A stretch of 64,000 nucleotides of DNA. Source: Bacteroidaceae bacterium (GTDB lineage: Bacteria > Bacteroidota > Bacteroidia > Bacteroidales > Bacteroidaceae). The stretch is taken from positions 19,100 through 83,099 of the forward strand of contig JAEEHP010000105.1 of assembly GCA_016280855.1 (NCBI GenBank), read 5' to 3'. Numbering within the stretch: the first letter of the stretch is position 1; each line of letters begins with the position of its first letter. Shown piece after piece: positions 1 through 64,000 of the stretch. Below the pieces are notes generated by a model, which was not told the DNA's origin, ran no database searches, and worked only from the letters and a program-made list of their open reading frames with translations. The translations under genes were made by a program, and so were the position numbers.

Positions 1-725
1 TTCCTTGCAATGGCCTGACAATCCGGGGTGACGAAAAACGCGTTGGCTTCCTCGCTGGTGGGAGGCCAGAACAGATTGGCACGCAGACGAAGCATCAACT
101 CAAAGATGCGAGCTGCCGTGCGGCTGCCGATGAAGTAAGGTGTGCCAGGCTCAAAGGTGGCATTGGCCCACACTTGCAGCCCCCATTCCAGATTGCTCAA
201 GCAAATGCCACGATAGCGCACGTCGGGTGCCTGACGAGTGACGAAGCCTTCATCCAAACGGAATTCAGTCTTCGCTTCCGGGTCAGCATCAGCCCACCAT
301 TCCCATGGCGAGACTCCCAACAAGCGCGTCAGTTCGATGATACCATAAGCTGTGCCGAGGGCATCGCTGCCGGCTATCAGAAGTCGGCCATCTTTGGTTG
401 TTGCCAGCACAAAGGCTTGTGGACGATTGATGAGCCATGAGAGGTCAACACCCGTGCGCAAGAGCCGTTTGTCAGCGGTGCCGTTCAATGTCCCCACGAC
501 GATTTGCGCTTTGTGGCTATTGACGCGCAACGGCGCTTGTAGCACTCGTGCTAAGTCGCTTTCCAGCAGCGTCACGGCAGTTTTCACCACAGCGTTTTCG
601 CTATCTTCAACGTCAATGACGACTTGCTGATAGGAGGGTAAAACGAAAGCGCTGGCCTTTGTGGTCAGCGCTATCATGGCCACGACGCAGGTCGTGACGA
701 AAGTCTTGAGAGTCCGTCTGAGCAT
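1..725 (-). CDS. glycoside hydrolase family 115-like protein, N-terminal part (gene continues past the left edge)
   Basis: Hand translation of the minus strand from the ATG (plus-strand CAT at 723-725) gives MLRRTLKTFVTTCVVAMIALTTKASA (signal peptide) ...LIAGSDALGTAYGIIELTRLLGVSPWEWWADA...VRYRGICLSNLEWGL. The frame stays open to position 1. It is absent from the ORF track because it has no stop in the window. The GH115 assignment is from remembered N-terminal motifs only. Confidence 0.5.
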   Translation of the reverse strand, partial: MLRRTLKTFVTTCVVAMIALTTKASAFVLPSYQQVVIDVEDSENAVVKTAVTLLESDLARVLQAPLRVNSHKAQIVVGTLNGTADKRLLRTGVDLSWLINRPQAFVLATTKDGRLLIAGSDALGTAYGIIELTRLLGVSPWEWWADADPEAKTEFRLDEGFVTRQAPDVRYRGICLSNLEWGLQVWANATFEPGTPYFIGSRTAARIFELMLRLRANLFWPPTSEEANAFFVTPDCQAIAR

Positions 726-736
726 GAAGCGCAAGT

Positions 737-1111
737 TTAGTTGGCGGGTGTCTCAGCCGGAGCCTCAGCGGGAGCGTCGGCAGCCGGAGTCTCCTGAAGC
801 TCAGCGGCGGGCATACCGGGAAGATTCGTGGGAGCAGTAGCCTGCTGTTCGATGGCGACGTCTTCCATGACGGAAGCGTTGCTGGACGAACCCGGGATGA
901 AGTAAACTGAAGCAATGCTGAAGACGACCATGGCAGCTGCCAGAGCCCACGTTGCTTTCTCAATGACATCGGTGGTCTTGCGAACACCCATTACCTGATT
1001 GCCGCTGGCGAAACCGCTGGCGAGACCGCCTCCCTTAGACTCCTGAATGAGTACGATGAGGCACATGAAAATGGATGCGATGACCACAAGAATTACAAGT
1101 AGATTGTACAT
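737..1111 (-). CDS. secG: preprotein translocase subunit SecG
   Basis: 124 aa. Two TM helices around a glycine-rich loop (ESKGGGLASGFASG), then a low-complexity Ala/Pro/Glu tail. It sits in the conserved Bacteroidota context downstream of lptE. Confidence 0.8.
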   Translation of the reverse strand: MYNLLVILVVIASIFMCLIVLIQESKGGGLASGFASGNQVMGVRKTTDVIEKATWALAAAMVVFSIASVYFIPGSSSNASVMEDVAIEQQATAPTNLPGMPAAELQETPAADAPAEAPAETPAN

Positions 1112-1131
1112 GATGTTAAAATATTTATTTG

Positions 1132-1860
1132 TTATTTATCTTCGTTATTAGCCCGCTCGTTGACGATTAATTTCTCGAGGAAGCGGATTTGGTCTGCAAA
1201 GTAACGATTTTTTTTCGGATTAATCAAACTTATTCGCCTAATAATTTCAATTGCCTTCGCATATTTGCCCTGTTTGATGTAAATTCGGGCTAAAGTTTCG
1301 GTAAAATAGGTGTCGGAAGGGTCATTTCGGGGTGTTGTAGGCTCCGTTGAACCTTTTTCATCAAGCGCCTCCTCTACCTCTTCGTCAGGGTCGCTTTCGT
1401 TGTCAGCATTTTGTACTTGATGAGCATCTTCCAGTTGCAGGAGATAGGACATATAATCGACAGTGGCATCGGCGGCATGAGCATGACGGGGTTGTTGATC
1501 GGGCTGTTGGTCGAGGAATGACTCGATGAGACTTTGGGTGCGATCGACGGGTTGACTCGTAGCTGTTGCATCGGTGGTCTTCTCGCTCGAAGGCTCTGGA
1601 GCTGTCTTTGACGTACCGCTGAAATGTTCGCTGTCGAACAGGTCAAAGAGCTTACGGCGGTCGGGCAGGCAGACAGCGGCTTTGCGTAGCTCAGCGCCAA
1701 AGCGCTCGTCCTGCAACGAGAAGAGTCCGAGCAAGTAGAGCAGACGAGCCGTCTGGAACGAGGGATAGCGCTCCACCAATTGCTGGAGTTCCTGCACGGT
1801 TTCGGCGTTCAGGAGCTCGGGGCGTTGAATGTAGGTCGTGAGGGATTGCATAGTTACCAA
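1132..1860 (-). CDS. hypothetical protein with one C-terminal TPR-like motif
   Basis: 242 aa with an acidic low-complexity middle. The C-terminus ARIYIKQGKYAKAIEIIRRISLINPKK is TPR-like. It overlaps lptE-like by 7 nt, which suggests an operon. Confidence 0.6.
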   Translation of the reverse strand: MVTMQSLTTYIQRPELLNAETVQELQQLVERYPSFQTARLLYLLGLFSLQDERFGAELRKAAVCLPDRRKLFDLFDSEHFSGTSKTAPEPSSEKTTDATATSQPVDRTQSLIESFLDQQPDQQPRHAHAADATVDYMSYLLQLEDAHQVQNADNESDPDEEVEEALDEKGSTEPTTPRNDPSDTYFTETLARIYIKQGKYAKAIEIIRRISLINPKKNRYFADQIRFLEKLIVNERANNEDK

Positions 1861-2402
1861 TTGGCCACGGTGGCGTTGAAGATTTGATCGACGATATCCT
1901 TTGTCATCTGCGTGACGAGCTCTTCCTGCACGTTGACGAGCTGTTGTGTGGCGTCGTATTCCGTTGTGGCGCTGAACTGTCGTTCGAAGTCCTCGTCATG
2001 TTTCTTGTTGTTGGTGAAGCGCACGTTCACCGTCATCTTCAGCTGCACCTGCGAGCTGTAGCCGTCGCTGCCTACGCCTTTGTTGAACTGGTCGAAGCCT
2101 GTGATTTCGCCCGACAGTACGAGATCGCCGCCTCGCTTCACCTGTTGCAGCTTGGTTTGCTGAGCATAGATGTCTGTCAGGCGGTTGTTGAAGATGGATT
2201 GCATGGGAGCCCATACGTATGACGAACGGATAGGGAACGTATTGATCTGTATGGTTTTCGTCTTCGTATAGTCGATGCTGGCTCCATTGAATTTGTAGCT
2301 GATGGAGCAGGAAACAAGGAATAAAGTGAAGAATGACAGCGTGAAAAGTGAAAGATGCAGTTTGCTTTTCACTCTTCCTTTCCATTGCCAGCGTGAACTC
2401 AT
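1854..2402 (-). CDS. lptE: LptE-like LPS-assembly lipoprotein
   Basis: Lipobox signal ...LSLFTLSFFTLFLVSC, about 170 aa mature protein, located between the sigma-54 activator and secG as in other Bacteroidota. The start is chosen at M13 of ORF 1854..2438; 2438 is the alternative start. Confidence 0.55.
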   Translation of the reverse strand: MSSRWQWKGRVKSKLHLSLFTLSFFTLFLVSCSISYKFNGASIDYTKTKTIQINTFPIRSSYVWAPMQSIFNNRLTDIYAQQTKLQQVKRGGDLVLSGEITGFDQFNKGVGSDGYSSQVQLKMTVNVRFTNNKKHDEDFERQFSATTEYDATQQLVNVQEELVTQMTKDIVDQIFNATVANW

Positions 2403-2456
2403 GTGATGGACTCTGTCGAGTATAGTATTGCTTTTCATATTATCAACTTTCTGCTT

Positions 2457-3725
2457 TCAACTTTCGTCCAGTCCGTATTCCTTAATCTTTCTATAAAGCG
2501 TACGCTCGCTGATATGAAGTTCGTCAGCCGTGCGTTTCCGTCGTCCTTTGTTCTTTTCGAGCGCACGGATGATGAGCTTCTTCTCTTGCTCCTCAATGGA
2601 CAGCGACTCCTCGACGTATTCTTCGGCGTAGGGCGTTGAGTCTGTGTGCGGTGCTTGAATATTGATCGTTGGCTTGGCGGTTGCAACAACAGGAACGACG
2701 GATGGTGTGGCAGGAGAGACCTGCACCGTCGATGCCGGGGTTGTGACGGGCACGACAGAATTGGGGCGCATGGGCTGTTGTGACGTCAGATGAGCCATTT
2801 CCTGCTTCAGGTCGTTGACTTCGCGGTGGAGGGCATTGATCATCTGAAACAGCATTTCGCGCTCCGACTGATAGTCGTGGTGCGTATCGTGGTGTCCCAC
2901 TCTTACCAAACCGCCTTGTTCTTCGATGGTCGGCCAGATTTCGTATTCCGATAGGATGTCGGGGGTGACGACACGCGTGTCCCTCATGAGGATGGACATC
3001 TGCTCTGTCACGTTCTTGAGCTGACGGATGTTGCCGGGCCATTTGTAGCGCTTGATGATCTCTTCGGCATCGGGCGAGAGTGTTATCCGTTCAGGCATCT
3101 GATACTTGACCGCTATCTCCATGGCGAATTTCTTGAAGAGGAGTACGATGTCCTCGCCACGTTCGCGCAAGGGCGGCATCTTGATGGGAATGGTATTCAA
3201 GCGGTAGAAGAGGTCCTCGCGGAACTTGCCGTCGCGGATGGCGGCTTGGATGTTGACGTTCGTGGCAGCTACGACGCGTACGTTTGTCTTACGCACGGTG
3301 CTGCTGCCTACGCGGATGTATTCGCCGTTCTCCAGCACACGGAGCAGTCGCGCCTGTGTGCTCAGCGGCAGTTCACCTACTTCGTCAAGAAACAAAGTGC
3401 CGCCGTCGGCTGCTCCGAAGTAACCTTCGTGCTCACCGATAGCTCCTGTGAAAGCGCCTTTCTCGTGGCCGAAGAGTTCGCTGTCAATGGTCCCTTCTGG
3501 AATACTGCCACAGTTGATGGCGAAGTATTTGCGGGTGCGTCGAAGGCTGTTGTCGTGAATCAGGCGAGGAATGATCTCCTTACCTACGCCGCTCTCGCCG
3601 GTAATGAGAACAGACAGGTCGGTCTTAGCCACCTGAAGGGCTGTATCCAGCGCATGGTTCAAAGCCTCGCAGTTGCCTACGATGCCATAGCGCAGTTTTA
3701 TGGGTTGTAATTCTTTTGCGTCCAC
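2457..3725 (-). CDS. sigma-54-dependent transcriptional activator (AAA+ bEBP, no receiver domain)
   Basis: Walker A GESGVGKE, GAFTGA loop (EKGAFTGA), Walker B LFLDEVGE, R-finger region, and a C-terminal Fis-type HTH (ELHISERTLYRKIKEYGL). Confidence 0.9.
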   Translation of the reverse strand: MDAKELQPIKLRYGIVGNCEALNHALDTALQVAKTDLSVLITGESGVGKEIIPRLIHDNSLRRTRKYFAINCGSIPEGTIDSELFGHEKGAFTGAIGEHEGYFGAADGGTLFLDEVGELPLSTQARLLRVLENGEYIRVGSSTVRKTNVRVVAATNVNIQAAIRDGKFREDLFYRLNTIPIKMPPLRERGEDIVLLFKKFAMEIAVKYQMPERITLSPDAEEIIKRYKWPGNIRQLKNVTEQMSILMRDTRVVTPDILSEYEIWPTIEEQGGLVRVGHHDTHHDYQSEREMLFQMINALHREVNDLKQEMAHLTSQQPMRPNSVVPVTTPASTVQVSPATPSVVPVVATAKPTINIQAPHTDSTPYAEEYVEESLSIEEQEKKLIIRALEKNKGRRKRTADELHISERTLYRKIKEYGLDES

Positions 3726-3741
3726 CTATATATTATTCAAC

Positions 3742-3796
3742 TTTCAACTTTAGCTTCACTGACTTTCAACTTTAGCTTCGCTGACTTTCGTCACGA
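3742..3796. repeat. tandem array, about 2.5 x 22 bp (TTTCAACTTTAGCTTCRCTGAC)
   Basis: Units at 3742 and 3764, with a partial unit at 3786. Confidence 0.85.
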
Positions 3797-3830
3797 CTCG
3801 GCAATTCAAGCAAGCTTGATTGCTCTCGCT
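3797..3830. repeat. REP-like palindromic element, copy A
   Basis: CTCGGCAATTCAAGCAAGCTTGATTGCTCTCGCT has the same CTCGG...TTCAAGCRAGCTTGA...CTCTCGCT frame as 53715-53752. Confidence 0.7.
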
Positions 3831-3869
3831 GCTCCGAAAGTTCAACTTTCAACTTTCAACTCTCTCCAT

Positions 3870-4937
3870 TCACCCTCTCTCAGCACGGTCGCGCTTGTCA
3901 ACGTAAAGTTTCTCGAGCGGATTCTGGTGTGCTTCATCCCAAGCCTTACGGGCACGGAAGATGTCGATGGCAGAGTAGATGGCATGACGGAAAGAGGCCT
4001 CGTCAGCTACGCTTTTGCCTGCGATGTCGTAGGCCGTGCCGTGGTCGGGGCTGGTGCGCACAATGTCGAGACCTGCGGTGTAGTTCACTCCGTCCTCCAT
4101 GGCGAGGAGCTTGAAGGGGGCTAACCCTTGGTCGTGGTACATCGCCAGCACGGCATCGTAGTACTCATAGGTCCGTGCTCCGAAGAAGCCGTCTGCAGGG
4201 AAGGGGCCATACACGTGCATACCTTTTTCTACAGCGCTGTCGATGGCAGGTTTCAGGATGTCCTGCTCCTCGGAACCCAGCAATCCGTTGTCGCCGGCAT
4301 GAGGATTCAATGCCAGCACGGCAATGCGTGGATTGTCGATGCTGAAGTCGCGGCGCAGAGAATGATGAAGGATTTGAAGCTTCGACATAATGGTATCTTC
4401 CGTGATGGCTGAGGCTACATCGCGAAGGGGCAGGTGAGTGGTGGCTAATGCCACGCGGATCTTCTCGTTCATCAGGATCATCAGCGCCTGCTGTCCATCC
4501 TTGCCAACGCTTTTCTGGATATACTCGGTGTGGCCGGGGAAGTGGAACTTCTCGCTTTGGATGGTGTGTTTGTTGATGGGGGCTGTCACGAGCACGTCGA
4601 TCAATCCCTCACGCCAGTCCTTCATGGCTTTTTCCAGTGCGGCCAAAGCGGCTTCGCCGGCTTCTGCTGTGGGTTGGCCAAGGTCAATCTTCACCTCGTC
4701 TGCCGTGCAATGGAGCACGTTGATGGTTTCGTCATGCGCCTCGGCCACTTGGCTGATAGCGCTGAAGTTGACCTGCAGATCCAACGTCTTGCGATGGTAG
4801 CTGGCCACTTTCGGCGAGCCGTAGATGATCGGCGTGCACAGTTCCAGCATCGTGGGGTCTGAGAAGGTCTTAAGGATGACCTCATAGCCGATGCCATTGG
4901 GGTCGCCGTGAGTAATTCCTACTTTTATCTTTGCCAT
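3870..4937 (-). CDS. pdxA: 4-hydroxythreonine-4-phosphate dehydrogenase PdxA
   Basis: 355 aa, with GITHGDPNGIGYEV, TAPINK and LNPHAGDNGL motifs typical of PdxA. Confidence 0.85.
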   Translation of the reverse strand: MAKIKVGITHGDPNGIGYEVILKTFSDPTMLELCTPIIYGSPKVASYHRKTLDLQVNFSAISQVAEAHDETINVLHCTADEVKIDLGQPTAEAGEAALAALEKAMKDWREGLIDVLVTAPINKHTIQSEKFHFPGHTEYIQKSVGKDGQQALMILMNEKIRVALATTHLPLRDVASAITEDTIMSKLQILHHSLRRDFSIDNPRIAVLALNPHAGDNGLLGSEEQDILKPAIDSAVEKGMHVYGPFPADGFFGARTYEYYDAVLAMYHDQGLAPFKLLAMEDGVNYTAGLDIVRTSPDHGTAYDIAGKSVADEASFRHAIYSAIDIFRARKAWDEAHQNPLEKLYVDKRDRAERG

Positions 4938-4977
4938 AATTCTATATTACATTTATTCTTAAATCATTGTTAATTAT

Positions 4978-6123
4978 TCATTTCCCCTCTCTTGCCTTTC
5001 GTCTGTCCTCTGCCGTCACGGCCACTTCTTCCAGGGTCGTCACGATAGAGGTTGTCTTTTCGTCAGGCAGGTTCAACGTGTAGAGCGAGCCTTCGAGGCG
5101 TCGCATGAGTCCGCGTTTCATCTTTTCAGGTGCAAACACGAATCCTTCGACCACGATGACGATGTTGCGGGTGGTGTCCACGCGTGAATGGCTGACGAAG
5201 GGACCGCCCATGCCGTCGTTCTCCATATACCATAGTCCTCGTGCTTCCAGAGCATACTGGTTGTGGACGACGATGGGCTTGACTGTGGTACACAGGGTGT
5301 CCGTTGCCATGTGCATCGAGGGCAGCGTGCCAGGGATGTTTGCAGCCATCACGCTGTCGCGCTTGGCCAGCACGTATTGTTTGTTGAAGGTCTCAGGACC
5401 CTCATAGGGATAGCTGTACATGCAGATATTGACCAATGCCGAGGCTCCGTTGCTGGATGTCCAGAAGAAGTTCTCGCCGCGCTTGAAGCTCTTGATTTCG
5501 TCTGGAGCGTGCAGTTCGCAGTCGAAGATTTCCTTGGCCAGCTCTGCCGTCTTCTTCGAGTATTTGTCCTTCAGCTCCTTGATGAGGCGGTTCATCTCCA
5601 TCTTCGTCAGGAAGTCGATGATGTCCTGCCCGTGTTCGAAGCAGAAGTCGGCAAAGTCCTCTGGCGTAGGACTTTGGATGGTCAGTACGATCTGGTCGAT
5701 GGCATATTTGTCGCGCATGAACTTCATCGATGTCTTCGTGTAGATCTGTTTGTTGATGTCCACGAGGATGATGTTGCGGAAGATGTTGAGGATGCTGTCG
5801 AAGCGTTTGGGCTCCACCTGCGAGATGTGGAACGAGCGTTCTGGTTGCGGCAGGCCGGGGATGTCCGTGTCGAGCACGGCGAACAAGGCACGTCCCTGGG
5901 TCGCCTGCCAGTCCTTGTCGCTCATCACCACCATCACTTCGTAGGGGCGACCGCTGGCACGTGGTATCACGAATTCTTTCTTGCATGAAACAAGTAGAAG
6001 AGTGAAAAATGAAAGAGTGAAAAGTGAAAGATACAAATTACTTTTCACCATCGTTTTCCACTTGCATGTGGTTGATTTATTGGACTTAAACATTTGCTTG
6101 ATCATATTATTATTATTACTCAC
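4978..6123 (-). CDS. DUF4837-like lipoprotein
   Basis: Lipobox ...LSLFTLSFFTLLLVSC. The mature part (RASGRPYEVMVVMSDKDW...PGLPQPE) matches my memory of DUF4837. The true start is probably internal (M25 at 6051). Confidence 0.55.
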   Translation of the reverse strand: MSNNNNMIKQMFKSNKSTTCKWKTMVKSNLYLSLFTLSFFTLLLVSCKKEFVIPRASGRPYEVMVVMSDKDWQATQGRALFAVLDTDIPGLPQPERSFHISQVEPKRFDSILNIFRNIILVDINKQIYTKTSMKFMRDKYAIDQIVLTIQSPTPEDFADFCFEHGQDIIDFLTKMEMNRLIKELKDKYSKKTAELAKEIFDCELHAPDEIKSFKRGENFFWTSSNGASALVNICMYSYPYEGPETFNKQYVLAKRDSVMAANIPGTLPSMHMATDTLCTTVKPIVVHNQYALEARGLWYMENDGMGGPFVSHSRVDTTRNIVIVVEGFVFAPEKMKRGLMRRLEGSLYTLNLPDEKTTSIVTTLEEVAVTAEDRRKAREGK

Positions 6124-6126
6124 TTT

Positions 6127-7167
6127 TCATTTTCCCTTTTCCTTTGTGTTCAGCAACCCGCAGGCTGCGTCGATGTCCTGACCGCGCGAGGCACGGATGG
6201 TGCAGCGTACGCCGTGATGTGTCAGGTAGTCGCGGAAGGCGACCATGCGTTCGGGTGAGGCTTCGCGAAGGGTGTCCTCGTCGGGCAGCGTGTGCCATCT
6301 GATCAGGTTCACGCGGCATTCGATGTTGCCGAGCAGCCTTACCAATTCACGTGCGTGGCGGTTCGTGTCGTTCTGTCCGCCGAACATAATGTATTCGAAT
6401 GAGAGGCGGCGCTGTCCTGTCCAGTCGTATTCGTGCAGCAGCTCCAGCATCTCGGTCAACGGATAGCTGCGCTCTGCCGGCATCATCGCTGCCCGCTCCT
6501 CGTGGAAGGGGTTGTGCAGGCTGATGGCCAGATGACAGGGACTCTCGTCGAGGAAACGTCTGAGGCCTTTCTTCAGGCCTACGGTCGAGACGGTGATGCG
6601 CCGTGGACTCCATGCCCATCCGTATTCAGCCGTCAGCAACTCCGTGGTGCGCAGCACGGCATCGAGGTTGTCCATCGGCTCGCCCTGACCCATGAATACG
6701 ATGTTCGTCAGTCGGTCGCGTTCAGGCACGGCGTAGATCTGGTTGAGGATATCCGTGGCGGTGAGGTTGCCCTGGAAGCCTTGACGCCCGGTCATGCAGA
6801 ACTGGCACGCCATCTTGCATCCCACTTGGCAGCTCACGCATAGCGTGCCGCGGTCGTCGTCGGGGATGAACACGGTTTCTACGCGCTGTCCCGATCGGGT
6901 GGGGAAGAGGTACTTGACGGTGCCGTCCTGGCTGTGCTGTTCCGTCAGCGGTGGCATCAGTCCCACTTCATAGCGCTCCGCCAGTCGCTGACGGGCGGCC
7001 ACGCTGATGTTACTCATGCGGCTGATGTCGCCCTGTCCCTTCTGGTAGATCCACTGCGCCAGCTGCTTGGCAGCGAAGGCAGGCATACCCAGCTCTGCCA
7101 CCACGCCTTTCAGCTCGGTGGATGTCATACCCAGCAGCGGTTTCCTATCGTTGATGTTGTCCATCAT
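6127..7167 (-). CDS. rlmN: 23S rRNA/tRNA (adenine-C2)-methyltransferase RlmN (radical SAM)
   Basis: 346 aa, radical SAM CKMACQFC (Cx3Cx2C), and the C-terminal catalytic Cys region DIDAACG. Confidence 0.9.
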   Translation of the reverse strand: MMDNINDRKPLLGMTSTELKGVVAELGMPAFAAKQLAQWIYQKGQGDISRMSNISVAARQRLAERYEVGLMPPLTEQHSQDGTVKYLFPTRSGQRVETVFIPDDDRGTLCVSCQVGCKMACQFCMTGRQGFQGNLTATDILNQIYAVPERDRLTNIVFMGQGEPMDNLDAVLRTTELLTAEYGWAWSPRRITVSTVGLKKGLRRFLDESPCHLAISLHNPFHEERAAMMPAERSYPLTEMLELLHEYDWTGQRRLSFEYIMFGGQNDTNRHARELVRLLGNIECRVNLIRWHTLPDEDTLREASPERMVAFRDYLTHHGVRCTIRASRGQDIDAACGLLNTKEKGK

Positions 7168-7227
7168 ATTTTCCTTCGCGCGCGAACCTTATTAATATAT
7201 AGAGGCATCGTCCTGCCGTATCAATTT

Positions 7228-7315
7228 TACACGTCTATACGTATCGGCTTACACGTCTATACGTATCAGTCTACACGTCTATACGTATCAGCCTACACGT
7301 CCATACGCGTTTCAC
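7228..7315. repeat. tandem array, 4 x 22 bp (TACACGTCTATACGTATCRGYC)
   Basis: Units at 7228, 7250, 7272 and 7294 (the last one degenerate). It lies between a minus-strand TAnnTTTG box (7320-7327) and the rlmN start (7167). Confidence 0.9.
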
Positions 7316-7319
7316 TCTG

Positions 7320-7327
7320 CAAAGGTA
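7320..7327 (-). promoter_or_regulatory. Bacteroidota -7 promoter box TACCTTTG (candidate rlmN promoter)
   Basis: Plus strand reads CAAAGGTA, which is TACCTTTG on the minus strand, about 150 nt upstream of the rlmN ATG. Confidence 0.4.
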
Positions 7328-7475
7328 GGCAAAAGCGATAGAATGACCAAGCGTTTAAGCTTTTTTATGCCAAAATGGCAGTGCTTTTCTAAGGCTATTC
7401 GCCCTCAAGACCTCTGCTTCGTGCTTTTTTTAGAAAAAAGTGGGCGAAAATGTTGGCGGTTTCACGGAAAAGATA

Positions 7476-7483
7476 TACCTTTG
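7476..7483 (+). promoter_or_regulatory. Bacteroidota -7 promoter box TACCTTTG upstream of tRNA-His
   Basis: TAnnTTTG match 40 nt upstream of the tRNA. Confidence 0.5.
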
Positions 7484-7522
7484 CACCCGCAAAAGCCGAT
7501 AAGGCTGGAGCATTTCCAACAT

Positions 7523-7597
7523 GGTGACTATAGTTCAGTTGGTTAGAGCGTCAGATTGTGGTTCTGAATGTCGTGGGTTCGAGTCCCACTAGTCACC
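7523..7597 (+). tRNA. tRNA-His (anticodon GTG)
   Basis: Hand-folded cloverleaf: encoded G-1, acceptor GTGACTA/TAGTCAC, D arm GTTC..GAGC, anticodon stem TCAGA/TCTGA with loop TTGTGGT, T arm GTGGG-TTCGAGT-CCCAC, discriminator C. Confidence 0.9.
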
Positions 7598-7618
7598 CAA
7601 ATTTATCCCTCCCTCCCC

Positions 7619-7668
7619 GATGAATCCCTGATAAGCCTTTTTGCTTATGGGGATTCATCACCTTTTTA
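7619..7668 (+). terminator. intrinsic terminator-like hairpin after tRNA-His
   Basis: GATGAATCCC-TG-ATAAGC / loop CTTTTT / GCTTAT-G-GGGATTCATC, followed by ACCTTTTT. Confidence 0.6.
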
Positions 7669-7744
7669 GGGGAGTTAATGGCAAAGAAACGGCTGTATAG
7701 TGAATTTTTTCACACCTTTTCTTGTGAGGTCGGTGCGGAAATCG

Positions 7745-7752
7745 TACCTTTG
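7745..7752 (+). promoter_or_regulatory. Bacteroidota -7 promoter box TACCTTTG (C10 protease 1)
   Basis: TAnnTTTG match 35 nt upstream of the ATG at 7787. Confidence 0.5.
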
Positions 7753-7786
7753 CAACCAGAAATAGACAGAAAAACTCAAAAACAAT

Positions 7787-10129
7787 ATGAAAAAACTATT
7801 CTCTACCGTTCTGATGCTGATGGTAGCAACCGTTATGTTTGCTGCACCCATCGGCCTGGATGAGGCCTTGCGCAAGGCTTCGGCTTTTATTGCTCAACAT
7901 CACCAGCACCAAGGCACCAAGGCGTTGAAGCCGGCACGTCGTCAGCCGGGCTTGAATGTGGCTGCCGTGGGTGGTGATTCCTATTTCTATGTCTTCAATG
8001 TAGGTCAGGACGAGGGCTTTGTCATCGTTAGTGGCGACGACCGTGCTGTGCCTATCTTGGGCTATGCCGATCATGGCAGCTTCGATGCCGCCGTCGTTCC
8101 GGCTCCTGTGCAAGCTTGGCTCGAGGGCTATGCCCGCCAGCTGCGCCGGCTGCAAGCCTCTGATGTGCAGGACAAGAGCCAGGCGCCCATTAACCGCTCG
8201 ACCATTGCGCCGTTGTTGACGATGCATTGGAACCAGAACGAGCCTTACAACAAGGATTGCCCCAAACTCCACACGGGGGCTTCAACGGTGACGGGCTGTG
8301 TGCCTACGGCTATGGCACAGTTGATGTACTACCATCGTTGGCCGGCCGCTACGACAGCCGCGATTCCTGGCTACGAAGGCAGCACGAATTGGGAGGACCA
8401 TGGTTCGCTCACCGTTGATGGCTTTCCTGCTGGCACGGCCTTCGAATGGGATAAGATGAAAGATGTCTATTCGGCTGAATTACCTGAAAATGAGGCTGAA
8501 CAAGCTGCCGCTCTCGAAGAGCAGAATGCTGTGGCGAAGCTCATGCGTGTCTGTGGCACGGCAGTGCAGGCCGACTATCGCGACAACGCGTCGGGAGGCA
8601 CTGGCGCAGAGGATGATATGGCCTGTGCGGCTTTCATCAAGTACTTCGACTATTCTGCGACGCTCCGTAAGGTGGTTCGTGACGACTATATGTACGCCGA
8701 CTGGCAGCAGCTGATCTATAGCGAACTGCAGGCTCGCCGTCCTGTCATCTACGGCGGTCAGTCGTCTGGCGGCGGCCATTTCTTCCTCGTCGATGGCTTC
8801 GAGAATGGGCTCTTCCATGTCAATTGGGGTTGGGGTGGTTTCTGCGACGGTTACTATGCCTTGTCGGTCGCTAACCCTGGCAGCAATGAGGGCGCCGGTG
8901 CCAGCGCTACGCTCGACGGCTATGGTCTCCAACAGGTGGCCATCATCGGCATAAAGAAGAACGAAGGCGAGCAGCCAACGGATATTCACATGAGTTCTGC
9001 CATCGTCGGCATTTCCGGAACATTCATCGGAGCCAGCTACTTTAATAAGAACTTCAGTACCTACAGTTTTGACTTCGGTCTCGGTTATGCTCAGCCCGAT
9101 GGCATCTATGTGCCGGTCGGCAGTTACTATACCTCCGATTCACCCTTGGATAAAGGTTGGGGTTACCCTAGCGAGACGCTTGAGGTTAAGGGTCTGGCGG
9201 ATGGCGTCTATCAGATTGTACCTATCAGCCGTGTCGTCGGTACGGAGAAGTGGTTGCCCAATGGTAATGTCAAGCGCGACTTCGTGAAGGCTACGGTCAG
9301 CGGTGGTCAGGTCACCTTGGAATGGAACCAGCCCAAGGTGGACTTGAAAGTCTCGGCCTTCGACTGTCCGGGTAAACATAAAATCGGTCGTCGTCAGGAG
9401 GTTAACGTCACGGTACAAAACCTTGGCGACGAGTACTATGGCCCGATCTACTTCTTCGTCGGCTCCGGCTCCACGGTGAAGTTGGTCGCTTACACGGGTA
9501 TCACCCTCGAAGCCAATGAGTCCGGCGCAACCACTTTCAGCTTCAATCCGGAGATTGTGGGAAATAACATCTTGGTCGTTTCCTTGGACAAGGAGTGTAC
9601 CAAGATTATCGGACAGGCCACGTTGAACATCAACCCGCAGGGCGAGACCGGCGAACACCTCAGCGTGAAGGCCTTCACCTTCGACAACGATAACACCACC
9701 GATTGGAGTGTGCCCGCATTCACGGGTAAGATCACGGTGAGCAACGCCGGCACCGAGGAGTTCGATGGCGAGATGTTCCTGCGGATCTATTACAACGTAG
9801 GGGCTCGCTTTGGCGAATTCTCGTTCTACAAGAACGTTTATTTTGAAGCTACTGTGCCTGCGGGTGCTACGGTGGACGTGCCCTTCATGGTCGAGGGCCT
9901 CACGCCAGGCACGTACTACTGGCCTATCGTGGCCGTGAACACGACGGCTCTTTGGGGGTCTGAAGGCGCAGGCATCCGTCGCTACGAGCCAGACATGGAT
10001 GGCGTTAAGGGAATTATGAATGATGAATTACGAATGAAGAATTCCATTTTCAATGTTGCCGGTCAGCGCCTTAGCGCACCGCAGAAAGGCATCATGATTG
10101 TGAATGGTAAGAAGGTCGTTGTTCGTTAA
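7787..10129 (+). CDS. C10 family cysteine peptidase (streptopain/interpain-like) with Spi-type prodomain and T9SS-like C-terminal tail
   Basis: Signal peptide; prodomain YFYVFNVGQDEGFVIVSGDDRAVPILGYAD; catalytic Cys TGCVPTAMAQLMYYHRWP; His GGGHFFLVDGF; NWGWGG; tail IFNVAGQRLSAPQKGIMIVNGKKVVVR. Confidence 0.85.
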   Translation: MKKLFSTVLMLMVATVMFAAPIGLDEALRKASAFIAQHHQHQGTKALKPARRQPGLNVAAVGGDSYFYVFNVGQDEGFVIVSGDDRAVPILGYADHGSFDAAVVPAPVQAWLEGYARQLRRLQASDVQDKSQAPINRSTIAPLLTMHWNQNEPYNKDCPKLHTGASTVTGCVPTAMAQLMYYHRWPAATTAAIPGYEGSTNWEDHGSLTVDGFPAGTAFEWDKMKDVYSAELPENEAEQAAALEEQNAVAKLMRVCGTAVQADYRDNASGGTGAEDDMACAAFIKYFDYSATLRKVVRDDYMYADWQQLIYSELQARRPVIYGGQSSGGGHFFLVDGFENGLFHVNWGWGGFCDGYYALSVANPGSNEGAGASATLDGYGLQQVAIIGIKKNEGEQPTDIHMSSAIVGISGTFIGASYFNKNFSTYSFDFGLGYAQPDGIYVPVGSYYTSDSPLDKGWGYPSETLEVKGLADGVYQIVPISRVVGTEKWLPNGNVKRDFVKATVSGGQVTLEWNQPKVDLKVSAFDCPGKHKIGRRQEVNVTVQNLGDEYYGPIYFFVGSGSTVKLVAYTGITLEANESGATTFSFNPEIVGNNILVVSLDKECTKIIGQATLNINPQGETGEHLSVKAFTFDNDNTTDWSVPAFTGKITVSNAGTEEFDGEMFLRIYYNVGARFGEFSFYKNVYFEATVPAGATVDVPFMVEGLTPGTYYWPIVAVNTTALWGSEGAGIRRYEPDMDGVKGIMNDELRMKNSIFNVAGQRLSAPQKGIMIVNGKKVVVR

Positions 10130-10148
10130 CGTAAGAAACATCATTATT

Positions 10149-11039
10149 ATGAAGAAACATAGTCTCAAGGATTGGATCCTGGCTACGCGTCCGTGGTCGT
10201 TCCCGGCATCTGCAATGCCCGTTGTTGTCACCATCATGTGGTCATGGGCTCATGGTATTCAAGTCAATTGGTGGTTTGCCCTTTGGGCTTTGGTCAACAT
10301 CATCTTCGTGCATGCCGCCGGTAATGTGTGGAGTGATATTGCTGACTATCGCAGCGGCGTCGATGCCGACGACACCTTCGGCGTGCGATCGCTGGTCGAT
10401 GGGCATTTCACCATCGAGGAGTTCAAGCGCCTGTCCATCACGCTGAACATCATCGCCATCCTGGGAGGCCTGGCACTCGTGAGCCTCACGGGTCTCACCT
10501 TATTATATATAGGTGTCGCTGGCATCCTGCTTTCGCTCTGCTATCCGCGTCTGAAGTATATGGCGCTGGGCGACGTGGTTATTGCGCTCTGCTACTCCAT
10601 CCTTCCCATGACCGGAACCTCTTTCATCATCTCTGGCTCCATCCATTGGCAAGTCCTATGGTTGGCCGTGCCGGTAGGACTGATCACCGTGGCCATCCTT
10701 CATGCCAACAATGTCCGTGATATCGAAACCGACAATCGGGCCCACATCCACACCTTCCCCATGTTCACGGGTCGTCGCTTCGGCGCTTGGCTTTATGCCG
10801 CCGAGGTTTTGGTACCCTTCCTGTGGCTCATTGGTCTGATGATTGCGCGCATCGAACCGTGGTGGCTCGGCGTCTCGTTCCTGGCTATGCCCGTGGCTGT
10901 GCAGAATGCCCGCACCATCTTGAACTACGAACGTGGTGGCAAGGAATCCTATGTCAACCTTGACGAACGCACGGCCAAGCTGCAGCTCATGTTCAGCCTC
11001 CTGCTCGTCCTCGGCTTCGTCCTCTCAAGAGTCCTTTGA
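10149..11039 (+). CDS. menA: 1,4-dihydroxy-2-naphthoate polyprenyltransferase (UbiA family)
   Basis: Polytopic membrane protein, WILATRPWSFPAS N-terminus, NxxxD-type prenyl-diphosphate motifs (NVWSDIADY, NNVRDIETD). The start is taken at MKKHSLKD; the upstream part of ORF 10104 overlaps the protease gene. Confidence 0.75.
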   Translation: MKKHSLKDWILATRPWSFPASAMPVVVTIMWSWAHGIQVNWWFALWALVNIIFVHAAGNVWSDIADYRSGVDADDTFGVRSLVDGHFTIEEFKRLSITLNIIAILGGLALVSLTGLTLLYIGVAGILLSLCYPRLKYMALGDVVIALCYSILPMTGTSFIISGSIHWQVLWLAVPVGLITVAILHANNVRDIETDNRAHIHTFPMFTGRRFGAWLYAAEVLVPFLWLIGLMIARIEPWWLGVSFLAMPVAVQNARTILNYERGGKESYVNLDERTAKLQLMFSLLLVLGFVLSRVL

Positions 11040-11068
11040 ACGTTTTCCCGCTCGGCGCTTGCGAATAA

Positions 11069-11102
11069 CTTTCAACTCTCAACTTTCAACTCTCAACTCT
11101 CC
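11069..11102 (+). repeat. heptamer word repeat (TCAACTY)n, G-free, abutting the start codon
   Basis: CTTTCAACTCTCAACTTTCAACTCTCAACTCTCC is followed directly by the ATG at 11103. Confidence 0.9.
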
Positions 11103-11711
11103 ATGAAACCTCTTGTTTCTTCCGTCGCTCTTGCGGCCGTCCTGTGGTTCGTGATGTTCTTCCCCTCTCTGGGTTTGGAGCTGAACTTCTGGGCGGTGAT
11201 GACTGTGGCTTCGCTCATGTTGACGACGTTGGCTATCGTCTTCGGCGGCTGGCCGCAGCTTCGTCCCGACTGGCGAGAGCTGTTGCTCGGCGCAGGCATT
11301 GCGGTAGTACTTTGGGGTGTCTTTTGGTTGGGCGACAAATGCTCTCAGCTGCTCTTCGACTTTGCCCGTCCCCAGGTCGATATGATCTACGGCATCAAGT
11401 CCGGCACTTCACCGTCGCTCATCGGCCTGTTGTTGCTGTTCATCATCGGCCCCGGCGAGGAGATTTTCTGGCGAGGCTATGTGCAGCGCCGTTTGTCCGA
11501 GCGCTGGTCGCCGAACGTGGGCTTCCTCGTGGCTACGGCAGCCTACACGCTCATCCATCTCTCCTCCTTGAATTTCATGCTCATCATGGCCGCTTTGGTC
11601 TGCGGCATTGCCTGGGGTGGTCTCTATCGCCTGTTCCCCAAGCACTTCACCGCCATCGTCGTCAGCCATGCCCTTTGGGATGCTGCCGCCTTCGTATGGT
11701 TCCCTCTTTAA
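11103..11711 (+). CDS. CPBP family intramembrane glutamic endopeptidase (CAAX/Abi-like)
   Basis: 202 aa, multi-TM, with motifs GPGEEIFWRGY and SHALWD. Confidence 0.8.
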   Translation: MKPLVSSVALAAVLWFVMFFPSLGLELNFWAVMTVASLMLTTLAIVFGGWPQLRPDWRELLLGAGIAVVLWGVFWLGDKCSQLLFDFARPQVDMIYGIKSGTSPSLIGLLLLFIIGPGEEIFWRGYVQRRLSERWSPNVGFLVATAAYTLIHLSSLNFMLIMAALVCGIAWGGLYRLFPKHFTAIVVSHALWDAAAFVWFPL

Positions 11712-11736
11712 CAACAAATCAATAAATCATAAGCTT

Positions 11737-14700
11737 ATGCGCAAATTTGTATCTCTATTCCTGTTGCTGATGGCATCGGCTGCGGTTTGGGCAGAGCCCA
11801 TCTCACGCGATGCTGCCCAGCAGTTGGCTCGCGACTTCCTCTCGCAGCGCAGCCCTCAGAACGCACGTCGCAGCATACGTGCTGCCCGAAACACGTTGGC
11901 GCTCAAGCCCGTGTCCACCGAGGCGTATTACTATGTCTTCAATGTCGGCGAAAGCCACGGTTTCGTCATCGTCAGCGGCGACGACCGTACAGAGCCGATC
12001 CTGGGCTATGCCGATGCCGGCACTTTCGACGAGCAGCACATGCCGTCGAACATGAAGGCGTGGCTGCAGGGCTATGCTGATGAACTGCGGTGGCTCGAAG
12101 TTCATCCCGGCTCCGCTCAGCACAGAGCACCGCGAATGGTCACCATCAAGAATGTCATTCATCCTTTGTTGGCTACGACATGGGATCAGGGCGAGCCGTA
12201 CAACGACGATTGTCCCCTTTTCCTAACCGGTAACCGGAGTGTCACAGGCTGTGTGGCCACGGCGATGGCGCAGGTGATGTACTACCACCAGTGGCCGGCT
12301 GCAACCACGAAGGAGATTCCGGCCTATCAATGTGAACGCAGTTGGGGAGGCAGTCATGTCTCCGTCGATGCCATCCCCGCTAACACCGCTTTCGACTGGA
12401 CTAACATGCAGCTCTCTTACGACGGTTCGGAAACTGCCGCACAGAAAAAGGCCGTCTCCACGCTGATGGCTGCCGTAGGCGCATCGGCCGAGATGGACTA
12501 TGCCGATTCCAGAAACAAAGGCTCCTCGGCCGCTCTCGCACTCTGCGACGATGCTTTGAAGACGTATTTCGACTATAGCGCCACCACCACTTATGTTGAT
12601 CGCGAGAACTATTATCTCGACGATTGGATGGAATTGCTCTACAACGAGCTCGCCCAATCCCGTCCCGTGCTCTATGGCGGTCAGTCGTCGGGCGGCGGTC
12701 ATGCTTTTGTCGTTGATGGCTACGACGGCGCAGGCAAGTTCCACATCAACTGGGGCTGGAACGGCTCGAACAACGGCTTCTTCCTCATCTCCGTGCTGAA
12801 TCCTTATAATAACACGGGTTCTGGAGCCAGCAGCTCCGAAGATGGTTACAGCTTCGGTCAGGAGGCCATCATCGGCATCAAGATGAACGAGGGCGAGACA
12901 ACGCCTCTCGTCAAGACACCGCCCATGCATGGCAACATCAGCGCCGTGAATGGCAATCAGGTGACCTTCAGTGCTTGGACTTCCTTGACGGAAACGGAAA
13001 CGTTTGACTTCGGCATAGGATATGTGGACCAGGACGGCACGGTGCATTATCTCACAGGATATGCAGGGCACCCTTTGAGCTTCGGTCATGGCTTCCCATC
13101 GGTGGACGTTGCTGTCAGCGGCCTTGCCGATGGCACCTACCATATTGTCGCCCTCTGCCGCATACACGGCACCGATGAGTGGATTCCCTACGTCAATGCC
13201 AATGTCAACTATGCCTTGGCGGTGGTCGCAGGTGGCTCCATCTCCTTGACGCTGGTTCCTGCTACGTCGTTGAATGTCACCTCTTTCACCCTGCCCGACA
13301 GCCCAAAGGCCGGCATCAGCCAGACCATCACGGCCCATGTCAACAACACCGCCGATGAATTCTATGGTGAGCTCTTCCTTTTTGCCAGCACTTCGGGTTC
13401 AATGGGTACTGCCGTCGCTTCTACGGGTTGCACCGTTCTAGCCGGCAAGACCTTCCCCGTGGAGCTCTTCTATGCCTTCCCTAACCCCGGTACCTATCAT
13501 CTTTGGGTGGCAACAGACAAAGACGGAACGAATGTCATCGGCGAGACATCGATCACCATCACCGGGACAGGCGCTGTGACCGACGACGTCGATCTTGCCT
13601 TCACGCGTGTCATCGCCCCGCTCTCTGCCGATGGAACAAAGCTGCTGAGCAATCGGGCCGAGGTCCAGTGGACAATCACCAACTCTTCCGACCAGAATTA
13701 TCAGGGTAAAGTATGCTTCTTTCTCTGGACATGGACAGGCGGAAGTACTAGAGGCGAAGGTCCTGTACATCAGATATCCGTGCCTGCTCATGGTTCCGTG
13801 ACGTGGACAGAGGTATTCACCGATCTACAATGGGACCAGGAATATTCTTTCACGGCAGAATATATGAAGAATAGTGATTATACAAATAATAAAACATATT
13901 TCTATGACATCTTTGCCCTTGTCCAAGCGGCGAGTTACTATCTTTCCGATGGCACGAAAGCCTTCGTCGAGCCTGCGGCCTCTATCGCCATACCTGTGGA
14001 TGCGACAGCTGTTGACCTTCGTGGTTGCAGCGGCATAACAGAAGTCACAGGCGGCAATCGCAATACGCTCTACTTCCTGGATGCCAGCAGTGCCGTCCCT
14101 GCGGGAGCTTCCTCGAACATCGTCCGCGATGGCGTCGCTGAGAACCTCGTCCTCAATGACGGCTACGACTTCGCCACGCCTTTTGCCTTCACGGCCAATA
14201 CCGCCACTTACGACCGCATGTTCTTGACCGGCTTCGACCGCAGCGGCAACGGTTGGAGCACCATCACGCTGCCCTTCGACGTCAACGGAGTCACGGTCAC
14301 CTGGAGTGGCAATGATTATCCCATCGACTGGTTCCGCAGCGGCGACGACACGGGCAAGAACTTCTGGATCATGCAGTTCGCTCGCGAGGAAAACGGCACC
14401 GTTTACTTCTCGCAGGCCGAGACCTTCAGGGCGGGTGTTCCTTACATCATCGCCGTGCCGGGTGCCGAGTGGGGCAATGGCGCTGATCTCACGGGTCTGC
14501 CGCTCCACTTCACGGCTTCCAACGTCGCCCTCTCTCCCGACTTCAAGGCGGCCAGCATGGGCTCCGTCTTCACGATGAAGGGCACAGTCGCCAGGGAAAA
14601 CGTGATGGGTGTCTATGTCCTCAACGACGAAGGCAACCACTTCCAGATGAATAATGCTGCCGTCGATGCCTTCAGAGCCTATTTCGCACCGACCACAAAC

Positions 14701-14889
14701 CTCTTGGGGTATAGAACCTATAGCGTGGCTGTGGACGACGTGCCAACTGCCATCGGCGACCTGCGCTCAAAGGGGATCGGCAAGACTCAGGACGATGATG
14801 CCTGGTACCGAATCGACGGCACAAGGATGGCGTCGCCGCAGCGACCTGGCATCTACATCCACCAAGGAAATAAGGTCATCATCAAGTAA
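11737..14889 (+). CDS. C10 family cysteine peptidase paralog with large C-terminal accessory region and T9SS-like tail
   Basis: Start at MRKFVSLFLLLMASAAVWA. YYYVFNVGESHGFVIVSGDDRTEPILGYAD; VTGCVATAMAQVMYYHQWP; GGGHAFVVDGY; NWGWNG; about 600 aa of beta-rich modules ending ...FRAYFAP; tail WYRIDGTRMASPQRPGIYIHQGNKVIIK. Confidence 0.85.
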   Translation: MRKFVSLFLLLMASAAVWAEPISRDAAQQLARDFLSQRSPQNARRSIRAARNTLALKPVSTEAYYYVFNVGESHGFVIVSGDDRTEPILGYADAGTFDEQHMPSNMKAWLQGYADELRWLEVHPGSAQHRAPRMVTIKNVIHPLLATTWDQGEPYNDDCPLFLTGNRSVTGCVATAMAQVMYYHQWPAATTKEIPAYQCERSWGGSHVSVDAIPANTAFDWTNMQLSYDGSETAAQKKAVSTLMAAVGASAEMDYADSRNKGSSAALALCDDALKTYFDYSATTTYVDRENYYLDDWMELLYNELAQSRPVLYGGQSSGGGHAFVVDGYDGAGKFHINWGWNGSNNGFFLISVLNPYNNTGSGASSSEDGYSFGQEAIIGIKMNEGETTPLVKTPPMHGNISAVNGNQVTFSAWTSLTETETFDFGIGYVDQDGTVHYLTGYAGHPLSFGHGFPSVDVAVSGLADGTYHIVALCRIHGTDEWIPYVNANVNYALAVVAGGSISLTLVPATSLNVTSFTLPDSPKAGISQTITAHVNNTADEFYGELFLFASTSGSMGTAVASTGCTVLAGKTFPVELFYAFPNPGTYHLWVATDKDGTNVIGETSITITGTGAVTDDVDLAFTRVIAPLSADGTKLLSNRAEVQWTITNSSDQNYQGKVCFFLWTWTGGSTRGEGPVHQISVPAHGSVTWTEVFTDLQWDQEYSFTAEYMKNSDYTNNKTYFYDIFALVQAASYYLSDGTKAFVEPAASIAIPVDATAVDLRGCSGITEVTGGNRNTLYFLDASSAVPAGASSNIVRDGVAENLVLNDGYDFATPFAFTANTATYDRMFLTGFDRSGNGWSTITLPFDVNGVTVTWSGNDYPIDWFRSGDDTGKNFWIMQFAREENGTVYFSQAETFRAGVPYIIAVPGAEWGNGADLTGLPLHFTASNVALSPDFKAASMGSVFTMKGTVARENVMGVYVLNDEGNHFQMNNAAVDAFRAYFAPTTNLLGYRTYSVAVDDVPTAIGDLRSKGIGKTQDDDAWYRIDGTRMASPQRPGIYIHQGNKVIIK

Positions 14890-14908
14890 ACCCCTAAATG
14901 ATACGACT

Positions 14909-15094
14909 ATGAAAAAGAAGATATATCGCCAGCCTGAGCTCACCGCTTGGCACATCAATGCACAGGAGAACTTGATGTTCAACCCCGTTTCCAACCCGTC
15001 GCTGCCCAGCAACCCCGGCACTCCCGGCGTAGGGGTGAAGGAAGACGTGGAAACGGATGATAGTTTCTGGGGACCCGGCGCTTTCGAATCCTAA
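14909..15094 (+). CDS. small hypothetical protein (61 aa)
   Basis: ATG 20 nt after the protease stop. MKKKIYRQPELTAWHINAQENLMFNPV... with a Pro/Gly-rich middle and an acidic tail. No signal peptide. Whether it is coding is uncertain. Confidence 0.35.
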   Translation: MKKKIYRQPELTAWHINAQENLMFNPVSNPSLPSNPGTPGVGVKEDVETDDSFWGPGAFES

Positions 15095-15111
15095 GTTAAA
15101 CCCGATTCGGG

Positions 15112-15609
15112 TTAAAGCATCTCATATTCCGGCACCTGTGGCAGAAAGTCATAGGTGCCTTTTGTTTTGTCCAGATGGCAGACCACGTGCTGCAAACCGT
15201 TGCTGACGATCAGCCATTCCACCCGCAGCACCGTGTTATAACGCCACACTTGATCGAACACCCGTTGCGTCAAAGCCACCGTCGGTGCCTTGTATTCGAT
15301 GATCATCCGTGGCTGCCGGTCCATCCCGAAGAGCACGCTGTCGCAACGGCGCGACATGCCGTTGAGCGTGATGCTTACTTCGTTGCCCAACAGTCCTGCG
15401 GGATAGCCCTTGTGACGAATCAGGTACGCCGTGAAATGCTGGCGCACCCATTCCTCCGGCGTCAGCCGAATGCGACGGCGGCGTAGCGGATCGAACACCG
15501 TCACGCCTCCCTCCTCGTCGCGCCCCAGCTTGAGGTCGGCGGCAGGCAGGTTCAGGGCAGGGTAGGGGCTGTCCGCTATCGGTTGTGAAGGTCGCGTCTC
15601 GTCTTTCAT
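15112..15609 (-). CDS. type I restriction enzyme HsdR N-terminal domain-containing protein (stand-alone)
   Basis: VFDPLRRRRIRLTPEEWVRQHF...RCDSVLF...PRMIIEYKAP...DQVWRYN...LIVSNG is the typical family pattern. The start at MKDETR is supported by a promoter box 4 nt upstream. Confidence 0.7.
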   Translation of the reverse strand: MKDETRPSQPIADSPYPALNLPAADLKLGRDEEGGVTVFDPLRRRRIRLTPEEWVRQHFTAYLIRHKGYPAGLLGNEVSITLNGMSRRCDSVLFGMDRQPRMIIEYKAPTVALTQRVFDQVWRYNTVLRVEWLIVSNGLQHVVCHLDKTKGTYDFLPQVPEYEML

Positions 15610-15613
15610 GCCG

Positions 15614-15621
15614 CAAAGGTA
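15614..15621 (-). promoter_or_regulatory. -7 promoter box TACCTTTG only 4 nt from the ATG (leaderless-type arrangement)
   Basis: Plus strand reads CAAAGGTA at 15614-15621; the start codon (CAT) is at 15607-15609. Confidence 0.45.
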
Positions 15622-15718
15622 AGCATTATTTTTGAAACGGCGCGTCGGCATAGCCTAAAAGAACGCTTCTCTTGCTAAGAAAACTGCCATTTTGCTTCTC
15701 GGTTACAATCGTTTTGCG

Positions 15719-15726
15719 TACCTTTG
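15719..15726 (+). promoter_or_regulatory. -7 promoter box TACCTTTG (BASS transporter)
   Basis: TAnnTTTG match 38 nt upstream of the ATG at 15764. Confidence 0.5.
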
Positions 15727-15763
15727 CACGCAGAATAAAACAAAATAGAACTCCGTTGATCGT

Positions 15764-16714
15764 ATGAAACGACTATGCAAGGCGATAGCCGACTACATGG
15801 GCCTCTTGGTGCTGCTCTCGGCAGTGCTGGCGCTGTTGTGGCCCGAATGGTTCTGCCACGTGAAACCTGTGTTCATCAACCCCATGCTGGGCGTCGTCAT
15901 GTTCGGGATGGGCTTGACGCTGAACTTCGATGACTTCCGTGTCGTCTTCAGCCGACCCAAGGATGTCCTGACCGGATGCCTGGCACAGTTCACGGTGATG
16001 CCCCTGCTGGCTTGGCTGCTGGCTCGGGCTTTTGCGCTCGACGAAGCCTTGACGGTGGGTGTCGTCCTCGTCGGCTGTTGCCCGGGCGGTACGGCTTCCA
16101 ATGTCATCACCTATCTCGCCAAGGGCGACCTCGCCCTCAGCGTCGGCATGACAGCCGTCTCGACCTTGCTAGCTCCTGTGGCTACGCCGCTGCTGGTGTG
16201 GCTGTTGGCGGGTAAGACGGTGGATGTCGATGTGTGGGGAATGCTCCTGAGCATCCTCTGGGTGGTTATCCTCCCCATCATCGTCGGTCTGGTGGTCAAA
16301 CGCCTTTGGCCGCAGCAGACCGAACGTGTGACGGCCTATCTGCCTGCCCTCTCGTCGCTGGCCATCTGCGCCATCGTGCTCATCATCATCGCTGCCAATG
16401 CCCATAAGCTGTTGTCCGGCGGCTTGGTGATCATTCTTGTTGTCATGCTCCACAACCTCTGTGGCCTCGCTCTCGGCTATGCTGTCGGTCGTGCCGCCGG
16501 GATGTCGTTCGCCAAGCGTCGTGCCGTCAGCATCGAGGTCGGCATGCAAAACTCAGGCCTCGCCTCGTCCCTTGCCACCCTCCATTTCGCCGCCTATCCC
16601 ATGGCCACCCTCCCTGGCGCCGTATTCAGCGTGTGGCACAATATGAGCGGTGCCATCGTTGCCCGCCTGTATGCCCGGAAGACGAGCCGAGGGCAGGCAT
16701 TAAACCACCCTTGA
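15764..16714 (+). CDS. bile acid:sodium symporter (BASS) family transporter
   Basis: 316 aa, about 9-10 TM segments, with CCPGGTASNV and EVGMQNSGLA signature segments. Confidence 0.8.
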   Translation: MKRLCKAIADYMGLLVLLSAVLALLWPEWFCHVKPVFINPMLGVVMFGMGLTLNFDDFRVVFSRPKDVLTGCLAQFTVMPLLAWLLARAFALDEALTVGVVLVGCCPGGTASNVITYLAKGDLALSVGMTAVSTLLAPVATPLLVWLLAGKTVDVDVWGMLLSILWVVILPIIVGLVVKRLWPQQTERVTAYLPALSSLAICAIVLIIIAANAHKLLSGGLVIILVVMLHNLCGLALGYAVGRAAGMSFAKRRAVSIEVGMQNSGLASSLATLHFAAYPMATLPGAVFSVWHNMSGAIVARLYARKTSRGQALNHP

Positions 16715-16801
16715 AACTGGCACTTTGTGCCGAAATGCAACAAAATGGTCAAAAATCACGTTAAACAGACGAAAGTATAACGCTATTTCCTAAATAAGTT
16801 G

Positions 16802-16809
16802 TACTTTTG
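16802..16809 (+). promoter_or_regulatory. -7 promoter box TACTTTTG (toxin-antitoxin operon)
   Basis: TAnnTTTG match 29 nt upstream of the ATG at 16838. Confidence 0.45.
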
Positions 16810-16837
16810 CACACGGAAACAAGAAAAATGTAGAGAT

Positions 16838-17074
16838 ATGGCAACAGCAACGTACATCCCCACACGGCCAGGCAGGCTAACCGTAGAATTCGAGGACATC
16901 AGCATGCTCCGGGACATCAAGAAAGCCATTAGCATGGTTCGCGGTGTCACAAAGGTTTCCGTTCCGCGAACTAAGCGATTGTCGTCCTATGAGCGTTCCC
17001 TTCGCGACCTTGACGAAGGTCGCGTATATGAATACGATAGTCTGGATGATCTTATCAAAGAGATAGAAGGATGA
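16838..17074 (+). CDS. putative antitoxin (78 aa) of the YafQ-type toxin
   Basis: A small acidic protein whose stop overlaps the toxin start (ATGA at 17071-17074). I recognise no named antitoxin motif. Confidence 0.55.
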   Translation: MATATYIPTRPGRLTVEFEDISMLRDIKKAISMVRGVTKVSVPRTKRLSSYERSLRDLDEGRVYEYDSLDDLIKEIEG

Positions 17075-17352
17075 GCACGAAGTACAAGCTGTGCATCACC
17101 GGTGAGTGCAAGCAGAACATGAAGCTATGTAAGCGACGTGGACTGCCTATGGACAAGTTGTGGACTGTCGTGGGTAAATTGCTCAATGGCGAGCAACTCG
17201 AAGAAAAGTACAAGGCCCATGTTCTGACAGGCAACCGTAAGGGACAATGGGAGTGCCACATCCAGCCTGACTGGCTCCTCATTTGGGAAATACGTAATCA
17301 AGAGCTTGTCCTTGTGCTCTTAAATTCGGGCACCCATTCAGACTTGTTCTAA
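17071..17352 (+). CDS. yafQ: type II toxin-antitoxin system YafQ family toxin (RelE/ParE superfamily mRNA interferase)
   Basis: 93 aa. ...HVLTGNRKGQWECHIQPDWLLIWEIRNQELVLVLLNSGTHSDLF matches the characteristic YafQ C-terminal pattern. Confidence 0.8.
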   Translation: MSTKYKLCITGECKQNMKLCKRRGLPMDKLWTVVGKLLNGEQLEEKYKAHVLTGNRKGQWECHIQPDWLLIWEIRNQELVLVLLNSGTHSDLF

Positions 17353-17442
17353 TACCCTCGGCACCCGATTTCCGGGCTTCGCCGAGGGCATTTTTGTGAT
17401 GCAATGTGTATTTTTGCATGTTATAAAAGATCAGCGAAGCTC

Positions 17443-17530
17443 ACCAAGGTTCTCCAAGCGAAATACCAAGGTTTTCCAGCCGAAACACCAAGGTGTTCCA
17501 AGCGTAACACCAAGGTGTTCCAACTTACCC
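17443..17530. repeat. tandem array, 4 x 22 bp (ACCAAGGTKYTCCARSCGAAAY)
   Basis: The ACCAAGGT anchor occurs at 17443, 17465, 17487 and 17509. Confidence 0.9.
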
Positions 17531-17532
17531 AC

Positions 17533-17664
17533 CTATGTTCTCGAGCTGACTCGCCTATGTATTCGAGCTGACTCGCCTATGTATTCGAGCTGACTCGCCT
17601 ATGCCTTCGAGCTGACTCGCCTATTCCTTCGAGCCGTCCCGGTTATACCTTCGAGCAGTCCCAC
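17533..17664. repeat. tandem array, 6 x 22 bp (CTATGYMTTCGAGCTGACTCGC)
   Basis: The TCGAGC anchor occurs at 17541, 17563, 17585, 17607, 17629 and 17651. The last two units are degenerate. Confidence 0.9.
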
Positions 17665-17733
17665 ATAGGGGGATGGGAGGCATCGATGAAAAATAAAGTG
17701 GCGATTCTTTGGTGTGGAATCGGAAATAATGTG

Positions 17734-17741
17734 TATCTTTG
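17734..17741 (+). promoter_or_regulatory. -7 promoter box TATCTTTG (amn)
   Basis: TAnnTTTG match 24 nt upstream of the ATG at 17765. Confidence 0.5.
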
Positions 17742-17764
17742 CGGCAAGATTAAAAGAAATAAGC

Positions 17765-18541
17765 ATGAAAACGAAAAAAGAAATTGTTGAGAATTGGCTG
17801 CCGCGATACACCAAGCACCCGTTGGAGGACTTCTCTAACTTGGTGTTGCTGACCAACTTCAACAACTATGTTGACCTCTTTTGTGAGCACTTCGGCATCG
17901 AGGCTCCGGCTTACGACGCCAATATGCGTATGGCTACGGCCGACGGCATCACGATGATCAACTTCGGCATGGGTTCGCCCAATGCCGCCATCATCATGGA
18001 CCTGCTGAGTGCCATCGCTCCGCGCGCCTGCCTCTTCCTGGGCAAGTGCGGCGGCATACCTCAGAAGGTGAAGATGGGCGACCTGATCCTTCCGCTGGCG
18101 GGCATCCGCGGCGAGGGAACGTCGAACGACTACTATCCGCCCGAGGTGCCGGCGCTGCCGGCCTTCATGCTGCAGCGTGCCGTGAGCTCTGCGATCCGCG
18201 ATGCCGGACACGACTACTGGACGGGAACGGTCTATACGACCAACCGCCGCATCTGGGAGCACGACGAGAAGTTCAAGGATTACCTGCGGACGACGCGCGC
18301 CATGGCCGTGGATATGGAGACGGCGACGCTCTTCACCACGGGCTTTGCCAACCATATCCCTACGGGAGCCTTGCTGCTCGTCTCGGATAACCCGATGACA
18401 CCCGACGGCGTCAAGACGGCGGAGAGCGACCAGAAGGTCACGACCAACTTCGTACATGACCACGTCACCATCGGCATCCAGGCTCTCGAGAAGATCAAGA
18501 AGGAGGATAAGACGGTCAAGCACCTGAAGTTCGATTGGTGA
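17765..18541 (+). CDS. amn: AMP nucleosidase (short, catalytic-domain-only form; PNP/UDP phosphorylase fold)
   Basis: MKTKKEIVENWLPRYT...GMGSPNAAIIMDLL...GKCGG...AVDMETATLF is the nucleoside phosphorylase fold in the Bacteroidota short-Amn pattern. Confidence 0.7.
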   Translation: MKTKKEIVENWLPRYTKHPLEDFSNLVLLTNFNNYVDLFCEHFGIEAPAYDANMRMATADGITMINFGMGSPNAAIIMDLLSAIAPRACLFLGKCGGIPQKVKMGDLILPLAGIRGEGTSNDYYPPEVPALPAFMLQRAVSSAIRDAGHDYWTGTVYTTNRRIWEHDEKFKDYLRTTRAMAVDMETATLFTTGFANHIPTGALLLVSDNPMTPDGVKTAESDQKVTTNFVHDHVTIGIQALEKIKKEDKTVKHLKFDW

Positions 18542-19560
18542 TGGCTAAGAAGGCAGGCATCAGTTATCAGGAGATCGTGCGTCAGGTGAGGGCAGGGCAG
18601 TTCAGCCCTATCTACTACCTGATGGGCGATGAGGCGTACTACATCGACCGCCTCTCGGAATATATCGTTGAGCAGGCGCTCAGCGAGGATCAGCGTGACT
18701 TCAACCTGACGATTCTCTATGGCCCGCAGACGACGGGCGAGGAAGTCGTCAATGCCGCCAAGCGCTACCCCATGATGGCGGAGCGTCAGGTGGTGGTGGT
18801 CCGTGAGGCGCAGAGCCTCCCTCATAAGGAGGTGCTGGCTTTCTACGCCCAGAAACCGATGCCTTCCACGGTGTTGGTGATGTGCCACAAAAATGGTACG
18901 TTAGACCGCCGTACGGGCCTTGCCAAGGACCTCGAGAAGGCTGGAATCGTCTTCGAATCGCGCAAACTTTACGACCGTGAACTGCCTGATTTCGCAAGCA
19001 GTTATGTGCGTCGTAAGGGCTCTGAGATTGCGCCAGAAGCGTGCCAGATCATCTGCGAATACGTAGGCGCGGATCTCAACCGCCTTTCGGGCGAGTTGGA
19101 CAAGCTGATCCTGGCCGTGGGCGAGGGGCGTCGCATCGATGCCCAAACCATACAGGACAATATCGGCATCAGCAAAGAGTTCAATTCCTTCGAGCTGGTG
19201 ACGGCGCTCTCGTTGAAGGATGTGATGAAGGCAAATCGCATAGTGAAATATTTTGATAGCAATCCTAAGAACTTTGCCCTGCAGCCGACGCTTGCCGTTC
19301 TCTTCAAATTCTACTCCGATCTGATGCTCGCATACTATGCTCCCCAGAAGACGGAGGAGGGTATTGCCGCCTGGCTCGAGCAGAGTGTGTGGCAGGTGAA
19401 GCGGAACATTATGCCGGCCATGAGAATCTATTCGGCGATGAAAGTGTATGAGATTATCGATCGAATACGCCGAACAGACGGTGCATCGAAGGGGGTAGGA
19501 GGTCAAAAAACGACCGATGGAGCCCTGTTGAAAGAGCTCGTTTTTTTCATTCTTCACTAA
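18535..19560 (+). CDS. holA: DNA polymerase III subunit delta
   Basis: 341 aa. QFSPIYYLMGDEAYYID..., a YGPQTTGEEVVNAAKRYPMMAERQVVVVREAQ segment, and delta-subunit length and layout. Confidence 0.8.
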   Translation: MVMAKKAGISYQEIVRQVRAGQFSPIYYLMGDEAYYIDRLSEYIVEQALSEDQRDFNLTILYGPQTTGEEVVNAAKRYPMMAERQVVVVREAQSLPHKEVLAFYAQKPMPSTVLVMCHKNGTLDRRTGLAKDLEKAGIVFESRKLYDRELPDFASSYVRRKGSEIAPEACQIICEYVGADLNRLSGELDKLILAVGEGRRIDAQTIQDNIGISKEFNSFELVTALSLKDVMKANRIVKYFDSNPKNFALQPTLAVLFKFYSDLMLAYYAPQKTEEGIAAWLEQSVWQVKRNIMPAMRIYSAMKVYEIIDRIRRTDGASKGVGGQKTTDGALLKELVFFILH

Positions 19561-19620
19561 TTTGTATCTATTTTGTCGGAAAATAGCTACAGAATATTTA
19601 GCCCTTATTGCACTTGAAAC

Positions 19621-19642
19621 AAGCCTCTTAGGAGGCTTTTTT
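19621..19642 (+). terminator. intrinsic terminator after holA
   Basis: AAGCCTC-TTAG-GAGGCTT followed by TTTT. Confidence 0.65.
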
Positions 19643-20310
19643 GTGCGCTGAGAATGGCTCGAAACGAAAGTCTCTCCGGACGTTCGAGCTTGTGCTTTTC
19701 GTGACCATTTTCGAGCGGCAAGGTTCGACTTTACGTTTGTTGACATTTTGAGAGATAAATGACGGTCAAAGAACTAAACGCGCGAATTTAAAAACGTAAA
19801 CAAACCGAGGGCCGTTCTGATTTGTGAATAGGAATTTCATTTCCGTGAATTTACAATTCGAATACGCGAATATGCAGATTTGAATATATGAATGAGTGAA
19901 TATTTATATCCATATACCATTGTAATACCCATTAAATCAACGAAAAACAAAGATGTATACACGTATATTCACGATATGTATGTCAATATTCTGGAATATC
20001 ATGCGCTCGGAAATGATTTCTGGGTTGTTGGTGTGATTTATATTGTTTATAACCATTGATATACGGGATTTGGTTTAAGCGGTTTCTTTAAGGAATACAG
20101 TAATGTAACCATTTAGTTTTGTGTTTCTAAACACGAACACGTGAACACCTGTGTTTGTATTTGTGTACTACCACTTTTTGAACAGTGAGAAAAATAAATT
20201 TTAAAGATTTTGCTCTTAAAATTTGGAAGTTAAAACAAAATTCATTTACTTTGCAGCGTCAAAGTGATAAATGCTATATAAAGGACAGTAAAATATAAGG
20301 AGTTTCGTCA

Positions 20311-20778
20311 ATGAAAGAACGCATACGTCAGATCCAGGAATTGCAGCGGATGTCTCAGCGCGAGTTCGCAGCAGCCCTTGGAATTTCTCCTTCTTCGCTG
20401 TCGAGCATCTACAATGGCCATACGTCACCGACCAATAATCAAGTGCAGGCCATCCATCGTCGCTTCCCTGAGATCAACACCGACTGGTTGTTGTTTGGTG
20501 ACGGCGATATGGTTCGCATGAGTCAGGATAGTCAAACAGGTTCGTCGGGAGATGACGATGAGAGCGAAGGCGTTCGCTCAGCTGACTCCCCTGCATCGCA
20601 GGCAATCAGCAATCCCGATGGCGACTCGATACAACACCCCGTGTCAGAAAGTGCTTTGCCCAACCAAGTAATCATCCGCGAGACGGTGAAATATGTTGAC
20701 AAGCCGCAACGTAAGATAACAGAGATTCGTGTCTTCTACGACGATGGAACATTCGACACGTTCTCCGGGTCACGGTGA
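20311..20778 (+). CDS. XRE-family helix-turn-helix protein
   Basis: N-terminal HTH (MSQREFAAALGISPSSLSSIYNG), a Ser/Asp-rich linker, and the conserved tail ITEIRVFYDDGTFDTF. Confidence 0.7.
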   Translation: MKERIRQIQELQRMSQREFAAALGISPSSLSSIYNGHTSPTNNQVQAIHRRFPEINTDWLLFGDGDMVRMSQDSQTGSSGDDDESEGVRSADSPASQAISNPDGDSIQHPVSESALPNQVIIRETVKYVDKPQRKITEIRVFYDDGTFDTFSGSR

Positions 20779-20898
20779 TTGACGAGGGGTCTTTATTCAC
20801 TTTATCATTAGAATCATCCTTTATTCATATTTCACTTTTACCCAAGAATGCTGGCCGCAACCTCTCTTTTCTACTCCTTATTTTCTGAGCGGCCAAAA

Positions 20899-20938
20899 GG
20901 GGGCTTAACCCGTGAGGGCGCGAGCTCCCCTTTTTTTT
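20899..20938 (+). terminator. GC hairpin plus T8 tract (terminator-like) downstream of the HTH gene
   Basis: GGGGGCTTAACCC-GTGA-GGGCGCGAGCTCCCC followed by TTTTTTTT. Confidence 0.55.
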
Positions 20939-20987
20939 AGATAAGGGCGAGAGTTGGAGGCGCGCGAATACGCGCTACACCCAACCA

Positions 20988-21080
20988 GCGGCAGAGGATT
21001 AGCGGAAGGCTACCTCGACCTGCGGCAAGCATTAACGGAAGGCTACCTCGACCTGCGGCAGAGGATGAGCGGAAGTTTGG
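20988..21080. repeat. tandem repeat, about 2.7 x 33-34 bp (GCGGCARAGSATKARCGGAAGGCTACCTCGACCT)
   Basis: The GCGGCA anchor occurs at 20988, 21022 and 21055, directly upstream of pyrK. Confidence 0.85.
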
Positions 21081-21102
21081 AGATAAAAAGATAATAGTTA
21101 TT

Positions 21103-21870
21103 ATGAAGAAATATATTCTTGACCTTGAACTGCGGCATATCAGTGAGCCTCGTCCCGGTTATGCCGTCCTTCAGTTGACCGATCCTCGCGGGCCTTTGCC
21201 GGCGATGGTTCCCGGTCAGTTTGTAGAGGTTCGCGTCGATGGGTCACCTTCGACCTTCCTTCGCCGCCCTATCAGCATCAACGTTGTGGATCGCGAGGCT
21301 AATGAGCTGTGGCTGCTCGTTCATGCTGTCGGCGAAGGCACGCGGACGCTGGCACACCTGAAGGAAGGTGACGTTGTCAACGTCGTGTTGCCCCTGGGGC
21401 ATGGGTTCACCATGCAGGCGTCTAAGAGCTATTTGCTGGTTGGCGGGGGTGTAGGAACAGCGCCGTTGCTGTATCTAGGACAGGAATTGGTGAGTATGGG
21501 CTGTAAGCCTACGTTCCTGCTCGGAGCGCGAACGGCAGATGACCTGCTGCAGCTCGATTTGTTCCGGCGTCTGGGCGAGGTCTTCGTGACAACGGAGGAC
21601 GGCAGCGACGGCGAACGCGGGTTTGTGACTCAGCATAGCCTGTGGACGTCGGCTTCGTTTGACCGCATTTGCACTTGTGGTCCTAAGCCGATGATGGTTG
21701 CCGTGGCTCGCCTGGCCCGCGAGAAGGGCATTGCCTGTGAGGCGTCGCTCGAGAATATGATGGCTTGCGGATTGGGAGCCTGTCTGTGCTGTGTCGAGGA
21801 CACAACGGACGGAAATGTGTGCGTCTGTAAGGAAGGTCCTGTGTTTTCCACCGATAAACTGAAATGGTAA
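21103..21870 (+). CDS. pyrK: dihydroorotate dehydrogenase electron-transfer subunit
   Basis: 255 aa with FAD/NAD-binding fold motifs ([14 protein letters not shown]) and a C-terminal 2Fe-2S Cys cluster CGLGACLCC...C. Confidence 0.85.
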
Positions 21871-22778
21871 TGGCAGATTTGAGCATAGCAATAGGGAATC
21901 TGAAGCTGAAGAATCCCGTAATGACAGCTTCCGGCACTTTCGGCTACGGCCTTGAGTTTGCCGATTTCATAGATCTCAGCCGTCTTGGCGGCATTATCGT
22001 CAAAGGAACTACGCTTGAGCCTCGTCAGGGCAATCCCTACCCTCGTATGGCAGAGACCGCACAGGGCATGCTGAATTGTGTGGGGCTTCAGAACAAAGGC
22101 GTGGATTACTTTTGCGAGCATATCTATCCTGAGGTGCGCAAGAACGACACCGCCGTGCTGGTGAATGTGAGCGGTCACAGCGTCGAGAGCTATGCCGAAT
22201 GTGCCCGTCGCATCGCCGCCCTTGAGGATATCCCAGCGATAGAACTGAATATCTCGTGCCCTAATGTCAAGCAGGGAGGCATGGCTTTCGGCGTGACGCC
22301 TGAGGGTGCCTCGAGTGTCGTGAAGGCCGTTCGTGCCGTTTATCCCAAGACATTGATCGTGAAGCTCTCGCCCAACGTGACGAATATCGCTGAGATAGCA
22401 CGTGCCGTAGAGGCCGAGGGCGCTGATGCCGTATCGCTGATCAATACGCTCATGGGAATGGCTATCGATGCGGAGCGTCGCCGTCCTGTGCTGAGCATTG
22501 GCACCGGAGGCCTGTCCGGTCCTGCCGTTAAGCCTGTGGCCCTGCGTATGGTCTGGCAGGTTTACGATGCGGTGAAGATTCCCATTGTGGGCCTTGGAGG
22601 GATCATGAACGCCACGGATGCTATAGAGTTCCTGCTGGCCGGAGCTACGGCCGTGGAAATCGGTACGGCCAACTTCATCGACCCCGCAGTGACGATGAAG
22701 GTCATCGACGGCATCGAAGACTATCTCGGCCGCCATGGCTTCAGTTCCGTGCGCGACCTCATCGGTGCAGCCCATTGA
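21864..22778 (+). CDS. pyrD: dihydroorotate dehydrogenase, class 1B catalytic subunit
   Basis: [15 protein letters not shown]..., [19 protein letters not shown]. It overlaps the pyrK stop. Confidence 0.9.
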
Positions 22779-22817
22779 CCTTGTCTTCGTGTTCAATCAT
22801 CAATCGCATTTCCTTTT

Positions 22818-23798
22818 ATGTATCTTCGTCGTTCCGATCGCCGTGTACTCACCCTGATTATCGCTGTCGTTGTAGCGTTTTGGGGTGGAGTGATCTTAGA
22901 ACGTCGTCTTTCCCGCACTTCGTCTCCTTTGGCAACGCTCGACGAAGCGGCCATGGATACGCTCGCCCCTTCCTCGCAGCCTCTTTCCTCGCAGCAGCCG
23001 TCTTCTTCTCAACCTTCACCTTTTGCTCCGCTTCCTGCCTCATTTACGTTTGACCCGAACACGGCGGATTCTGCCACACTTATGCGTGCCGGTTTGCGCG
23101 ATTGGCAAGTTCGCAATCTCTTGAAATACCGTTCGCGTGGAGGCCGTTATCATCGTGTGGAGGACTTCAAGCGGTTGTATGGTATGACACCTGAACTCTA
23201 CGACCGGCTTGCTCCCCATATTCGTATCTCCAAGCAGTTCCGCTACTACGAGGAATCGGACTTTGCGGCTGAGGATGCCCGTCGTGATGCCCGTCGTGCA
23301 GCCCGCCAGGCGCATTACGACTCCTTGCAGCTTCGTCGCGAGGAGAATGCGTTGGCACGTAAAGATTCGCTGGAGCGCATATATTCCCGTCAGGAGAAGT
23401 TCACGGAGTTGGTGCAGCTCGATCTTAATGCCGTAGATTCTGCGACGTTGAAGAAGGTTCCGGGCATCGCTTCCTACCGTGCGCGTCAGATTCTGCGTTA
23501 TCGCGATCGTCTTGGCGGCTTCGTCAGCATTACCCAGCTCTCAGAAATCGAGAACTTCCCTGCTGACGAGCTCGCTTCGTGGTTCAAAGTGGAGCGCGGT
23601 GTCCTGCGTCATCTGAAAATCAACAGCGCCAGCGTAGCCGATCTTGGCCGTCATCCTTATATCGGTTTTGCCCGTGCTCGAGCCATTGAAACCTATCGTC
23701 GCACGAACGGCACGATTCACTCCCTCGCCGAGCTTCGTCTGCTGCCAGAGTTCACCGATGATGTCATCAGACGGATAGAGCCTTACATTGAGTATTGA
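22818..23798 (+). CDS. helix-hairpin-helix (ComEA-like) DNA-binding protein
   Basis: N-terminal TM segment followed by three HhH-type repeats (e.g. LNAVDSATLKKVPGIASYRARQILRYRDRLGGF). Confidence 0.65.
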   Translation: MYLRRSDRRVLTLIIAVVVAFWGGVILERRLSRTSSPLATLDEAAMDTLAPSSQPLSSQQPSSSQPSPFAPLPASFTFDPNTADSATLMRAGLRDWQVRNLLKYRSRGGRYHRVEDFKRLYGMTPELYDRLAPHIRISKQFRYYEESDFAAEDARRDARRAARQAHYDSLQLRREENALARKDSLERIYSRQEKFTELVQLDLNAVDSATLKKVPGIASYRARQILRYRDRLGGFVSITQLSEIENFPADELASWFKVERGVLRHLKINSASVADLGRHPYIGFARARAIETYRRTNGTIHSLAELRLLPEFTDDVIRRIEPYIEY

Positions 23799-23816
23799 AA
23801 GGCCCTGTTAAAGACC

Positions 23817-23847
23817 AACGCCGATGCGACCAAGTCACATCGGCGTT
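23817..23847. terminator. bidirectional hairpin between convergent genes
   Basis: AACGCCGATG / 11-nt loop / CATCGGCGTT, a 10-bp perfect stem with no clear U-tract. Confidence 0.45.
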
Positions 23848-23872
23848 GTCGTAAAAGGCTTTTAGCAAAAGT

Positions 23873-24520
23873 CTATTTCTTGAGGCTGAATCCGACTTTC
23901 ATGCCGTCGTAGCTTCCTCCGAACACGCTGGCTACGGTGCCGAGTGCGCCCGTCTTGCCGAGGAGCTGTCCGACGCCGTTCAAGACGCTGAGGAGTTTGT
24001 CGGCATCGTAGAGCAGGCAGAGGTTTGTGCCGTCCATACCTACGGTACAGGTCTGGTTCATGATACCGAGCGTTCCGTTGAGGCTCAGTGTCTTGGTGTT
24101 GCGGTCGTAGGCGTAGGTGCCGGAGGAGATTGTGCGTCCCTTCGTGGAGATGGTGAAGGTCTTGTCCTGATTGAAGGTGTAGGTTGTCGCGCCCTTGGTG
24201 ATGCCCACCTTCGAGAGATACTTGTCGAGGCTCTTCTCAATCGACTGGGCCATCACGGTACCACCGGCTTTGGTGAGGAGGCTCTCGCTCTCGAACCGCA
24301 CCTGTGGTTCCTGGTAAGTCCAAGTGCCCACGAAGCTCTGTTCGGTGATGGCGTTGGAGAGCAGTCCTCCGAGCAGGTTCTCGAGAATGGCAGCGCCGGC
24401 GGTGATGAGGTCAGTGTTGCCGCCCGTGGTGCCCGTGGAGGAGCCTGAGCCGAGGTTCATGCAGCTGTTGAGGCTGAGTGCTCCTGCGATGATGGCTGCT
24501 AAGATGGTGTTTTTTCTCAT
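23873..24520 (-). CDS. DUF4923-like lipoprotein (lipocalin-like)
   Basis: Lipobox LSLNSC, a Gly/Ser/Thr-rich linker, then GTWTYQEPQVRFESESLLTKAGG... It is a paralog of 58780..59388. Confidence 0.6.
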   Translation of the reverse strand: MRKNTILAAIIAGALSLNSCMNLGSGSSTGTTGGNTDLITAGAAILENLLGGLLSNAITEQSFVGTWTYQEPQVRFESESLLTKAGGTVMAQSIEKSLDKYLSKVGITKGATTYTFNQDKTFTISTKGRTISSGTYAYDRNTKTLSLNGTLGIMNQTCTVGMDGTNLCLLYDADKLLSVLNGVGQLLGKTGALGTVASVFGGSYDGMKVGFSLKK

Positions 24521-25440
24521 AATTGTGTAGTGTTAGAGGGTGTGTTGAACAGTTTCATGAAATCGCGGGGAAAGGGTGTCTCGAAGTTCATGACTTCGCC
24601 TGTGCGAGGATGGTAGAAGTCGAGACGGTAGGCGTGCAGGCATAGCCGTCCGATGGGGTCGTTGCCATCGCCGTACTTCTTGTCGCCGAGCACGGGATGC
24701 CCGATGTCCTGCATGTGGACGCGAATCTGGTTCTTGCGTCCCGTCTCGAGTTTCAGCTCCACGAGCGAGCATCGCGGCGAAGTCTTGAGCGTATGATAAT
24801 GAGTGACAGAGAACTTGCCACCTCCGGGATCGGTGTCAGAGGAATAGGTGATGAAGGCTTTATTATCCTTGAGCCACGATTCGATGGTTCCTCCTTCGCG
24901 CTCCATCTCTCCACTGACGACAGCGACATAACGGCGGTCGAAGACGATGTCGTGCCAGTTGTCCTCGAGGATTTTGGCTATCTCCAGGTTCTTGGCGTAC
25001 ATCATCAGTCCGCTGGTCTCGCGGTCGAGGCGGTGCACGGTGTGTGCGGTGCATTTGAAATGACGCTTCTGGAAATACTCGTCGAGGACTTGTTTGGCCG
25101 AGTACTGTTTCGCCGTGGCGGGCATGGAGAGGATGCCTTCGCTCTTCTCGATGACTACGAGATCCTTGTCCTCATAGACGATTTTCACGTACTTGTTGAG
25201 CAACTGGTTCGACCGTTTATGCTTGCTGACGCGTACGATTTGCCCGGGGTGCAGCGGCTCGTCGTAGCGTGTCGTGTTGCGGCGGTCCACGGTGATGCCG
25301 TGCCCTGTCAGGATATCCTTGGCACGGTTGCGCGTGAGGCTCATCGCCTTGATCAGGAACTCGAGCAGCGTCGTCTCTTCACGCACGGTGAGTTCGTTGT
25401 ATTTCGAAGCCGCGTATTCTGCACCTGTCTTATTTCTCAT
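24517..25440 (-). CDS. RluA-family pseudouridine synthase with N-terminal S4 domain
   Basis: Catalytic HRLDRETSGLMMYAKN motif, an S4-like N-terminus, and KNQIRVH near the C-terminus. Confidence 0.85.
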   Translation of the reverse strand: MRNKTGAEYAASKYNELTVREETTLLEFLIKAMSLTRNRAKDILTGHGITVDRRNTTRYDEPLHPGQIVRVSKHKRSNQLLNKYVKIVYEDKDLVVIEKSEGILSMPATAKQYSAKQVLDEYFQKRHFKCTAHTVHRLDRETSGLMMYAKNLEIAKILEDNWHDIVFDRRYVAVVSGEMEREGGTIESWLKDNKAFITYSSDTDPGGGKFSVTHYHTLKTSPRCSLVELKLETGRKNQIRVHMQDIGHPVLGDKKYGDGNDPIGRLCLHAYRLDFYHPRTGEVMNFETPFPRDFMKLFNTPSNTTQL

Positions 25441-25729
25441 AGTCTTTCTTGCGTTTAGGGTTCATCGGGAACCAGCCTCGCTGGACGCGCTTGTGCTGTT
25501 GAAAGACTTCGTGAATCCCCCAAAGGGACGAGAAGGCCACTACGCCGAAGACGATGCTGACGTAGTTGTTCTCAACAAAGAGTGATGCGCATAGGAACAG
25601 GAGCCCGACCAAGAGGAAAGCCCACCACGACCGGCGGCCGAAGTAATATTCGGCTTTGATGACGATGGGGTGGAAGATTCCGATGGTGAGGAAAGTGACT
25701 AGTCCGATAATGATTCCGTATAAGTTCAT
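25430..25729 (-). CDS. small integral membrane protein (DUF4491-like)
   Basis: 99 aa, three TM helices, a basic tail, and the conserved position next to rlmH. Confidence 0.5.
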   Translation of the reverse strand: MNLYGIIIGLVTFLTIGIFHPIVIKAEYYFGRRSWWAFLLVGLLFLCASLFVENNYVSIVFGVVAFSSLWGIHEVFQQHKRVQRGWFPMNPKRKKDYEK

Positions 25730-25732
25730 AAT

Positions 25733-26206
25733 TTATTCGTGATGATAAGGTTCTCCGCGTAGGATGGTATGGGCACGGTAGAGCTGTTCGACGAAGATGA
25801 GGCGTATGAGTTGATGGGAGAAGGTCATCTGCGAGAGGGAGATCTCCTCCTTTGCCAATGCATGAATCGAGGGGTCGAAACCGTAAGGGCCGCCGACGAT
25901 GAAGACGATGCGGCGTGCTCCGGTGTTCATGCGTTTCTGCAACCAGGTCGCGAAGTCCATTGAGCGTCGTTCCGTGCCATGTTCGTCGAGCAGCACGACG
26001 TAGTCAGCGGGTTGCAGCTGCTTCTTGATGAGCTCTGCCTCCATCGTCTTCTGCTGTTCCATCGTTAAGGCTCTGGTGCTGCGCAGCTCGGGGATGACAT
26101 CGATGGAGAACGGCACATAGTGCGTCAGGCGGCTTGAGTAGTCGTCGATGAGCGCTTGTACGTGACGGTCTGTTGTCTTTCCGATGACGAGGAGGGAGAG
26201 GCGCAT
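25733..26206 (-). CDS. rlmH: 23S rRNA (pseudouridine1915-N3)-methyltransferase RlmH
   Basis: 157 aa SPOUT fold. IVGGPYGF...LSQMTFSHQL...EQLYRAHTILRGEPYHH. Confidence 0.9.
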   Translation of the reverse strand: MRLSLLVIGKTTDRHVQALIDDYSSRLTHYVPFSIDVIPELRSTRALTMEQQKTMEAELIKKQLQPADYVVLLDEHGTERRSMDFATWLQKRMNTGARRIVFIVGGPYGFDPSIHALAKEEISLSQMTFSHQLIRLIFVEQLYRAHTILRGEPYHHE

Positions 26207-26231
26207 GGGGGGGGAGTGAAATTAGTTGAGA

Positions 26232-27911
26232 TTATGGGTTGAGGAGCGATTTGGCGGTTTCGTCGCCTAGTTCGGCAGCGCGTTGCAATGCCTGACGGGC
26301 TTCGGCTTCTTTCTTCTGTTGCCTGAGGCAAACGCCGAGGATGCGGAAGGCATCAGGGAACTGATCGTCGAGGGCGATGGCAGCGCGTGCGGCGGTGACG
26401 GCTTCGTCAATCTGCCCGAAGCGGTAGTTGGCGGCAGCCAGTTCAGCCTGGTAGAGCGGTTCCTTGGGATCCATCTTCGCAGCACGTTCGATGTCGTCGA
26501 GCGCCTGTTGGAACATTCGGCACCGCATCTCAGCCTGTTCGCGTTGATAGTAGAAATTGGCGTTCAGCGAGTTGCGCATCAGATGCTCATAGTCGTAGAG
26601 GTCAATAACCGCTTCGCGGTATTTCTCCATGCTGAGGAGCGTCTGTGCACGCATCAGCAAAGCCGGTGCTGCCTCGTTGACGTAAGGCTTGGTGAAGCAG
26701 GCAACGGCGCTGTCCTGCAAGGCGAGGACTGCCGTGGTGTCGCCCAGCATCTGCTGGCATTGCGCTGCGTAGAGGAAATTGTTGGCAGAGCGCATATTTG
26801 TGCTGTTCACGTCGATGAACAGCTGGCAGGCTTCGGCGTAACGCCGCTGGCCGTAGAACACATGGGCTTTCAGTGCGGTATAGACAGGACTTGGCGCTAT
26901 GGCTGTGGCGGCGTCGATGTCCTCGATGGCGCGGTCGAGTGTCCACGTCTCGGGCACGGGAGCCGCGGCCTGTACCTGTCCGAAGATGGATCTGGCGCGT
27001 GAATAGTAGATGTCTTCTTTCTGCGTCACAGCCTTCAATCCTGCGTTCCACGCCTCCTCAGCCGCCGCGTAGTCTCCTTTGGCACTGAGCATTTCTGCTT
27101 TCATCGTGTAGCCGTTGGTCAGGCTGGGGTAAGCAGCGATGTAGTCATCGACATAGGAGAGGTAGAGTGCGGTGTCGCGCGTTCCGACCAGGAAGATAAA
27201 GCTGTTGGCCTGTTCGGCATCGTCGGGAAGCGCTTTCTTCATGGGGAGTTCGCGGTAGTCTGTTGTCGTAGCCGACATCGCGCTCGTTTTCAGACTCATG
27301 GCATAGTCGGCCGCGATGGCGAAGCATTGGTCTTGCGAGCCGCTTGCGTCCATCTGCAGGAGTCCGATGACTTCGCCGTCGTCATTCATGACAGGGCAGG
27401 CTGTGGTTTTCTCTGTTGTCTTGCCTTTGAGTGTGTAGTAGGCGAAACGTTCGTTGAAGTTCTCGACCTTGTCGATTTCGGCGATGAGGGGTACGCTGGC
27501 TTTACTCGACAGGTAGGGCATTACGTATGCCGGTTGCCCTTTGGCCGCATTGATGGCGGCGATGTGCAGGGGTGCCGGCTTCTTGGCATCGACGTGGATT
27601 TTAACTACGTCGTAGAGCGCACTGGCTCCTTCGATGCAGGTGACGGGCCATTCCTTGCCGCTCTCGTCGATGGCCACGGCTTTCGTGGCGCCCTTGAACG
27701 ATGCGTAATCGGAAAGAGCCGTGCCGTCGTCGCCAACGAAAAAGCCGTTTGTCGAGTGCAGGATCTGCCCTGCTGCGTCGTAGGTAATAATGTTGAGTTG
27801 AGCCTTGCGCGCTTTCTTAAACCATTTGGTGTTCTGTGCGCAAACTACACCGCTGAAGGCTGCGATGCAGGCGAGGATGATAATGCGAATATAATTATTT
27901 CTTGTGATCAT
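26232..27911 (-). CDS. TPR-repeat protein with N-terminal trypsin-like-fold region
   Basis: Start at MITRNNYIRIIILACIAAFSGVVCA (signal). Multiple TPR motifs fill the C-terminal half. The 5' extension of ORF 26232..28148 overlaps recN and is rejected. Confidence 0.65.
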   Translation of the reverse strand: MITRNNYIRIIILACIAAFSGVVCAQNTKWFKKARKAQLNIITYDAAGQILHSTNGFFVGDDGTALSDYASFKGATKAVAIDESGKEWPVTCIEGASALYDVVKIHVDAKKPAPLHIAAINAAKGQPAYVMPYLSSKASVPLIAEIDKVENFNERFAYYTLKGKTTEKTTACPVMNDDGEVIGLLQMDASGSQDQCFAIAADYAMSLKTSAMSATTTDYRELPMKKALPDDAEQANSFIFLVGTRDTALYLSYVDDYIAAYPSLTNGYTMKAEMLSAKGDYAAAEEAWNAGLKAVTQKEDIYYSRARSIFGQVQAAAPVPETWTLDRAIEDIDAATAIAPSPVYTALKAHVFYGQRRYAEACQLFIDVNSTNMRSANNFLYAAQCQQMLGDTTAVLALQDSAVACFTKPYVNEAAPALLMRAQTLLSMEKYREAVIDLYDYEHLMRNSLNANFYYQREQAEMRCRMFQQALDDIERAAKMDPKEPLYQAELAAANYRFGQIDEAVTAARAAIALDDQFPDAFRILGVCLRQQKKEAEARQALQRAAELGDETAKSLLNP

Positions 27912-27924
27912 AAGCGAAACGTTT

Positions 27925-29598
27925 TTATGCGTTTTGCAGTAGAGCTCGAGCGTTCTGCTTGGCAGCCTCGGTGAGTTCTGCTCCGCTGAGCATGTGAGCG
28001 AGCTCGATGACGCGCTGTTCCGTGTCAAGTTCTTCGATGTGGCTGGTCGTGGAGTCCGCTTCGTCCTGTTTGAAAACGCGGTAGTGGTGAGCGCCGATGG
28101 CGGCAATCTGTGGCAGGTGTGTGATGGAGATGACCTGTCGCCCTCCATCGCCCATCTCCTTCATCATCAGCGCCATGCGTTCGGCAATTTGTCCGCTCAC
28201 GCCCGTATCAATTTCATCAAAGATGATGGTTGGCAGTTGCACGGCGCCGCTGAGCATGGCTTTCAGCGACAGCATCACGCGCGCTATTTCGCCGCCCGAA
28301 GCGACGTCGGCAACAGGCTGCAACGGTGTGTTCTTGTTGGCGCTGAAAAGGAATTCCACCTTGTTGAAGCCTGTGGGTGTAGGCATCGGGGTCTGACTGA
28401 TCTCGACTTTGAATCGCACGTTAGGGATTCCGAGCGGAGCCAGCCGTTCGTGCAGCTGATTCTCCACCTCGCGGGCATACTGGTGGCGTATCTGGGTAAG
28501 TTCCTCCCCGAAGCCCATTACGGTTTCGAGGGCTTGTTTGCGACGCTGCTCCAGTAGCTGCAGCTGTTCGTCGCTGGTATCGATCTGCTCCAGCTGTTCG
28601 CGGTATTGCGCGGCTACGCTGATGAGTGCTGCTTCGTCGGCAGCGTGGTGTTTCTTAAGTGCAGCGTAGAAGGCGCTGAGCCACTCGTTGACCTTGTCGA
28701 GCCTTGAGGGATCCACCTCCACACGCTCGGCAGCACTGTCGAGCTCGCCCTCGATGTCTTTCAGTTCGATGAGGCAACTGTTGACGCGTGTCGCCAACTC
28801 TTCTGCCGCTGGCAGCATTGCGGCTACGGCACTCAGTTGGTGTTGTGTTTCACGCAGCGCAGAAATGACTCCGGCGTTCATCTCGCCGTCGCCTTGAATG
28901 AGGTTTGACGCCGTCCACAGCGCCGTCCTGATCTCCTCTGCGTGTTCGAGCATCTGCGCCTCCTGCTCCATTTCCTCCTGTCGCCCTTCCTGCAGTTCCA
29001 GCTCATCAAGCTGTTGCAGTTGGAACCTCAGGTATTCCTCGTCGTCGTGAAGATGGTCGAGTCGCTGCTGAGCCTCTTCAAGTTGCTGGCACGCCTGCTG
29101 GTAGTCGTTGAAGGCTTGCGAGTAGGCCTTGAGCAACGTTTCGTCGTGGGCCAGCGTGTCAATGACCGAGAGTTGGAAATCCTCGGTCGTGAGCAGCAGG
29201 TTCTGGTGCTGAGAATGGATGTCAATGAGTCGGTTGCCCAAGTCGCGAAGCTGATTGACCTGAGCCGGTGTATCGTTGATGAAGGCGCGGCTCTTGCCGG
29301 AAGCTGTCAGTTCGCGCCGTATGATGCATGTGTGTCCGTCGAAGTCGAGGTCGTGGTGGACGAAGAAGTCGTCCATTCCATAGTCCGTAAGGTCAAACAT
29401 AGCTTCGATGACGCAACGGCTCTCGCCAGCTTTGATCATACGTGTTTCGGCGCGTTGTCCCAGGAGCAGTCCTATGGCTCCGATGAGAATACTCTTGCCT
29501 GCGCCCGTCTCGCCCGTAATCACGGAGAAGCCGCGGTGGAAATCGATGTCGAGCTGTTCGATGAGCGCGTAGTTCTTGATGGAAAGTGACTGTATCAC
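27925..29598 (-). CDS. recN: DNA repair protein RecN
   Basis: Walker A GETGAGKS, a long coiled-coil, an SMC signature SGGE, and Walker B IIFDEIDTG. Confidence 0.9.
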   Translation of the reverse strand: MIQSLSIKNYALIEQLDIDFHRGFSVITGETGAGKSILIGAIGLLLGQRAETRMIKAGESRCVIEAMFDLTDYGMDDFFVHHDLDFDGHTCIIRRELTASGKSRAFINDTPAQVNQLRDLGNRLIDIHSQHQNLLLTTEDFQLSVIDTLAHDETLLKAYSQAFNDYQQACQQLEEAQQRLDHLHDDEEYLRFQLQQLDELELQEGRQEEMEQEAQMLEHAEEIRTALWTASNLIQGDGEMNAGVISALRETQHQLSAVAAMLPAAEELATRVNSCLIELKDIEGELDSAAERVEVDPSRLDKVNEWLSAFYAALKKHHAADEAALISVAAQYREQLEQIDTSDEQLQLLEQRRKQALETVMGFGEELTQIRHQYAREVENQLHERLAPLGIPNVRFKVEISQTPMPTPTGFNKVEFLFSANKNTPLQPVADVASGGEIARVMLSLKAMLSGAVQLPTIIFDEIDTGVSGQIAERMALMMKEMGDGGRQVISITHLPQIAAIGAHHYRVFKQDEADSTTSHIEELDTEQRVIELAHMLSGAELTEAAKQNARALLQNA

Positions 29599-30497
29599 TG
29601 CTTGATTTTTTCCCAGTAAGTGTTCTGTGACGGATTGATACTGAAGAGTATGTCGTAAACGGCCTCGCGCTCCTCGGGCGTCCCTTTTCCGGTGAAAATG
29701 CTAACGAGCTCGTCGCGCTTGAAGTCGGTGAAGATCTGTGGCAACTGGCTGAGCGATTTGTCCTCATGGGATTCTTTCAGCAGTTTCACGGCTTCCGCAA
29801 TTGCAGCGCGTGCCGCCTCGCTGTCCTCTGCCATGTGATCGAGGCCGTTGCGGTAATAGGCGTATTGCAGTTGGCGGAACTTCTCCATGGCACCGTCGAG
29901 ATAGTCGTTGACGATGGCGAATCGGTTTTTAGTGTCGTCGAAGGCCTTCCAACCCTTGTAGCCCAGGCCTTCCGCGTTGTTGCACACGTCCATGGCTTGC
30001 TGCAGCACTTCGGTGCCAGCCATCGGCGCCATGGAGTCGAGATCCAGTCCGATAATCATGTAAGCCCAGTAGGCCAGCATCGCCGTCAGGTTGTTGTCCA
30101 CCTGTTCGGGTCGCCATTCCAGCTGATCGAACTCCTGGAAGTTGAAATCGAAGTCCTTGTCGTTCATGTTCCACACGGTCGTGGTGTAGGACGAGTTATA
30201 GACGGGTCGCACGCAGGCTACGAGCAGGCTTCCCTTGAACGAGTTGTCCGTTTCGCTGTAAGTGTCGATGGTGATGTTGAACGTGCATTGAATGCGTTCC
30301 ATCTCGCGAAACTTGATGTTGGTCCAAGCGTGTTCGTTGAGCAACTGCGTAGCGGCTTTCTCCAAGGCGTCAAACACGCCCGATTTGGTGTTTGATACCT
30401 GTTCGCGGTTGATGATAACCTTGGCATTAAGCTCTTGTGCTGCAGCCGATAAGGGCAGCAACAGCGTTGTCAGAAGGATGGTCAGAAAGCGCTTCAT
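29595..30497 (-). CDS. DUF4835-like secreted protein (conserved recN/coaBC neighbour)
   Basis: Signal peptide, then QELNAKVIINREQV...; conserved synteny coaBC-DUF4835-recN in Bacteroidota. Confidence 0.6.
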   Translation of the reverse strand: MKRFLTILLTTLLLPLSAAAQELNAKVIINREQVSNTKSGVFDALEKAATQLLNEHAWTNIKFREMERIQCTFNITIDTYSETDNSFKGSLLVACVRPVYNSSYTTTVWNMNDKDFDFNFQEFDQLEWRPEQVDNNLTAMLAYWAYMIIGLDLDSMAPMAGTEVLQQAMDVCNNAEGLGYKGWKAFDDTKNRFAIVNDYLDGAMEKFRQLQYAYYRNGLDHMAEDSEAARAAIAEAVKLLKESHEDKSLSQLPQIFTDFKRDELVSIFTGKGTPEEREAVYDILFSINPSQNTYWEKIKQ

Positions 30498-30527
30498 TGG
30501 CTCACAAAATAAGAAAAAGGAATCGAA

Positions 30528-31709
30528 TCAGAGAAGCTTCTCGAGATGATCGATGATATCGCTTGCCACCTCAGCCTTTGTCTTCAACGGGTAGGGTATA
30601 GCCTCGGTGGGGGTGATGATCGTTACTTTGTTCGTGTCGTGTTGGAAGCCGGCTCCCTCGTCGTTCAGCGAGTTGAGTACGATGAAGTCCAAGTTCTTGC
30701 GCGCCAGCTTGTCCTGAGCGTGAGCAACTTCGTCGTTCGTTTCGAGTGCGAATCCCACGAGTCGTTGCCCTTCGCGTTTCATCTGCCCGAGTCCGGCAGC
30801 GATGTCGCGTGTCGGTTTGAGGTGCAGTGTGAGTCCGTCGCCTTCGCGCTTGATCTTCGCGTCGGCCACGGTGTTGGGTGTGAAATCGGCTACGGCAGCG
30901 CATAGGATGGCCGCATCGGCATCTGGGAAACGCAGGCTTGCGGCTTCCCACATCTGCTGTGCGCTCTCGACGTGCGTCGTTGTGACGCCCTTGGCATCGG
31001 TCGATCGCTGAATGGGTCCGCACACGAGCTCCACGTCAGCGCCTCGCCGTGCACATTCCTCTGCGAGGGCGAGTCCCATCTTCCCGCTTGAATAATTGCC
31101 GATGAAGCGTACGGGGTCGATGCGCTCGTAGGTAGGTCCGGCGGTGATGAGCACGCGCCGTCCTTTCATGCTTCCTTTGTGCTGCAGCGCTTCCAGCACT
31201 TTCTGTGCGATTACCTCCGGCTCTTCCATGCGGCCTTTGCCCACAAGATGGCTGGCCAGTTCGCCTGAGGCGGGTTCGATGACGGTCACGCCCCGCTGGC
31301 GCAACAGCTGCAGGTTGTCCTGTGTCGAGGCGTGAGCCCACATGTCGAGGTCCATGGCAGGAGCGATGAACACAGGAGCTTTCATCGACAAGTAGGTCGT
31401 GATGAGCATATTATCAGCGATGCCGTGTGCCATCTTGCCGATCGTCGATGCTGTGGCGGGTGCAATGATCATGGCATCAGCCCATAGTCCTAAGCTGACG
31501 TGGCTGTGCCAAGTGCCGTCGCGCTGCGAGAAGAAGTCGCTGATAACAGGCTTCGACGTCAGCGCCGACAGCGTGATGGGGGTGATGAACTCCTTGCCGG
31601 CCGGCGTGATGACAACCTGCACCTCGTGTCCAGCCTTTACCAGCTGGCGGATGAGGGTGCAAGCCTTGTAGGCTGCTATGCTTCCTGTGATGCCTAAGAC
31701 GATGTTCAT
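30528..31709 (-). CDS. coaBC: bifunctional phosphopantothenoylcysteine decarboxylase / phosphopantothenate-cysteine ligase
   Basis: N-terminal flavoprotein domain (GITGSIAAYK, PAMDLDMW) and C-terminal CoaB domain (ITAGPTYERIDPVRFIGNYSSGKMG). Confidence 0.9.
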   Translation of the reverse strand: MNIVLGITGSIAAYKACTLIRQLVKAGHEVQVVITPAGKEFITPITLSALTSKPVISDFFSQRDGTWHSHVSLGLWADAMIIAPATASTIGKMAHGIADNMLITTYLSMKAPVFIAPAMDLDMWAHASTQDNLQLLRQRGVTVIEPASGELASHLVGKGRMEEPEVIAQKVLEALQHKGSMKGRRVLITAGPTYERIDPVRFIGNYSSGKMGLALAEECARRGADVELVCGPIQRSTDAKGVTTTHVESAQQMWEAASLRFPDADAAILCAAVADFTPNTVADAKIKREGDGLTLHLKPTRDIAAGLGQMKREGQRLVGFALETNDEVAHAQDKLARKNLDFIVLNSLNDEGAGFQHDTNKVTIITPTEAIPYPLKTKAEVASDIIDHLEKLL

Positions 31710-32482
31710 GATTTGCTATTCTTGCTGCGCAGGGCGATAGTGGTGAGCACTTGCTTGGTGTTACGTGTGAAGCTGCCGTTCATCATCCAGCTGTAGTAGC
31801 TGGGCTCTTTCATGAGGACTTCGACCACGGGCATTCCTTTGTGCTTGCCGAAGTTGAAGCACTCCACGCCGTCGTCGTTGAGGACGATACGTCCGGCGAA
31901 GTCCACATTGCGGTTCATCTGTGAGTAGTCGGCGAGGAAGGTGACGTCGTTCTGCAGCGCGTCGGGGTAGTGGTCGAGCTGAGCGCACAGCACTTCGTAG
32001 GTCGCCCGTGTGTCGGCCAAAGCCGAGTGGGCATTCTCGAGGTCCTTGTGGCAGTAGAACTTATAAGCAGCGATGAGCGTGCGTCGCTCCAGCTTGCGGT
32101 AGATGTTCGAGACGTCCACGCTGCGGCAGGCTGACAGGTCGGCATCGACGCCCACCCTCAGCATCTCTTCCGCCAGCATAGGGATATCGAAGTTATTCGA
32201 GTTGAAGCCTCCGAGGTCGCACCCTTTGATGAACGCCCAAACGTCAGCTGCCACGTCGTCAAATGTCGGGCAGTCGGCCACGTCGGCGTCGTAGATGCCA
32301 TTGATCTTCGATGCCTCCTCGGGGATGTGCATCTGCGGGTTGATACGCATCGTCTTAGCCTCTTCGTTGCCGTTGGGGTAGATCTTCAAGAGGCAGATCT
32401 CCACGATGCGGTCAGAGGCTATATCGACCCCCGTCGTTTCGAGGTCGAAGAATACGATGGGTTTGTTCAGATTCAGTTTCAC
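31706..32482 (-). CDS. 3'-5' exonuclease (DnaQ/epsilon-like, DEDDh)
   Basis: ExoI FFDLETTG, ExoII GFNSNNFDIPML, ExoIII HSALAD. Confidence 0.8.
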   Translation of the reverse strand: MKLNLNKPIVFFDLETTGVDIASDRIVEICLLKIYPNGNEEAKTMRINPQMHIPEEASKINGIYDADVADCPTFDDVAADVWAFIKGCDLGGFNSNNFDIPMLAEEMLRVGVDADLSACRSVDVSNIYRKLERRTLIAAYKFYCHKDLENAHSALADTRATYEVLCAQLDHYPDALQNDVTFLADYSQMNRNVDFAGRIVLNDDGVECFNFGKHKGMPVVEVLMKEPSYYSWMMNGSFTRNTKQVLTTIALRSKNSKS

Positions 32483-32486
32483 GGCC

Positions 32487-33611
32487 TTAATCGTTCAACA
32501 TCATAGGCATGAGCAACATGAGAATCTCCTCACCTTCCTTCTGCACGGATGGCTTGATGATACCAGCGCGTCCGGGGTCGGCCAGCTCCACGACGACCTC
32601 GCTGCTTTCGAGGTTTCCGAGGATGTCGAGCAGCAGAGTGCCCTTGAATCCGATATTGATGGCGGGTGCGTCATACTCGCAGATGAGGCGCTCCTCGGCG
32701 CTCGTGCTGTAGTCCACGTCCTGTCCGCTGACGGTCAATGAGTCCTTCTTGAAGGCCAGCTTCACCTGAGCGCTGCTCTGGCTGCTGAACACGAGTACGC
32801 GCTTCAGCGTCGAGATGAATGCGGCGCGGTCCACGGTGGCCTTATACGGGTTGTTCTGCGGAATCACGCTGTTGTAGTTGGGGTAGCGGCCGTCGATGAG
32901 GCGGCAGGTCAGCGTGAAGTCGGCGGTGGTGACCACGGCCGTCTTGTCGTTGAATTCCAGCGTCGCCATGGCATCGCCTTTCTGAAGCAGGCCCTTAAGG
33001 ATGTTGGCCGGCTTCTTGGGCAGGATGAATCCCGTCTGCGCCTCGCTGGTGATGCCGAAGTCCTTGTTGCGCACGAGCTTGCGGCCGTCGGTGCCGACGA
33101 ACACAAGGCATTCGGGGGTGAAGTCGAAGTAGATACCCGTCATGACAGGGCGGATCTCGTCGTCGGCAGTGGCAAAGAGGCTGTGTGTGATGCCAGAGAG
33201 CAGGGCACTCTGACGAATCTCGTGGCGCTGAGCCTCGCCATCCAGGCGGTGGGGCACAGGATATTCGTCAGCCCGTTCGCCGACGATGTTGAATCGGCCG
33301 TTCTGGTAGCTGCCACGGATCTCCATCGTGTCGAGATTCACATCGAGGGTGATGGGCTGGTCGGCAATCTCCTTCAGCGAGTCCTGAATCGTCTTTGCCT
33401 TGATGCAGAAGCGGGCATTCTCGTCGCTCTCGATGAGTTCCACGCTGGTGACCAGCGTCGTCTCGCTGTCCGAGGCAGTGATGGACATCGTCTTGTCCTC
33501 AATCTCGAAGAGGAAGCAGTCCAGAATGGGCAGCGAATTCTTGCTGTTGAGTACGCGGTTGATGGAAGTGAGGCGGCCGAATAGTGCCGCGCTGGAGACT
33601 TTGAGTTTCAT
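32487..33611 (-). CDS. dnaN: DNA polymerase III subunit beta (sliding clamp)
   Basis: 374 aa with three-domain clamp layout. MKLKVSSAALFGRL...LPILDCFLFE...; ends LLMPMMLND. Confidence 0.9.
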   Translation of the reverse strand: MKLKVSSAALFGRLTSINRVLNSKNSLPILDCFLFEIEDKTMSITASDSETTLVTSVELIESDENARFCIKAKTIQDSLKEIADQPITLDVNLDTMEIRGSYQNGRFNIVGERADEYPVPHRLDGEAQRHEIRQSALLSGITHSLFATADDEIRPVMTGIYFDFTPECLVFVGTDGRKLVRNKDFGITSEAQTGFILPKKPANILKGLLQKGDAMATLEFNDKTAVVTTADFTLTCRLIDGRYPNYNSVIPQNNPYKATVDRAAFISTLKRVLVFSSQSSAQVKLAFKKDSLTVSGQDVDYSTSAEERLICEYDAPAINIGFKGTLLLDILGNLESSEVVVELADPGRAGIIKPSVQKEGEEILMLLMPMMLND

Positions 33612-33673
33612 GTCGTATGATATTTAACAGTTATTTTTATGCTTCTTTCTTGAATTGTAGCTTTAAAACCGAG

Positions 33674-33681
33674 CAAAGATA
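33674..33681 (-). promoter_or_regulatory. -7 promoter box TATCTTTG (dnaN operon)
   Basis: Plus strand reads CAAAGATA, 63 nt upstream of the dnaN ATG. Confidence 0.4.
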
Positions 33682-33744
33682 GATATTTTCACGCAGTCTG
33701 GCAAAAAAACTTCCTTAAAATTAGCAAAAGTGGCGAGAAACTCC

Positions 33745-33752
33745 TACATTTG
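33745..33752 (+). promoter_or_regulatory. -7 promoter box TACATTTG (DUF3127 gene)
   Basis: TAnnTTTG match about 80 nt upstream of the ATG at 33834. Confidence 0.4.
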
Positions 33753-33833
33753 CACCGCAAAAGCGACAAATCATCCTTTCGCTGGTTGCCAAATTGACGC
33801 AAATATTCACCTTATTAATATAAAAAGAAAGAA

Positions 33834-34283
33834 ATGGAAATCTCTGGTAAGATTACTTATGTGTTGCCTGAACGCGGCGGCGTATCGCAGCGCTCCGGCA
33901 GTGAGTGGAAGGTAGCATCCTATGTCATCGAAACTTTCGAACAGTATCCCAAGAAGTGTTGCTTCGAGGTCTTCGGTTCCGATCGTATCGCTCAGTTCAA
34001 CATTCAGGTAGGGCAGCAGCTCACCGTCAGCGTCGATATTGATGCCCACGAGTACAACGGCCGCTGGTACAATCAGATCCGCGCCTGGAAGGTAGCTCCC
34101 TACGACCCGAATGCTGTGGCTGCTCCTGCCGCAGATCCCGCCGCAGCTATTCCTCCTGCCGCTCCCGAAGCTCCCTTCCCCCCTGCACAGCCGGTAGCAC
34201 CCTCGCCCGCTGATGCTGCAGCACCGGCTGCTCCTGCTGCTCCCGCCTTCGGAGGCGAAAGCACCGACGACCTGCCCTTCTAA
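33834..34283 (+). CDS. DUF3127-like protein with Ala/Pro-rich tail
   Basis: MEISGKITYVLPERGGVSQRSGSEWKVASYVIET...NGRWYNQIRAWKV is an OB-like DUF3127 pattern. It is followed by an (A/P)-rich tail ending DDLPF. Confidence 0.65.
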   Translation: MEISGKITYVLPERGGVSQRSGSEWKVASYVIETFEQYPKKCCFEVFGSDRIAQFNIQVGQQLTVSVDIDAHEYNGRWYNQIRAWKVAPYDPNAVAAPAADPAAAIPPAAPEAPFPPAQPVAPSPADAAAPAAPAAPAFGGESTDDLPF

Positions 34284-34362
34284 TCATTTTCATCCTTTGC
34301 GATCTGCGCCCCCATGCCTTTTTTACGGGTGCATTAAGCTGCAAAGTGACTCTCCCCCAAAA

Positions 34363-34405
34363 AGCCGACGAACTGCTGAAAATCAGTTACGTCGGCTCTT
34401 CTTTT
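34363..34405 (+). terminator. intrinsic terminator after the DUF3127 gene
   Basis: AGCCGACGAACTG / loop / CAGTTACGTCGGCT followed by CTTCTTTTC. Confidence 0.6.
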
Positions 34406-34418
34406 CATGACTGCTTAA

Positions 34419-34506
34419 CACACGTATAGACGTAGGAGGTCACACGTATAGACGTAGGAGGTCACACGTATAGACGTAGAGCCTTGCACGTATAGACGTC
34501 GAAGGC
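34419..34506. repeat. tandem array, 4 x 22 bp (CACACGTATAGACGTAGGAGGT)
   Basis: Units at 34419, 34441, 34463 and 34485. The core ACGTATAGACGT is the reverse complement of the core of the 7228-7315 array. Confidence 0.9.
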
Positions 34507-34542
34507 TGAGCGACGGGACGTGTGCGCGGCCTCTTTCTGAAG

Positions 34543-34921
34543 CTTCGGGGAAAGCTTATATGGAGCGGGGGAAGTAGGAAAGTAAGAAAGTAGGAAAGTA
34601 GACATTAAGGGTTTTCGGGGGCGCGAATCAGCATCAACAACGGCAGGGTGCAGTAATTTTCAGAGGACGACTAGAAGCAGCATATATCACTATATATTTA
34701 TATGAATAATAATAATTATAAAGGAATAATTATATGGTTATATATAATACTAATATTATAAAGTTATTATTATATAATACTATTATTATTAAATAATTAT
34801 ATAATAAATATTATACTCGTTTCCCTGTTTTGTGTATGTTCCCTTCTGTGGAGCAAAAATGCTTAATGTCTACTTTCCTACTTTCCTACTTTCTTACTTT
34901 TCTGCCTTCAGCTTTCCGAAG
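34543..34921. repeat. composite inverted-repeat element with an extreme A/T core
   Basis: Left arm 34543-34609 (CTTCGGGGAAAGCT...GAAGTAGGAAAGTAAGAAAGTAGGAAAGTAGACATTAAG) pairs with right arm 34862-34921 (CTTAATGTCTACTTTCCTACTTTCCTACTTTCTTACTTT...AGCTTTCCGAAG). The core 34682-34817 is almost pure A/T. Confidence 0.85.
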
Positions 34922-34957
34922 GTCATTGAAAATGTTCGATCCTTGCTTTCGGCGATG

Positions 34958-35494
34958 CTACTTCCTGCTTTCCGCTGTTGTCTCTTCGTCTTCGCAACCT
35001 GCGGCGCGCAGGATCAGGGTGGTGGCGCCGATATTGATGATGGTGCCGTCGTCGATGCGGAGTCGGTCATTGGCGCGGAGTAGGGTGGTGCCGACGCAGG
35101 TGCCGGTGCCGTCGGTGCTGGCATCGCGAAGCGTGTAGATGAATTCGCCCTGGCGGTTGCGACGGACGTTGATGACGCAATGGGTCGTATCAACGCTGGG
35201 ATCGGTGGTTTCGATAGGCGTATTGATGCTTGTGCCGCGAACGTATCGCCCGATGACGTTATCTCCCATGCGCAGGGGCAGTATTTGCTTGTAGTGGAAG
35301 ACGTTTTCGATGACGATGATTGCGCCGCAGTCCTCTTCCTCCTGAGGCTTCTGCTCTTGGCTTGGAACGTTGATGCGAACGCCGAACTGCCGTTGGCATT
35401 GAGGACATTGGAACACTAAAGTTTGACCTTCGGCGTAGGGTGTTTCGTCGAAGGTCAAGTCATAATCACATTTGGGGCATCTGACGCGTTTCAT
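34958..35494 (-). CDS. FHA domain protein with N-terminal zinc-ribbon
   Basis: CPKC...CPQC zinc ribbon, then an FHA-like region (NVIGRY...HCVINV...GTCVGTTLL...IDDGTIINIG). The start is MKRVRCPKC; 35509 is the alternative. Confidence 0.7.
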   Translation of the reverse strand: MKRVRCPKCDYDLTFDETPYAEGQTLVFQCPQCQRQFGVRINVPSQEQKPQEEEDCGAIIVIENVFHYKQILPLRMGDNVIGRYVRGTSINTPIETTDPSVDTTHCVINVRRNRQGEFIYTLRDASTDGTGTCVGTTLLRANDRLRIDDGTIINIGATTLILRAAGCEDEETTAESRK

Positions 35495-36513
35495 AGTTTC
35501 AAAACCCAAGCTGCAGCGTAGTCGCCGCCGAGGAGATGTAGTTGGTGTGCGAGGTTTGCGGCGTCGGTTTCCGTGGCCAGGCCGTCGATGACGACGCGCA
35601 GCATTTTCCCGTTGTCGTGGACGCGTGCGTTAGCGTAGCCCATATCCTGCAAGCGCTGTACGAAGGCATCGGCATTCTTGCGCGAGACTTGGCTGGCAAG
35701 GACGACGGCATAGGAGGCTTCTTGGGCGGTCTTCTCTTCGATGGCCTTTTCTTCAACAGCCTTCTCTTCGGCGGCTGTAGCGTTTTGCGCTGTCGGGATT
35801 TCTTCGTTGACGAGAGCGTCTGTGGCTGCCGGCTGTTCCTCGGCTTTTGTTTGCTGGGTGTTCTCCACCTTGGGCGACGAGGAGAAGACTGACGCCTGCC
35901 CGCCTTTAACGTCGCTCATCTGGAAGGGTGACGTGAAAATGACACAAATGATGGCGATGGCAGCAGCGGCAGCGACGTTACGAAGTGTGCGGCGGCTGAT
36001 GCGAATGGTGATGTCATCGTTGTGGCGGAAGGGACGCACCGCTGTGTTGTGGTGAGCATGAGTGTTCGATGCTGCGGCATGCGGCATGCGGTTTGCGAGG
36101 CGCGGCATCGTGAATGCGTCGAGGCCATAGTAGCGGGGCGTGGTCACTCCGGCCTGGCAGGAGGAGAAGGAGATCTGTCCGTCGTCGTCCTGCGTGAAGA
36201 CACCGATGGTGCCGAAGTCCACCTGCCCGTCGGCCAACAGTTGGCTGCGCAGGTCGAGCACCATGGCTTGTGTGGCGCGTTTGGCCTCGGAGAGCGAGCT
36301 GTTCTGCTCCTGACGAACGGCTTCGACAAGGAGAAGGTCGTCCTGCACGAGATCGGGATTAAAGCGCACGAGTCGCGAAGGGGGGAAGAAGATGTTCTCC
36401 TGCTCGGAGCGTGTGGCAGCACTCTCGTGAACCACAAACGCACCAAAATGAGGCACTACGACGCAGTCGTGGTGCAGCAGAAGACGTTCGATATGTAAAG
36501 AAAGTGCTTTCAT
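35491..36513 (-). CDS. HU-like N-terminal domain / C-terminal SPOR domain protein
   Basis: N-terminus HDCVVVPHFGAFVV (HU-CCDC81-like), a TM segment, and a C-terminal SPOR domain (YAVVLASQVSRKNADAFVQRLQDMGY). The start at MKALS is supported by a promoter box 6 nt upstream. Confidence 0.7.
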   Translation of the reverse strand: MKALSLHIERLLLHHDCVVVPHFGAFVVHESAATRSEQENIFFPPSRLVRFNPDLVQDDLLLVEAVRQEQNSSLSEAKRATQAMVLDLRSQLLADGQVDFGTIGVFTQDDDGQISFSSCQAGVTTPRYYGLDAFTMPRLANRMPHAAASNTHAHHNTAVRPFRHNDDITIRISRRTLRNVAAAAAIAIICVIFTSPFQMSDVKGGQASVFSSSPKVENTQQTKAEEQPAATDALVNEEIPTAQNATAAEEKAVEEKAIEEKTAQEASYAVVLASQVSRKNADAFVQRLQDMGYANARVHDNGKMLRVVIDGLATETDAANLAHQLHLLGGDYAAAWVLKL

Positions 36514-36519
36514 CGGCGA

Positions 36520-36527
36520 CAAAGGTA
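36520..36527 (-). promoter_or_regulatory. -7 promoter box TACCTTTG 6 nt from the ATG (leaderless-type arrangement)
   Basis: Plus strand reads CAAAGGTA at 36520-36527; the start codon (CAT) is at 36511-36513. Confidence 0.45.
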
Positions 36528-36641
36528 ATAAAAAGTTTATAGTTGAATGTTCAAAGTTGGAAGTTTTTTTTGTTTGGGCGCGTTTTTTTGCTTTTTTAAT
36601 TTATTTAAGGGTCAAGTTCGTTGTTCTTGTTCCTTTTTTCG

Positions 36642-36649
36642 TATATTTG
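36642..36649 (+). promoter_or_regulatory. -7 promoter box TATATTTG (helicase-nuclease operon)
   Basis: TAnnTTTG match 44 nt upstream of the ATG at 36693. Confidence 0.45.
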
Positions 36650-36692
36650 CGCCGAACTTTAGACTTTGTTTAGCGCAGAATACGTAGAGATC

Positions 36693-39600
36693 ATGAATCA
36701 CGTTTTAAAGGTTTATAAGGCTTCGGCCGGTTCGGGTAAGACGTTCCGGCTGGCAGTTCATTATATCAAGTTGTTGGTGGAAAACGATGGCGGCGGCGAA
36801 TACGCTCATATCCTGGCAGTTACCTTCACCAATAAGGCGACGACCGAGATGAAGGACCGCATCATCAGTCAACTTTACGGTATCGGGCACGCCCTGCCGA
36901 AGAGTCAGGCTTACTACGCGGAGTTGTGCAAAGCCTTGGAGGCTGACGGTCGCACCGACTTGTCGGAGGCGGAGATTCGTCGTCGCTGTCGCGAAGCGTT
37001 GCATGCTATTCTTCATGACTACAATCGTTTCCGCGTTTCGACGATCGACGCTTTTTTTCAGATGATCTTGCGCGGACTGGCACACGAGCTGGGTCTGACT
37101 GCCAATCTGCAGGTCGAGATCAGTGACACGGAGGTGCTGTCGGAGGCGGTGGATCGCATCGTGGACCGTCTCCAGACCGACCAGGTGCTGCTGGAATGGA
37201 TGTACAGTCTTGTGCGTGATCAGATTGAGAACAACCAGAAATGGAACGTGACGGGCAAGGTCAAGAGCTTCGGTCTCGCCATCTTCAACGAGGATTATCT
37301 CTTTCATGGCGAAGCGCTGCGCCAAGTGCTGGCCGATGAGGTTCGTTTCAATGCTATACTCGAGGAAATAAAGCAGTTGCGCGATGATGCAATGGCTGCC
37401 GTGAAAGGCATGGCTGCTCGCCTCGAGCACGCTGTTCTCAGCAATGGCGTGGACTACACCGACTTCTCCAACGGCAAGGACCTGCGTTCCTTTGCTGAGA
37501 AACTCAGGAACGGCAATATGCAGGTGGTGGTCAGCGAACGTTTGCGCGGATGGGCGCTTGACAGCGAATCGCTGGTGAAGAAATCCGATCGGATGAATAG
37601 ACCCGATCTTGTCGCGAGTGCGCGTCTCGTGAGCGATGAGCTGGAGCAGGTGCTCGAGGACTATCAGCGTCGCCGTAGCGACTACAACAGCGCATCGCTG
37701 GTGCTGTCGCATATCAAGTCGTTGCGTCTGTTGGGCGCTATCGACGAGGAGGTGGCGCATCTCAACACCGAGATGTCGCGCTTCATCCTTGCCAAGACGC
37801 CGATTCTGCTTAGTCGGATGATTGGCGAGAGCGATGCACCCTTCGTGTTCGAGAAAATGGGCGCTCTGCTGCGCCACGTGATGATCGATGAGTTCCAGGA
37901 CACGTCGAAGCTGCAATGGAAGAACTTTCGCACGCTGCTCTTAGAGAACTACGCCAAGGGCGGCAGCAATCTCATTGTCGGCGATGTTAAGCAAAGCATC
38001 TATCGTTGGCGCGGCGGCGACTGGCGCGTCCTCGGGACCATCGAGGGGCAGCCGCAACTGTCTGCTGACGTGGAGTCGCTGAACGTCAATCGTCGCAGTT
38101 GCCGCACTGTCATTGATTTCAACAGCCGTTTCTTCGAACGGGCTTATGAGGCGCTGGATAACGTATCGTTGGAGGATGCGACGAGCCTCGACGAGCCTTT
38201 CTCTTTCGCCATGGCCTATGGCGACGTGAAGCAGGAATGTCCCGAGGACGCACCTGAGACCGGATATGTTCGAGTGACGACCTTGAGCACTGAGCATTAC
38301 CCCCATCGCGAGGATTGGGAGCCGGCGATCATCACCGATATGATGCAGCAGATCCGTGAGCTCCACAGCCTCGGGATTCCTTATCGCGAAATGGCGATTC
38401 TCGTGCGTATCAACAAAGAGGCACAGCCCATCATCAACGCTTTCGCCGAGGTCGAGGATATGCCTGCCATCGTGAGCGACGAGGCATTCCTTTTTGCTTC
38501 AAGCCCAGTCATTTGTCGTTTGGTGGCAGCGCTCCGTGTGATGGACGACAGCGACAATCAGGTGGCAACCTACTACCTTCGCCAGCTGGGCGCCGAGGAT
38601 GTGGTCAGCGACGACTCGCTTCGCACGAAGCCGCTCTACGAGCTTATCGAAACGCTCTACCGCAGGATGCATCTTGATGCCGTTGAGGGTCAGGACGCTT
38701 TCGTGTTCGGCTTCTTCGATGCCGTCGTCGATTACACGCGCCACAACGCCTCGGATATCCATTCGTTCCTGCGCTATTGGGACGAGACGCTCTCGGCAAA
38801 GAGCATCCCGGCAGGGCAGGTGGATGGCATCCGAATCCTCACGATTCACAAGGCCAAGGGCTTGGAGTTTCACACCGTTTTCCTGCCTTTCTGCACCTGG
38901 GCTTTCGAGCGCGGTCGATGGTCGGACCTCATCTGGTGCCACCCGACGGAAAAGCCCTTCAGCGAGTTGTCGCTGGTTCCCGTGACACCGACAAAGGCCA
39001 TGGATCTTTCTGTTTTCCACGACGAATACGTGCGTGAACATCTGTTCTCGCGCTTGGACGAATTGAACTCGCTGTACGTCGGGTTCACGCGCGCGTGCGC
39101 AAATTTATATATATGGTCAGCCGGCAAGGAATCGGCATTGGCTAAGCCTTCGCGTACCGTCGGCGATTTGATTGCTGCCTTGCTGCCGGAGGGGTACACC
39201 CAAGGAAAGCCTGTGCTGACCATCAAAGCCGAAGGGCAAAGCGACAACCGAATGCAGCCCGACAGCGAGGCGGAGCAGGTCTCCATGTGCAGCTATCCCC
39301 TCACGGCCACCTTCCGCCAGAGCAATCGTTCGCAGCAGTTCATCAAGGCGCAGACCGATGACCTTGACGAGCTGGCGATGAGCGAGCAGGCGCGACAGCA
39401 GCAGTATATCGAGACGGGCAAGCTCTTGCACAGCGTTTTGCAGAAAGTGCGGCGGCGCAGTGACGTGCCGCGCGTGCTGGACGCCTTGGAGCAGGATGGC
39501 GTGATTGCCCGCTCGGCCCCCGACGGGACTTACGTCGCCGTGGGGCGCGACGAGCTGGAGCGCTGGCTCGACCGTGGATGGCAGAACCCGCAGGTGGCCG

Positions 39601-39965
39601 AATGGTTTGACGGCGAATGGCAGATCTTCAACGAATGCTCCATCGTTCGCACGAATCCCACGAGCCGTCTGCCCGAGACGCTTCGCCCCGACCGTGTCAT
39701 GATCGCGCCCGACGGAAGCCGTGTCGTCGTCGTCGATTTCAAGTTCGGACGGCCCCACAGCGACTACGACGAGCAGGTGGAAACCTATATGGAACTGCTC
39801 ACCGCGATGTATCCTGAGGCCGTCGTGGAAGGCTACCTCTGGTATGTCTATTCCGGCAAGGTTCAGCCTGTCGGGACGACGCCTGAGCGCAAACCTGCAC
39901 CTCAACCCAAGCGTGCGCCGAAGTCGTCGCCAACAGATTCTTCTCAACTTACTCTCGATTTCTAA
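36693..39965 (+). CDS. UvrD/Rep-type helicase fused to PD-(D/E)XK nuclease (AddA/RecB-like)
   Basis: Walker A ASAGSGKTF, DEFQDTS, VGDVKQSIYRWRG, TIHKAKGLEF, and a C-terminal nuclease motif VVVVDFKFG. Confidence 0.85.
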   Translation: MNHVLKVYKASAGSGKTFRLAVHYIKLLVENDGGGEYAHILAVTFTNKATTEMKDRIISQLYGIGHALPKSQAYYAELCKALEADGRTDLSEAEIRRRCREALHAILHDYNRFRVSTIDAFFQMILRGLAHELGLTANLQVEISDTEVLSEAVDRIVDRLQTDQVLLEWMYSLVRDQIENNQKWNVTGKVKSFGLAIFNEDYLFHGEALRQVLADEVRFNAILEEIKQLRDDAMAAVKGMAARLEHAVLSNGVDYTDFSNGKDLRSFAEKLRNGNMQVVVSERLRGWALDSESLVKKSDRMNRPDLVASARLVSDELEQVLEDYQRRRSDYNSASLVLSHIKSLRLLGAIDEEVAHLNTEMSRFILAKTPILLSRMIGESDAPFVFEKMGALLRHVMIDEFQDTSKLQWKNFRTLLLENYAKGGSNLIVGDVKQSIYRWRGGDWRVLGTIEGQPQLSADVESLNVNRRSCRTVIDFNSRFFERAYEALDNVSLEDATSLDEPFSFAMAYGDVKQECPEDAPETGYVRVTTLSTEHYPHREDWEPAIITDMMQQIRELHSLGIPYREMAILVRINKEAQPIINAFAEVEDMPAIVSDEAFLFASSPVICRLVAALRVMDDSDNQVATYYLRQLGAEDVVSDDSLRTKPLYELIETLYRRMHLDAVEGQDAFVFGFFDAVVDYTRHNASDIHSFLRYWDETLSAKSIPAGQVDGIRILTIHKAKGLEFHTVFLPFCTWAFERGRWSDLIWCHPTEKPFSELSLVPVTPTKAMDLSVFHDEYVREHLFSRLDELNSLYVGFTRACANLYIWSAGKESALAKPSRTVGDLIAALLPEGYTQGKPVLTIKAEGQSDNRMQPDSEAEQVSMCSYPLTATFRQSNRSQQFIKAQTDDLDELAMSEQARQQQYIETGKLLHSVLQKVRRRSDVPRVLDALEQDGVIARSAPDGTYVAVGRDELERWLDRGWQNPQVAEWFDGEWQIFNECSIVRTNPTSRLPETLRPDRVMIAPDGSRVVVVDFKFGRPHSDYDEQVETYMELLTAMYPEAVVEGYLWYVYSGKVQPVGTTPERKPAPQPKRAPKSSPTDSSQLTLDF

Positions 39966-39975
39966 GTGTAGGAAT

Positions 39976-42873
39976 ATGAATACGTTTCTTCATCTTGTTG
40001 CACAATCCCTGCTTCAGCGCTATGGCAACAACCTGAGCCGTCTGACGCTCGTTTTCCCAGGCAAACGTGCCGTTCTGTTCTTCAATCAGGCGCTGACGGA
40101 ACTTTCCGATCGTCCGGTGTGGTCGCCGCGTTGTGTGACCATCAGCGAACTCTTCCACGAGGCCTCGCCCTATACGCCTTGCGACCCCGTCGAGAGCGTT
40201 TGCCGCCTCCATCGCGTCTATGCCCAAATCGTCGATGAGCCTCAGACGCTCGATCAGTTCTACGGCTGGGGTGAGGTGCTGTTGGCCGACTTCGACGATG
40301 TGGACAAACATCTGGCCGATGCCCGGCAGTTGTTCACGAACATACGCGATATCAAGGCTTTGGAGGATAACTCCTATATCACTCCCGAGCAGGAAGCCGC
40401 GCTGCGCTCGTTCTTCAGCGATTTCTCCGTCGAAGGCAACTCGATGGTGAAGGAGCGCTTCCTGGCGCTGTGGAACAGGATGGCGCAGATCTACGACGAG
40501 CTGAACGCTTCGATGCGTCGCGACGGCCTCTTGTACGAAGGTGCCCTGCAGCGCGACGTCGTCGAGACGCTGCGTCGCAACCGCTTCGCTGCTGACGGAG
40601 GACAGTCGCCAGCGCCGGATCGTTTCGACAGCGACACGACCTATGTCATCGTGGGTTTCAACGTTTTGAACGACGTTGAACAAGCACTGTTCGACGAGCT
40701 GCAGCACCGCCGCCAGGCGCTCTTCTTCTGGGATTACGACGTGTTCTATGCCGACCCCGCCGGTCGCGAGCGCCACGAAGCCGGTTATTTCATTCGTCAG
40801 AACATCGAGCGCTACGGCAACGAACTGCCGCCCGAGTGCTTCTGCAATATGACGCAGCCCAAGGAGCTCACCATCGTGGCCGCTTCGAGCGAGAACGCAC
40901 AGGCCCGCTATCTGCCGCAATGGTTGCACGAAAACCTCACCGCAACGGAGAATCGCACAGCGGTGGTGCTCTGCAACGAACAGTTGCTGCAACCCGTCCT
41001 GCATGCTATTCCCGAGCAGGTGAAGGCGTTGAATGTGACCATGGGTTATGCCTTGACCGACACGCCAGTGAGCAGTTTCGTCAGCGTTCTGCTGACCCTG
41101 CAGACCGACGGCTTCGACGCTTCCCACCGCCGTTTCCGTCTTTCGGCGCTACGGGCGGTGAAGAACCACCCTTTCTCACGTCTTGTTGACGAAGCGCTGT
41201 GGCATCGCCACGTAGAAGGTCCGCGCGAGCTGTTGCTCTACCTGCTCGACTTGTTGACGACGCTGGGCAAGTGCTTTGCCGCAACGCAGCCTGCCGACGG
41301 CGAAACGCCGACAGAAGCCCAGCAGCAGGCACTGATGCAGAATACGTTGTATGCCGAGGCGGTCTTCGTCGCTTACACTTGCATCAACCGGCTTGCCAAC
41401 CTCATGACCGGCGACCGTCCGTTGCTCGACGTGAACGCGTTCACGCTGCGCCGTCTGGTCAATGCGATGCTCCTGTCGCAGTCCGTGCCCTTCCATGGCG
41501 AACCCGCCGTGGGCTTGCAGGTGATGGGCGTGCTCGAAACGCGTACCTTGGACTTCGACCATCTGATTATGCTCAGCGTCGGCGAGGGCTATTTGCCCAA
41601 GTGCGTCGCCGACACCAGTTTCATTCCTTACCATCTGAAGGAAGCCTTCGGGCTGACGACGCTGCGCCACAAGATTGCGGTTTATGCCTACTATTTCTAC
41701 CGTCTCATTCAGCGTGCCTCGCGTGTCACTTTTGTCTATAACGAGAGCAACGCAGGCCTGAGGCAGAACGAGATCTCTCGTTTCCTGCGTCAGCTGGAGG
41801 CCGAGACCGAATTCCCCATCCGCCACGTGCGTCTGCAGGCTGCCAGCGATGTGCATCCCGTGCCGGAGATCAGCGTGCCGAAGTCGCGTGAGGTCATGCA
41901 CGCCCTCGCCCGTCGCTTCGACTGCACGGGCTTGAGCGATGAGGAGCGTAAGTATAAGGTGCTGTCGCCTTCGGCGCTGAACCGCTATACCTCCTGTCCC
42001 CTGCAGTTCTACTATCGTTATGTCGAAGGCCTGAAAGTCGATGAACACAGCGACGACGATTTCGATGCAATCCGTTTCGGCGATGTTTTCCATCGTGCTG
42101 CCGAGCTGCTGTATCGCCATCTGACGGAGAAGAACCCGGTCGTACGCGGCGAGGACATCGACGCCATGCTCGAGATGGGCGGCCAGCGCATGGAGGCGTT
42201 TGTGCACCAGGCGTTCCGCGACAAGTATTTCGAAGGCCGTGCCGAGGAGTACACGGGCATCCTGACGATAGCCTATCGCGTCGTGCTGACCTATCTCCAC
42301 CAGCTGCTGCGCCACGACCGCAGGCTCACCCCTATCCGCATCCTGGGGGTGGAACTCCCCCAGACGGAGGTGTTTCATGTCGAAGCCGCAGGACGGACGC
42401 TTGAGCTGGAGGTGGGAGGAATCATCGACCGTCTCGATCAGGTCAGCGACAGCAACAGCACCGATGGACGTGTCGTGCGCGTGGTCGATTACAAGACCGG
42501 CGGTCAGTTGGAATCGGTGCAGAGCCTCGAAGCCCTTTTCTCGAACACCGGCCAGAGCGCGCATTATTATTTTCAGGCCACGCTCTATGCCACCATTGTC
42601 GAGGCACAGCGGCATCAGGCCGTAGCGCCCTGCCTCTTCTTTGTTCACAAATCGGGCAGCGACGACTATTCGCCTGTCATCACGCTGGCCAAACACACCG
42701 TTGCCGACATTCGCGAGCCCCTGTCGCCTGGCGACGAGCCCCTGAACGTAGCTTTCAGGAAGCGACTGGTGGCGCTGCTCGACGAGGTCTTCGACGACAA
42801 AGTGCCGTTCGCGCAGACCAAGAATCCGAAAGCGTGCGAGAATTGCGACTTCCGCATGATCTGCGGTCGTTGA
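39976..42873 (+). CDS. PD-(D/E)XK nuclease family protein (AddB-like partner, Fe-S Cys cluster)
   Basis: Start at MNTFLHLVAQ. C-terminal VVRVVDYKTG nuclease motif, plus Cys residues C...CENCDFRMIC. It follows the helicase gene by 11 nt. Confidence 0.75.
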   Translation: MNTFLHLVAQSLLQRYGNNLSRLTLVFPGKRAVLFFNQALTELSDRPVWSPRCVTISELFHEASPYTPCDPVESVCRLHRVYAQIVDEPQTLDQFYGWGEVLLADFDDVDKHLADARQLFTNIRDIKALEDNSYITPEQEAALRSFFSDFSVEGNSMVKERFLALWNRMAQIYDELNASMRRDGLLYEGALQRDVVETLRRNRFAADGGQSPAPDRFDSDTTYVIVGFNVLNDVEQALFDELQHRRQALFFWDYDVFYADPAGRERHEAGYFIRQNIERYGNELPPECFCNMTQPKELTIVAASSENAQARYLPQWLHENLTATENRTAVVLCNEQLLQPVLHAIPEQVKALNVTMGYALTDTPVSSFVSVLLTLQTDGFDASHRRFRLSALRAVKNHPFSRLVDEALWHRHVEGPRELLLYLLDLLTTLGKCFAATQPADGETPTEAQQQALMQNTLYAEAVFVAYTCINRLANLMTGDRPLLDVNAFTLRRLVNAMLLSQSVPFHGEPAVGLQVMGVLETRTLDFDHLIMLSVGEGYLPKCVADTSFIPYHLKEAFGLTTLRHKIAVYAYYFYRLIQRASRVTFVYNESNAGLRQNEISRFLRQLEAETEFPIRHVRLQAASDVHPVPEISVPKSREVMHALARRFDCTGLSDEERKYKVLSPSALNRYTSCPLQFYYRYVEGLKVDEHSDDDFDAIRFGDVFHRAAELLYRHLTEKNPVVRGEDIDAMLEMGGQRMEAFVHQAFRDKYFEGRAEEYTGILTIAYRVVLTYLHQLLRHDRRLTPIRILGVELPQTEVFHVEAAGRTLELEVGGIIDRLDQVSDSNSTDGRVVRVVDYKTGGQLESVQSLEALFSNTGQSAHYYFQATLYATIVEAQRHQAVAPCLFFVHKSGSDDYSPVITLAKHTVADIREPLSPGDEPLNVAFRKRLVALLDEVFDDKVPFAQTKNPKACENCDFRMICGR

Positions 42874-42886
42874 GCAACGCGCGGTC

Positions 42887-43711
42887 TTATCGCATGAGGA
42901 TATCGTTCACCGTGTAATGGTTCATCATACAGCTGCGGTCCACGTGGCCGCGAATGCCCCTGACGTAGCTCGTCGAGGAGAACTGCCAGATGACGAATTC
43001 CGCGTTGTCGCACAGCTCAGGCACGTCGGGGTGATAGCGTGCGATCATATATTTATAGTGTGTGAACGGTCCCGTGAGGTATTTGTTGTAGAAATCGCGT
43101 GAGCAGTAGAGCAGGGGTTTCACGCCGTAGTGGCGTTCGACCAATTGGATGAACGTCTTCAGGTTGCGCTGGAACGTGGCGAGGTTGTCGCGGCCGCGGC
43201 GCTCGATGTCGATGATGGGAATCAGGTCCATGTCTGATTTGCGCACGTTCTGCTGCAGGTTGCGGAACTGCTGCTGCGGCGCCACATTGGGGATGTAGAA
43301 ATGATAGACACCCACCTTGAGACCTGCGCGACGTGCGCCGCGAATGTTCGTGTGCAGCGTGTTGTCCACGAGTTCGGCGCCCTCCGTGGCCTTCACGTAA
43401 ACGTAGTGCACGTTTTCGCTGCGCGCCACTTCGTGCCAGTCGATGTTTCCCTGGTAGTGCGAGACGTCGATACCCATGATCTGGCGGTTTGGCGTGTGGG
43501 ACATTTGCATCACGACGCCTTCCTGATCCGGCGCCAGCGGTGTCTGCGGTGTCAGCGGCGTCAGCGGTTCGTCGGGCTGCGGCGTGTAGTAGTCGTCGCT
43601 GACCACAACCTTGGCCTTTTTCTTCTTGTCGTTCTTCGCAGCGGCCTCCGTGGCGCTCCACGCGAGCGTCAGCACAGCCGTTGCCATAAAGATGATCTGC
43701 CGTATGCTCAT
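42887..43711 (-). CDS. GH25 family lysozyme (muramidase)
   Basis: Signal peptide, then GIDVSHYQGNIDW...YVKATEG...GVYHF, the GH25 signature. Confidence 0.85.
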   Translation of the reverse strand: MSIRQIIFMATAVLTLAWSATEAAAKNDKKKKAKVVVSDDYYTPQPDEPLTPLTPQTPLAPDQEGVVMQMSHTPNRQIMGIDVSHYQGNIDWHEVARSENVHYVYVKATEGAELVDNTLHTNIRGARRAGLKVGVYHFYIPNVAPQQQFRNLQQNVRKSDMDLIPIIDIERRGRDNLATFQRNLKTFIQLVERHYGVKPLLYCSRDFYNKYLTGPFTHYKYMIARYHPDVPELCDNAEFVIWQFSSTSYVRGIRGHVDRSCMMNHYTVNDILMR

Positions 43712-44187
43712 ACCAACTCCGATCCGTCAAAGGTGAGCGGCAGCAGCGCACGCATACTGGGTACGACATAAACGCCCTCGGTGCCGTAGAGGAGCACGCG
43801 GATGGGGCGCCCGAAGCGCGTCTCGGCTTCCAGCAGCGCCTGTCGGCACGAGCCGCAGGGCGTCACTGGTTTCGCCAGAAAGCCTTCTGCGTTGCAGGCT
43901 GCGATGGCTATCGTCGCGGGAGCCACCTTGGGAGCGTTGGCCGAAGCCGCAAAGAAAGCCGTGCGTTCGGCACACAGGCCCACGGGGAAAACGGCGTTTT
44001 CCTGATTGCTGCCCGTGAACACTTGACCGTCCTCCAACAGCAGCGCAGCACCTACCTTGAAATGCGAATAGGGGGAGTAGCTTGTGGAAGTCATCATCTT
44101 CGCCTGCTCGATGAGGCTGCGGTCGGCTTCCGGGAGCTCTTCGAGCGCAAAAAACTGGATGGAAATATCGATATGGAACTCTTTCAT
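43708..44187 (-). CDS. cdd: cytidine deaminase
   Basis: Zinc motifs CAERTAFF and PCGSCRQ in 159 aa. Confidence 0.85.
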   Translation of the reverse strand: MKEFHIDISIQFFALEELPEADRSLIEQAKMMTSTSYSPYSHFKVGAALLLEDGQVFTGSNQENAVFPVGLCAERTAFFAASANAPKVAPATIAIAACNAEGFLAKPVTPCGSCRQALLEAETRFGRPIRVLLYGTEGVYVVPSMRALLPLTFDGSELV

Positions 44188-44212
44188 AAGGCTTTTTTCG
44201 CTAAAATGTGTA

Positions 44213-44220
44213 CAAATATA
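44213..44220 (-). promoter_or_regulatory. -7 promoter box TATATTTG (cdd-GH25 operon)
   Basis: Plus strand reads CAAATATA, 25 nt upstream of the cdd ATG. Confidence 0.45.
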
Positions 44221-44253
44221 CGAAACCTTTTTCCGTTTTCAACAAAAAAACGT

Positions 44254-44261
44254 TACTTTTG
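44254..44261 (+). promoter_or_regulatory. -7 promoter box TACTTTTG (glucosaminidase gene)
   Basis: TAnnTTTG match 25 nt upstream of the ATG at 44287. Confidence 0.45.
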
Positions 44262-44286
44262 TGCTCGTTATAACAAGTTTTAGACG

Positions 44287-45201
44287 ATGAAGCCTCGTTT
44301 TTTAGTCTTTTTTGTAACCTTTTTCGTTGTAACGGCACTCTTTGGGCAGTCGCGACAGTCTGTTCAGTGGCGTTACATTGAGAACTATAAGGATATGGCC
44401 ATCGATCAGATGCGTCGCTACCAGATTCCGGCATCCATCACCCTTGCCCAGGGCTTGTGCGAGAGTGGGGCAGGGCAGAGCCGTCTGGCCGTCGTGGCGC
44501 ACAACCATTTCGGCATCAAGGTAGGGTCGAACTGGACGGGACCGTACATTATCCAAAGCGACGACCGTCCCGACGACCGCTTCCGCAAATACAGCACCGA
44601 CGACGAGAGCTTCGAGGATCATTCCAAGTTCCTGCGCTACGGTCAGCGCTACCGGTCGCTCTTCAACCTCAAGCTGACCGATTACCGCGGTTGGGCTCAC
44701 GGCCTGCAGCGCTGCGGCTACGCCACCAATCCCTCCTACGCCAAGATGCTCATCGACATCATCGAGCGCTATAACCTCCACCAGTTCGACTCCAGCACCA
44801 GTGGTCGCTACCGCTCGCGCACGTCCTCGGCTTCCGACAGCGACGATTTCTATGCCCAGCACATCGTCTATCGCATCAACAAGACGTACATGGTCATTGC
44901 CATCGCTGGCGACACCTGGGAGAAGATTTCGCGCGAGACGGGTGTCAGCGTACGCAAGCTCCTCAAATACAACGAACGGCCCAAGGACTCGCGGCTCGCC
45001 ATCGGCGACATCGTCTATCTCCAGAAGAAACGCACCAAGGCCGACGAGAGTCTCAAAGGCGTGCCGCACGTCGTGCAGCCCGGCGAGTCGCTCTACGACA
45101 TCGCCCAGCACTACGCCGTCCGACTCAAGAACATCTACAAACTCAATGCCCTCGATGCCGACTATGTCCCCATTCCCGGCGATCTCATCTGGCTGAGATA
45201 A
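44287..45201 (+). CDS. N-acetylglucosaminidase (GH73/FlgJ-like) with two LysM domains
   Basis: ASITLAQGLCESGAGQSRLAVVAHNHFGIK (glucosaminidase motif), followed by two LysM-like segments (YRINKTYM...; HVVQPGESLYDIAQHY). Confidence 0.8.
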   Translation: MKPRFLVFFVTFFVVTALFGQSRQSVQWRYIENYKDMAIDQMRRYQIPASITLAQGLCESGAGQSRLAVVAHNHFGIKVGSNWTGPYIIQSDDRPDDRFRKYSTDDESFEDHSKFLRYGQRYRSLFNLKLTDYRGWAHGLQRCGYATNPSYAKMLIDIIERYNLHQFDSSTSGRYRSRTSSASDSDDFYAQHIVYRINKTYMVIAIAGDTWEKISRETGVSVRKLLKYNERPKDSRLAIGDIVYLQKKRTKADESLKGVPHVVQPGESLYDIAQHYAVRLKNIYKLNALDADYVPIPGDLIWLR

Positions 45202-45284
45202 CTTTCAACTCTCAACTCTCAAGTTACTTTTATTTTTCACTTTTCACTTTTCACTTTTCACTCTCAACTCTCAACTCCCCTCCC
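45202..45284 (+). repeat. heptamer word repeats (TCAACTC)n and (CACTTTT)n, nearly G-free (one G), abutting the ettA start codon
   Basis: CTTTCAACTCTCAACTCTCAAGTTACTTTTATTTTTCACTTTTCACTTTTCACTTTTCACTCTCAACTCTCAACTCCCCTCCC is followed by the ATG at 45285. Confidence 0.9.
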
Positions 45285-46970
<1,686 letters not shown>

Positions 46971-47005
46971 TCCGCTCTCAACTTTCAACTTTCAAATCTT
47001 CAATC
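46971..47005 (+). repeat. heptamer word repeat (TCAACTT)n abutting the start codon
   Basis: TCCGCTCTCAACTTTCAACTTTCAAATCTTCAATC is followed by the ATG at 47006. Confidence 0.9.
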
Positions 47006-48886
47006 ATGATGAAATCATTGATTCACATCGCAGCCCTTCTCCTGTGCTGCTCCACAGCAAGCTACGCCGGCGATTTCGATGAGATGGAACCGCCGACGCT
47101 CGACCTATCGGGCCTTCATTTCGGCCCCACCTCCAACCTATCCCTCCTCAGCTCTACCCCCTCTGAGGAACCCACCACCTCTTCGCCCGACGAAGCGCTC
47201 GACCTTGGTCGCTCCACACTTGGAGAACTTTCCGCTCGGCCCGCAGGGACGCTTGACCCTTCAAGAACTTTCAACTCTCCGCTCGACCTTGGTCGCTCCA
47301 CACTTGGAGAACTTTCAACTTCCGATCCCGGCCGTTCCCGTTGGGTCGATAAGTGGACGTGGATGCATACCAACGAGGGCGTCAAACCCTTCAAGGTCAT
47401 GGACGACCTCACCTTCGTCGGCGTGCCCGTCTTCTTTGCCGGTATGTTGGCCAAGGCCGAAAAGAAAGCCTTCCGCCAGAACGACGGCACGAAGCACGTC
47501 TTGCTGACCAGTTTCCGGACTCATATTGACGACTACACGCAGTTCTTCGGTCCGGCGCTGACCGTCGGCCTCAAGGTTGGCGGCGTCGAAGGGCGCTCCG
47601 ACTGGGGGCGCTTCCTCGCCAGCTCATTCATGTCCTACGGCTTCATGATCGGCTTCGTCAACGCCCTGAAGTACACCACCAAGGAACTGCGTCCCGACGG
47701 CACGACCCACAACTCATGGCCTTCGGGTCACACCGCTACTGCCTTCGTCGGCGCCACCCTCTTGCATAAGGAGTACGGTCTGACGCGCTCGCCGTGGTAT
47801 TCCGTGGCCGGCTATGGCGTTGCCACGGCCACCGGCATCATGCGTGTACTCAACAACCGCCACTGGGTCAGCGATGTCCTCTCAGGTGCCGGCATCGGTA
47901 TGGTCTCCACCGAGCTGGGCTATGCCCTCAGCGATGTCATCTTCAAGGGGCGCGGTCTGTTGAACAACAACATCGATTCCGTGGCCAGCATCGTCGAGCG
48001 TCCCTCGTTCTTCGCCATCTCGATGGGTATGGGATGGGGGTCCCGCCATCTCGACTTCCACTACGAGGACGATGAGATCACGCGCGACCTCAACCTGCGC
48101 TTCCGCACATCCACGATGGTCAACGTCGAAGGTGCATACTTCTTTAACAAGTACATCGGCATCGGCGGCCGTCTGCGCGTCAACGCATCGCCTATCAACG
48201 GCTGGGACCGTGTCCTCGACTTTGCCCAGAACGACGTCGCTGACATGATCCGCGAAATGGATGAGGATGCCGACCTGGCGGAACTCAACTCCATCGTCTT
48301 CAACGACGAAGGCCGTCGCCCCGAGTTCACCATCGAGAGCGACCACCTCACCGAATTTGCCGCCGACCTCGGCCCCTACGTCAACATACCTCTCTCCCGC
48401 CACTTCGCCCTCGGCACCAAGCTCCTCTTCGGACGCAGCATCATGCAGGAACTCAACCTCAAGGCACGCTTCCAGGGCAATGTCAAGGCGCTCAACTTTA
48501 CCGTCAACGACGACAAGGAAATCGACCTCGTCATCTCCGATGCCCTCAACGACGACGGCTCCAATAAGACCTACGACACCTCGTGGGACTATTTCGTCCT
48601 CGATGCCAACAACTCGTGGAAGGCGGGCACAGGCATCTCCCTCACCTATGCCTACAAGAACAATTTCTCGTTCCGCGTCTTTGCCGACTACGACTTTACG
48701 CGCAAGACCTACACCCTCGAGTACAACCCCAGCGAGTTCCTCAAGGTGAGCATGCCCGATATGCTGAATCTCTACAAATTGGTCAGCGAGGGCGAAGACC
48801 TCCTTGATGAATTCAACGAGAATATGACCCTTCGCCGTAACCGCCACACCTTCACCCTCGGCGCTTCCTTCGCCGTGTCGTTCTGA
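47006..48886 (+). CDS. PAP2 superfamily phosphatase fused to a C-terminal beta-rich (outer-membrane-barrel-like) domain
   Basis: PAP2 motifs KELRPDG, PSGHTATAF and RVLNNRHWVSDV. The C-terminal ~330 aa has alternating beta-type sequence ending ...LGASFAVSF (aromatic terminus). The N-terminal linker carries a 35-bp perfect direct repeat. Confidence 0.7.
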   Translation: MMKSLIHIAALLLCCSTASYAGDFDEMEPPTLDLSGLHFGPTSNLSLLSSTPSEEPTTSSPDEALDLGRSTLGELSARPAGTLDPSRTFNSPLDLGRSTLGELSTSDPGRSRWVDKWTWMHTNEGVKPFKVMDDLTFVGVPVFFAGMLAKAEKKAFRQNDGTKHVLLTSFRTHIDDYTQFFGPALTVGLKVGGVEGRSDWGRFLASSFMSYGFMIGFVNALKYTTKELRPDGTTHNSWPSGHTATAFVGATLLHKEYGLTRSPWYSVAGYGVATATGIMRVLNNRHWVSDVLSGAGIGMVSTELGYALSDVIFKGRGLLNNNIDSVASIVERPSFFAISMGMGWGSRHLDFHYEDDEITRDLNLRFRTSTMVNVEGAYFFNKYIGIGGRLRVNASPINGWDRVLDFAQNDVADMIREMDEDADLAELNSIVFNDEGRRPEFTIESDHLTEFAADLGPYVNIPLSRHFALGTKLLFGRSIMQELNLKARFQGNVKALNFTVNDDKEIDLVISDALNDDGSNKTYDTSWDYFVLDANNSWKAGTGISLTYAYKNNFSFRVFADYDFTRKTYTLEYNPSEFLKVSMPDMLNLYKLVSEGEDLLDEFNENMTLRRNRHTFTLGASFAVSF

Positions 48887-48901
48887 GAAACGCGAGCAAG
48901 T

Positions 48902-53561
<4,660 letters not shown>

Positions 53562-53714
53562 GCCAACGCTTGCTACTTGTACATCCTATAAATGACTACT
53601 CGCATCATGACCTCAAAACATAGGGGTTTTATTCATAAACGAGATGAGGTGCGCACATATCCCTCTGCGCAGCCTTTGTCATTCGTCATTGACCTTCGGT
53701 CGAGCCTGCTCACG

Positions 53715-53752
53715 CTCGGGATAGTTCAAGCGAGCTTGACTCTCCTCTCGCT
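53715..53752. repeat. REP-like palindromic element, copy B
   Basis: CTCGGGATAGTTCAAGCGAGCTTGACTCTCCTCTCGCT contains the palindrome TCAAGC-G-AGCTTGA and is homologous to 3797-3830. Confidence 0.7.
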
Positions 53753-53766
53753 TAATCGCAGCCTTC

Positions 53767-53795
53767 ATCATTCATCATTCTTTTATTCTTCATTC
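53767..53795. repeat. 29-bp inverted repeat, left copy (ATCATTCATCATTCTTTTATTCTTCATTC)
   Basis: Perfect reverse complement of 54893-54921. It lies just 3' of the M48 gene stop (53804). Confidence 0.9.
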
Positions 53796-53803
53796 TTCAT
53801 TCT

Positions 53804-54391
53804 TCAATAGCTATCGTCTTCGTCTTCGTCTTCCTCTTCCTCCTGCATTTGGCAGATGCGTCGCGTCTCCTTGCGCGCTTCGCGCCAGCTTGGGTAGAAG
53901 TGGTCCATGAGGGCGTGGAAGCGCGCATTGTGGCTGGGTTCGAGGAGATGGCAGAGCTCGTGGACGACGATGTGTTCGACGCACCACTCCGGCAACAGGA
54001 GGACGTAGGCTGAGAAGTAGATGCTACGGTCCTTCACGTTGCATTGTCCCCATCGCGAGATGGTCGGTTTGTAATAGACGATGCTCGGCTGCACGCCCAT
54101 CGCCTGTGCGTGGCGCGCCACCATCGGTTCCACCAATGCCTTGAGCCTGCGTAGTGCCTCGTCGGCCTGCTGGCGTGTGGAGAGAGGCAGTTGGTCGAAG
54201 AAGGCTGCGCGCTGGCGCTGTCGTGCCAGGGTGTTCTGTCTGGCTTGCTCAATCCATACGCGATTCTCCTCGATGAAGGCCATCACTCTGTCTCGCGGCG
54301 TGCCGAGGGGTGCCGACACGTGTACGTCGCCGTTCTTCACGATGCGCATGGACAGTCGGCTCGTGCGCCTGTAGGTGATCTGTATGCTCAT
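53804..54391 (-). CDS. M48-family metallopeptidase (YgjP/DUF45-like)
   Basis: Start at MSIQITYRRTSRLSMRI. Zinc motif HELCHLLEPSHN and an acidic tail. The upstream part of ORF 53804..54574 overlaps the nitroreductase gene and is rejected. Confidence 0.75.
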   Translation of the reverse strand: MSIQITYRRTSRLSMRIVKNGDVHVSAPLGTPRDRVMAFIEENRVWIEQARQNTLARQRQRAAFFDQLPLSTRQQADEALRRLKALVEPMVARHAQAMGVQPSIVYYKPTISRWGQCNVKDRSIYFSAYVLLLPEWCVEHIVVHELCHLLEPSHNARFHALMDHFYPSWREARKETRRICQMQEEEEDEDEDDSY

Positions 54392-54888
54392 GCCGAGAGT
54401 ATTTCGCCGATGGGCTTGCGCTTCTTCTGGCGTGGCTCGTCGGCAGGGTAGCCTATGGGGATGACGACGGCGGGTTCCTCGTCCGCGGGCAGGGCAAAGC
54501 GTTCCTTCAGCAGGGCGGCATCGAAGTTGCACACCCAGCAGGTGCCCAGGCCTTGCTCCGTGGCGGCCAGGCATAGGTGCTCAACGGCGATGGCGACGTC
54601 GATGTCGCCGTGGTGCTTGCCGTCGGCTCGCACCCATTCCTCGTCGTGCAGCACGGAGGCGATGATGTACAAGGGAGCGGTCTTGAACCACTCGCGGTCG
54701 TAGCATTCCTGCAGCTTGGCCTTGTCGGCCGGCTCGCTGATGAGGTGGAAGCGCCAGGGCTGTTTGTTAACGGCCGACGGCGCCAGGCGCACGCACTCCA
54801 TGACGTACGCTATCTTCTCTTGCTCCACGCCGAGCGGTTGGTAGGTCCGGCAGCTGTATCTACGCTGGATTAAATCTAAAAGGGACAT
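54388..54888 (-). CDS. nitroreductase family protein
   Basis: Start at MSLLDLIQRRYSCRTYQ. ...APSAVNKQPW... is the nitroreductase pattern. Its stop overlaps the M48 start (ATGA). Confidence 0.8.
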   Translation of the reverse strand: MSLLDLIQRRYSCRTYQPLGVEQEKIAYVMECVRLAPSAVNKQPWRFHLISEPADKAKLQECYDREWFKTAPLYIIASVLHDEEWVRADGKHHGDIDVAIAVEHLCLAATEQGLGTCWVCNFDAALLKERFALPADEEPAVVIPIGYPADEPRQKKRKPIGEILSA

Positions 54889-54892
54889 AAAT

Positions 54893-54921
54893 GAATGAAG
54901 AATAAAAGAATGATGAATGAT
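54893..54921. repeat. 29-bp inverted repeat, right copy
   Basis: Plus strand reads GAATGAAGAATAAAAGAATGATGAATGAT, the reverse complement of 53767-53795. It lies between the promoter box (54929-54936) and the nitroreductase ATG (54888). Confidence 0.9.
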
Positions 54922-54928
54922 TTTGCTG

Positions 54929-54936
54929 CAAAAATA
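54929..54936 (-). promoter_or_regulatory. -7 promoter box TATTTTTG (nitroreductase-M48 operon)
   Basis: Plus strand reads CAAAAATA, 40 nt upstream of the ATG. Confidence 0.4.
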
Positions 54937-55135
54937 CATAATCCCTTTGAATAGACAAACAAAAGCGGTGAAAAAAAGGTTTTCGCGCATTTTGCTGCAT
55001 TTTTCTTAATGATAAAGGGATTCGTTTCGAAGAATTGTTGTAACTTTGTCGCGGTTAAGGTCTGCCGGAGCCGCTGTCGTGTGGTCAGGGTGGCTTTTTC
55101 ATCGCATTTTTTTCGAATCATTCCTGTATATGTAT

Positions 55136-55708
55136 ATGCTCATGAAAAAGATTTTTGTTGTGGCCGTCCTGTTGCTCGCAGCCCTGTCGGGGTCGGCACA
55201 GGAGAAGGTAATGACCGTCCAGAAGAAGGACGGGACGAGCGCCGGCACGCGTGTGGCTGACGTGAAGGAGATCAGTTTCCTCGCTGTGGAAGCCGGCAGC
55301 CAGGGCGTGCTGGTGAAGACGCAGAGCGGCGAGACGGCGGCCGTGCGCTTCGAGGCGAATCCCGTCGTGACCGTCGCCAACGGTAAGCTGAACGTCAGGT
55401 CGAGCGATGCCGATGCTATAGCGTTCGAAATCAGCGACGTCGCGGAAATCCTCTTCGGCGATGCTTCCGAAGGCACGGCCATCAAGGCACCCGAAGGGTT
55501 GGCCTTTGTCGTGCAGGAGGGCGGCGCGCTGCTGCGAGGCATACCAAAGGGCGTGAAGCCGCGCATCTATACGATGGACGGCCGCAGTCTGCCGACGCCT
55601 CCGCTGCAAGGTGACGAACTGCGACTGAACCGCGCTACCATGGGCGCTGGCATCTTTATCGTGAAGGTGGGCTCGTTCGCTACGAAGATCAGAGTGGGGA
55701 GAGATTAG
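55136..55708 (+). CDS. small secreted protein with T9SS-like C-terminal tail
   Basis: Signal MLMKKIFVVAVLLLAALSGSAQ and C-terminal IYTMDGRSL...GIFIVKVGSFATKIRVGRD. I recognise no catalytic motif. Confidence 0.55.
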   Translation: MLMKKIFVVAVLLLAALSGSAQEKVMTVQKKDGTSAGTRVADVKEISFLAVEAGSQGVLVKTQSGETAAVRFEANPVVTVANGKLNVRSSDADAIAFEISDVAEILFGDASEGTAIKAPEGLAFVVQEGGALLRGIPKGVKPRIYTMDGRSLPTPPLQGDELRLNRATMGAGIFIVKVGSFATKIRVGRD

Positions 55709-55750
55709 AGATGAGAGATTAGAGATTAAAGATTAGAGATAAGAGATTGC
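55695..55750 (+). repeat. heptamer word repeat (GAGATTA)n, C-free
   Basis: GAGAGATTAGAGATGAGAGATTAGAGATTAAAGATTAGAGATAAGAGATT spans the stop of the upstream gene and the leader of the next gene. Confidence 0.85.
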
Positions 55751-55759
55751 TTTAGCACA

Positions 55760-57919
55760 ATGAACACGATGAAAAAGATATTGCTTATGGCGGCTTCCCT
55801 CGTGGGTGCCGCACAGCTGATGGCTCAGGAGCCCACCACGATGGTCATGAAGCTCGCGAATGGCGCCGTGGTGCGTACCGACGTGAACGAGGTGGAAAGG
55901 ATCACGTTCGACGATGCCACATATAACCTTAACAGCTCGGGCGACCGCATCCTGGAGGCCGACGAGCTATGCTGGCCGGAGGACCGTCTGATCCCGTTGT
56001 TCTTGCCGCCGGCATCGACGATCAAGACGCTGGACTTGAATGCCTTCGGGTTCAGCGCCGAGGAACGCGTCATGTTCTGCACGCTGCAGGGACTCGTCAA
56101 CCGCACGCGACCGCGCCTGCTGCTCTACAACCACAACGAGGAACCGCGCACCACGTGGCCCAATGCCCACAGCCTCAGAACCAGCGCCGTGACCGAATCG
56201 CCCTACCAGCTGGTGAAGCTGTACGCGGAGGAGATCAAGGGGCTGGTGCTGTACAGCACGCAGCGCAGCGCGCACTACGCCAATCTCGCCGTGACCATCG
56301 CGGGACTGGACCGCCTGCTGCCCGTGACGGCAGCCATCAGGGACAAGCTCGTGGCGGCCGGCATGGACTTCCCCGTCGTCGAGGACCTCACGGAGCTCAC
56401 CTACAGCAACGCCGTAGGCGTATATAAACACCTCTACTCCAACTACTGGAGCCGCTGCAACCATCGCCTGATTATCAACGAGGCACCCGACATACCCTAC
56501 GTCCACGACATCGGTGCCGCCTGCGGCTCGGCCTGCGTGTGGCTCGACCCGCGCAACGCCACCGAAAAGGCGCTGCTCGACAGGATGCTCAAAGACCTGA
56601 CACCCGGACGCGACTTCGTGCTCGGGTGGTACCCCGAGGAACGCTCCGGCATCGGAGAAGCCACCAAGTACGGCCTCACGAGCGTGCCCGCTGACTTCTT
56701 CGAGAATACCACGGTCTATACGGCCGTGAACAAACCCGTCAAGATTCCGCCTGTGCCCAAGCGTCCCAAGCTCGAGAACAAGGTCTATGCGGCCGTGTAT
56801 ATCAGCGACGGCGACAATATCCAGTACTGTCAGCACGCCATGGCCAAGATCTTCGAGCAGGGCGGCCGCGGACAGATGGCCTTGAACTGGACCATCAGCC
56901 CCGCGCTCGTGGACATCGCCCCCATGATGTTGAACTACTACTACCGCAAGGCTTCGACCAACGACTGCTTCGTCAGCGGTCCGTCGGGACTGGGCTATGC
57001 CATGCCTTACGATGCGCACAACTCGCGCTATAATGCCGGCGCGGACGACAGCGGGCTGTTCACCCCCTACACGCAGCTCACGCAGCGCTACATCGAGAAA
57101 GCCGGGCTGCGCGTCATCACCGTATGGGATAACATCAGCGACACGCAGCGGCAGGCCTATGCCGACAACTGCCCCTACCTCTATGGACTCACCATCAACG
57201 ACTGGGAGCGACAGAACGGACGCCTGGCCACCAAGGTGCAGGCCGAATGGCTGCCCGTAGCCGTGCAATATCCCTGCTACGCCAATGGCGTGGACGTCAT
57301 CACCGACTTCTTCAACCGCGACGTCAAGAACTTCACGGGCGCCGAGCCCATGTTCGTCACGGGTCAGGCCACCGTCTGGGATGCCGGTCCCGACAAGCTC
57401 ATCGCCCTGCGTTCGAGGCTCAACGAACTCGCCCCGGGCAACGTCGACATCGTGCGTGCCGACCATTGGTTCAGCTATTTCAACGAGGCGCGCCACCTGC
57501 CGTTCAACATCACCCTGCTGGAGCAGATGGAAGCCACGTCGTCGCCCTCGAGGACCAAAGCCAAGCTGGCTGCCGACGGCTCACCGTCCGACGGATACCT
57601 GTGGGTGGCCACGGCCGCCGACGGCACGGGATGGGTGCAGCTGGACTTCAAGGAGCCTTTCCTCATCAGCCGCTACGTCATACGTCATGCCGAAACGGCA
57701 GGCTTGGATGCCGGTCTCAACAGCCGCGACTTCACCGTCGAGGTCAGCATCGACGGCGAGACATGGACCACCGTAGGCGCATACGTTGGCAACACCAAGC
57801 CCGTCACCGAAGCCGCCATCACGCCCGTCGAGGCGCAGTACGTGCGCGTGAACGTCACCAACAGCGGCACCGACGGGCACGTTCGCATCTGCGACATCGA
57901 GGTCTATGGCTCACATTGA
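55760..57919 (+). CDS. GxGYxYP-family putative glycoside hydrolase with C-terminal F5/8 type C (discoidin) domain
   Basis: Signal peptide; GPSGLGYAMPY (GxGYxYP-type motif); C-terminal discoidin-like ...WVQLDFKEPFLISRYVIRHAE...YVRVNVTNS...ICDIEVYG. Confidence 0.65.
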   Translation: MNTMKKILLMAASLVGAAQLMAQEPTTMVMKLANGAVVRTDVNEVERITFDDATYNLNSSGDRILEADELCWPEDRLIPLFLPPASTIKTLDLNAFGFSAEERVMFCTLQGLVNRTRPRLLLYNHNEEPRTTWPNAHSLRTSAVTESPYQLVKLYAEEIKGLVLYSTQRSAHYANLAVTIAGLDRLLPVTAAIRDKLVAAGMDFPVVEDLTELTYSNAVGVYKHLYSNYWSRCNHRLIINEAPDIPYVHDIGAACGSACVWLDPRNATEKALLDRMLKDLTPGRDFVLGWYPEERSGIGEATKYGLTSVPADFFENTTVYTAVNKPVKIPPVPKRPKLENKVYAAVYISDGDNIQYCQHAMAKIFEQGGRGQMALNWTISPALVDIAPMMLNYYYRKASTNDCFVSGPSGLGYAMPYDAHNSRYNAGADDSGLFTPYTQLTQRYIEKAGLRVITVWDNISDTQRQAYADNCPYLYGLTINDWERQNGRLATKVQAEWLPVAVQYPCYANGVDVITDFFNRDVKNFTGAEPMFVTGQATVWDAGPDKLIALRSRLNELAPGNVDIVRADHWFSYFNEARHLPFNITLLEQMEATSSPSRTKAKLAADGSPSDGYLWVATAADGTGWVQLDFKEPFLISRYVIRHAETAGLDAGLNSRDFTVEVSIDGETWTTVGAYVGNTKPVTEAAITPVEAQYVRVNVTNSGTDGHVRICDIEVYGSH

Positions 57920-57946
57920 TGATCAACAAGTATCACCATAAAAATA

Positions 57947-58501
57947 TTGAAGACTATGCAAAAGATTTATGATTTCAAGGCGCTAACGAGCAAAGGCAAG
58001 GAGCTCGATTTCGCACAGTTCGAGGGCAAGGTACTGCTCATCGTCAACACCGCCAGCAAGTGCGGCTTCACCCCTCAGTTCGCAGGCCTTGAGGCGCTGA
58101 ACCAGAAGTATCGCGACAAGGGACTCGTCATCATCGGATTCCCCTGCAACCAGTTCAAGGAGCAGGATCCGGGCAACGACGCTCAGATCGAGGAGTTCTG
58201 CCAGCTCAACTACGGCGTCACCTTCCAGATCATGAAGAAGACCGACGTCAACGGCCCCGATGCCGAACCCATCTTCGAGTACCTCAAGGCACAGGCGCCC
58301 ACCGAGGACTACTCCGGACTGAAGGCCAAGGCGACGCACGCCCTCCTGAAAACGCTCAGCAAGAGCGTCGAGAAGGACAGCGACATCCTCTGGAACTTCA
58401 CCAAATTCCTCATCTCGAAGGACGGACAAACCATCAAACGCTATGCGCCCACCACGGAACCCAAGGACTTCGAGAAGGACGTGGAAGCGTTCCTGAATTG
58501 A
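57947..58501 (+). CDS. glutathione peroxidase
   Basis: LIVNTASKCGFTPQ (catalytic Cys), GFPCNQF, and a WNFTKFL motif. Confidence 0.9.
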   Translation: MKTMQKIYDFKALTSKGKELDFAQFEGKVLLIVNTASKCGFTPQFAGLEALNQKYRDKGLVIIGFPCNQFKEQDPGNDAQIEEFCQLNYGVTFQIMKKTDVNGPDAEPIFEYLKAQAPTEDYSGLKAKATHALLKTLSKSVEKDSDILWNFTKFLISKDGQTIKRYAPTTEPKDFEKDVEAFLN

Positions 58502-58554
58502 CGCTTGTCAACTCGTCAACTTGTCAACTCGTCAACTATCAACTTTCAACTCCC
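58502..58554 (+). repeat. octamer/heptamer word repeat (GTCAACTY)n abutting the start codon
   Basis: CGCTTGTCAACTCGTCAACTTGTCAACTCGTCAACTATCAACTTTCAACTCCC is followed by the ATG at 58555. Confidence 0.9.
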
Positions 58555-58743
58555 ATGGCACAGCATCAATGTGAGAACTGTAAGTTCAGAGCTTACCACG
58601 ACAAGAACCCGAAGTCGCTGCTGGGACGCTTCTGGCGGTGGCACATCAACTTCTGCCCCGGCTGGAAGGCTTATTTCACCAGTCAGGACGACGGGAAGAA
58701 AGCCCAGCTCAGGGCACAGTACAACTTCACGAAGTATCAGTAG
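58555..58743 (+). CDS. small conserved Cys-containing protein (62 aa)
   Basis: MAQHQCENCKFRAYHDKNPKSLLGRFWRWHINFCPGWKAYF... I recall similar small proteins in Bacteroidota but know no family name. Confidence 0.5.
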   Translation: MAQHQCENCKFRAYHDKNPKSLLGRFWRWHINFCPGWKAYFTSQDDGKKAQLRAQYNFTKYQ

Positions 58744-58779
58744 AGTATAGAAACTATTCACCCCATCATTCCTATCGTT

Positions 58780-59388
58780 ATGAAGAAAACAATGACATTT
58801 ATAGCAGCTGCGGCGCTCATGCTGTCGAGCTGCTTCACCACGGGCAACACGGGCAGCTCAACCGGCAACGTGCTGGGAACCTTGTTGGGCAGCATTTTAA
58901 GCAGCGTGTTGCTGGGCGGTTCGACCTATGATCAGGCAGGCCTCCTGGGCAGCTGGAACTATAGCGCCCCGGGTGCTGCCTTCACCACCGAAAAGGCGCT
59001 GACAAAGGCTGGAGGAACGGCTGCCGTGTCCAACCTCACGACGTCGCTGGCAAGCAACTACAGCAATATCGGAATCAATCGCAGCAACACTTCCTTCTCG
59101 TTCCTTAGCGGCAATATGTTCTCGGCTAAGGTAAATGGCATACCTTTCAGCGGAACCTATGCCTACAACCCGCAGAACGGCGAAATCGCCCTCAAGACGG
59201 CTACTGAGACCATCAAGGGCAACGTGTTGAAGACCGAGAAAGGTATGGGTCTGATGTTCGACTCCAAACAGATGGCCAATGTCCTCCAGAAAGAGGGCAA
59301 GGTCAGCAACACGGCCGCTGTGCAGGCCGTCAGCAAGCTCGCCAAGAGTACGGACGGCGCCCGTGTCGGCTTTGTGCTCACAAAATAG
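58780..59388 (+). CDS. DUF4923-like lipoprotein (paralog of 23873..24520)
   Basis: Lipobox MLSSC, a Gly/Ser/Thr linker, and GSWNYSAPGAAFTTEKALTKAGG...GARVGFVLTK, parallel to the other copy. Confidence 0.6.
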   Translation: MKKTMTFIAAAALMLSSCFTTGNTGSSTGNVLGTLLGSILSSVLLGGSTYDQAGLLGSWNYSAPGAAFTTEKALTKAGGTAAVSNLTTSLASNYSNIGINRSNTSFSFLSGNMFSAKVNGIPFSGTYAYNPQNGEIALKTATETIKGNVLKTEKGMGLMFDSKQMANVLQKEGKVSNTAAVQAVSKLAKSTDGARVGFVLTK

Positions 59389-59406
59389 GAAAGCGCTTGA
59401 TTCCCC

Positions 59407-59639
59407 TACTTCGGCTGCAAGCACAGTCGGTACTCGCTGGGCGATAGGCCGAGGTGCTTGGTGCAGTAGCGGCTGAAGTAGGAGAGGGAGGTGAAATGCA
59501 TGCGGTCGGCTATCTGGGTGAGCGACAGACGTTCGTCATCCAGATAGCTTTTTATTATAGGTATGGTGTGGCGGTCGATGTAGGAGGTGACGCTGTGCCC
59601 CGTGACGCGCTTGATGGTGGTATGACTGTATGCAGACCG
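59407..59639 (-). pseudogene. AraC-family regulator, C-terminal HTH fragment only (5'-truncated)
   Basis: Hand translation of the minus strand gives ...TTIKRVTGHSVTSYIDRHTIPIIKSYLDDERLSLTQIADRMHFTSLSYFSRYCTKHLGLSPSEYRLCLQPK*. There is no upstream ORF or start, and the frame ends in the GAACGAAC repeat arm. Confidence 0.7.
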
Positions 59640-59907
59640 AACAGCGAACGAACGAACAGTTGTTTGTGTTCGGTTATGAAGGGCGACTAATTGTTCAATA
59701 ATATATATTATATATAATATATATTATTGGCTTATCCATCCGATGACATTTCTATTTGTTCGCTTCTATTTGTTCGCTGTTCGTTCGTTCGCTGTTCGTT
59801 CGTTCGCTGTTCGGGTAAGGGTGAAGGAGCAGGCGAACATCAAAACGGCAAGCAACGAACGAACGAACAACGAACGGAACAACGAGCAACGAACGAACGG
59901 AACGTGG
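59637..59907. repeat. composite inverted-repeat element with a perfect 34-bp A/T palindrome
   Basis: Arm CCGAACAGCGAACGAACGAACAG (59637-59659) has an exact reverse complement at 59792-59814. The palindrome CAATAATATATATTATATATAATATATATTATTG lies at 59696-59729. A third, same-sense GAACGAAC-rich arm lies at 59851-59904. Confidence 0.9.
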
Positions 59908-60016
59908 TACGGCAATGGCTGCGGCATTCATGGACAATGAAAAGCCCTACCTGAAAAAAGAGCCTCGCGCCGCCCCGCTTTTTTCAAAACCTATTGCAAG
60001 CGCCAAGGAATAGTCG

Positions 60017-60024
60017 TACCTTTG
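60017..60024 (+). promoter_or_regulatory. orphan -7 promoter box (CGTACCTTTGCAAC context) with no downstream ORF
   Basis: Same extended context as the boxes at 7745, 15719 and 62777. The next plus-strand gene is more than 1.2 kb away, beyond a convergent araC gene. Confidence 0.4.
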
Positions 60025-60060
60025 CAACGTTGAAAGAAGAGAGCAGGCAAAGCCCGCTGA

Positions 60061-60094
60061 GCGAATAGACGCAGTCGCGAATGCGAATAGACGC
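60061..60094. repeat. direct repeat, 2 x 22-bp period (GCGAATAGACGC core)
   Basis: GCGAATAGACGC occurs at 60061 and 60083. Confidence 0.8.
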
Positions 60095-60201
60095 TCAAGC
60101 CCGCGCGACTGGTCGCAGTGCGCAATGCGACTGCTCGCTTGAAAGAAAAGCCTCACCCCCAAACCCCTCTCCAAAAGGCGCGCCCTACGCTACTCAACAT
60201 G

Positions 60202-61095
60202 CTATTTCCCCAGGAACTCGCTGGGAGTGAGGCCCGTAGTTCGCTTGAAGAGGCGAGTGAAATGATGGGGATAGTCGAAGCCGAGCAGCTGGGAGGTCTC
60301 GCTGATGTTGTGGCCGTTCATCAGCAGGCTCTTGGCTTGGTTGATGACGTATTTGTGGATATAGCCGATGGCTGTGCCGCCCGTGGTTTTTTTAATGATG
60401 TCGCCGAAGTAACGGGCGGAATAGGCCAGCTCGGAGGCGCAATAGGCTACGGTTGGCAGACCGCGCGTCAGCTGTCGGTTCTCGCGGAAATAGGTCTGCA
60501 GCAGGTTGTGGAAGCGTTTCAGAAGGTCGTTGGCACCTTTGTCCTCTTCGGAGAGCTGGCGCTGGTAGATGCGGTTGCAGTATTCGAGGATTAGGCGCAG
60601 ATAACCGAGCAGGATGTTCCTCAGCGATGGCGAATCGTCGTGTGCGATGAGTTCCTCTCTCATTTGTGCCACCAACTGTGTGATGCTGATCCATTCGTCG
60701 GGCTCCATCCGCAGCGAGTCCGCGAAGAAATACGAGAAGAACTGGTAGCGGTCGATCTGACGTTCCAGCTCATTGCCGTGCAGCAGTTCGGGTGACCACA
60801 TCAGCACCCATCCGCTGAGCGAGATGCGTTCGTCGTTGTCCTCCAGTCCGCCTATCTGTCCCGGCTCCACGGCGATGATGGAGCCGTCGCTCGCCTGCAG
60901 CGTCTTCATGCCGTAGGAGAGATCCTTGGGGAACTGCCGCTGGATGAACAGGCCATAGACGCCGTAGTTGTTCAGGCTATGACGAAAGGGCTGCAGCTCA
61001 TCGTAGTGAATGATGCAGACCAGCGGGTGCAGCACAGGCGCTTCCACGAACCGTGCGTAGTCGTTGGGGTTGTTAACTCTCAGAATCTTCTTCAT
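60202..61095 (-). CDS. AraC family transcriptional regulator
   Basis: 297 aa with an N-terminal cupin-like sensor and a C-terminal double HTH (...AYSARYFGDIIKKTTGGTAIGYI...LGFDYPHHFTRLFKRTTGLTPSEF). Confidence 0.85.
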   Translation of the reverse strand: MKKILRVNNPNDYARFVEAPVLHPLVCIIHYDELQPFRHSLNNYGVYGLFIQRQFPKDLSYGMKTLQASDGSIIAVEPGQIGGLEDNDERISLSGWVLMWSPELLHGNELERQIDRYQFFSYFFADSLRMEPDEWISITQLVAQMREELIAHDDSPSLRNILLGYLRLILEYCNRIYQRQLSEEDKGANDLLKRFHNLLQTYFRENRQLTRGLPTVAYCASELAYSARYFGDIIKKTTGGTAIGYIHKYVINQAKSLLMNGHNISETSQLLGFDYPHHFTRLFKRTTGLTPSEFLGK

Positions 61096-61102
61096 TGCGC
61101 GG

Positions 61103-61110
61103 CAAAGGTA
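61103..61110 (-). promoter_or_regulatory. -7 promoter box TACCTTTG 7 nt from the araC ATG (leaderless-type arrangement)
   Basis: Plus strand reads CAAAGGTA at 61103-61110; the start codon (CAT) is at 61093-61095. Confidence 0.45.
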
Positions 61111-61193
61111 AGAATAATTTATGATTGATGAATGATGAATGATGAAGTTTTTGTTTTTCTGAGACGTTTTGATTGCGATTCGGAAATAATCTT

Positions 61194-61201
61194 TACCTTT
61201 G
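61194..61201 (+). promoter_or_regulatory. -7 promoter box TACCTTTG (HUH-protein gene)
   Basis: TAnnTTTG match about 85 nt upstream of the ATG at 61286. Confidence 0.45.
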
Positions 61202-61285
61202 CAGACCGCAACGAGAAAAACAAGCCCTTTGTTATTTCAAAACGGCATTTCAATGTGGAATAAATAATTATATAGCATTGTGAAT

Positions 61286-62623
61286 ATGATGAGATCAGAC
61301 GGAGCGATGGACGAAAAGGAGAGAAAGTTGCAGGAGAAGCTGCGGTTCGCGGGCGAGAAGGTGCCTTCGATGAAGCGCCGGTCGGACCTTAACGACTACT
61401 ACGGGCGACATATCTACATGGTTACTATGGCTGTGGAGGGGCGTCGGTCGTTGCTGGGGCGGCTGGTGGGCGACGTGAAGGCTGGGTGCGATGGGGAGGA
61501 AGCACCGCGTGTGGTGCCGACGGCGTTGGGGCAGGAGGTGACGCGCTGTTGGGAGCTGATTCCTCATTTCCATCCGGAAGTGCGCCTGCTGGCTTTCCAG
61601 CTGATGCCCGACCACCTGCATGGCATCCTTTTTGTGCAAAAGGCTATGGAGGAACATCTGGGACAAGTGATCAGCGGCTTCAAGGCTGGGTGCAATAAGG
61701 CTTACAGGCGGATAGTGGGGGGAGTTGAGGCGGTGCCTCAACATACAAATAATGGTGCACCCCAACCGGCGGGTGCGTCCCAACCGGCAGGTATGCCTCA
61801 ACCAGCGGGTGCGCCTCAACCGGCAGGTGCACCTCGACAGGCAGGTGCGTCTCAACTCGCGTGTGCGCCTCAACCGGCAGGTACGGGGTTGCTTTCAGCG
61901 TATGAAGTGGCACCGCCACTTCCACTCCCTTCCGAGCATCGGCTGAAGAAGGATGACAGGGCCCATGGGCTGCTGTTTGAGCGCGGGTATAATGACCTGA
62001 TATCGAAGAGCTACGATATGCTGCCTCGCCTGACGGCCTACCTGCGCGACAACCCGCGCCGCCTGTGGCTGAAGAGCCGGCACCCAGATCTCTTCCGCCT
62101 GCACCGCCGCACGGAAGCCGCAGGCCTGCTGTTCACCTCCCTCGGCAATCATTTCCTGCTTGCCTGGCCCGAGGGGCAGGAGGTGGAATTGTCGCGTAGC
62201 GCTTCGAGCGCGCAGGTGCAGGGGCGGCTGCTGGCGGCGCTGGCGGCGGCTCACAATGGTGCGGTGACTTACACCGCCGCCATCAGCGAGGGCGAGAAGC
62301 TCATTGCCCGCACACTGCGCGAGCAGGGCTATCCGCTGGTGGTGCTTCTCAATGATGGTTTCCCCAAGGAGGGCTCGCCGCACGAACGCTACTACAAGCC
62401 CGGAGGCGTCTATTTCGAGGCGTGTTGCAGAGGACGGCTCCTGCTGCTGGAACCCGCCGAGCAGTCGTTCCTCGATGCCGGCATACGCGCGGCTGTCGAA
62501 GAGACCCTGCGTCGCAAGGCTGAGGCACGCCATTGGGCCTACACACCCATCCCCGTGACAAGCCAGCGTTATAGGTTCGTGGCGCTCAATGAGATGGCGA
62601 AGCGGTTGGCACAAGGCGAATAA
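61286..62623 (+). CDS. HUH/Y1 (IS200-like, RAYT-like) domain protein with internal (PQPAGA)7 repeat and unassigned C-terminal extension
   Basis: GRHIYMVTMAVEGRR; LMPDHLHGILFV (HUH); ISGFKAGCNKAYRR; LLFERGYNDLISKSYDMLPRLTAYLRDNPRRLW (Tyr motif region). The ORF track starts at GTG 61280; ATGs occur at 61286, 61289 and 61307. Confidence 0.6.
   Translation: MMRSDGAMDEKERKLQEKLRFAGEKVPSMKRRSDLNDYYGRHIYMVTMAVEGRRSLLGRLVGDVKAGCDGEEAPRVVPTALGQEVTRCWELIPHFHPEVRLLAFQLMPDHLHGILFVQKAMEEHLGQVISGFKAGCNKAYRRIVGGVEAVPQHTNNGAPQPAGASQPAGMPQPAGAPQPAGAPRQAGASQLACAPQPAGTGLLSAYEVAPPLPLPSEHRLKKDDRAHGLLFERGYNDLISKSYDMLPRLTAYLRDNPRRLWLKSRHPDLFRLHRRTEAAGLLFTSLGNHFLLAWPEGQEVELSRSASSAQVQGRLLAALAAAHNGAVTYTAAISEGEKLIARTLREQGYPLVVLLNDGFPKEGSPHERYYKPGGVYFEACCRGRLLLLEPAEQSFLDAGIRAAVEETLRRKAEARHWAYTPIPVTSQRYRFVALNEMAKRLAQGE
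61763..61888 (+). repeat. coding tandem repeat, 7 x 18 bp (CAACCGGCRGGTGCRCCT; PQPAGA)
   Basis: Units at 61763, 61781, 61799, 61817, 61835, 61853 and 61871, in frame within the HUH-protein gene. Confidence 0.9.
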
Positions 62624-62776
62624 AAGCTGCATTCTTGCGGCCGAGACGTTTCCGGCTGTCATGTAAGTGTTATTATTAGCCTAATAATGGTATTTATTTG
62701 ATGCTTTTTAATCGTTATCTGCGAATTTGGTATATAATCAGCCAATATATGTAACACCTATTTAGAAAGGAGTGCG

Positions 62777-62784
62777 TACCTTTG
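62777..62784 (+). promoter_or_regulatory. -7 promoter box TACCTTTG (flavodoxin-like gene)
   Basis: TAnnTTTG match 37 nt upstream of the ATG at 62821. Confidence 0.5.
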
Positions 62785-62820
62785 CAGCCAGAAACCAAAA
62801 CGTAAATAATGATAGGAGTT

Positions 62821-63933
62821 ATGAAACAGATTCTATTTATGCTTTCCGCGCTGCTGTTCTGCTGCTGTTCGTCGGACAGCGAGGTGAATGCCGTGGAGCC
62901 CGCTCAAGCCGGCAAGACGCTGGTGGTGTACTACAGCTACACGGGCAACTGCCGCGCTATTGTGAATACGCTAACCAGCCAGATTCAGGCTGATGTCGTT
63001 GAGATTCAGCCTGCTGAGAAGGGGCTGAAGTATGAGGCCAACGGCTATGCATTAGGTACTCAATTGTTGAATGCTATCCAGGCGAATCCCAACGACCTCA
63101 GCAGCTATCCCGCCATCGACCCCGTGGAGACCTCGCTCGGCGACTACGAGAACATCATCATCGTGACGCCGCTGTGGTGGAGCCAGATGGCAGCCATCAT
63201 GCAGACCTATCTGTTCCAGAGTGCCTCTGCGATGGCTGGCAAACACGTGGCGATGATTGTGTCGAGCCATTCGAGCGGCATCAGCGGAGTGGTCAGTGAT
63301 GCCCGCAGATTGTTGCCAGAGGTGACGTGGATGGGCGATGCCCTTTGGATCAATGCCAGCAACCATGCGAACCGCCTTTCGTTGATTGAGGCGTGGCTCA
63401 AGAATTTGAATTTCGCTGAAGGACAAACGACTATGGAAAAAATGTACATCACCATCGGCGGACAGACGCAGAGCGTGACGCTCGTCGATAATGCCGCCAC
63501 ACGGGCTCTGGTCGAGAAACTGAAGCAGGCACCTGTCACCGTGACGCTCAATAGCAGCGGCGGCTTTGAGATCTGGGGAGCCTTAGGCTTCTCGCTGCCC
63601 ACCAGCAACCAGCAGACGACGGCCGAGGCAGGCGACGTCATCCTTTACAACGGCAGCAATATCTGCCTTTTCTATGGCTCTAATTCATGGAGCTACACGC
63701 GATTAGGCAAGATTGACGACCTGTCGGGGAGTGAGCTGCAAAGCTTCCTGAAGGCTGGAGAGAGCAATATCAACGTGAGGCTGGCGCTGGATAATATGAC
63801 GAGCATAAGAGCGAGCCTAACCCCCGACCCCTCTCTAAAGGGCGAGGGGAGTATATACTCCATGAATGGGCAGAGGGTGAAGAATCCGACGAAGGGGATT
63901 TATGTTAAAGACGGCAAAAAGATAGCATTATAG
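62821..63933 (+). CDS. flavodoxin-like plus cyclophilin-like two-domain lipoprotein with T9SS-like tail
   Basis: Signal with Cys run (LLFCCCSS). Flavodoxin-like KTLVVYYSYTGNCRAI...IIIVTPLWWSQM. Second domain MYITIGGQTQSVTLVDNAATRALVEKL...GDVILYNGSNICLFYG (cyclophilin-like family). Tail IYSMNGQRVKNPTKGIYVKDGKKIAL. Confidence 0.6.
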   Translation: MKQILFMLSALLFCCCSSDSEVNAVEPAQAGKTLVVYYSYTGNCRAIVNTLTSQIQADVVEIQPAEKGLKYEANGYALGTQLLNAIQANPNDLSSYPAIDPVETSLGDYENIIIVTPLWWSQMAAIMQTYLFQSASAMAGKHVAMIVSSHSSGISGVVSDARRLLPEVTWMGDALWINASNHANRLSLIEAWLKNLNFAEGQTTMEKMYITIGGQTQSVTLVDNAATRALVEKLKQAPVTVTLNSSGGFEIWGALGFSLPTSNQQTTAEAGDVILYNGSNICLFYGSNSWSYTRLGKIDDLSGSELQSFLKAGESNINVRLALDNMTSIRASLTPDPSLKGEGSIYSMNGQRVKNPTKGIYVKDGKKIAL

Positions 63934-63974
63934 AAAATCTAGAGGATCTAGAAAATCAAAATACCATCCGACTT

Positions 63975-64000
63975 ATGAAAAGAGTTATTGTTATTTCTAC
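63975..64000 (+). CDS. start of an unidentified gene (MKRVIVIS..., truncated by the window edge)
   Basis: An ATG at 63975 followed by open frame to the edge. Too short to identify. Confidence 0.25.

Follow-up and report, generated by a model that had tools for sequence, protein, structure and literature searches.

Bacterial MITEs are described as elements of less than 500 bp that are A/T-rich, intergenic and non-coding, that end in inverted repeats, occur in many dispersed copies and are predicted to give stem-loop transcripts (PMC10969869), and large computational catalogues of them exist for the Bacteroidota (PMC11602168). One example, BrickBuilt of Porphyromonas gingivalis, consists of a 23-nt minisatellite between a leader and a tail, is present in about 19 copies with variable unit numbers, is associated with promoters, and has 12-nt, IS5-family-like TIRs (GAGACCTTTGCA) (PMC4596501). 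Here we consider an intergenic inverted-repeat element of ~340-380 bp, at 34543-34921 of a 64 kb stretch of chromosomal DNA from an uncultured rumen Bacteroidales bacterium (the whole stretch analysed, hereafter the window; 55.8% GC overall). Like a MITE, it is small, has inverted ends, is A/T-rich, intergenic and non-coding, and belongs to a set of many copies. Unlike typical MITEs, whose TIRs measure 4-30 nt, it has arms of 40-60 nt that are built from tandem octamers in variable number, a tandem array travels with one side, and neither a TSD nor a parent transposase was identified. BrickBuilt is the closest published relative in kind (PMC4596501), being likewise a Bacteroidales intergenic repeat with inverted ends and a minisatellite of similar unit (23 nt there, 21-22 nt here), though its minisatellite is internal, whereas here the array lies outside one arm and the A/T core is central; the two have no sequence similarity, and no IS was found that matches the arms.

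Our preferred reading, to which we would give a probability of roughly 55%, is that the window element is a solitary, non-coding member of a family of repeats dispersed among rumen Prevotellaceae-like Bacteroidales, non-autonomous and MITE- or foldback-like. Looser parallels to such a repeat are found elsewhere. The BOX elements of Streptococcus pneumoniae and the Correia elements of Neisseria are modular foldback repeats with a variable internal module that influence the expression of neighbouring genes and often lie near promoters or terminators, and Correia elements additionally show TA duplications and an IHF site. Any resemblance to these would be by analogy, as they come from different phyla and have different sequences, and BOX has no A/T core. 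In the foldback (FB) transposons of Drosophila, a variable centre is enclosed by long inverted arms that repeat short words in tandem, and in arm design they may be seen as analogous, though they are eukaryotic and far larger, with nothing to indicate a common mechanism.

The element lies in a spacer of 674 bp (34284-34957) between a DUF3127 gene and an FHA-domain gene, which face each other as the initial annotation had stated. The upstream neighbours are dnaN, an RNase T-type exonuclease gene and coaBC, and downstream lie an HU-CCDC81/SPOR gene and an AddA-like helicase gene. In genome collections the closest relatives come from cattle, sheep, deer and buffalo, as MAGs that carry the label Prevotellaceae or Bacteroidaceae. 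Reading the spacer from left to right, a hairpin is followed by a 22-bp array, the left arm, a G+C-rich segment, the A/T core, a short segment and the right arm:

33834-34283, plus strand: DUF3127 gene, the product of which has an SSB-like DDLPF tail at its C-terminus
34360-34405, no strand: hairpin with flanking A-run and T-run, outside the repeat family
34419-34505, plus strand: tandem array of ~3.7-4 copies of a 22-bp unit (CACACGTATAGACGTAGGAGGT), the copy number varying between strains
34543-34568, no strand: outer extension of the left arm (CTTCGGGGAAAGCT...), pairing with 34903-34921 and unique to the window copy (no homology in other family copies)
34569-34609, plus strand: left arm, four GGAAAGTA-type octamers and then the box GACATTAAG
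34610-34677, no strand: left subterminal segment, G+C-rich and mostly copy-specific
34678-34826, no strand: A/T core of degenerate tandem units (periods 8, 14 and 30), non-coding
34827-34861, no strand: right subterminal segment, containing a patch sharply divergent among strains of the same species
34862-34902, minus strand: right arm, four octamers and GACATTAAG in minus-strand reading
34903-34921, no strand: outer extension of the right arm (AGCTTTCCGAAG), pairing with 34543-34556
34958-35509, minus strand: FHA-domain gene

A repeat search pairs the arms without gaps over 44 nt (34572-34615 with 34856-34899; 91% complementary, 240 nt apart), and folding extends the pairing, with small indels, to ~34543 and 34921, i.e. 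to ~60 nt. Treated as single-stranded DNA, the region has a folding energy of -62.9 kcal/mol (z -8.0); for the minus strand as RNA the value is -110.7 kcal/mol (z -8.4), and in both cases 0 of 100 shuffles do as well. The word GGAAAGTAGGAAAGTA, when up to 3 mismatches are allowed, is matched six times in place of the 0.22 expected, always within the two arms, and TRF reports a period of 8 with 3.8-3.9 copies per arm. The core, at 149 bp, is the largest A/T island of the window (defined as ≤15% GC in 40-nt windows) and 2.5 times the size of the runner-up, a 58-bp island at 59683-59740 within a second element at 59637-59907. Arms that pair with small indels, their construction from octamers and a nearly pure A/T centre had all been proposed from reading the letters alone, and these measurements agree on each point. 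Part of the left subterminal segment (AGAGGAC...TAGAAG, within 34610-34677) resembles a subterminal motif found in other copies, GAGACATTATAAGTAGAAG. In some contigs an 83-aa ORF is predicted at 34832-35083, which we consider spurious as it overlaps the FHA gene in antisense and has no Pfam match. C-type extrusion of a cruciform over 250 nt of spacer would be improbable without prior melting of the A/T core, and such melting is plausible under supercoiling; cruciform or unwinding behaviour, as the initial annotation had suggested, would be physically plausible.

With dnaN only 1 kb away, gene orientation diverging around 33.7-36.6 kb and the largest A/T tract of the window at its centre, the element might be taken for a chromosomal replication origin or a DnaA-dependent unwinding element, a reading that we find exceedingly unlikely. 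There is no DnaA box (TTATCCACA, ≤1 mismatch) within 5 kb and the window as a whole has 3 where 8 are expected, the GC skew of the window tracks gene strand rather than replication, and the element is multi-copy and missing from syntenic relatives.

For the species itself we used metagenome contigs encoding an identical DUF3127 protein, 10 of which were returned and nine of which span the spacer. The element is present in all nine, at the same position and in the same orientation, and they differ by SNPs, one 22-mer unit (the array has 3 or 4 units depending on strain), small indels and one divergent patch right of the core (alignment columns 526-568, which set L001 and L004 apart from the rest); one further metagenome contig has a left arm short of one octamer. 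Between strains, the copy numbers of both the octamer and the 22-mer drift by slippage. The picture is different at syntenic loci of other species, where the FHA protein is 63%-76% identical to that of the window. At seven of them (L012, L013, L014, L019, L020, L028 and L103, the last matched by its sibling contigs L104 and L105) the two genes are separated by ~30-60 bp, and in the four spacers that were read (L012, L013, L028 and L103) a plain hairpin stands alone; the eighth (L021) carries a different, 630-bp repeat-rich filler. Set against the 674 bp here, the ~30-60 bp of the seven relatives mean that ~600 bp were gained at the window locus, and the element was added to the spacer in the lineage of the window's species. 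The comparison across strains had been suggested at the outset, with the argument that strict conservation of sequence and position across distant species would mark a fixed structural site; what emerges is a block kept in all nine spanning contigs of one species and missing from all eight syntenic relatives. No empty allele was seen among the nine contigs, nor was a precise empty site found.

The hairpin to the left of the element probably served the convergent genes originally as a terminator for both directions, since the depth of RNA-library contigs is 0 there (34340-34403, in four runs) and a similar lone hairpin is found in L012, L013, L028 and L103. The initial annotation had called a good terminator at 34363-34405; the site does have an 11-nt GC-rich inverted repeat (34360-34370 and 34390-34400) with A- and T-runs, though a consensus scan with loops of up to 8 nt returned nothing. 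RNA-library contigs also cover 34522-34848 at a depth similar to that of the flanking genes (four runs; the libraries are unstranded and may include DNA). Coverage of the element together with zero depth at the hairpin fits read-through from the FHA operon ending at the old hairpin, and the element is likely transcribed as the tail of that operon up to the old terminator. It would add an RNA hairpin of ~60 bp, or an unwinding-prone spot in the DNA, and would lengthen the 3′ region common to the convergent genes.

Could the element then act as a structured RNA, a long 3′-UTR hairpin or a small RNA with a role in stabilising or terminating the transcript of the FHA operon? The very stable pairing of the arms in the minus-strand fold and RNA-library contigs over the element that fall to zero depth at the old terminator would suit this, but we think it unlikely. 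Rfam 15 gives nothing at gathering score in the window and nothing at E≤1 for 34250-35000, and on eight other family loci it finds tRNA and RNase P and nothing else. The longest ORF is 47 aa within the element and 20 aa within the core, and the core is hypervariable. The core thus holds no conserved small ORF or RNA, a finding that the initial annotation had named as one that would explain the element otherwise. Most copies lie upstream of outward-facing promoters, so that they would not be transcribed from those, and sequence conservation is seen in both arms, which makes pairing indistinguishable from sequence constraint.

A genome-wide search for arm-core-arm structures had also been proposed. 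An exact 24-nt pattern taken from the left arm has matches in 43 rumen metagenome contigs, which fall into roughly 20-25 flanking contexts when grouped by shared flanks. In DNA metagenomes the arms have 5-20x the depth of their flanks (a contig depth that pools species), many other contigs share the words of the right arm, and other contigs leave the arm into different A/T sequence. We measured 22 complete copies, with inner lengths of 92-252 nt, an inner GC of 19-33% and A/T cores of 54-152 nt, the window copy being the longest among them. In their layout, an arm (2-9 octamers and then GACATTAAG) is followed by a short T-rich stretch, the A/T core and an inverted arm, with a subterminal motif of type GAGACATTATAAGTAGAAG ahead of the inverted arm on one side. 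The cores are hypervariable and mutually unrelated, the arms are conserved, and the copies have no ORF. The window copy is homologous to others over 34564-34615 and ~34700-34905; its left interior and the outer extensions of its arms are unique to it. The similarity of the two arms is 0.77 within one copy compared to 0.79 between copies, which indicates that the arms are under a family-wide sequence constraint rather than one of pairing or local conversion; concerted evolution between a copy's own arms was not seen.

Neighbouring genes of the family copies are diverse (L19, BspA-LRR, GH28, ThuA, toxin-antitoxin pairs, restriction-modification genes and HU-HIG). An array of 19-23-bp period lies directly outside one arm at 15 or more of the 22 loci; its words vary by locus, are of few types and in many cases contain a short palindrome, and the core word of the unit CACACGTATAGACGTAGGAGGT is arrayed once more at 7228-7307 in the window. 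An outward-firing promoter motif is found 40-90 nt outside one arm at 18 of the 22 loci, and on the other side at 14 of the 22. The window copy has the array and lacks flanking promoters. Such non-random arrays and outward promoters fit a regulatory module as well as a mobile one. Homology between loci extends ~10 nt past one arm and, array included, ~90 nt past the other, and the pairs L059/L060, L064/L082 and L065/L085 share ~90 nt of array.

Collections of plasmids and phages yielded no arm matches; the 22-bp array alone was matched there, in two records of Phocaeicola massiliensis. One IMG/VR contig contains a compact copy, though the viral nature of that contig is doubtful. At L072 the sequence diverges within the core into what appears to be another element, and at L087 the core continues into more than 1.4 kb of eukaryote-like DNA of ~20% GC. 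The latter might be thought an insertion hot spot in the core, and is most likely an assembly chimera formed via low-complexity A/T words.

Invertons are well known in Bacteroides, and inverted repeats around 240 bp in a Bacteroidales genome do share their geometry. A Bacteroidales-type invertible promoter switch is nonetheless very unlikely here. The TAnnTTTG promoter, used across the 64 kb, occurs 0 times in 34284-34957 compared to 32 times elsewhere in the window, and a single internal orientation relative to the flanks is seen in the nine strain contigs and in all paired family loci, as assembled. Moreover, both neighbouring genes point at the element and no recombinase gene lies nearby.

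A further explanation is a local origin without mobility, in which slippage and copying by fold-back would have produced the element in a lineage prone to building word-based inverted repeats. The window is full of arrays of 7-8-bp words and of 22-bp arrays, the copy numbers of the units vary between strains, and unrelated word-built inverted repeats do occur. One is the element at 59637-59907, with 23-nt arms of GAACGAAC-type tandem words that are 100% complementary, a perfect 34-nt A/T palindrome at its centre and one more inverted pair. The strain contigs L110 and L108, the flanks of which are otherwise 94-98% identical, lack an 813-bp block (59391-60203) that contains this element; the block starts with the end of an AraC paralogue (its last ~75 codons), and the repeat begins where this fragment is cut. 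The initial annotation saw the same design in both elements, and this is right as far as word-built arms around an A/T centre go, but the two have no sequence in common and the arms at 59637-59907 are at single-copy depth in metagenomes, for which reasons it is not a member of the GGAAAGTA family. Only for that family is multi-copy status demonstrated. A second instance, again of different words, is an inverted repeat (GAGGTGA)n...(TCACCTC)n downstream of HU-HIG in L116. These two examples make inverted repeats of short tandem words look like a habit of the lineage. For the element as a whole we nevertheless hold a local origin to be improbable, since it leaves unexplained why identical arms of 24-40 nt and shared subterminal motifs stand at ~20-25 unrelated loci; it is largely refuted for the arms, whereas the A/T core, the outer arm extension and the 59637-59907 element may have arisen in this way.

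Among the three roles offered initially (cruciform formation or unwinding, nucleoid-protein binding or recombination, and a non-autonomous mobile element), we favour the last, because the block is missing in eight syntenic relatives and the same arms stand at many unrelated loci. Against it we count the lack of a target-site duplication at the outer arm boundaries of the window copy, L059, L060, L061 and L066, the lack of an empty allele within the species and of a transposase or integrase in the cargo islands described below, and the arms themselves, the outermost parts of which are octamers in variable number, odd for transposon termini. A protein-binding or recombination site gains some support from the family-wide conservation of the arms and from a lone arm at the edge of these islands.

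In five independent chromosomal contexts (L060/L101, L064, L116/L117, L120 and L121) the same module is part of an island of 7-10 kb. The order there is an HU-HIG gene transcribed away from the module, its leader and promoter, a 21-22-bp array, arm-core-arm, a promoter, variable cargo, two to four conserved small ORFs, the gene for a conserved protein of 859-876 aa (hereafter the 862-aa protein), and a lone arm that begins 2-13 nt after the stop codon of that gene. The module thus sits in a divergent promoter region. The cargo includes NTP-transferase/HEPN, DUF4160, an M15 peptidase and restriction-modification systems of the MmeI, HaeIII or BanI type. Homology between islands ends a few nt past the box of the lone arm and, at the opposite end, inside the HU-HIG gene, beyond which no second arm or box was found; what L064 and L060 have in common runs precisely from one arm to the lone arm. 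HU-HIG genes are on the array side in seven distinct family loci, and their proteins are 32-51% identical to one another while the arms are nearly identical. These proteins have been proposed to act against invading DNA (PMC5499826), which fits their placement beside defence cargo. The 862-aa protein has a weak match to a BT4734-like N-terminal domain (24 bits, cut-off 22.4), no match among PDB sequences or PHROGs, and 934 homologues at E≤1e-30 in rumen data, the best 120 of which are 83-97% identical. Searches of the islands with Pfam, NCBIfam and PHROGs revealed no transposase or integrase. The 64 kb window contains neither a homologue of the 862-aa protein nor an HU-HIG gene, and island genes are likewise missing beside L059, L061, L063, L065, L067, L078, L084, L085 and others, that is, beside most family copies.

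The islands suggest another explanation, namely that the module is primarily a cis site of theirs, either an octamer-iteron origin with an A/T unwinding region, for which the lone arm would be a second site, or an attachment or recombination site, and that the window copy is a relic or orphan that does not move by itself. We regard this as possible, if on the doubtful side. Module and lone arm bracket the cargo and the 862-aa gene, with its putative BT4734-like (primase-polymerase-type) N-terminal domain, in all five contexts; the unit shared by L064 and L060 is bounded by direct arm repeats; the high conservation of the 862-aa protein among its best homologues parallels that of the arms; and an A/T core with inverted short repeats and 22-bp arrays has an origin-like layout. 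But most family copies have no island genes alongside, simple recombination between direct arms would leave one arm and not arm-core-arm, and the 862-aa protein, with its weak domain match and no PDB or PHROG match, has no homologue in the window.

A similar arrangement is known from phage P4, where ori and crr, two separate octamer-repeat sites, flank the alpha primase-helicase gene, and where an A/T-rich region and variable defence cargo are found. At the level of the island the likeness would be one of analogy (octamers at two sites around a large primase-type gene, an A/T region and defence cargo), and it is qualified by the absence of a recognised integrase in the islands, the weak domain match of the 862-aa protein and the lack of such a gene near the window copy. 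Somewhat more speculatively than for the cis site as such, module and lone arm might together be the cis-acting machinery of an undescribed class of cargo island, abundant in rumen Prevotellaceae and without a recognisable integrase, in which the module would be an octamer-iteron origin or recombination site and the solitary copies satellites using the island protein in trans; we mention this as a tentative extension.

Under the preferred reading of a solitary, non-autonomous copy, each family unit has two inverted arms, made of 2-9 GGAAAGTA-type octamers with GACATTAAG at the end, and between them a short subterminal segment and a hypervariable A/T core; an array of 21-22-bp period usually lies directly outside one of the arms. 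The arms may be recognition repeats for a trans-acting protein encoded elsewhere, candidates being the BT4734-like 862-aa protein or the HU-HIG protein of the islands, and the easily melted, flexible core could let both arms come together. Solitary copies would then be non-autonomous derivatives, copied or moved by the machinery of the islands much as a MITE relies on its parent. The window copy itself is probably inert, with no dedicated function.

Uncultured rumen Prevotellaceae are among the most abundant microbes of livestock, and their mobile DNA is poorly charted. The 24-nt arm word provides a sequence handle for dozens of intergenic elements and for a recurrent island of 7-10 kb, found by means of that word, in which variable restriction-modification and toxin-antitoxin cargo lies beside fast-evolving HU-HIG genes. 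For annotation, spacers of this kind are to be read as repeat insertions rather than as genes or origins. Short-read assemblies break at them, and chimeric contigs can be seeded by their A/T cores. The main interest is in the family as such and in its connection with an abundant cargo island that has no recognisable integrase: should the 862-aa protein prove to bind the arms, the way in which the islands are maintained or moved would be defined, and this would explain the accumulation of gene-less copies such as the one described here.

The island of which the lone arm is the terminal part is 7-10 kb in length, and recurs across different chromosomal contexts in other rumen contigs. It combines an HU-HIG gene, the arm-core-arm module, conserved small ORFs and a BT4734-like protein of 859-876 aa with a variable cargo, either restriction-modification or toxin-antitoxin, and none of the five copies contains a recognisable integrase:

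L060 1516-8487, island copy
L064 486-10210, island copy
L116 ~3018-12625, island copy
L120 ~3516-12635, island copy
L121 ~3513-12636, island copy

The HU-HIG genes have a conserved leader, approximately GCGGGAAGCGGCCACCCGATGYAGCTGGTCGC ... TAATACCATAAAA, that separates the promoter from the start codon and for which we found no matching Rfam family:

L076 ~520-750, HU-HIG leader
L083 ~3790-3925, HU-HIG leader
L095 ~1670-1800, HU-HIG leader
L116 3627-3700, HU-HIG leader
L120 4074-4150, HU-HIG leader
L121 4341-4415, HU-HIG leader

Just 3′ of the HU-HIG stop codon, L116 has a tandem-word inverted repeat, (GAGGTGA)n ... (TCACCTC)n, at ~2870-2990, and the equivalent place in L120 holds word arrays of the CCTTCCTC type.

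In the window, many short spacers are filled with tandem words of 7-8 bp that often run right up to a start codon. The spacer words (AACTCTC, ACTTTTC, TTCAACT, GTCAACTC, AGAGATT and ATGAATG) resemble the arm octamer of the element, TACTTTCC. Tandems of this kind lie at:

3736-3861
11067-11101
45200-45284
46975-47005
55700-55748
58504-58555
61121-61146

A second type of repeat has an exact period of 22 bp and forms five tandem arrays within the 64-kb window:

3740-3789, 22-bp-period array
7228-7307, 22-bp-period array
17442-17523, 22-bp-period array
17532-17656, 22-bp-period array
34419-34499, 22-bp-period array, beside the element

The arrays at 7228-7307 and 34419-34499 have a core word in common, in opposite orientations. 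The former follows a minus-strand TAnnTTTG promoter (~7327) and precedes the start of an RlmN-like gene, which places it in the leader of that gene. A related 22-bp array is carried by Phocaeicola massiliensis (OY726041.1). Two of the five arrays adjoin a toxin-antitoxin pair (16838-17352) with a YafQ-type toxin.

At the element itself, two contigs of the same species, L001 and L004, have a sharply different patch of ~40 bp just right of the A/T core (window 34810-34850; columns 526-568 of A1, the alignment containing this spacer), with the remaining spacer nearly identical. In another contig, L087 (1-1460), the A/T core gives way to eukaryotic-looking DNA (rumen fungus or ciliate) of ~20% GC and over 1.4 kb in length; low-complexity A/T words have probably led to a chimeric assembly here.

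Strains also differ in an 813-bp block (59391-60203), which is shared with some of them and missing in contigs L110 and L108. Inside it lie:

59404-59630, minus strand, 3′ fragment of an AraC paralogue
inverted repeat of GAACGAAC words with a 34-nt A/T palindrome
60017, plus strand, strong promoter motif GTCGTACCTTTGCAACG

No ORF lies downstream of this promoter motif ahead of the convergent AraC gene. The region 60017-60200 contains GCGAATAGACGC repeats, reaches a contig depth of up to ~590 in metagenomes at 60150-60183, and may correspond to a small RNA or to a further multi-copy repeat. A foreign origin is possible for the low-GC (~45%) stretch at 19000-21000, in which 20311-20778 encodes an HTH_3 regulator.

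The DUF3127 protein encoded beside the element (33834-34283) has the C-terminal end ...STDDLPF, which resembles the acidic SSB tip, and a replisome role is hinted at by the position of its gene beside dnaN and an exonuclease gene.

Follow-up and report, generated by a model that had tools for sequence, protein, structure and literature searches.

The window analysed here, a stretch of 64,000 nt, carries between a DUF4923 gene and a gene for a 297-aa AraC-family regulator (the exact protein is not on record) a block of approximately 812 bp that encloses an AraC-family pseudogene, the arms, spacers and central palindrome of an inverted-repeat element, a terminator-like hairpin, a promoter-like site and a 22-nt-spaced array (Table 1). 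The pseudogene belongs to an AraC-type frame on the minus strand that runs from 59406 to 59705, with its stop codon at 59406-59408; the frame has no start codon and remains open across the left arm. The fragment is a real HTH fragment (Pfam HTH_18, E = 9e-14, covering profile positions 12-78 of 80), as the first-pass annotation of this DNA had supposed. Downstream of the arms, the promoter-like site faces the 3' end of the 297-aa AraC gene; the consensus for Bacteroides promoters is TTTG...TAnnTTTG. Arrays like that at 60061-60138 are found elsewhere in the window.

Table 1. Features of the strain-variable block, in window coordinates (L020 is one of the compared loci)
Feature	Position	Strand	Remarks
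Strain-variable block, ~812 bp	59389-60200		DUF4923 stop codon to 3' end of 297-aa AraC gene
5'-truncated AraC-family HTH regulator pseudogene	59406-59640	-	78 codons plus stop; start codon absent
Left terminal inverted repeat (arm) CCGAACAGCGAACGAACGAACAG	59637-59659	+	Outer boundary of the module shared with L020
Spacer A (TTGTTTGTGTTCGG...)	59660-59695	+	Not complementary to spacer B
Perfect 34-bp A/T palindrome	59696-59729		Hypervariable centre of the element
Spacer B	59730-59771	+	Overlaps a 14-nt tandem repeat; contains DnaA-box-like TTATCCATC
Right terminal inverted repeat	59772-59814	-	15-nt unit GTTCGCTGTTCGTTC x2.8
Third, degenerate arm (AACG/GAAC repeats)	59851-59904	+	Offers alternative hairpins
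Short GC-rich, terminator-like hairpin between an A run and a T run	59959-59976	-	Conserved in L020
Bacteroidetes-type promoter-like site	59994-60024	+	TTG, 20 nt, TACCTTTG; read directly from the sequence
22-nt-spaced array	60061-60138	+	GCGAATAGACGC x2, GCGACTGGTCGC-like x2; downstream of the promoter-like site

The reverse complement of the left arm CCGAACAGCGAACGAACGAACAG occurs exactly at 59792-59814 and again, with a single mismatch, at 59777-59799, and none of 100 dinucleotide-preserving shuffles gave such an inverted match. The word GAACGAACGAAC, at one mismatch or fewer, occurs six times, all within 59646-59898, against an expectation of 0.4. Between the arms, the central palindrome consists of 17+17 nt that are wholly A/T save for a terminal C/G; spacer A is the counterpart of the TTTTGTGTGAG... 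spacer of the repeat family described below, and the 14-nt tandem repeat in and near spacer B is TTCTATTTGTTCGC x2.1 (59750-59778). The third arm shows 72-84 % complementarity to the right arm, and in predicted single-stranded DNA folds the right arm pairs with the left arm or, alternatively, with the third. For 59630-59910 the predicted folds of either strand are far more stable than those of shuffled sequences (-58.7 and -57.1 kcal/mol; z = -6.9 and -7.1). The arms, the palindrome and the third arm with its alternative hairpins were thus correctly described from the outset and lie far beyond chance expectation. The element has no coding capacity.

The arm sequence is not confined to this locus. 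An arm 20-mer was found on eight contigs of rumen Bacteroidales genome bins (five bins), including three contigs in one bin and two in another, per-genome figures that rest on metagenome-assembled bins and contigs and not on a closed genome. An arm 22-mer was found on 55 rumen metagenome contigs, 14 of which carry two exact inverted copies. Full elements (n=42) were extracted from roughly two dozen flanking contexts; they measure 112-215 bp in total, apart from two near 380 bp, and their inverted repeats have a ragged outer limit, spanning 13-33 bp. All copies are intergenic, in every gene orientation, and the neighbourhoods, as read from ORF translation starts, include housekeeping genes such as the his-operon, kbl/tdh and purM. 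A profile built from 33 copies matched the window only at 59638-59795 (nhmmer; E = 9.5e-14 and 8.9e-13 on the two strands). The typical family member is approximately 140 bp long and is bounded by arms of 15-33 bp, composed of GAAC/GAACAG units with the consensus GCGAACGAACGAACAGTTGAACAGTTT and almost invariant across 23 representative copies, while its interior consists of a central palindrome made up of A/T only and two conserved, mutually non-pairing spacers. The median length of the longest perfect palindrome at the centre is 26 nt, and most copies reach 30-56 nt when two mismatches are tolerated; palindromes in shuffled interiors averaged 8 and did not exceed 20. The segment 59637-59814, together with the third arm, is a copy of a non-coding repeat that is dispersed in rumen Prevotellaceae and related Bacteroidales. 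Longer arm-bounded units hold a nested foreign repeat (loci L019 and L041; L-numbers are labels of the compared contigs and loci) or island genes, among which there was no recognisable transposase or integrase. Several weaker leads were discarded: arm matches in Chloroflexia and Alphaproteobacteria are chance low-complexity matches, a single viral-contig match is a coding low-complexity stretch, and a second putative family (CATTAAG...CTTAATG) was found at only two loci. Phage and plasmid collections contained no match to the element, and in Rfam 15 the sole matches were to miRNA models from plants and animals (22-39 bits, the thresholds being 95-117), sub-threshold scores that arise because the region is a long hairpin. 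A published description of the repeat family was not found, a sequence-word literature search giving only the Mpi consensus.

Comparison of orthologous copies places the variation in the centre of the element. Varying columns made up 25.6 % of the palindrome, 9.4 % of the rest of the element and 12.1 % of the flanks, and in the two cleanest orthologous sets all within-element variation lies in the palindrome. At the present locus, strains carry a perfect palindrome of 34 bp, an imperfect one of 43 bp (40/43) or a perfect one of 48 bp. Arm units vary as well: an arm unit at the locus is present once or twice among strains, the 15-nt unit of the right arm has one fewer copy in other strains, and the third arm differs in copy number, with an extra unit in L002 and L003. 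At locus L021 both arms have changed together. Orientation of the interior was constant in eight orthologous sets of two to six copies (six at this locus). One paralogous copy, L058, has its interior inverted relative to both flanks when compared with L027, L061, L073, L075 and L028; the idea that its arms were newly made by inverted duplication of a flank (L058 versus L027) was rejected, L027 being an apparent deletion derivative that keeps the core start.

The block as a whole is polymorphic among strains. It is present in the window and in L002, L003, L005, L006, L007 and L010 and partially present in L008 and L009, and it is absent from L001 and L004, where 24 nt separate the DUF4923 and AraC genes; these two, the displayed contigs without the element, are also without the AraC fragment. 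Part of the block has a counterpart elsewhere, as the region from 59637 to approximately 60040 aligns with L020, which belongs to another genome bin and has different neighbour genes, and this homology ends sharply at the outer end of the arm. The shared module of approximately 0.4 kb comprises the element, the third arm, the terminator-like hairpin and the outward-facing promoter-like site, which is conserved in L020. No clean empty site was seen at the locus, since the contigs without the element miss the whole 812-bp block and their flanks have diverged. The first-pass annotation took the locus as evidence of past mobility or recombination, while accepting that a unique, non-polymorphic element would argue against mobility; the element is in fact multicopy and strain-polymorphic, so that the annotation's own test favours its proposal. 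However, the polymorphism is that of a 0.8-kb block with diverged flanks, not of a clean insertion with a target duplication, and we therefore infer mobility at this site and do not regard it as demonstrated.

Homology of the AraC-family frame runs out at the outer end of the left arm, the part shared with its relatives starting at ..AYSHTTIKRVTG.., so that the left arm does start where the frame is truncated. A full-length ancestor of approximately 275 aa can be inferred from L081, which has an in-frame stop, and L088, which has a frameshift; given this length, an N-terminal loss of about 200 codons is roughly right. Relatives carrying the fragment without the element would have severed the link between the two, and all six contigs that are long enough carry both. 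The proposal that the element or an associated rearrangement destroyed the gene is borne out in respect of the coinciding breakpoints, but the 113 homologues of the fragment in the protein database are all 132 aa or shorter and the gene family is decaying in numerous ways in which the element plays no part. The uniform shortness of these homologues raised the idea that the fragment is a natively short HTH protein, which we reject as the whole story because L081 and L088 show a gene of approximately 275 aa. L077 contains an in-frame deletion form of a relative with its own promoter, and a supposed split and inverted AraC gene in L078 was rejected, because the cupin gene in question has a promoter of its own. 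No intact paralogue that could define insertion borders was found at the locus, the strains having either fragment and element or neither. As far as annotation of the locus is concerned, the element accounts for both an orphan HTH fragment and an orphan promoter.

As selfish or structural DNA the repeat is of a well-known type and does not represent a new mechanism. More specifically, our working hypothesis, in which our confidence is evenly balanced, is that the element is a MITE/REP-like selfish or structural, hairpin-forming dispersed repeat, presumably lacking a function for the host. Such a repeat would have been copied to many loci by a trans-acting agent or by recombination with copies on mobile islands, and in vivo it may extrude to form a hairpin or cruciform; the hypervariable centre and the differences in arm-unit number would be the product of replication slippage and of errors associated with hairpins, the two arms would be kept alike, and rare recombination between arms could invert the interior. 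At the present locus the repeat would have arrived within the module of approximately 0.4 kb, its outer arm end forming the breakpoint of the AraC-family pseudogene, with the resulting 0.8-kb block now segregating among strains. Against this hypothesis, the neighbouring arrays and the pattern of elements and single arms in the primase-type islands considered next suggest a cis-acting function, not junk, and the strong conservation of the arm sequence suggests that the arms are recognised by a protein.

Those islands provide the basis for another reading, namely that the element is an origin-like cis site at which the arms and 22-nt arrays are iterons bound by a primase-like protein of approximately 755 aa and the A/T palindrome is an unwinding element, solo copies, including that in the window, being relics or decoys. 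All four islands with enough sequence (L021, L031, L034 and L060+L075) carry a full element several kilobases from the primase-like gene, in the order arrays (weak in L034), full element, cargo, primase-like gene, single arm and DUF5675 gene. The single arm directly 3' of the primase-like gene is nucleotide-identical in at least nine island variants, whose proteins are 65-100 % identical, and approximately 18 of the 42 elements adjoin arrays of GTTGAC-containing repeats with a spacing of about 22 nt. The element has repeats on both sides of its A/T palindrome, a layout that it shares with iteron origins. In the SaPI origin and in the ori/crr of phage P4, short repeats flank an A/T-rich segment beside a primase-helicase gene; in related loci of the present family the element likewise neighbours a primase-type gene that has another set of repeats immediately on its 3' side. 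The P4 iteron TGTTCACC presumably resembles TGTTCAAC of the arms. The family differs from these systems, however, in its many solo copies between housekeeping genes, which are without arrays, and the window itself has no primase-type island (no match by tblastn). At L021, moreover, the arms of the distal element have diverged and the gene-adjacent arm has not, which is unexpected if one protein binds both, and domain searches type the island protein only weakly, through BT4734-like_N in one variant (E = 1e-11) and PrimPol (E = 5e-4), and detected no helicase domain. We consider this reading unlikely, and unlikely, too, the extended proposition that the units and 22-nt arrays are replication or recombination cis sites of an undescribed family of rumen Prevotellaceae primase-type islands, with the solo copies as functional satellites or relics. 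Were the island-site reading true, hairpin extrusion would create rearrangement hotspots, which would explain the truncated regulator and the strain-variable block. An origin of a different sort, an oriC-like chromosomal origin in which a DnaA box lies beside an unwinding element, might be read from the A/T-rich palindrome adjoining TTATCCATC and from the location of the other A/T island of the window approximately 1 kb from dnaN. The DnaA-box-like word pointed out in the first-pass annotation does not withstand scrutiny, having two mismatches to the consensus and lacking conservation in the element's L020 homologue; the window contains fewer near-consensus DnaA boxes than expected (3 against 8.2), with none near either element, and neither element coincides with a GC-skew switch. 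This reading is effectively refuted by the many copies of the element and its absence from some strains.

Two further readings concern the inverted repeats themselves. Were the element an inverton, transcription of the adjacent genes would be altered when a site-specific recombinase working on the arms turned round the interior or longer stretches between distant arms. With perfect inverted repeats of 23-27 bp set approximately 100-130 bp apart, the elements are within the size range of Bacteroidales invertons, one copy (L058) has an inverted interior, and the arms share CGTTCGT with the Mpi-type consensus ARACGTTCGT and GTTCGTT with the Bacteroides intestinalis repeat GTTCGTTTAA. In contrast to Mpi-type invertons, though, the arms do not contain the full consensus (the single exact match nearby, at 59527-59536, sits inside the AraC pseudogene and outside the arms), neither the window copy nor the family consensus has a TAnnTTTG promoter between its arms, a sigma-70-type site is likewise lacking inside the element, no recombinase gene is adjacent, and orientation is the same throughout the orthologous sets (six copies at the locus; six, five and three elsewhere). 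We regard an inverton as improbable. The element might instead be a local, non-mobile product of a tendency of this lineage towards tandem and inverted duplication in intergenic DNA, its likeness to other copies reflecting ancestry or low-complexity convergence. The window is indeed rich in intergenic tandem arrays with periods of 7-8 nt and 22 nt, and the arms are themselves tandem repeats with strain-variable copy number. A second element, at 34543-34921, where the first-pass annotation had seen the same architecture recur, does share the layout, but its arms are unrelated and it is not a sequence relative (nhmmer E = 1.5 to the family profile); it is a stable feature of the species. Against a purely local origin, 20-30-nt spacers and 27-nt arms, not wholly low-complexity, are conserved across unrelated contexts and genome bins, and the 0.4-kb module common to the window and L020 has a sharp boundary; this explanation, too, seems to us quite improbable.

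Returning to the MITE/REP-like reading, the family can be set beside several described types of dispersed repeat. Correia elements (NEMIS/CREE) of Neisseria are 100-170 bp long with terminal inverted repeats of approximately 26 bp, and we know of no mobilising enzyme for them. Like these and other MITEs, the present repeats are non-coding, multicopy and intergenic, can form long hairpins and often lie near promoters. They differ in that their ends are tandem GAAC/GAACAG units of variable copy number and their centre is an A/T-only hypervariable palindrome, whereas that of Correia elements is an IHF site. Of the features in the general definition of a MITE (PMC4596501), the family has the terminal inverted repeats and the small, non-coding, multicopy and intergenic character, but neither a fixed-length target duplication, TA or other, since no consistent direct repeat borders the 42 elements, nor an autonomous relative, since no partner with the same ends and a transposase, and thus no parent transposon, was found in approximately 636 kb of loci. 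BrickBuilt, a minisatellite-MITE of Porphyromonas gingivalis in which a leader and a tail enclose a run of 23-nt bricks and the ends are IS5-like (GAGACCTTTGCA), offers a parallel within the Bacteroidetes: it is strictly intergenic, combines 22-23-nt tandem repeats with small inverted-repeat ends, has a limited host range and is associated with promoter elements (PMC4596501). The present family, which has no sequence similarity to BrickBuilt, differs in having its tandem arrays outside the inverted-repeat unit and an A/T palindrome as its core. REP sequences and REPINs are likewise short palindromic intergenic repeats dispersed in one lineage, yet the single arms of the present family are tandem GAAC units and not hairpins. 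A RAYT-like gene with a weak HUH motif does lie 1.4 kb from the element (61280-62623; NCBIfam REP_Tyr_transpos, E = 1e-4, 21 bits against a cut-off of 80). A RAYT/REPIN link was nevertheless rejected: this 447-aa neighbour has no Pfam match, no PDB relative and no flanking arms, it is also present in L004, which lacks the element, and it is not found near other copies.

Recognition of the family has practical consequences. The palindromic repeat breaks metagenome assemblies, approximately 17 of the 55 metagenome matches, or about one-third, being near a contig end, as is expected for multicopy or palindromic DNA, and as a high-copy, lineage-specific repeat it marks structural differences between close rumen Prevotella strains. 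The copies also provide long perfect A/T palindromes in a natural series, with centres that change fast while often staying symmetrical, and this series can serve studies of bacterial tolerance and remodelling of palindromes. If the link to the islands is functional, the repeat would be the origin or recognition site of unstudied mobile elements in an abundant rumen lineage. Several of the primase-type islands carry restriction-modification genes as cargo.

The inverted-repeat-armed element at 59.6 kb proved to be one copy of a dispersed repeat with GAAC/GAACAG-unit arms (the GAAC family). Its components are those described in the first-pass annotation: the 23-nt left arm has an exact reverse complement on the right, an arrangement matched in none of 100 shuffled sequences, the A/T palindrome between them is perfect, and the third arm, said to allow alternative hairpins, is degenerate and able to pair with the right arm (see table). 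When the region 59630-59910 was folded as single-stranded DNA, both strands gave structures far better than shuffled sequence (z about -7), the right arm pairing with the left arm or, alternatively, with the third. The 64-kb window has six near-matches to GAACGAACGAAC (0.4 expected), every one of them within the element. No Rfam family reached threshold over the element region, where the only scores were weak ones from miRNA-precursor models, a consequence of the region being one long hairpin.

Features of the 59.6-kb locus and other repeats in the window
Feature	Position (nt)	Strand	Remarks
DUF4923 lipocalin-like gene	ends at 59388		left of element
AraC-type HTH frame	stop codon 59406-59408	-	Pfam HTH_18, profile positions 12-78 of 80
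Left arm	59637-59659		23 nt
Palindrome	59696-59729		17+17 nt; only the terminal C/G is not A/T
Right arm	59792-59814 (exact); 59777-59799 (second copy, one mismatch)		15-nt unit GTTCGCTGTTCGTTC, 2.8 tandem copies
Third arm	59851-59904		degenerate
GC-rich short hairpin			right of element; A run on one side, T run on the other
Bacteroidetes-type promoter-like site	TTG 59994-59996; TACCTTTG 60017-60024		read from sequence
22-nt-spacing array	60061-60138		contains GCGAATAGACGC; intergenic
Intact AraC gene	60202-61095	-	297 aa
447-aa ORF	61280-62623	+	
18-nt tandem repeat	61754-61882		within 447-aa ORF; codes PQPAGA-type repeats
34.5-kb element	34543-34921		armed A/T element
Other 22-nt-period arrays	3740-3789, 7228-7307, 17442-17656, 34419-34499		intergenic
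7-8-nt tandem repeats	11067-11101, 45226-45262, 55700-55748, 58507-58552, 61121-61146		
tRNA-like sequence	7521-7597	+	3' of a TAnnTTTG promoter-like site; probably tRNA-His, anticodon GTG, by reading the sequence

The arm 20-mer was found in eight contigs of rumen Bacteroidales genome bins, with three contigs in bin RGIG8159 and two in RGIG2783 (two matches in unrelated phyla were discarded as chance low-complexity matches), and a 22-mer common to several copies was found in 55 rumen metagenome contigs; per-genome copy number is based on these bins and metagenome contigs. Of the 55, 14 have two exact inverted copies of the 22-mer, spaced by about 100-125 nt in 13 cases and by 339 nt in L041, and about a third of the 22-mer matches lie at contig ends. 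In-register printing and alignment gave a common order of arm (GCGAACGAACGAACAGTTGAACAGTTT), spacer A (e.g. TTGTGTGAGAAAATGTGCATAGAGA), A/T-only palindrome (TTTATTATTATATAT...ATATAATAATAAA), spacer B (e.g. AGTTTAAGCGAACGCAAAACGG, unable to pair with spacer A) and inverted arm. The 42 full elements extracted have inverted repeats of 13-33 bp and measure 112-215 bp in total, except for two near 380 bp that hold a nested foreign repeat (L019 7280-7620 and L041 1880-2190); the nested repeat is about 230 bp long, and its 21-bp terminal inverted repeats are TTCTGCGTCAATTTAGGTGGT. Their longest perfect central palindrome has a median of 26 nt, extending to 30-56 nt in most copies when two mismatches are allowed, against a mean of 8 and a maximum of 20 in shuffled interiors. 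A profile HMM of 33 copies matched the window at 59638-59795 only, on both strands (E about 1e-13). Flank clustering distinguished roughly two dozen contexts, all of them intergenic, among convergent, divergent and tandem genes; judging from the starts of ORF translations, some neighbours are probably the his operon, kbl/tdh and purM housekeeping genes. Arrays of about 22-nt GTTGAC-containing repeats adjoin about 18 of the 42 copies. The past mobility proposed on the first pass would be hard to reconcile with a unique, invariant sequence; the element is multicopy and strain-polymorphic.

Within orthologous sets, 25.6% of palindrome columns vary, as do 9.4% of the columns elsewhere in the element and 12.1% of those in the flanks, and in the two cleanest sets all within-element differences fall in the palindrome centre. 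Many variant palindromes are still perfect; slippage of self-symmetric units can account for this, and we infer that a special mechanism need not be invoked. Among 23 representative copies the arms hardly vary. In L021 both have changed jointly to GTACAGTATAACAG-type units, the adjacent sequence still being homologous to L075, and as they changed together the two arms are kept alike, by selection for pairing or by arm-to-arm conversion. Orientation is constant within every orthologous set, the exception being L058: compared with L027, L061, L073, L075 and L028, its interior lies the other way round between the two flanks.

Among contigs that encode an identical DUF4923 protein, two classes can be told apart. 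The AraC fragment occurs together with the element, in the same orientation, in L002, L003, L005, L006, L007 and L010, whereas L004 and L001 lack the entire 812 bp between the DUF4923 stop codon and the 3' end of the intact AraC gene (59389..60200), having 24 unrelated bases in its place; at least seven further contigs are similar to L001, and L008 and L009 end before the element position and are hence uninformative on it. It had been suggested that relatives carrying the fragment alone would dissociate the truncation from the element; at this locus the fragment was never seen without it. Carriers differ in the palindrome, of 34 bp (perfect), 43 bp (40/43) or 48 bp (perfect), in having one or two copies of the 15-nt arm unit, and in the gain of an extra third-arm unit. 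Because L006 and L007 diverge completely rightward of 60138, and because outside the block, too, the L004 haplotype shows greater divergence (about 80% identity at the AraC gene 3' end and 88% amino-acid identity in the gene next after it), the polymorphism looks like allelic replacement rather than clean insertion.

The closest copy to the window element, in L020 (genome bin UBA4372), is 72% identical over 180 nt and has different neighbouring genes. The unit shared by the two exceeds the element, running from 59637 to about 60040 and comprising the outer arm end, core, right arm, third arm, terminator-like hairpin and promoter. Their homology ends sharply at the outer arm end, where, within a few bases, the AraC fragment starts (..AYSHTTIKRV..), and this coincidence is the strongest indication that a module with the left arm as its end was moved or recombined into the AraC-family gene. 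The claim that the AraC frame is lost exactly at the left arm stands for the homology breakpoint; the frame itself has no start codon and stays open across the arm into the A/T core. The promoter-like site is directed at the 3' end of the intact AraC gene. It is an orphan site followed by repeat-rich sequence (window 59994-60140, plus strand; L020 3230-3420), and it faces the 3' end of a convergent gene in both contigs, AraC in the window and in L020 a 741-aa ORF that is probably a GH92 glycosidase; it could be a source of antisense or small RNA, with no Rfam match.

The window AraC copy keeps 78 codons. All 113 database homologues of its conserved 75-aa part are 132 aa or shorter, with no intact copy among them, which first suggested a natively short HTH protein; the genomic context in L081 and L088 rules this out as the whole explanation. 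L081 has a 153-aa N-terminal ORF (weak AraC_binding match), an in-frame TAA stop and then a 102-aa HTH part, and the same full-length gene is broken by a frameshift in L088. In L077, which has its own promoter, an in-frame deletion leaves the HTH domain fused to just the first ten codons. Truncation points differ again in L084 and L086, and neither gene has a palindromic element nearby. These contexts point to an ancestral AraC-family gene of about 275 aa; the family is decaying by many independent routes. The regulator often lies beside flavodoxin or cyclophilin-like genes (L077, L081, L084, L086, L088 and window 59406-59640), and its inactivation in many rumen lineages is by nonsense, frameshift, in-frame ligand-domain deletion or truncation.

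A distinct group of loci has a single arm and the first dozen bases of spacer A only, at the 3' end of a gene for a primase-like protein of about 755 aa that has a BT4734-like_N domain and a weak match to PrimPol, with a DUF5675 gene next. The single-arm nucleotides are perfectly conserved though the proteins are 65-100% identical. In all four sufficiently long islands (L021, L031, L034 and L060+L075) a full element also lies 3-8 kb upstream, with restriction-modification or other cargo genes between the two. This island family also includes L032, L038, L040, L047, L049 and L071; L034 has a gene for a Rha/ANT antirepressor, the restriction-modification or ATPase cargo is variable, none of the genes was recognised as an integrase, and ~22-nt GTTGAC-containing arrays adjoin the palindromic element at one end.

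The best supported reading, to which we give about an even chance, is that the element is a MITE/REP-like, hairpin-forming dispersed repeat, because it is a small non-coding sequence with inverted repeats at its ends, present in many copies and only between genes, and because its interiors are conserved across unrelated flanks, one module with a sharp border being common to different genomes. However, no parent element was found among the loci examined, no consistent target duplication was seen at the borders of the 42 elements, and no precise empty site was seen among the compared strains. A purely local product of slippage would suit a genome whose intergenic DNA is so rich in repeats, but it does not agree with spacers conserved at unrelated loci, and we consider it improbable.

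A cis-acting origin-like site of the primase-type islands ranks second, although we consider it unlikely. The repeats-A/T-repeats layout, the adjoining 22-nt arrays, the conserved single arm directly 3' of the about 755-aa gene and arm conservation at the sequence level all fit such a site, and they resemble the phage P4 ori/crr and SaPI origins; against it, many copies stand alone between housekeeping genes, the window holds no such island, and arm divergence is uncoupled in L021. The chromosomal origin, oriC, was excluded. One inversion (L058) and words overlapping Mpi-type repeats would fit an inversion switch, but the element lacks an internal promoter and the Mpi consensus, and with orientation invariant within orthologous sets there is little probability of such a function.

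The reported recurrence of the architecture at 34.5 kb is confirmed; the sequence there does not belong to the GAAC family (E = 1.5). This second element has 44-nt arms, 91% complementary and built of 8-nt GGAAAGTA-type units, and a 140-bp A/T island as core with a 22-nt array alongside. Its neighbours on the two sides are convergent DUF3127 and FHA-domain genes, and dnaN is about 1 kb away. Its orientation is the same in every related contig long enough, including one without the 59.6-kb block; strains differ by small indels only, one of them a 22-nt unit, and two contigs terminate within its intergenic region. A further armed A/T-palindrome element, about 100 nt from a GAAC-type copy in L058 (2170-2345) and L033 (110-290), has arms of CGTCCCAT repeats ending CATTAAG, as in the 34.5-kb element, and several arm families therefore share the design. 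L027 lacks most of this further element and looks like a deletion derivative.

We take the Correia-type MITEs of Neisseria to be the closest described elements. Within Bacteroidetes that place goes to BrickBuilt, a minisatellite-MITE found in P. gingivalis (PMC4596501). One large automated census has entries for tens of thousands of Bacteroidota MITEs (PMC11602168), and the GAAC family may therefore sit unnamed in such lists; no published description was found by sequence word or topic, and annotated phage and plasmid collections gave no match to the element. The family is distinct in its hypervariable, often perfect A/T palindrome core, in tandem-unit arms that stay alike, and in its link to primase-type islands and 22-nt arrays.

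Among the other features of the window, the arrays at 7228 (in minus-strand sense) and 34419 have a common core, ACGTATAGACGT. The former lies between a TAnnTTTG promoter-like site and a gene start at 7167 and therefore would be a transcribed leader, and the latter has 3.7 or 2.7 copies depending on the strain. Most 7-8-nt repeats are without G or without C (AACTCTC, ACTTTTC, AGAGATT, ATGAATG), GTCAACTC having all four bases; several are immediately upstream of start codons, and we speculate that they may be unstructured leaders in a lineage without Shine-Dalgarno use. The 447-aa ORF, with no Pfam or PDB matches, has an HUH-like motif (LMPDHLHGILFV) and a weak match to REP-associated tyrosine transposases (E = 1e-4, under the cut-off); in L002 and L003 its counterpart is broken into two ORFs, of 146 aa and 201 aa, and in L004 it measures 432 aa.

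Follow-up and report, generated by a model that had tools for sequence, protein, structure and literature searches.

The window, a stretch of 64,000 nucleotides of DNA from a rumen bacterium of the Prevotella type, contains a single copy of a gene that encodes a protein in which an HUH domain is fused to a predicted DprA-like domain. The gene and the elements immediately next to it are:

61194..61201, + strand: −7 promoter box of the Bacteroidetes type, TACCTTTG (TAnnTTTG), read directly
61286..62623, + strand: ORF of the HUH-DprA-like fusion, 445 aa from ATG 61286, with alternative starts at GTG 61280 and ATG 61307
62659..62701, no strand assigned: imperfect AT-rich palindrome, 71% complementary, 3′ of the stop codon

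Translation from GTG 61280 would give a protein of 447 aa but, as many homologues begin at the position equivalent to ATG 61307 (MDEKERKLQ), the true start may be 61307. All of the motifs quoted in the original prediction, namely GRHIYMVTMAVEGRR, LMPDHLHGILFV (with H110 and H112), ISGFKAGCNKAYRR and LLFERGYNDLISKSYDMLPRLTAYLRDNPRRLW, are contained within the ORF. The gene had been predicted to have its own TAnnTTTG promoter, and TACCTTTG, ~85 nt upstream of the ATG, is the predicted promoter based on its fit to the consensus. Similar boxes (CGTACCTTTGCA, repeat family D8) precede other genes of the window and, with the neighbours having TAnnTTTG-type boxes of their own, the fusion gene appears to be monocistronic. 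It had also been described as solitary, and neither a TnpB partner, IS ends nor strong flanking hairpins were found around it, nor is there a TnpB-like ORF in the window. The synteny is stable, with a relative that is 96% identical over 5.9 kb having the same gene order as the window locus. The palindrome that follows the stop codon is possibly a weak terminator; homology with a rearranged relative, L080, stops at 62701. Elsewhere in the window, the truncated gene beside the repeat at 59637-59907 is the C-terminal remnant of an AraC gene.

RAYTs are Y1 HUH enzymes, tyrosine nucleases/strand-transferases, that are associated with REPs. The N-terminal part of the protein is a RAYT-like Y1 HUH domain with the catalytic residues H110, H112 and Y252 intact, encoded as follows:

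61391..61723, + strand: HUH domain, part 1 (residues ~36-146, β1 to αC), based on PDHxH invariance, AF2 and Foldseek
61613-61621, + strand: HUH triad H110-L111-H112, in a PDHxH motif that is invariant in two sets of homologues, A1 and A7
61949..62080, + strand: HUH domain, part 2 (β4 and the Tyr helix), with the F-E/W-Q motif in LLFERGYNDLI
62039-62041, + strand: putative catalytic Tyr, Y252, in AYLRDNPRRL, based on invariance and on helix alignment with ISDra2 TnpA

An N-terminal Y1 domain of the RAYT kind was proposed in the original prediction, and the motifs, the conservation of the catalytic His and Tyr residues and the fold matches to TnpA all bear it out. In the AF2 model, the N domain has a pLDDT of 80-93, and Foldseek matches it to the TnpAs of IS608, ISDra2 and Sulfolobus with a probability of 1.00 and to the E. 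coli RAYT (4er8) with a probability of 0.96. With the linker excised, a PDB profile search also identifies ISDra2 TnpA (E 1.6e-4), and aligns the Y252 helix with the Tyr-bearing C-terminal helix of that enzyme. Y252, N256, P257, R258, R259 and L260 are all invariant in A1, and Y252 is also invariant in A7. A second tyrosine, Y235 (ERGYND), was considered for the catalytic role and dropped in favour of Y252, which is invariant and lies inside the RAYT YxxxNP motif. The RAYT signatures are [DN]HxH, W-Q or W-E before β4, and YIxxNP around the catalytic Tyr (PMC6006769, Table 1); AYLRDNP fits the last of these and the complete set is present as PDHLH, LLFERGY (IWQQ in N1 types) and AYLRDNP. Searches with PF01797, as proposed originally, and with a RAYT model gave matches after excision of the linker, but with scores below the curated cut-offs. 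There was no Pfam match for the full-length protein. The linker-excised members matched NCBIfam REP_Tyr_transpos (NF047646) in all 15 of 15 cases (best E 2e-12; window protein 6.4e-8), and 14 of the 15 matched Pfam Y1_Tnp (PF01797) at E <= 0.1 (best 1.4e-6). Against NF047646, which has an equivalog cut-off of 80, the window protein scores 21.4 bits at full length and 32.6 bits with the linker excised; against PF01797, with a gathering cut-off of 23, the linker-excised protein scores 15.9 bits, a sub-threshold value that indicates a distant relative.

The remainder of the protein, from the Tyr helix to the C-terminus, is, as modelled, a divergent DprA-like Rossmann domain, with the similarity at the level of the fold only:

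62063..62620, + strand: DprA-like Rossmannoid domain (residues 260-445, 186 aa), based on AF2, Foldseek and profile search
62195-62197, + strand: R304 which, together with R342, K371 and R428, makes up the invariant basic residues of the domain in the homologue alignment

The AF2 model of this domain has a pLDDT of 95.8 and a pTM of 0.90. The best 14 PDB fold matches are all ShosA or DprA structures (Foldseek probability 0.84-1.00, TMq 0.40-0.48), headed by ShosA of the ShosTA defence system, and the matches after these have probabilities of <= 0.21. Structure prediction and fold search thus agree with the earlier description of this region, by eye, as Rossmann/DprA/SLOG-like. The best three PDB profile matches are to H. 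pylori DprA (E 0.07), with GNxxLLxxPxxxVxCSR...GAVxVS of that protein aligned to GDTKLLDTPLKVAIIGTRR...GAVIVSG. In the alignment with H. pylori DprA, the invariant R304 (CSR) falls on the first Arg of GTRR. In DprA, the Arg of the G-[ST]-R motif contacts ssDNA. Both ShosA and DprA bind ssDNA (PMC11961720). None of 47 C-domain sequences matches Pfam DNA_processg_A (PF02481) at E <= 1, the Pfam searches with these 47 gave nothing useful, and a BFVD fold search gave nothing significant, with weak SLOG-, TIR- and DprA-like matches only. An hhalign comparison of the C-domain profile with a single E. coli Smf sequence (probability 1.4%, register shifted) was set aside as uninformative because the template had no alignment depth. 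As the domain extends from the Tyr helix to the C-terminus, SAM and winged-helix accessory domains are absent. In the subtype to which the window protein belongs, the C domain has a helical insertion of 25-30 aa (LRRKAEARH...). The C module may be a SLOG-type ligand sensor.

The fusion and the repeat-bearing insert described below had been regarded as atypical features of the window gene; both are family-wide, and the two-domain architecture is conserved across a large Prevotellaceae family. The homologues (E <= 0.001) form at least 3,932 clusters at 90% identity, mostly from rumen Prevotellaceae; the cultivable Xylanibacter brevis ATCC 19188 (locus L045) is among the carriers. At 50% identity, the C domain forms 491 clusters, nearly all with the same two-domain architecture; in the representatives of these clusters it occupies, with few exceptions, the C-terminal end of a protein of 330-450 aa, and there is no free-standing C domain among the 150 representatives listed. 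The family is chromosomal and syntenic, with orthologous positions common to different species, and a few of the copies are pseudogenes. There are several paralogues per genome, with fast-diverging N modules, hypervariable segments, and N- and C-modules that are interchangeable. Ongoing gene conversion between paralogues was considered and rejected, the C-domain identity being 0.69-0.71 within one genome versus 0.69 across genomes. The genes around family members have housekeeping or DNA-repair functions, and the synteny is stable; neighbourhood clustering of 79 loci identified no conserved operon partner, and the commonest real neighbour is present in 16/80 loci. There was no family match by tblastn in the phage and plasmid collections and no PADLOC match for the window protein, and one weak match in PHROGs, which falls on the low-complexity linker, was treated as spurious. 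Existing annotations are "hypothetical protein" in RefSeq and RayT in IMG, with no Pfam domain.

Between the HUH and Tyr motifs the protein has an insert that contains seven PQPAGA repeats. The repeats form the core, in expanded form, of a REPIN-like DNA cassette that has a hairpin at either boundary, with the following components:

61724..61742, + strand: hairpin A, GTTGAGG-CGGTG-CCTCAAC, the 5′ boundary of the cassette, with covariation
61754..61882, + strand: tandem array of 18 bp × 7.2, (PQPAGA)n in frame (Tandem Repeats Finder, 74% matches, score 139)
61904..61922, + strand: hairpin B, GAAGTGG-CACCG-CCACTTC, the 3′ boundary of the cassette, with covariation

The array corresponds to the 18-bp in-frame repeat originally placed at 61763-61888, in a slightly different register. 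It is located in the αC-β4 loop of the fold, in a segment predicted to be disordered (AF2, residues 147-219). Hairpin B is an inverted relative of hairpin A, with a loop that is the reverse complement of the A loop, and the array units are copies of the loop and 3′ arm of hairpin A (GGTG[CG]CCTCAAC). When folded as ssDNA, the A region pairs with the B region. For hairpin A, 97.4% of the cells are paired in 11 homologues and two pairs have 3-4 compensatory pair types; for hairpin B, 100% are paired in 9 homologues and two pairs have compensatory changes; and for each hairpin 0 of 500 shuffles attained the covariation score, in tests made with few independent stem variants from related sequences. 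The stem pairing has been kept through compensatory, non-synonymous changes at N-domain identities down to ~65%. Templated quasi-palindrome mutation could keep the stems without selection.

Length polymorphism of the 18-bp repeat between strains, for which the original prediction suggested a check, is apparent: there are 2, 3, 6 or 7 units among near-identical alleles (at least 90% protein identity), VNTR behaviour that ordinary replication slippage explains without an enzyme. The A-to-B spacers range from 29 to 161 nt, every one being 2 mod 3, and minimal cassettes consisting only of A, 29 nt and B persist, with no array between the hairpins. In the 1.35 Mb of loci scanned, hairpins A and B are located exclusively inside genes with an N2-type HUH module, the type present in the window gene, with none in the rest of the 64-kb window and none elsewhere in N2 loci. 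Exact matches to hairpin A in metagenomes are, in 30 of 32 cases, at the cassette position inside N2-type family genes; with these matches gene-internal, a REP-like population of the N2 type is, in the sequences sampled, either lacking or diverged beyond the reach of the exact-match scan. Across the 79 loci, about half have an insert with in-frame tandem repeats at the cassette position, and their periods are always divisible by 3.

Each HUH type is paired with its own hairpin type, giving three HUH types and three hairpin types. In the window gene, an N2-type HUH module is joined to a C module of the N1 type, and the two cross over at the DNPRRL motif or close to it. In N1-type genes, a covarying hairpin of a different sequence, CAGCGGCG-AGAA-CGCCGCTG, occupies the protein position that the cassette has in N2 genes. 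The N1 cassette is also present in frame in a UvrA-like gene and in AlkD-like genes, the latter reading it in a different frame; there was no match to its core in the viral-contig scan. N5-type proteins have a linker of one residue in place of the insert, which must therefore be dispensable for the fold. On either side of the N5-type genes lie arrays of TGCGGAT-GAA-ATCCGCA hairpins, in the same orientation. All 49 of the 49 matches to this motif are within ~800 nt of N5 genes, and the hairpin density is 4.5/kb near these genes versus 0.84/kb far from them. Such REPtron-like flanking arrays are a feature of the N5 subtype only; in the flanks of the window gene and of other N2 and N1 genes, the density of 7-bp hairpins is only ~2× background, as expected for intergenic DNA.

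The original prediction also envisaged the intergenic repeats of the window as possible substrates of the enzyme, an idea that was not supported. The repeats are heterogeneous and do not constitute a single family, the tandem-repeat density beside family genes is 1.87/kb versus 1.96/kb in other intergenic DNA of the same loci, and the flanks of 77 loci are no more structured than background (MFE, 50-nt windows). The cognate hairpins are likely the in-gene hairpins A and B that bracket the repeat, rather than the intergenic repeats. Arrays with a ~22-nt period are in excess, 24 versus ~12.5 expected, in a post hoc count that includes mis-assigned gene-internal repeats.

Taken together, we consider it probable that the window gene encodes a domesticated, chromosomal, RAYT-class ssDNA enzyme, with its HUH domain fused to a divergent DprA-like domain, that acts on the cognate in-gene hairpins. 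IS200/IS605 TnpA and the E. coli RAYT cleave and rejoin DNA at the foot of a hairpin via a 5′-phosphotyrosyl link. The HUH module of the fusion protein would, similarly, recognise its cognate hairpins when extruded in single-stranded DNA, for example in the lagging-strand template, and would cleave and rejoin at the hairpin foot via a 5′-phosphotyrosyl link to Y252. The DprA-like module would keep hold of the neighbouring single strand and perhaps bring in RecA, so that nicking would be coupled to repair or recombination. The repeated 3′ arms would permit alternative hairpins to form, and slippage, whether enzyme-assisted or simple, would result in the array growing or shrinking in multiples of 18 nt. 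A more far-reaching proposal, which we regard as unlikely, is that the HUH-DprA-like fusions are an unrecognised RAYT-derived class in Prevotellaceae that couples hairpin-specific ssDNA nicking to RecA-type recombination, and that their cognate elements are not intergenic REPs but hairpin-plus-half-hairpin cassettes, seeded and resized in frame in their own genes and in DNA-repair genes (AlkD-like, UvrA-like).

It seems doubtful that the real substrates are elsewhere, for example in intermediates of replication or repair, in incoming ssDNA or in dispersed hairpins that have diverged, with the in-gene cassette simply a tolerated surface-loop insertion, the hairpins kept by quasi-palindrome templating and the array length drifting by slippage. 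The predicted disorder of the linker, the missing insert in N5-type proteins and a linker tandem-repeat density similar to that of the intergenic DNA of these genomes are consistent with this explanation, and REPs inserted in frame into RAYT genes have been regarded as extensions that are peripheral and neutral (PMC6006769). Weighing against a merely tolerated insertion are the stems that remain paired down to ~65% N-domain identity via non-synonymous compensatory changes, the hairpin type tracking the HUH type, and the persistence of minimal cassettes in which there is no array. An anti-phage or anti-plasmid defence gene, in which the HUH nuclease would act as effector once the DprA/ShosA-like domain had sensed foreign ssDNA or an SSB-type trigger, would fit with ShosA being the best structural match and with the paralogues, fast-diverging N modules, module swapping and hypervariable segments. 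This is nonetheless improbable, given that ShosA is an antitoxin encoded beside a PRTase toxin that is absent here, and that PADLOC gave no match, the gene has neither a conserved partner nor a defence-island context, being surrounded, in stable synteny, by genes for housekeeping or DNA repair. It is very improbable that we are dealing with an IS200/IS605-like insertion sequence, still active or a relic of recent date, that encodes its own transposase: the Y1 HUH fold and motifs, the same-orientation hairpin arrays on both sides of N5 relatives and the few pseudogene copies would be consistent with such an element, but there is no TnpB, no subterminal hairpin at the window gene and no identical multi-copy set, the 96%-identical relative (5.9 kb) is syntenic and orthologous positions are common to species, the family was not found in plasmids or phages, and the Tyr motif, YxxxNP, is of the RAYT type and not the Y-x3-Q of IS200.

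The role of RAYTs for the host is a long-standing open question. As a large natural family with a RAYT-like nuclease in permanent fusion to a DprA-like ssDNA-binding module, these proteins offer a concrete, testable hypothesis, in which the nicking of hairpins would be linked to the capture of single strands or the loading of RecA, and, if the more far-reaching RecA-coupled proposal is true, an enzyme-driven generator of protein-coding VNTRs. The matched enzyme-hairpin pairs, three of each, should be useful for studies of specificity and possibly for the engineering of sequence-specific ssDNA tools, and the cassette illustrates that a seemingly proteinaceous low-complexity linker can be a structured element at the DNA level. 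As the RefSeq annotation is "hypothetical protein", with no Pfam domain, the finding would also improve how thousands of Bacteroidales genes from the rumen and gut are annotated.

A RAYT-like and DprA-like fusion with an in-frame, hairpin-bounded variable repeat is a combination that we found described nowhere. The closest known system is RAYT/TnpA_REP (E. coli RayT, PDB 4ER8; Quentin et al.), with which the family has in common the Y1 HUH fold, the DHxH, W-Q/F-E and YxxxNP motifs, a chromosomal, low-copy occurrence without TnpB, co-variation of the enzyme type with the hairpin type and a hairpin-containing, in-frame insertion between the HUH and Tyr motifs; the flanking hairpin arrays of the N5 subtype also resemble a REPtron. 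The family differs in scoring far under the NCBIfam equivalog cut-off and in having the DprA-like fusion, which has not been reported for any RAYT subclass. The hairpins of the window type are gene-internal, with no flanking or dispersed REP population found in the exact-match scan, the insert is an expanding tandem array of half-hairpins, and there are several paralogous types per genome with modules swapped. The IS200/IS605 TnpAs (IS608, ISDra2) provide the best structural and PDB-profile matches for the N domain, with the HUH triad and Tyr helix aligned, and a single-strand, hairpin-guided mechanism is presumed for the family; TnpA is, however, a single-domain protein of ~130-150 aa with Y-x3-Q, and the subterminal hairpins at element ends, the frequently present tnpB and the multiple near-identical copies of IS200/IS605 elements are all absent here. 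In common with DprA/Smf and ShosA, the C domain has a Rossmannoid fold, G-x-x-L-L ... [GC]-[ST]-R and G-A-V-x-V-S motifs that align with H. pylori DprA, and invariant basic residues, but it has no match at the Pfam level, the TM-scores are only 0.40-0.48 and the fusion protein is missing the SAM and winged-helix domains of those proteins. The PRTase neighbour of ShosTA (ShosT) was not found in the window or in the 79 loci. REPINs, or BIMEs, are paired inverted REP hairpins mobilised by RAYTs. The cassette resembles these in having, at a RAYT-like gene, two short inverted palindromes that can pair together and whose sequence co-varies with the enzyme type. It differs in its very low copy number, N2 being represented by the gene-internal copy only and N1 by a few nearby genic copies, and in that the elements are in frame within coding DNA, with a spacer that is a tandem array derived from one arm of the hairpin.

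The ORF at 61286-62623 on the plus strand encodes 445 aa, as described in the original prediction, and all motifs quoted for its protein are present. GTG at 61280 and ATG at 61307 are alternative starts, the equivalent of the latter (MDEKERKLQ) being the start in many homologues. The predicted in-frame 18-bp array is real (Tandem Repeats Finder, 7.2 copies of the unit at 61754-61882) and the gene has its own promoter box. An AraC-family gene lies upstream in divergent orientation and a flavodoxin/cyclophilin-like gene, with a separate promoter box, downstream; as predicted, no TnpB-like ORF, IS ends or strong flanking hairpin was found at the locus. Across the gene, the window is 99% identical to the rumen MAG Bacteroidaceae bacterium Tb.RUG.375 (locus L001). 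The features discussed below are:

61194-61201, promoter box TACCTTTG, upstream of the window gene
61724-61742, hairpin A, GTTGAGG-CGGTG-CCTCAAC, 7-bp stem, 5′ of the insert
61904-61922, hairpin B, GAAGTGG-CACCG-CCACTTC, 7-bp stem, 3′ of the insert

By sequence and predicted fold, the N-terminal module is a genuine, though distant, RAYT-like Y1 HUH domain. The whole protein matched no Pfam family and was matched weakly by NCBIfam REP_Tyr_transpos (E 1.8e-4; 21 bits, the cut-off being 80); since it falls short of the curated cut-offs, it is not filed as an equivalog of known RAYTs. With the disordered insert removed, REP_Tyr_transpos matched 15 of 15 family members (best E 2e-12; window protein 6.4e-8) and Pfam Y1_Tnp 14 of the 15, upholding the Y1/HUH assignment. 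A PDB profile search with the HUH module identified ISDra2 TnpA (E 1.6e-4) in an alignment that pairs the Y252 helix with its Tyr-bearing C-terminal helix, and the AF2 model (pLDDT 80-93) matched the fold of IS608/ISDra2 TnpA (probability 1.00) and E. coli RAYT (4er8; 0.96). Conservation of the catalytic residues is established, with PDHxH (H110, H112), Y252 and N256-L260 invariant in 21 diverse homologues. The motif set DHLH, F-E or W-Q, and Y-L-x-D-N-P corresponds to the signature that Quentin et al. 2018 (PMC6006769) list for class-2 RAYTs, and so identifies Y252 as the catalytic Tyr; Y235 was considered and rejected on the same motif set.

The C-terminal module is a divergent DprA-like Rossmannoid domain, the likeness being at the level of fold. 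A search with residues 260-445 of 1.84 billion 50%-identity representatives returned 491 clusters; nearly all place the domain at the C-terminal end of a 330-450-aa protein, so the two-domain fusion is the rule. None of 47 diverse C-domains matched a Pfam family. The AF2 model, from an alignment of 47 sequences, has a pLDDT of 95.8 and a pTM of 0.90, and ShosA or DprA take the first 14 places among its PDB fold matches (probability 0.84-1.00, TMq 0.40-0.48, best E 5e-4); beyond these the probability is at most 0.21. Independently of the fold search, the three best matches of the sequence profile in the PDB are H. pylori DprA (E 0.07), with GNxxLLxxPxxxVxCSR...GAVxVS aligned with GDTKLLDTPLKVAIIGTRR...GAVIVSG. 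An earlier by-eye guess of a Rossmann/DprA/SLOG-like domain was thus borne out by model, fold matches and profile. R304, R342, K371 and R428 are invariant basic residues; DprA and ShosA bind ssDNA (PMC11961720). Unlike DprA and ShosA, the window C-domain has no SAM or winged-helix accessories.

The family comprises 3,932 clusters at 90% identity, chiefly from rumen Prevotellaceae and Bacteroidales MAGs, with Xylanibacter brevis ATCC 19188 and Prevotella sp. E13-17 among the cultured carriers. Its proteins are annotated as "hypothetical protein" in RefSeq and "RayT" in IMG, and several MAGs have two or three paralogues. Three types of HUH module, N1 (38 loci), N2 (12, window included) and N5 (19), share only 25-38% identity with one another; the long C2 module keeps ~69% across types. 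The window N module is 80% identical to that at locus L003, but the C modules of this pair only 35%; conversely, the window C module is 85% identical to that at L008, but the N modules only 35%. The window protein is thus a recombinant of N and C modules, with the junction at or near DNPRRL/W. Distant members (P0169, P0192, P0213, P0263, P0265) have other low-complexity or tandem inserts in the same loop, for example Ala/Thr-rich tracts of >100 aa, and some are interrupted once more, after the Tyr helix and before the DprA-like domain. Long N-terminal extensions are seen in P0068 (536 aa) and P0157 (1082 aa); one bears an FtsK-gamma domain (PF09397), the other comprises ~800 aa with repeat-rich segments, and they may be true fusions or gene-calling read-through.

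In N2-type genes, the insert is bracketed by hairpins A and B, and hairpin B is an inverted relative of A since their loops are reverse complements. The 18-nt units (GGTGCGCCTCAACCGGCA) copy the loop plus 3′ arm of hairpin A. The A-to-B spacers are 29, 53, 71, 77, 89, 101, 143 and 161 nt, all 2 mod 3, and the anticipated length polymorphism, as expected of a VNTR, is present, with 2, 3, 6 or 7 units in alleles at least 90% identical in protein to the window. Stem variants of A include GCAGAGG/CCTCTGC, GGCGAGG/CCTCGCC, GCGGAGG/CCTCCGC and GCTGAGG/CCTCAGC, and B varies likewise. This covariation leaves 97-100% of cells paired, with few independent variants; two pairs per hairpin have compensatory changes, of several types each, and the covariation score was reached by 0 of 500 shuffles, with slid controls giving 38-75% pairing. 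The compensations are non-synonymous (V..Q, A..L, G..R) and fall in a disordered loop, which argues for constraint at the nucleic-acid level. A neutral insertion in an enzyme with its substrates elsewhere is a rival explanation. An exact-match scan of 241 million metagenome records found 32 copies of hairpin A, 30 at the cassette position in N2-type genes and two at chance level, and there is no second copy in the 64-kb window.

The other types also have hairpins of their own. N1-type genes have, at the same protein position, the covarying hairpin CAGCGGCG-AGAA-CGCCGCTG, followed by units made up of its loop, its 3′ arm and GAGTGCACGG. In-frame repeats occupy the cassette position at about half of the 79 loci, and their periods (15-45 nt) are all multiples of 3. 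The N1 cassette (CAGCGGCGAGAACGCCGCTGGAGTGCACGG...) is also in frame within an AlkD-like DNA-alkylation-repair gene 2 kb from the family gene, in a reading frame (RTPLECTE...) other than the one used by the HUH gene, and within a UvrA-like gene; these placements mark it as a DNA-level element. L008 and L019 differ in unit number, and the AlkD-like orthologue in another MAG (L064) has no cassette. N5-type proteins (~340 aa) have no insert or linker; on either side of their genes lie purine-rich tandem arrays of the hairpin TGCGGAT-GAA-ATCCGCA in one orientation. The motif occurs 49 times in 1.35 Mb, always within ~800 nt of N5 genes, and hairpin density is 4.5/kb near N5 genes versus 0.84/kb elsewhere. 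With N1, N2 and N5 each having their own hairpin, hairpin type tracks HUH type; RAYT-REP co-evolution has been reported (PMC8266576, PMC6006769). The N1 and N5 elements are at:

L008:6664-6820, L019:15772-15840, L015:6070-6131 and L020:12780-12850, N1 cassettes in AlkD-like or UvrA-like genes
L064:9390-9740 and L064:10960-11190, N5 flanking arrays, also present at L079, L063, L066, L071, L072 and L075

The L064 upstream array appears to interrupt a Vsr gene. DNA-repair genes are repeatedly 1-3 genes from N1-type members (L008, L011, L019, L024, L046, L051, L052; also L021, L038, L040, L064), with AlkZ-related (PF24741) neighbours at 10 loci, NUDIX MutT-like at 8, and Vsr and AlkD-like at 4 each. 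This proximity may reflect gene order inherited within one clade and not a functional tie.

The repeats predicted to be the enzyme's partners in the window are indeed many, but they are heterogeneous (heptamer arrays, 22-nt-period arrays and inverted simple arrays around AT-rich cores), and a link to the enzyme is not supported. Intergenic regions beside the family gene have 1.87 tandem repeats per kb and other intergenic regions 1.96 per kb (79 loci). The flanks of family genes have no structure above background. The high repeat load thus looks like a trait of these genomes, not one of the locus. Intergenic density across loci is ~1.9 per kb. The 22-nt-period arrays (7228-7307, 34419-34499, 17442-17656, 3740-3789), with a short palindrome frequent in their units, have counterparts at L003, L014, L023, L028, L045, L063 and L070; those at 7228 and 34419 are mutual reverse complements. 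Inverted arrays around very AT-rich cores have (GAACG)n/(CGTTC)n units at 59635-59905, adjoining a minus-strand C-terminal AraC remnant (about 59415-59640), and AAGTAGGA/CTACTTTC units at 34572-34900. An ATGAATG heptamer array (61121-61146), between the divergent AraC promoter and that of the window gene, is complementary to arrays ~7 kb upstream (53763-53806, 54887-54921) that form a perfect 29-nt inverted pair (53767/54893). A tRNA gene (7524-7597) is the sole Rfam match at gathering score in the window.

The gene neighbourhoods are syntenic within lineages (e.g. HflX-gene-fumarate hydratase) and different between lineages, and family loci have no conserved partner gene. A defence function is a second rival explanation and an active IS a third, the least likely: the family was not found in the phage and plasmid collections searched, and its chromosomal, non-mobile status is established. 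One relative with 96% identity over 5.9 kb shares synteny with the window, and a second (L080) retains homology over 61136-62701 with the adjacent AraC gene deleted, which indicates local rearrangement, not transposition. In L080 (90% protein identity), ~780 bp of the AraC gene (window 60355-61135) is lost and a 3′ remnant left, L080:3716-3866 corresponding to window 60204-61135; homology ends downstream at an imperfect palindrome whose last position is 62701.

An enzyme acting on its own hairpin would account for the cassette as follows. The HUH module would bind the cognate hairpin extruded in ssDNA and nick or rejoin it via Y252, while the DprA-like module would bind the adjoining single strand and perhaps recruit RecA. 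With several 3′ arms available, the single 5′ arm could form alternative hairpins, and the array would grow or shrink, with or without help from the enzyme.

Full-text literature searches (DprA with HUH, IS200 or transposase; RAYT with Prevotella or Bacteroidales), with incomplete coverage, revealed no description of this architecture. RAYTs are the closest known kind. As ssDNA, the A and B regions can pair together (z = -2.4), a likeness to REPINs, and N5 genes with hairpin arrays upstream and downstream resemble REPtrons; the DprA-like fusion, the half-hairpin tandem array and the gene-internal, low-copy cognate hairpins are new.
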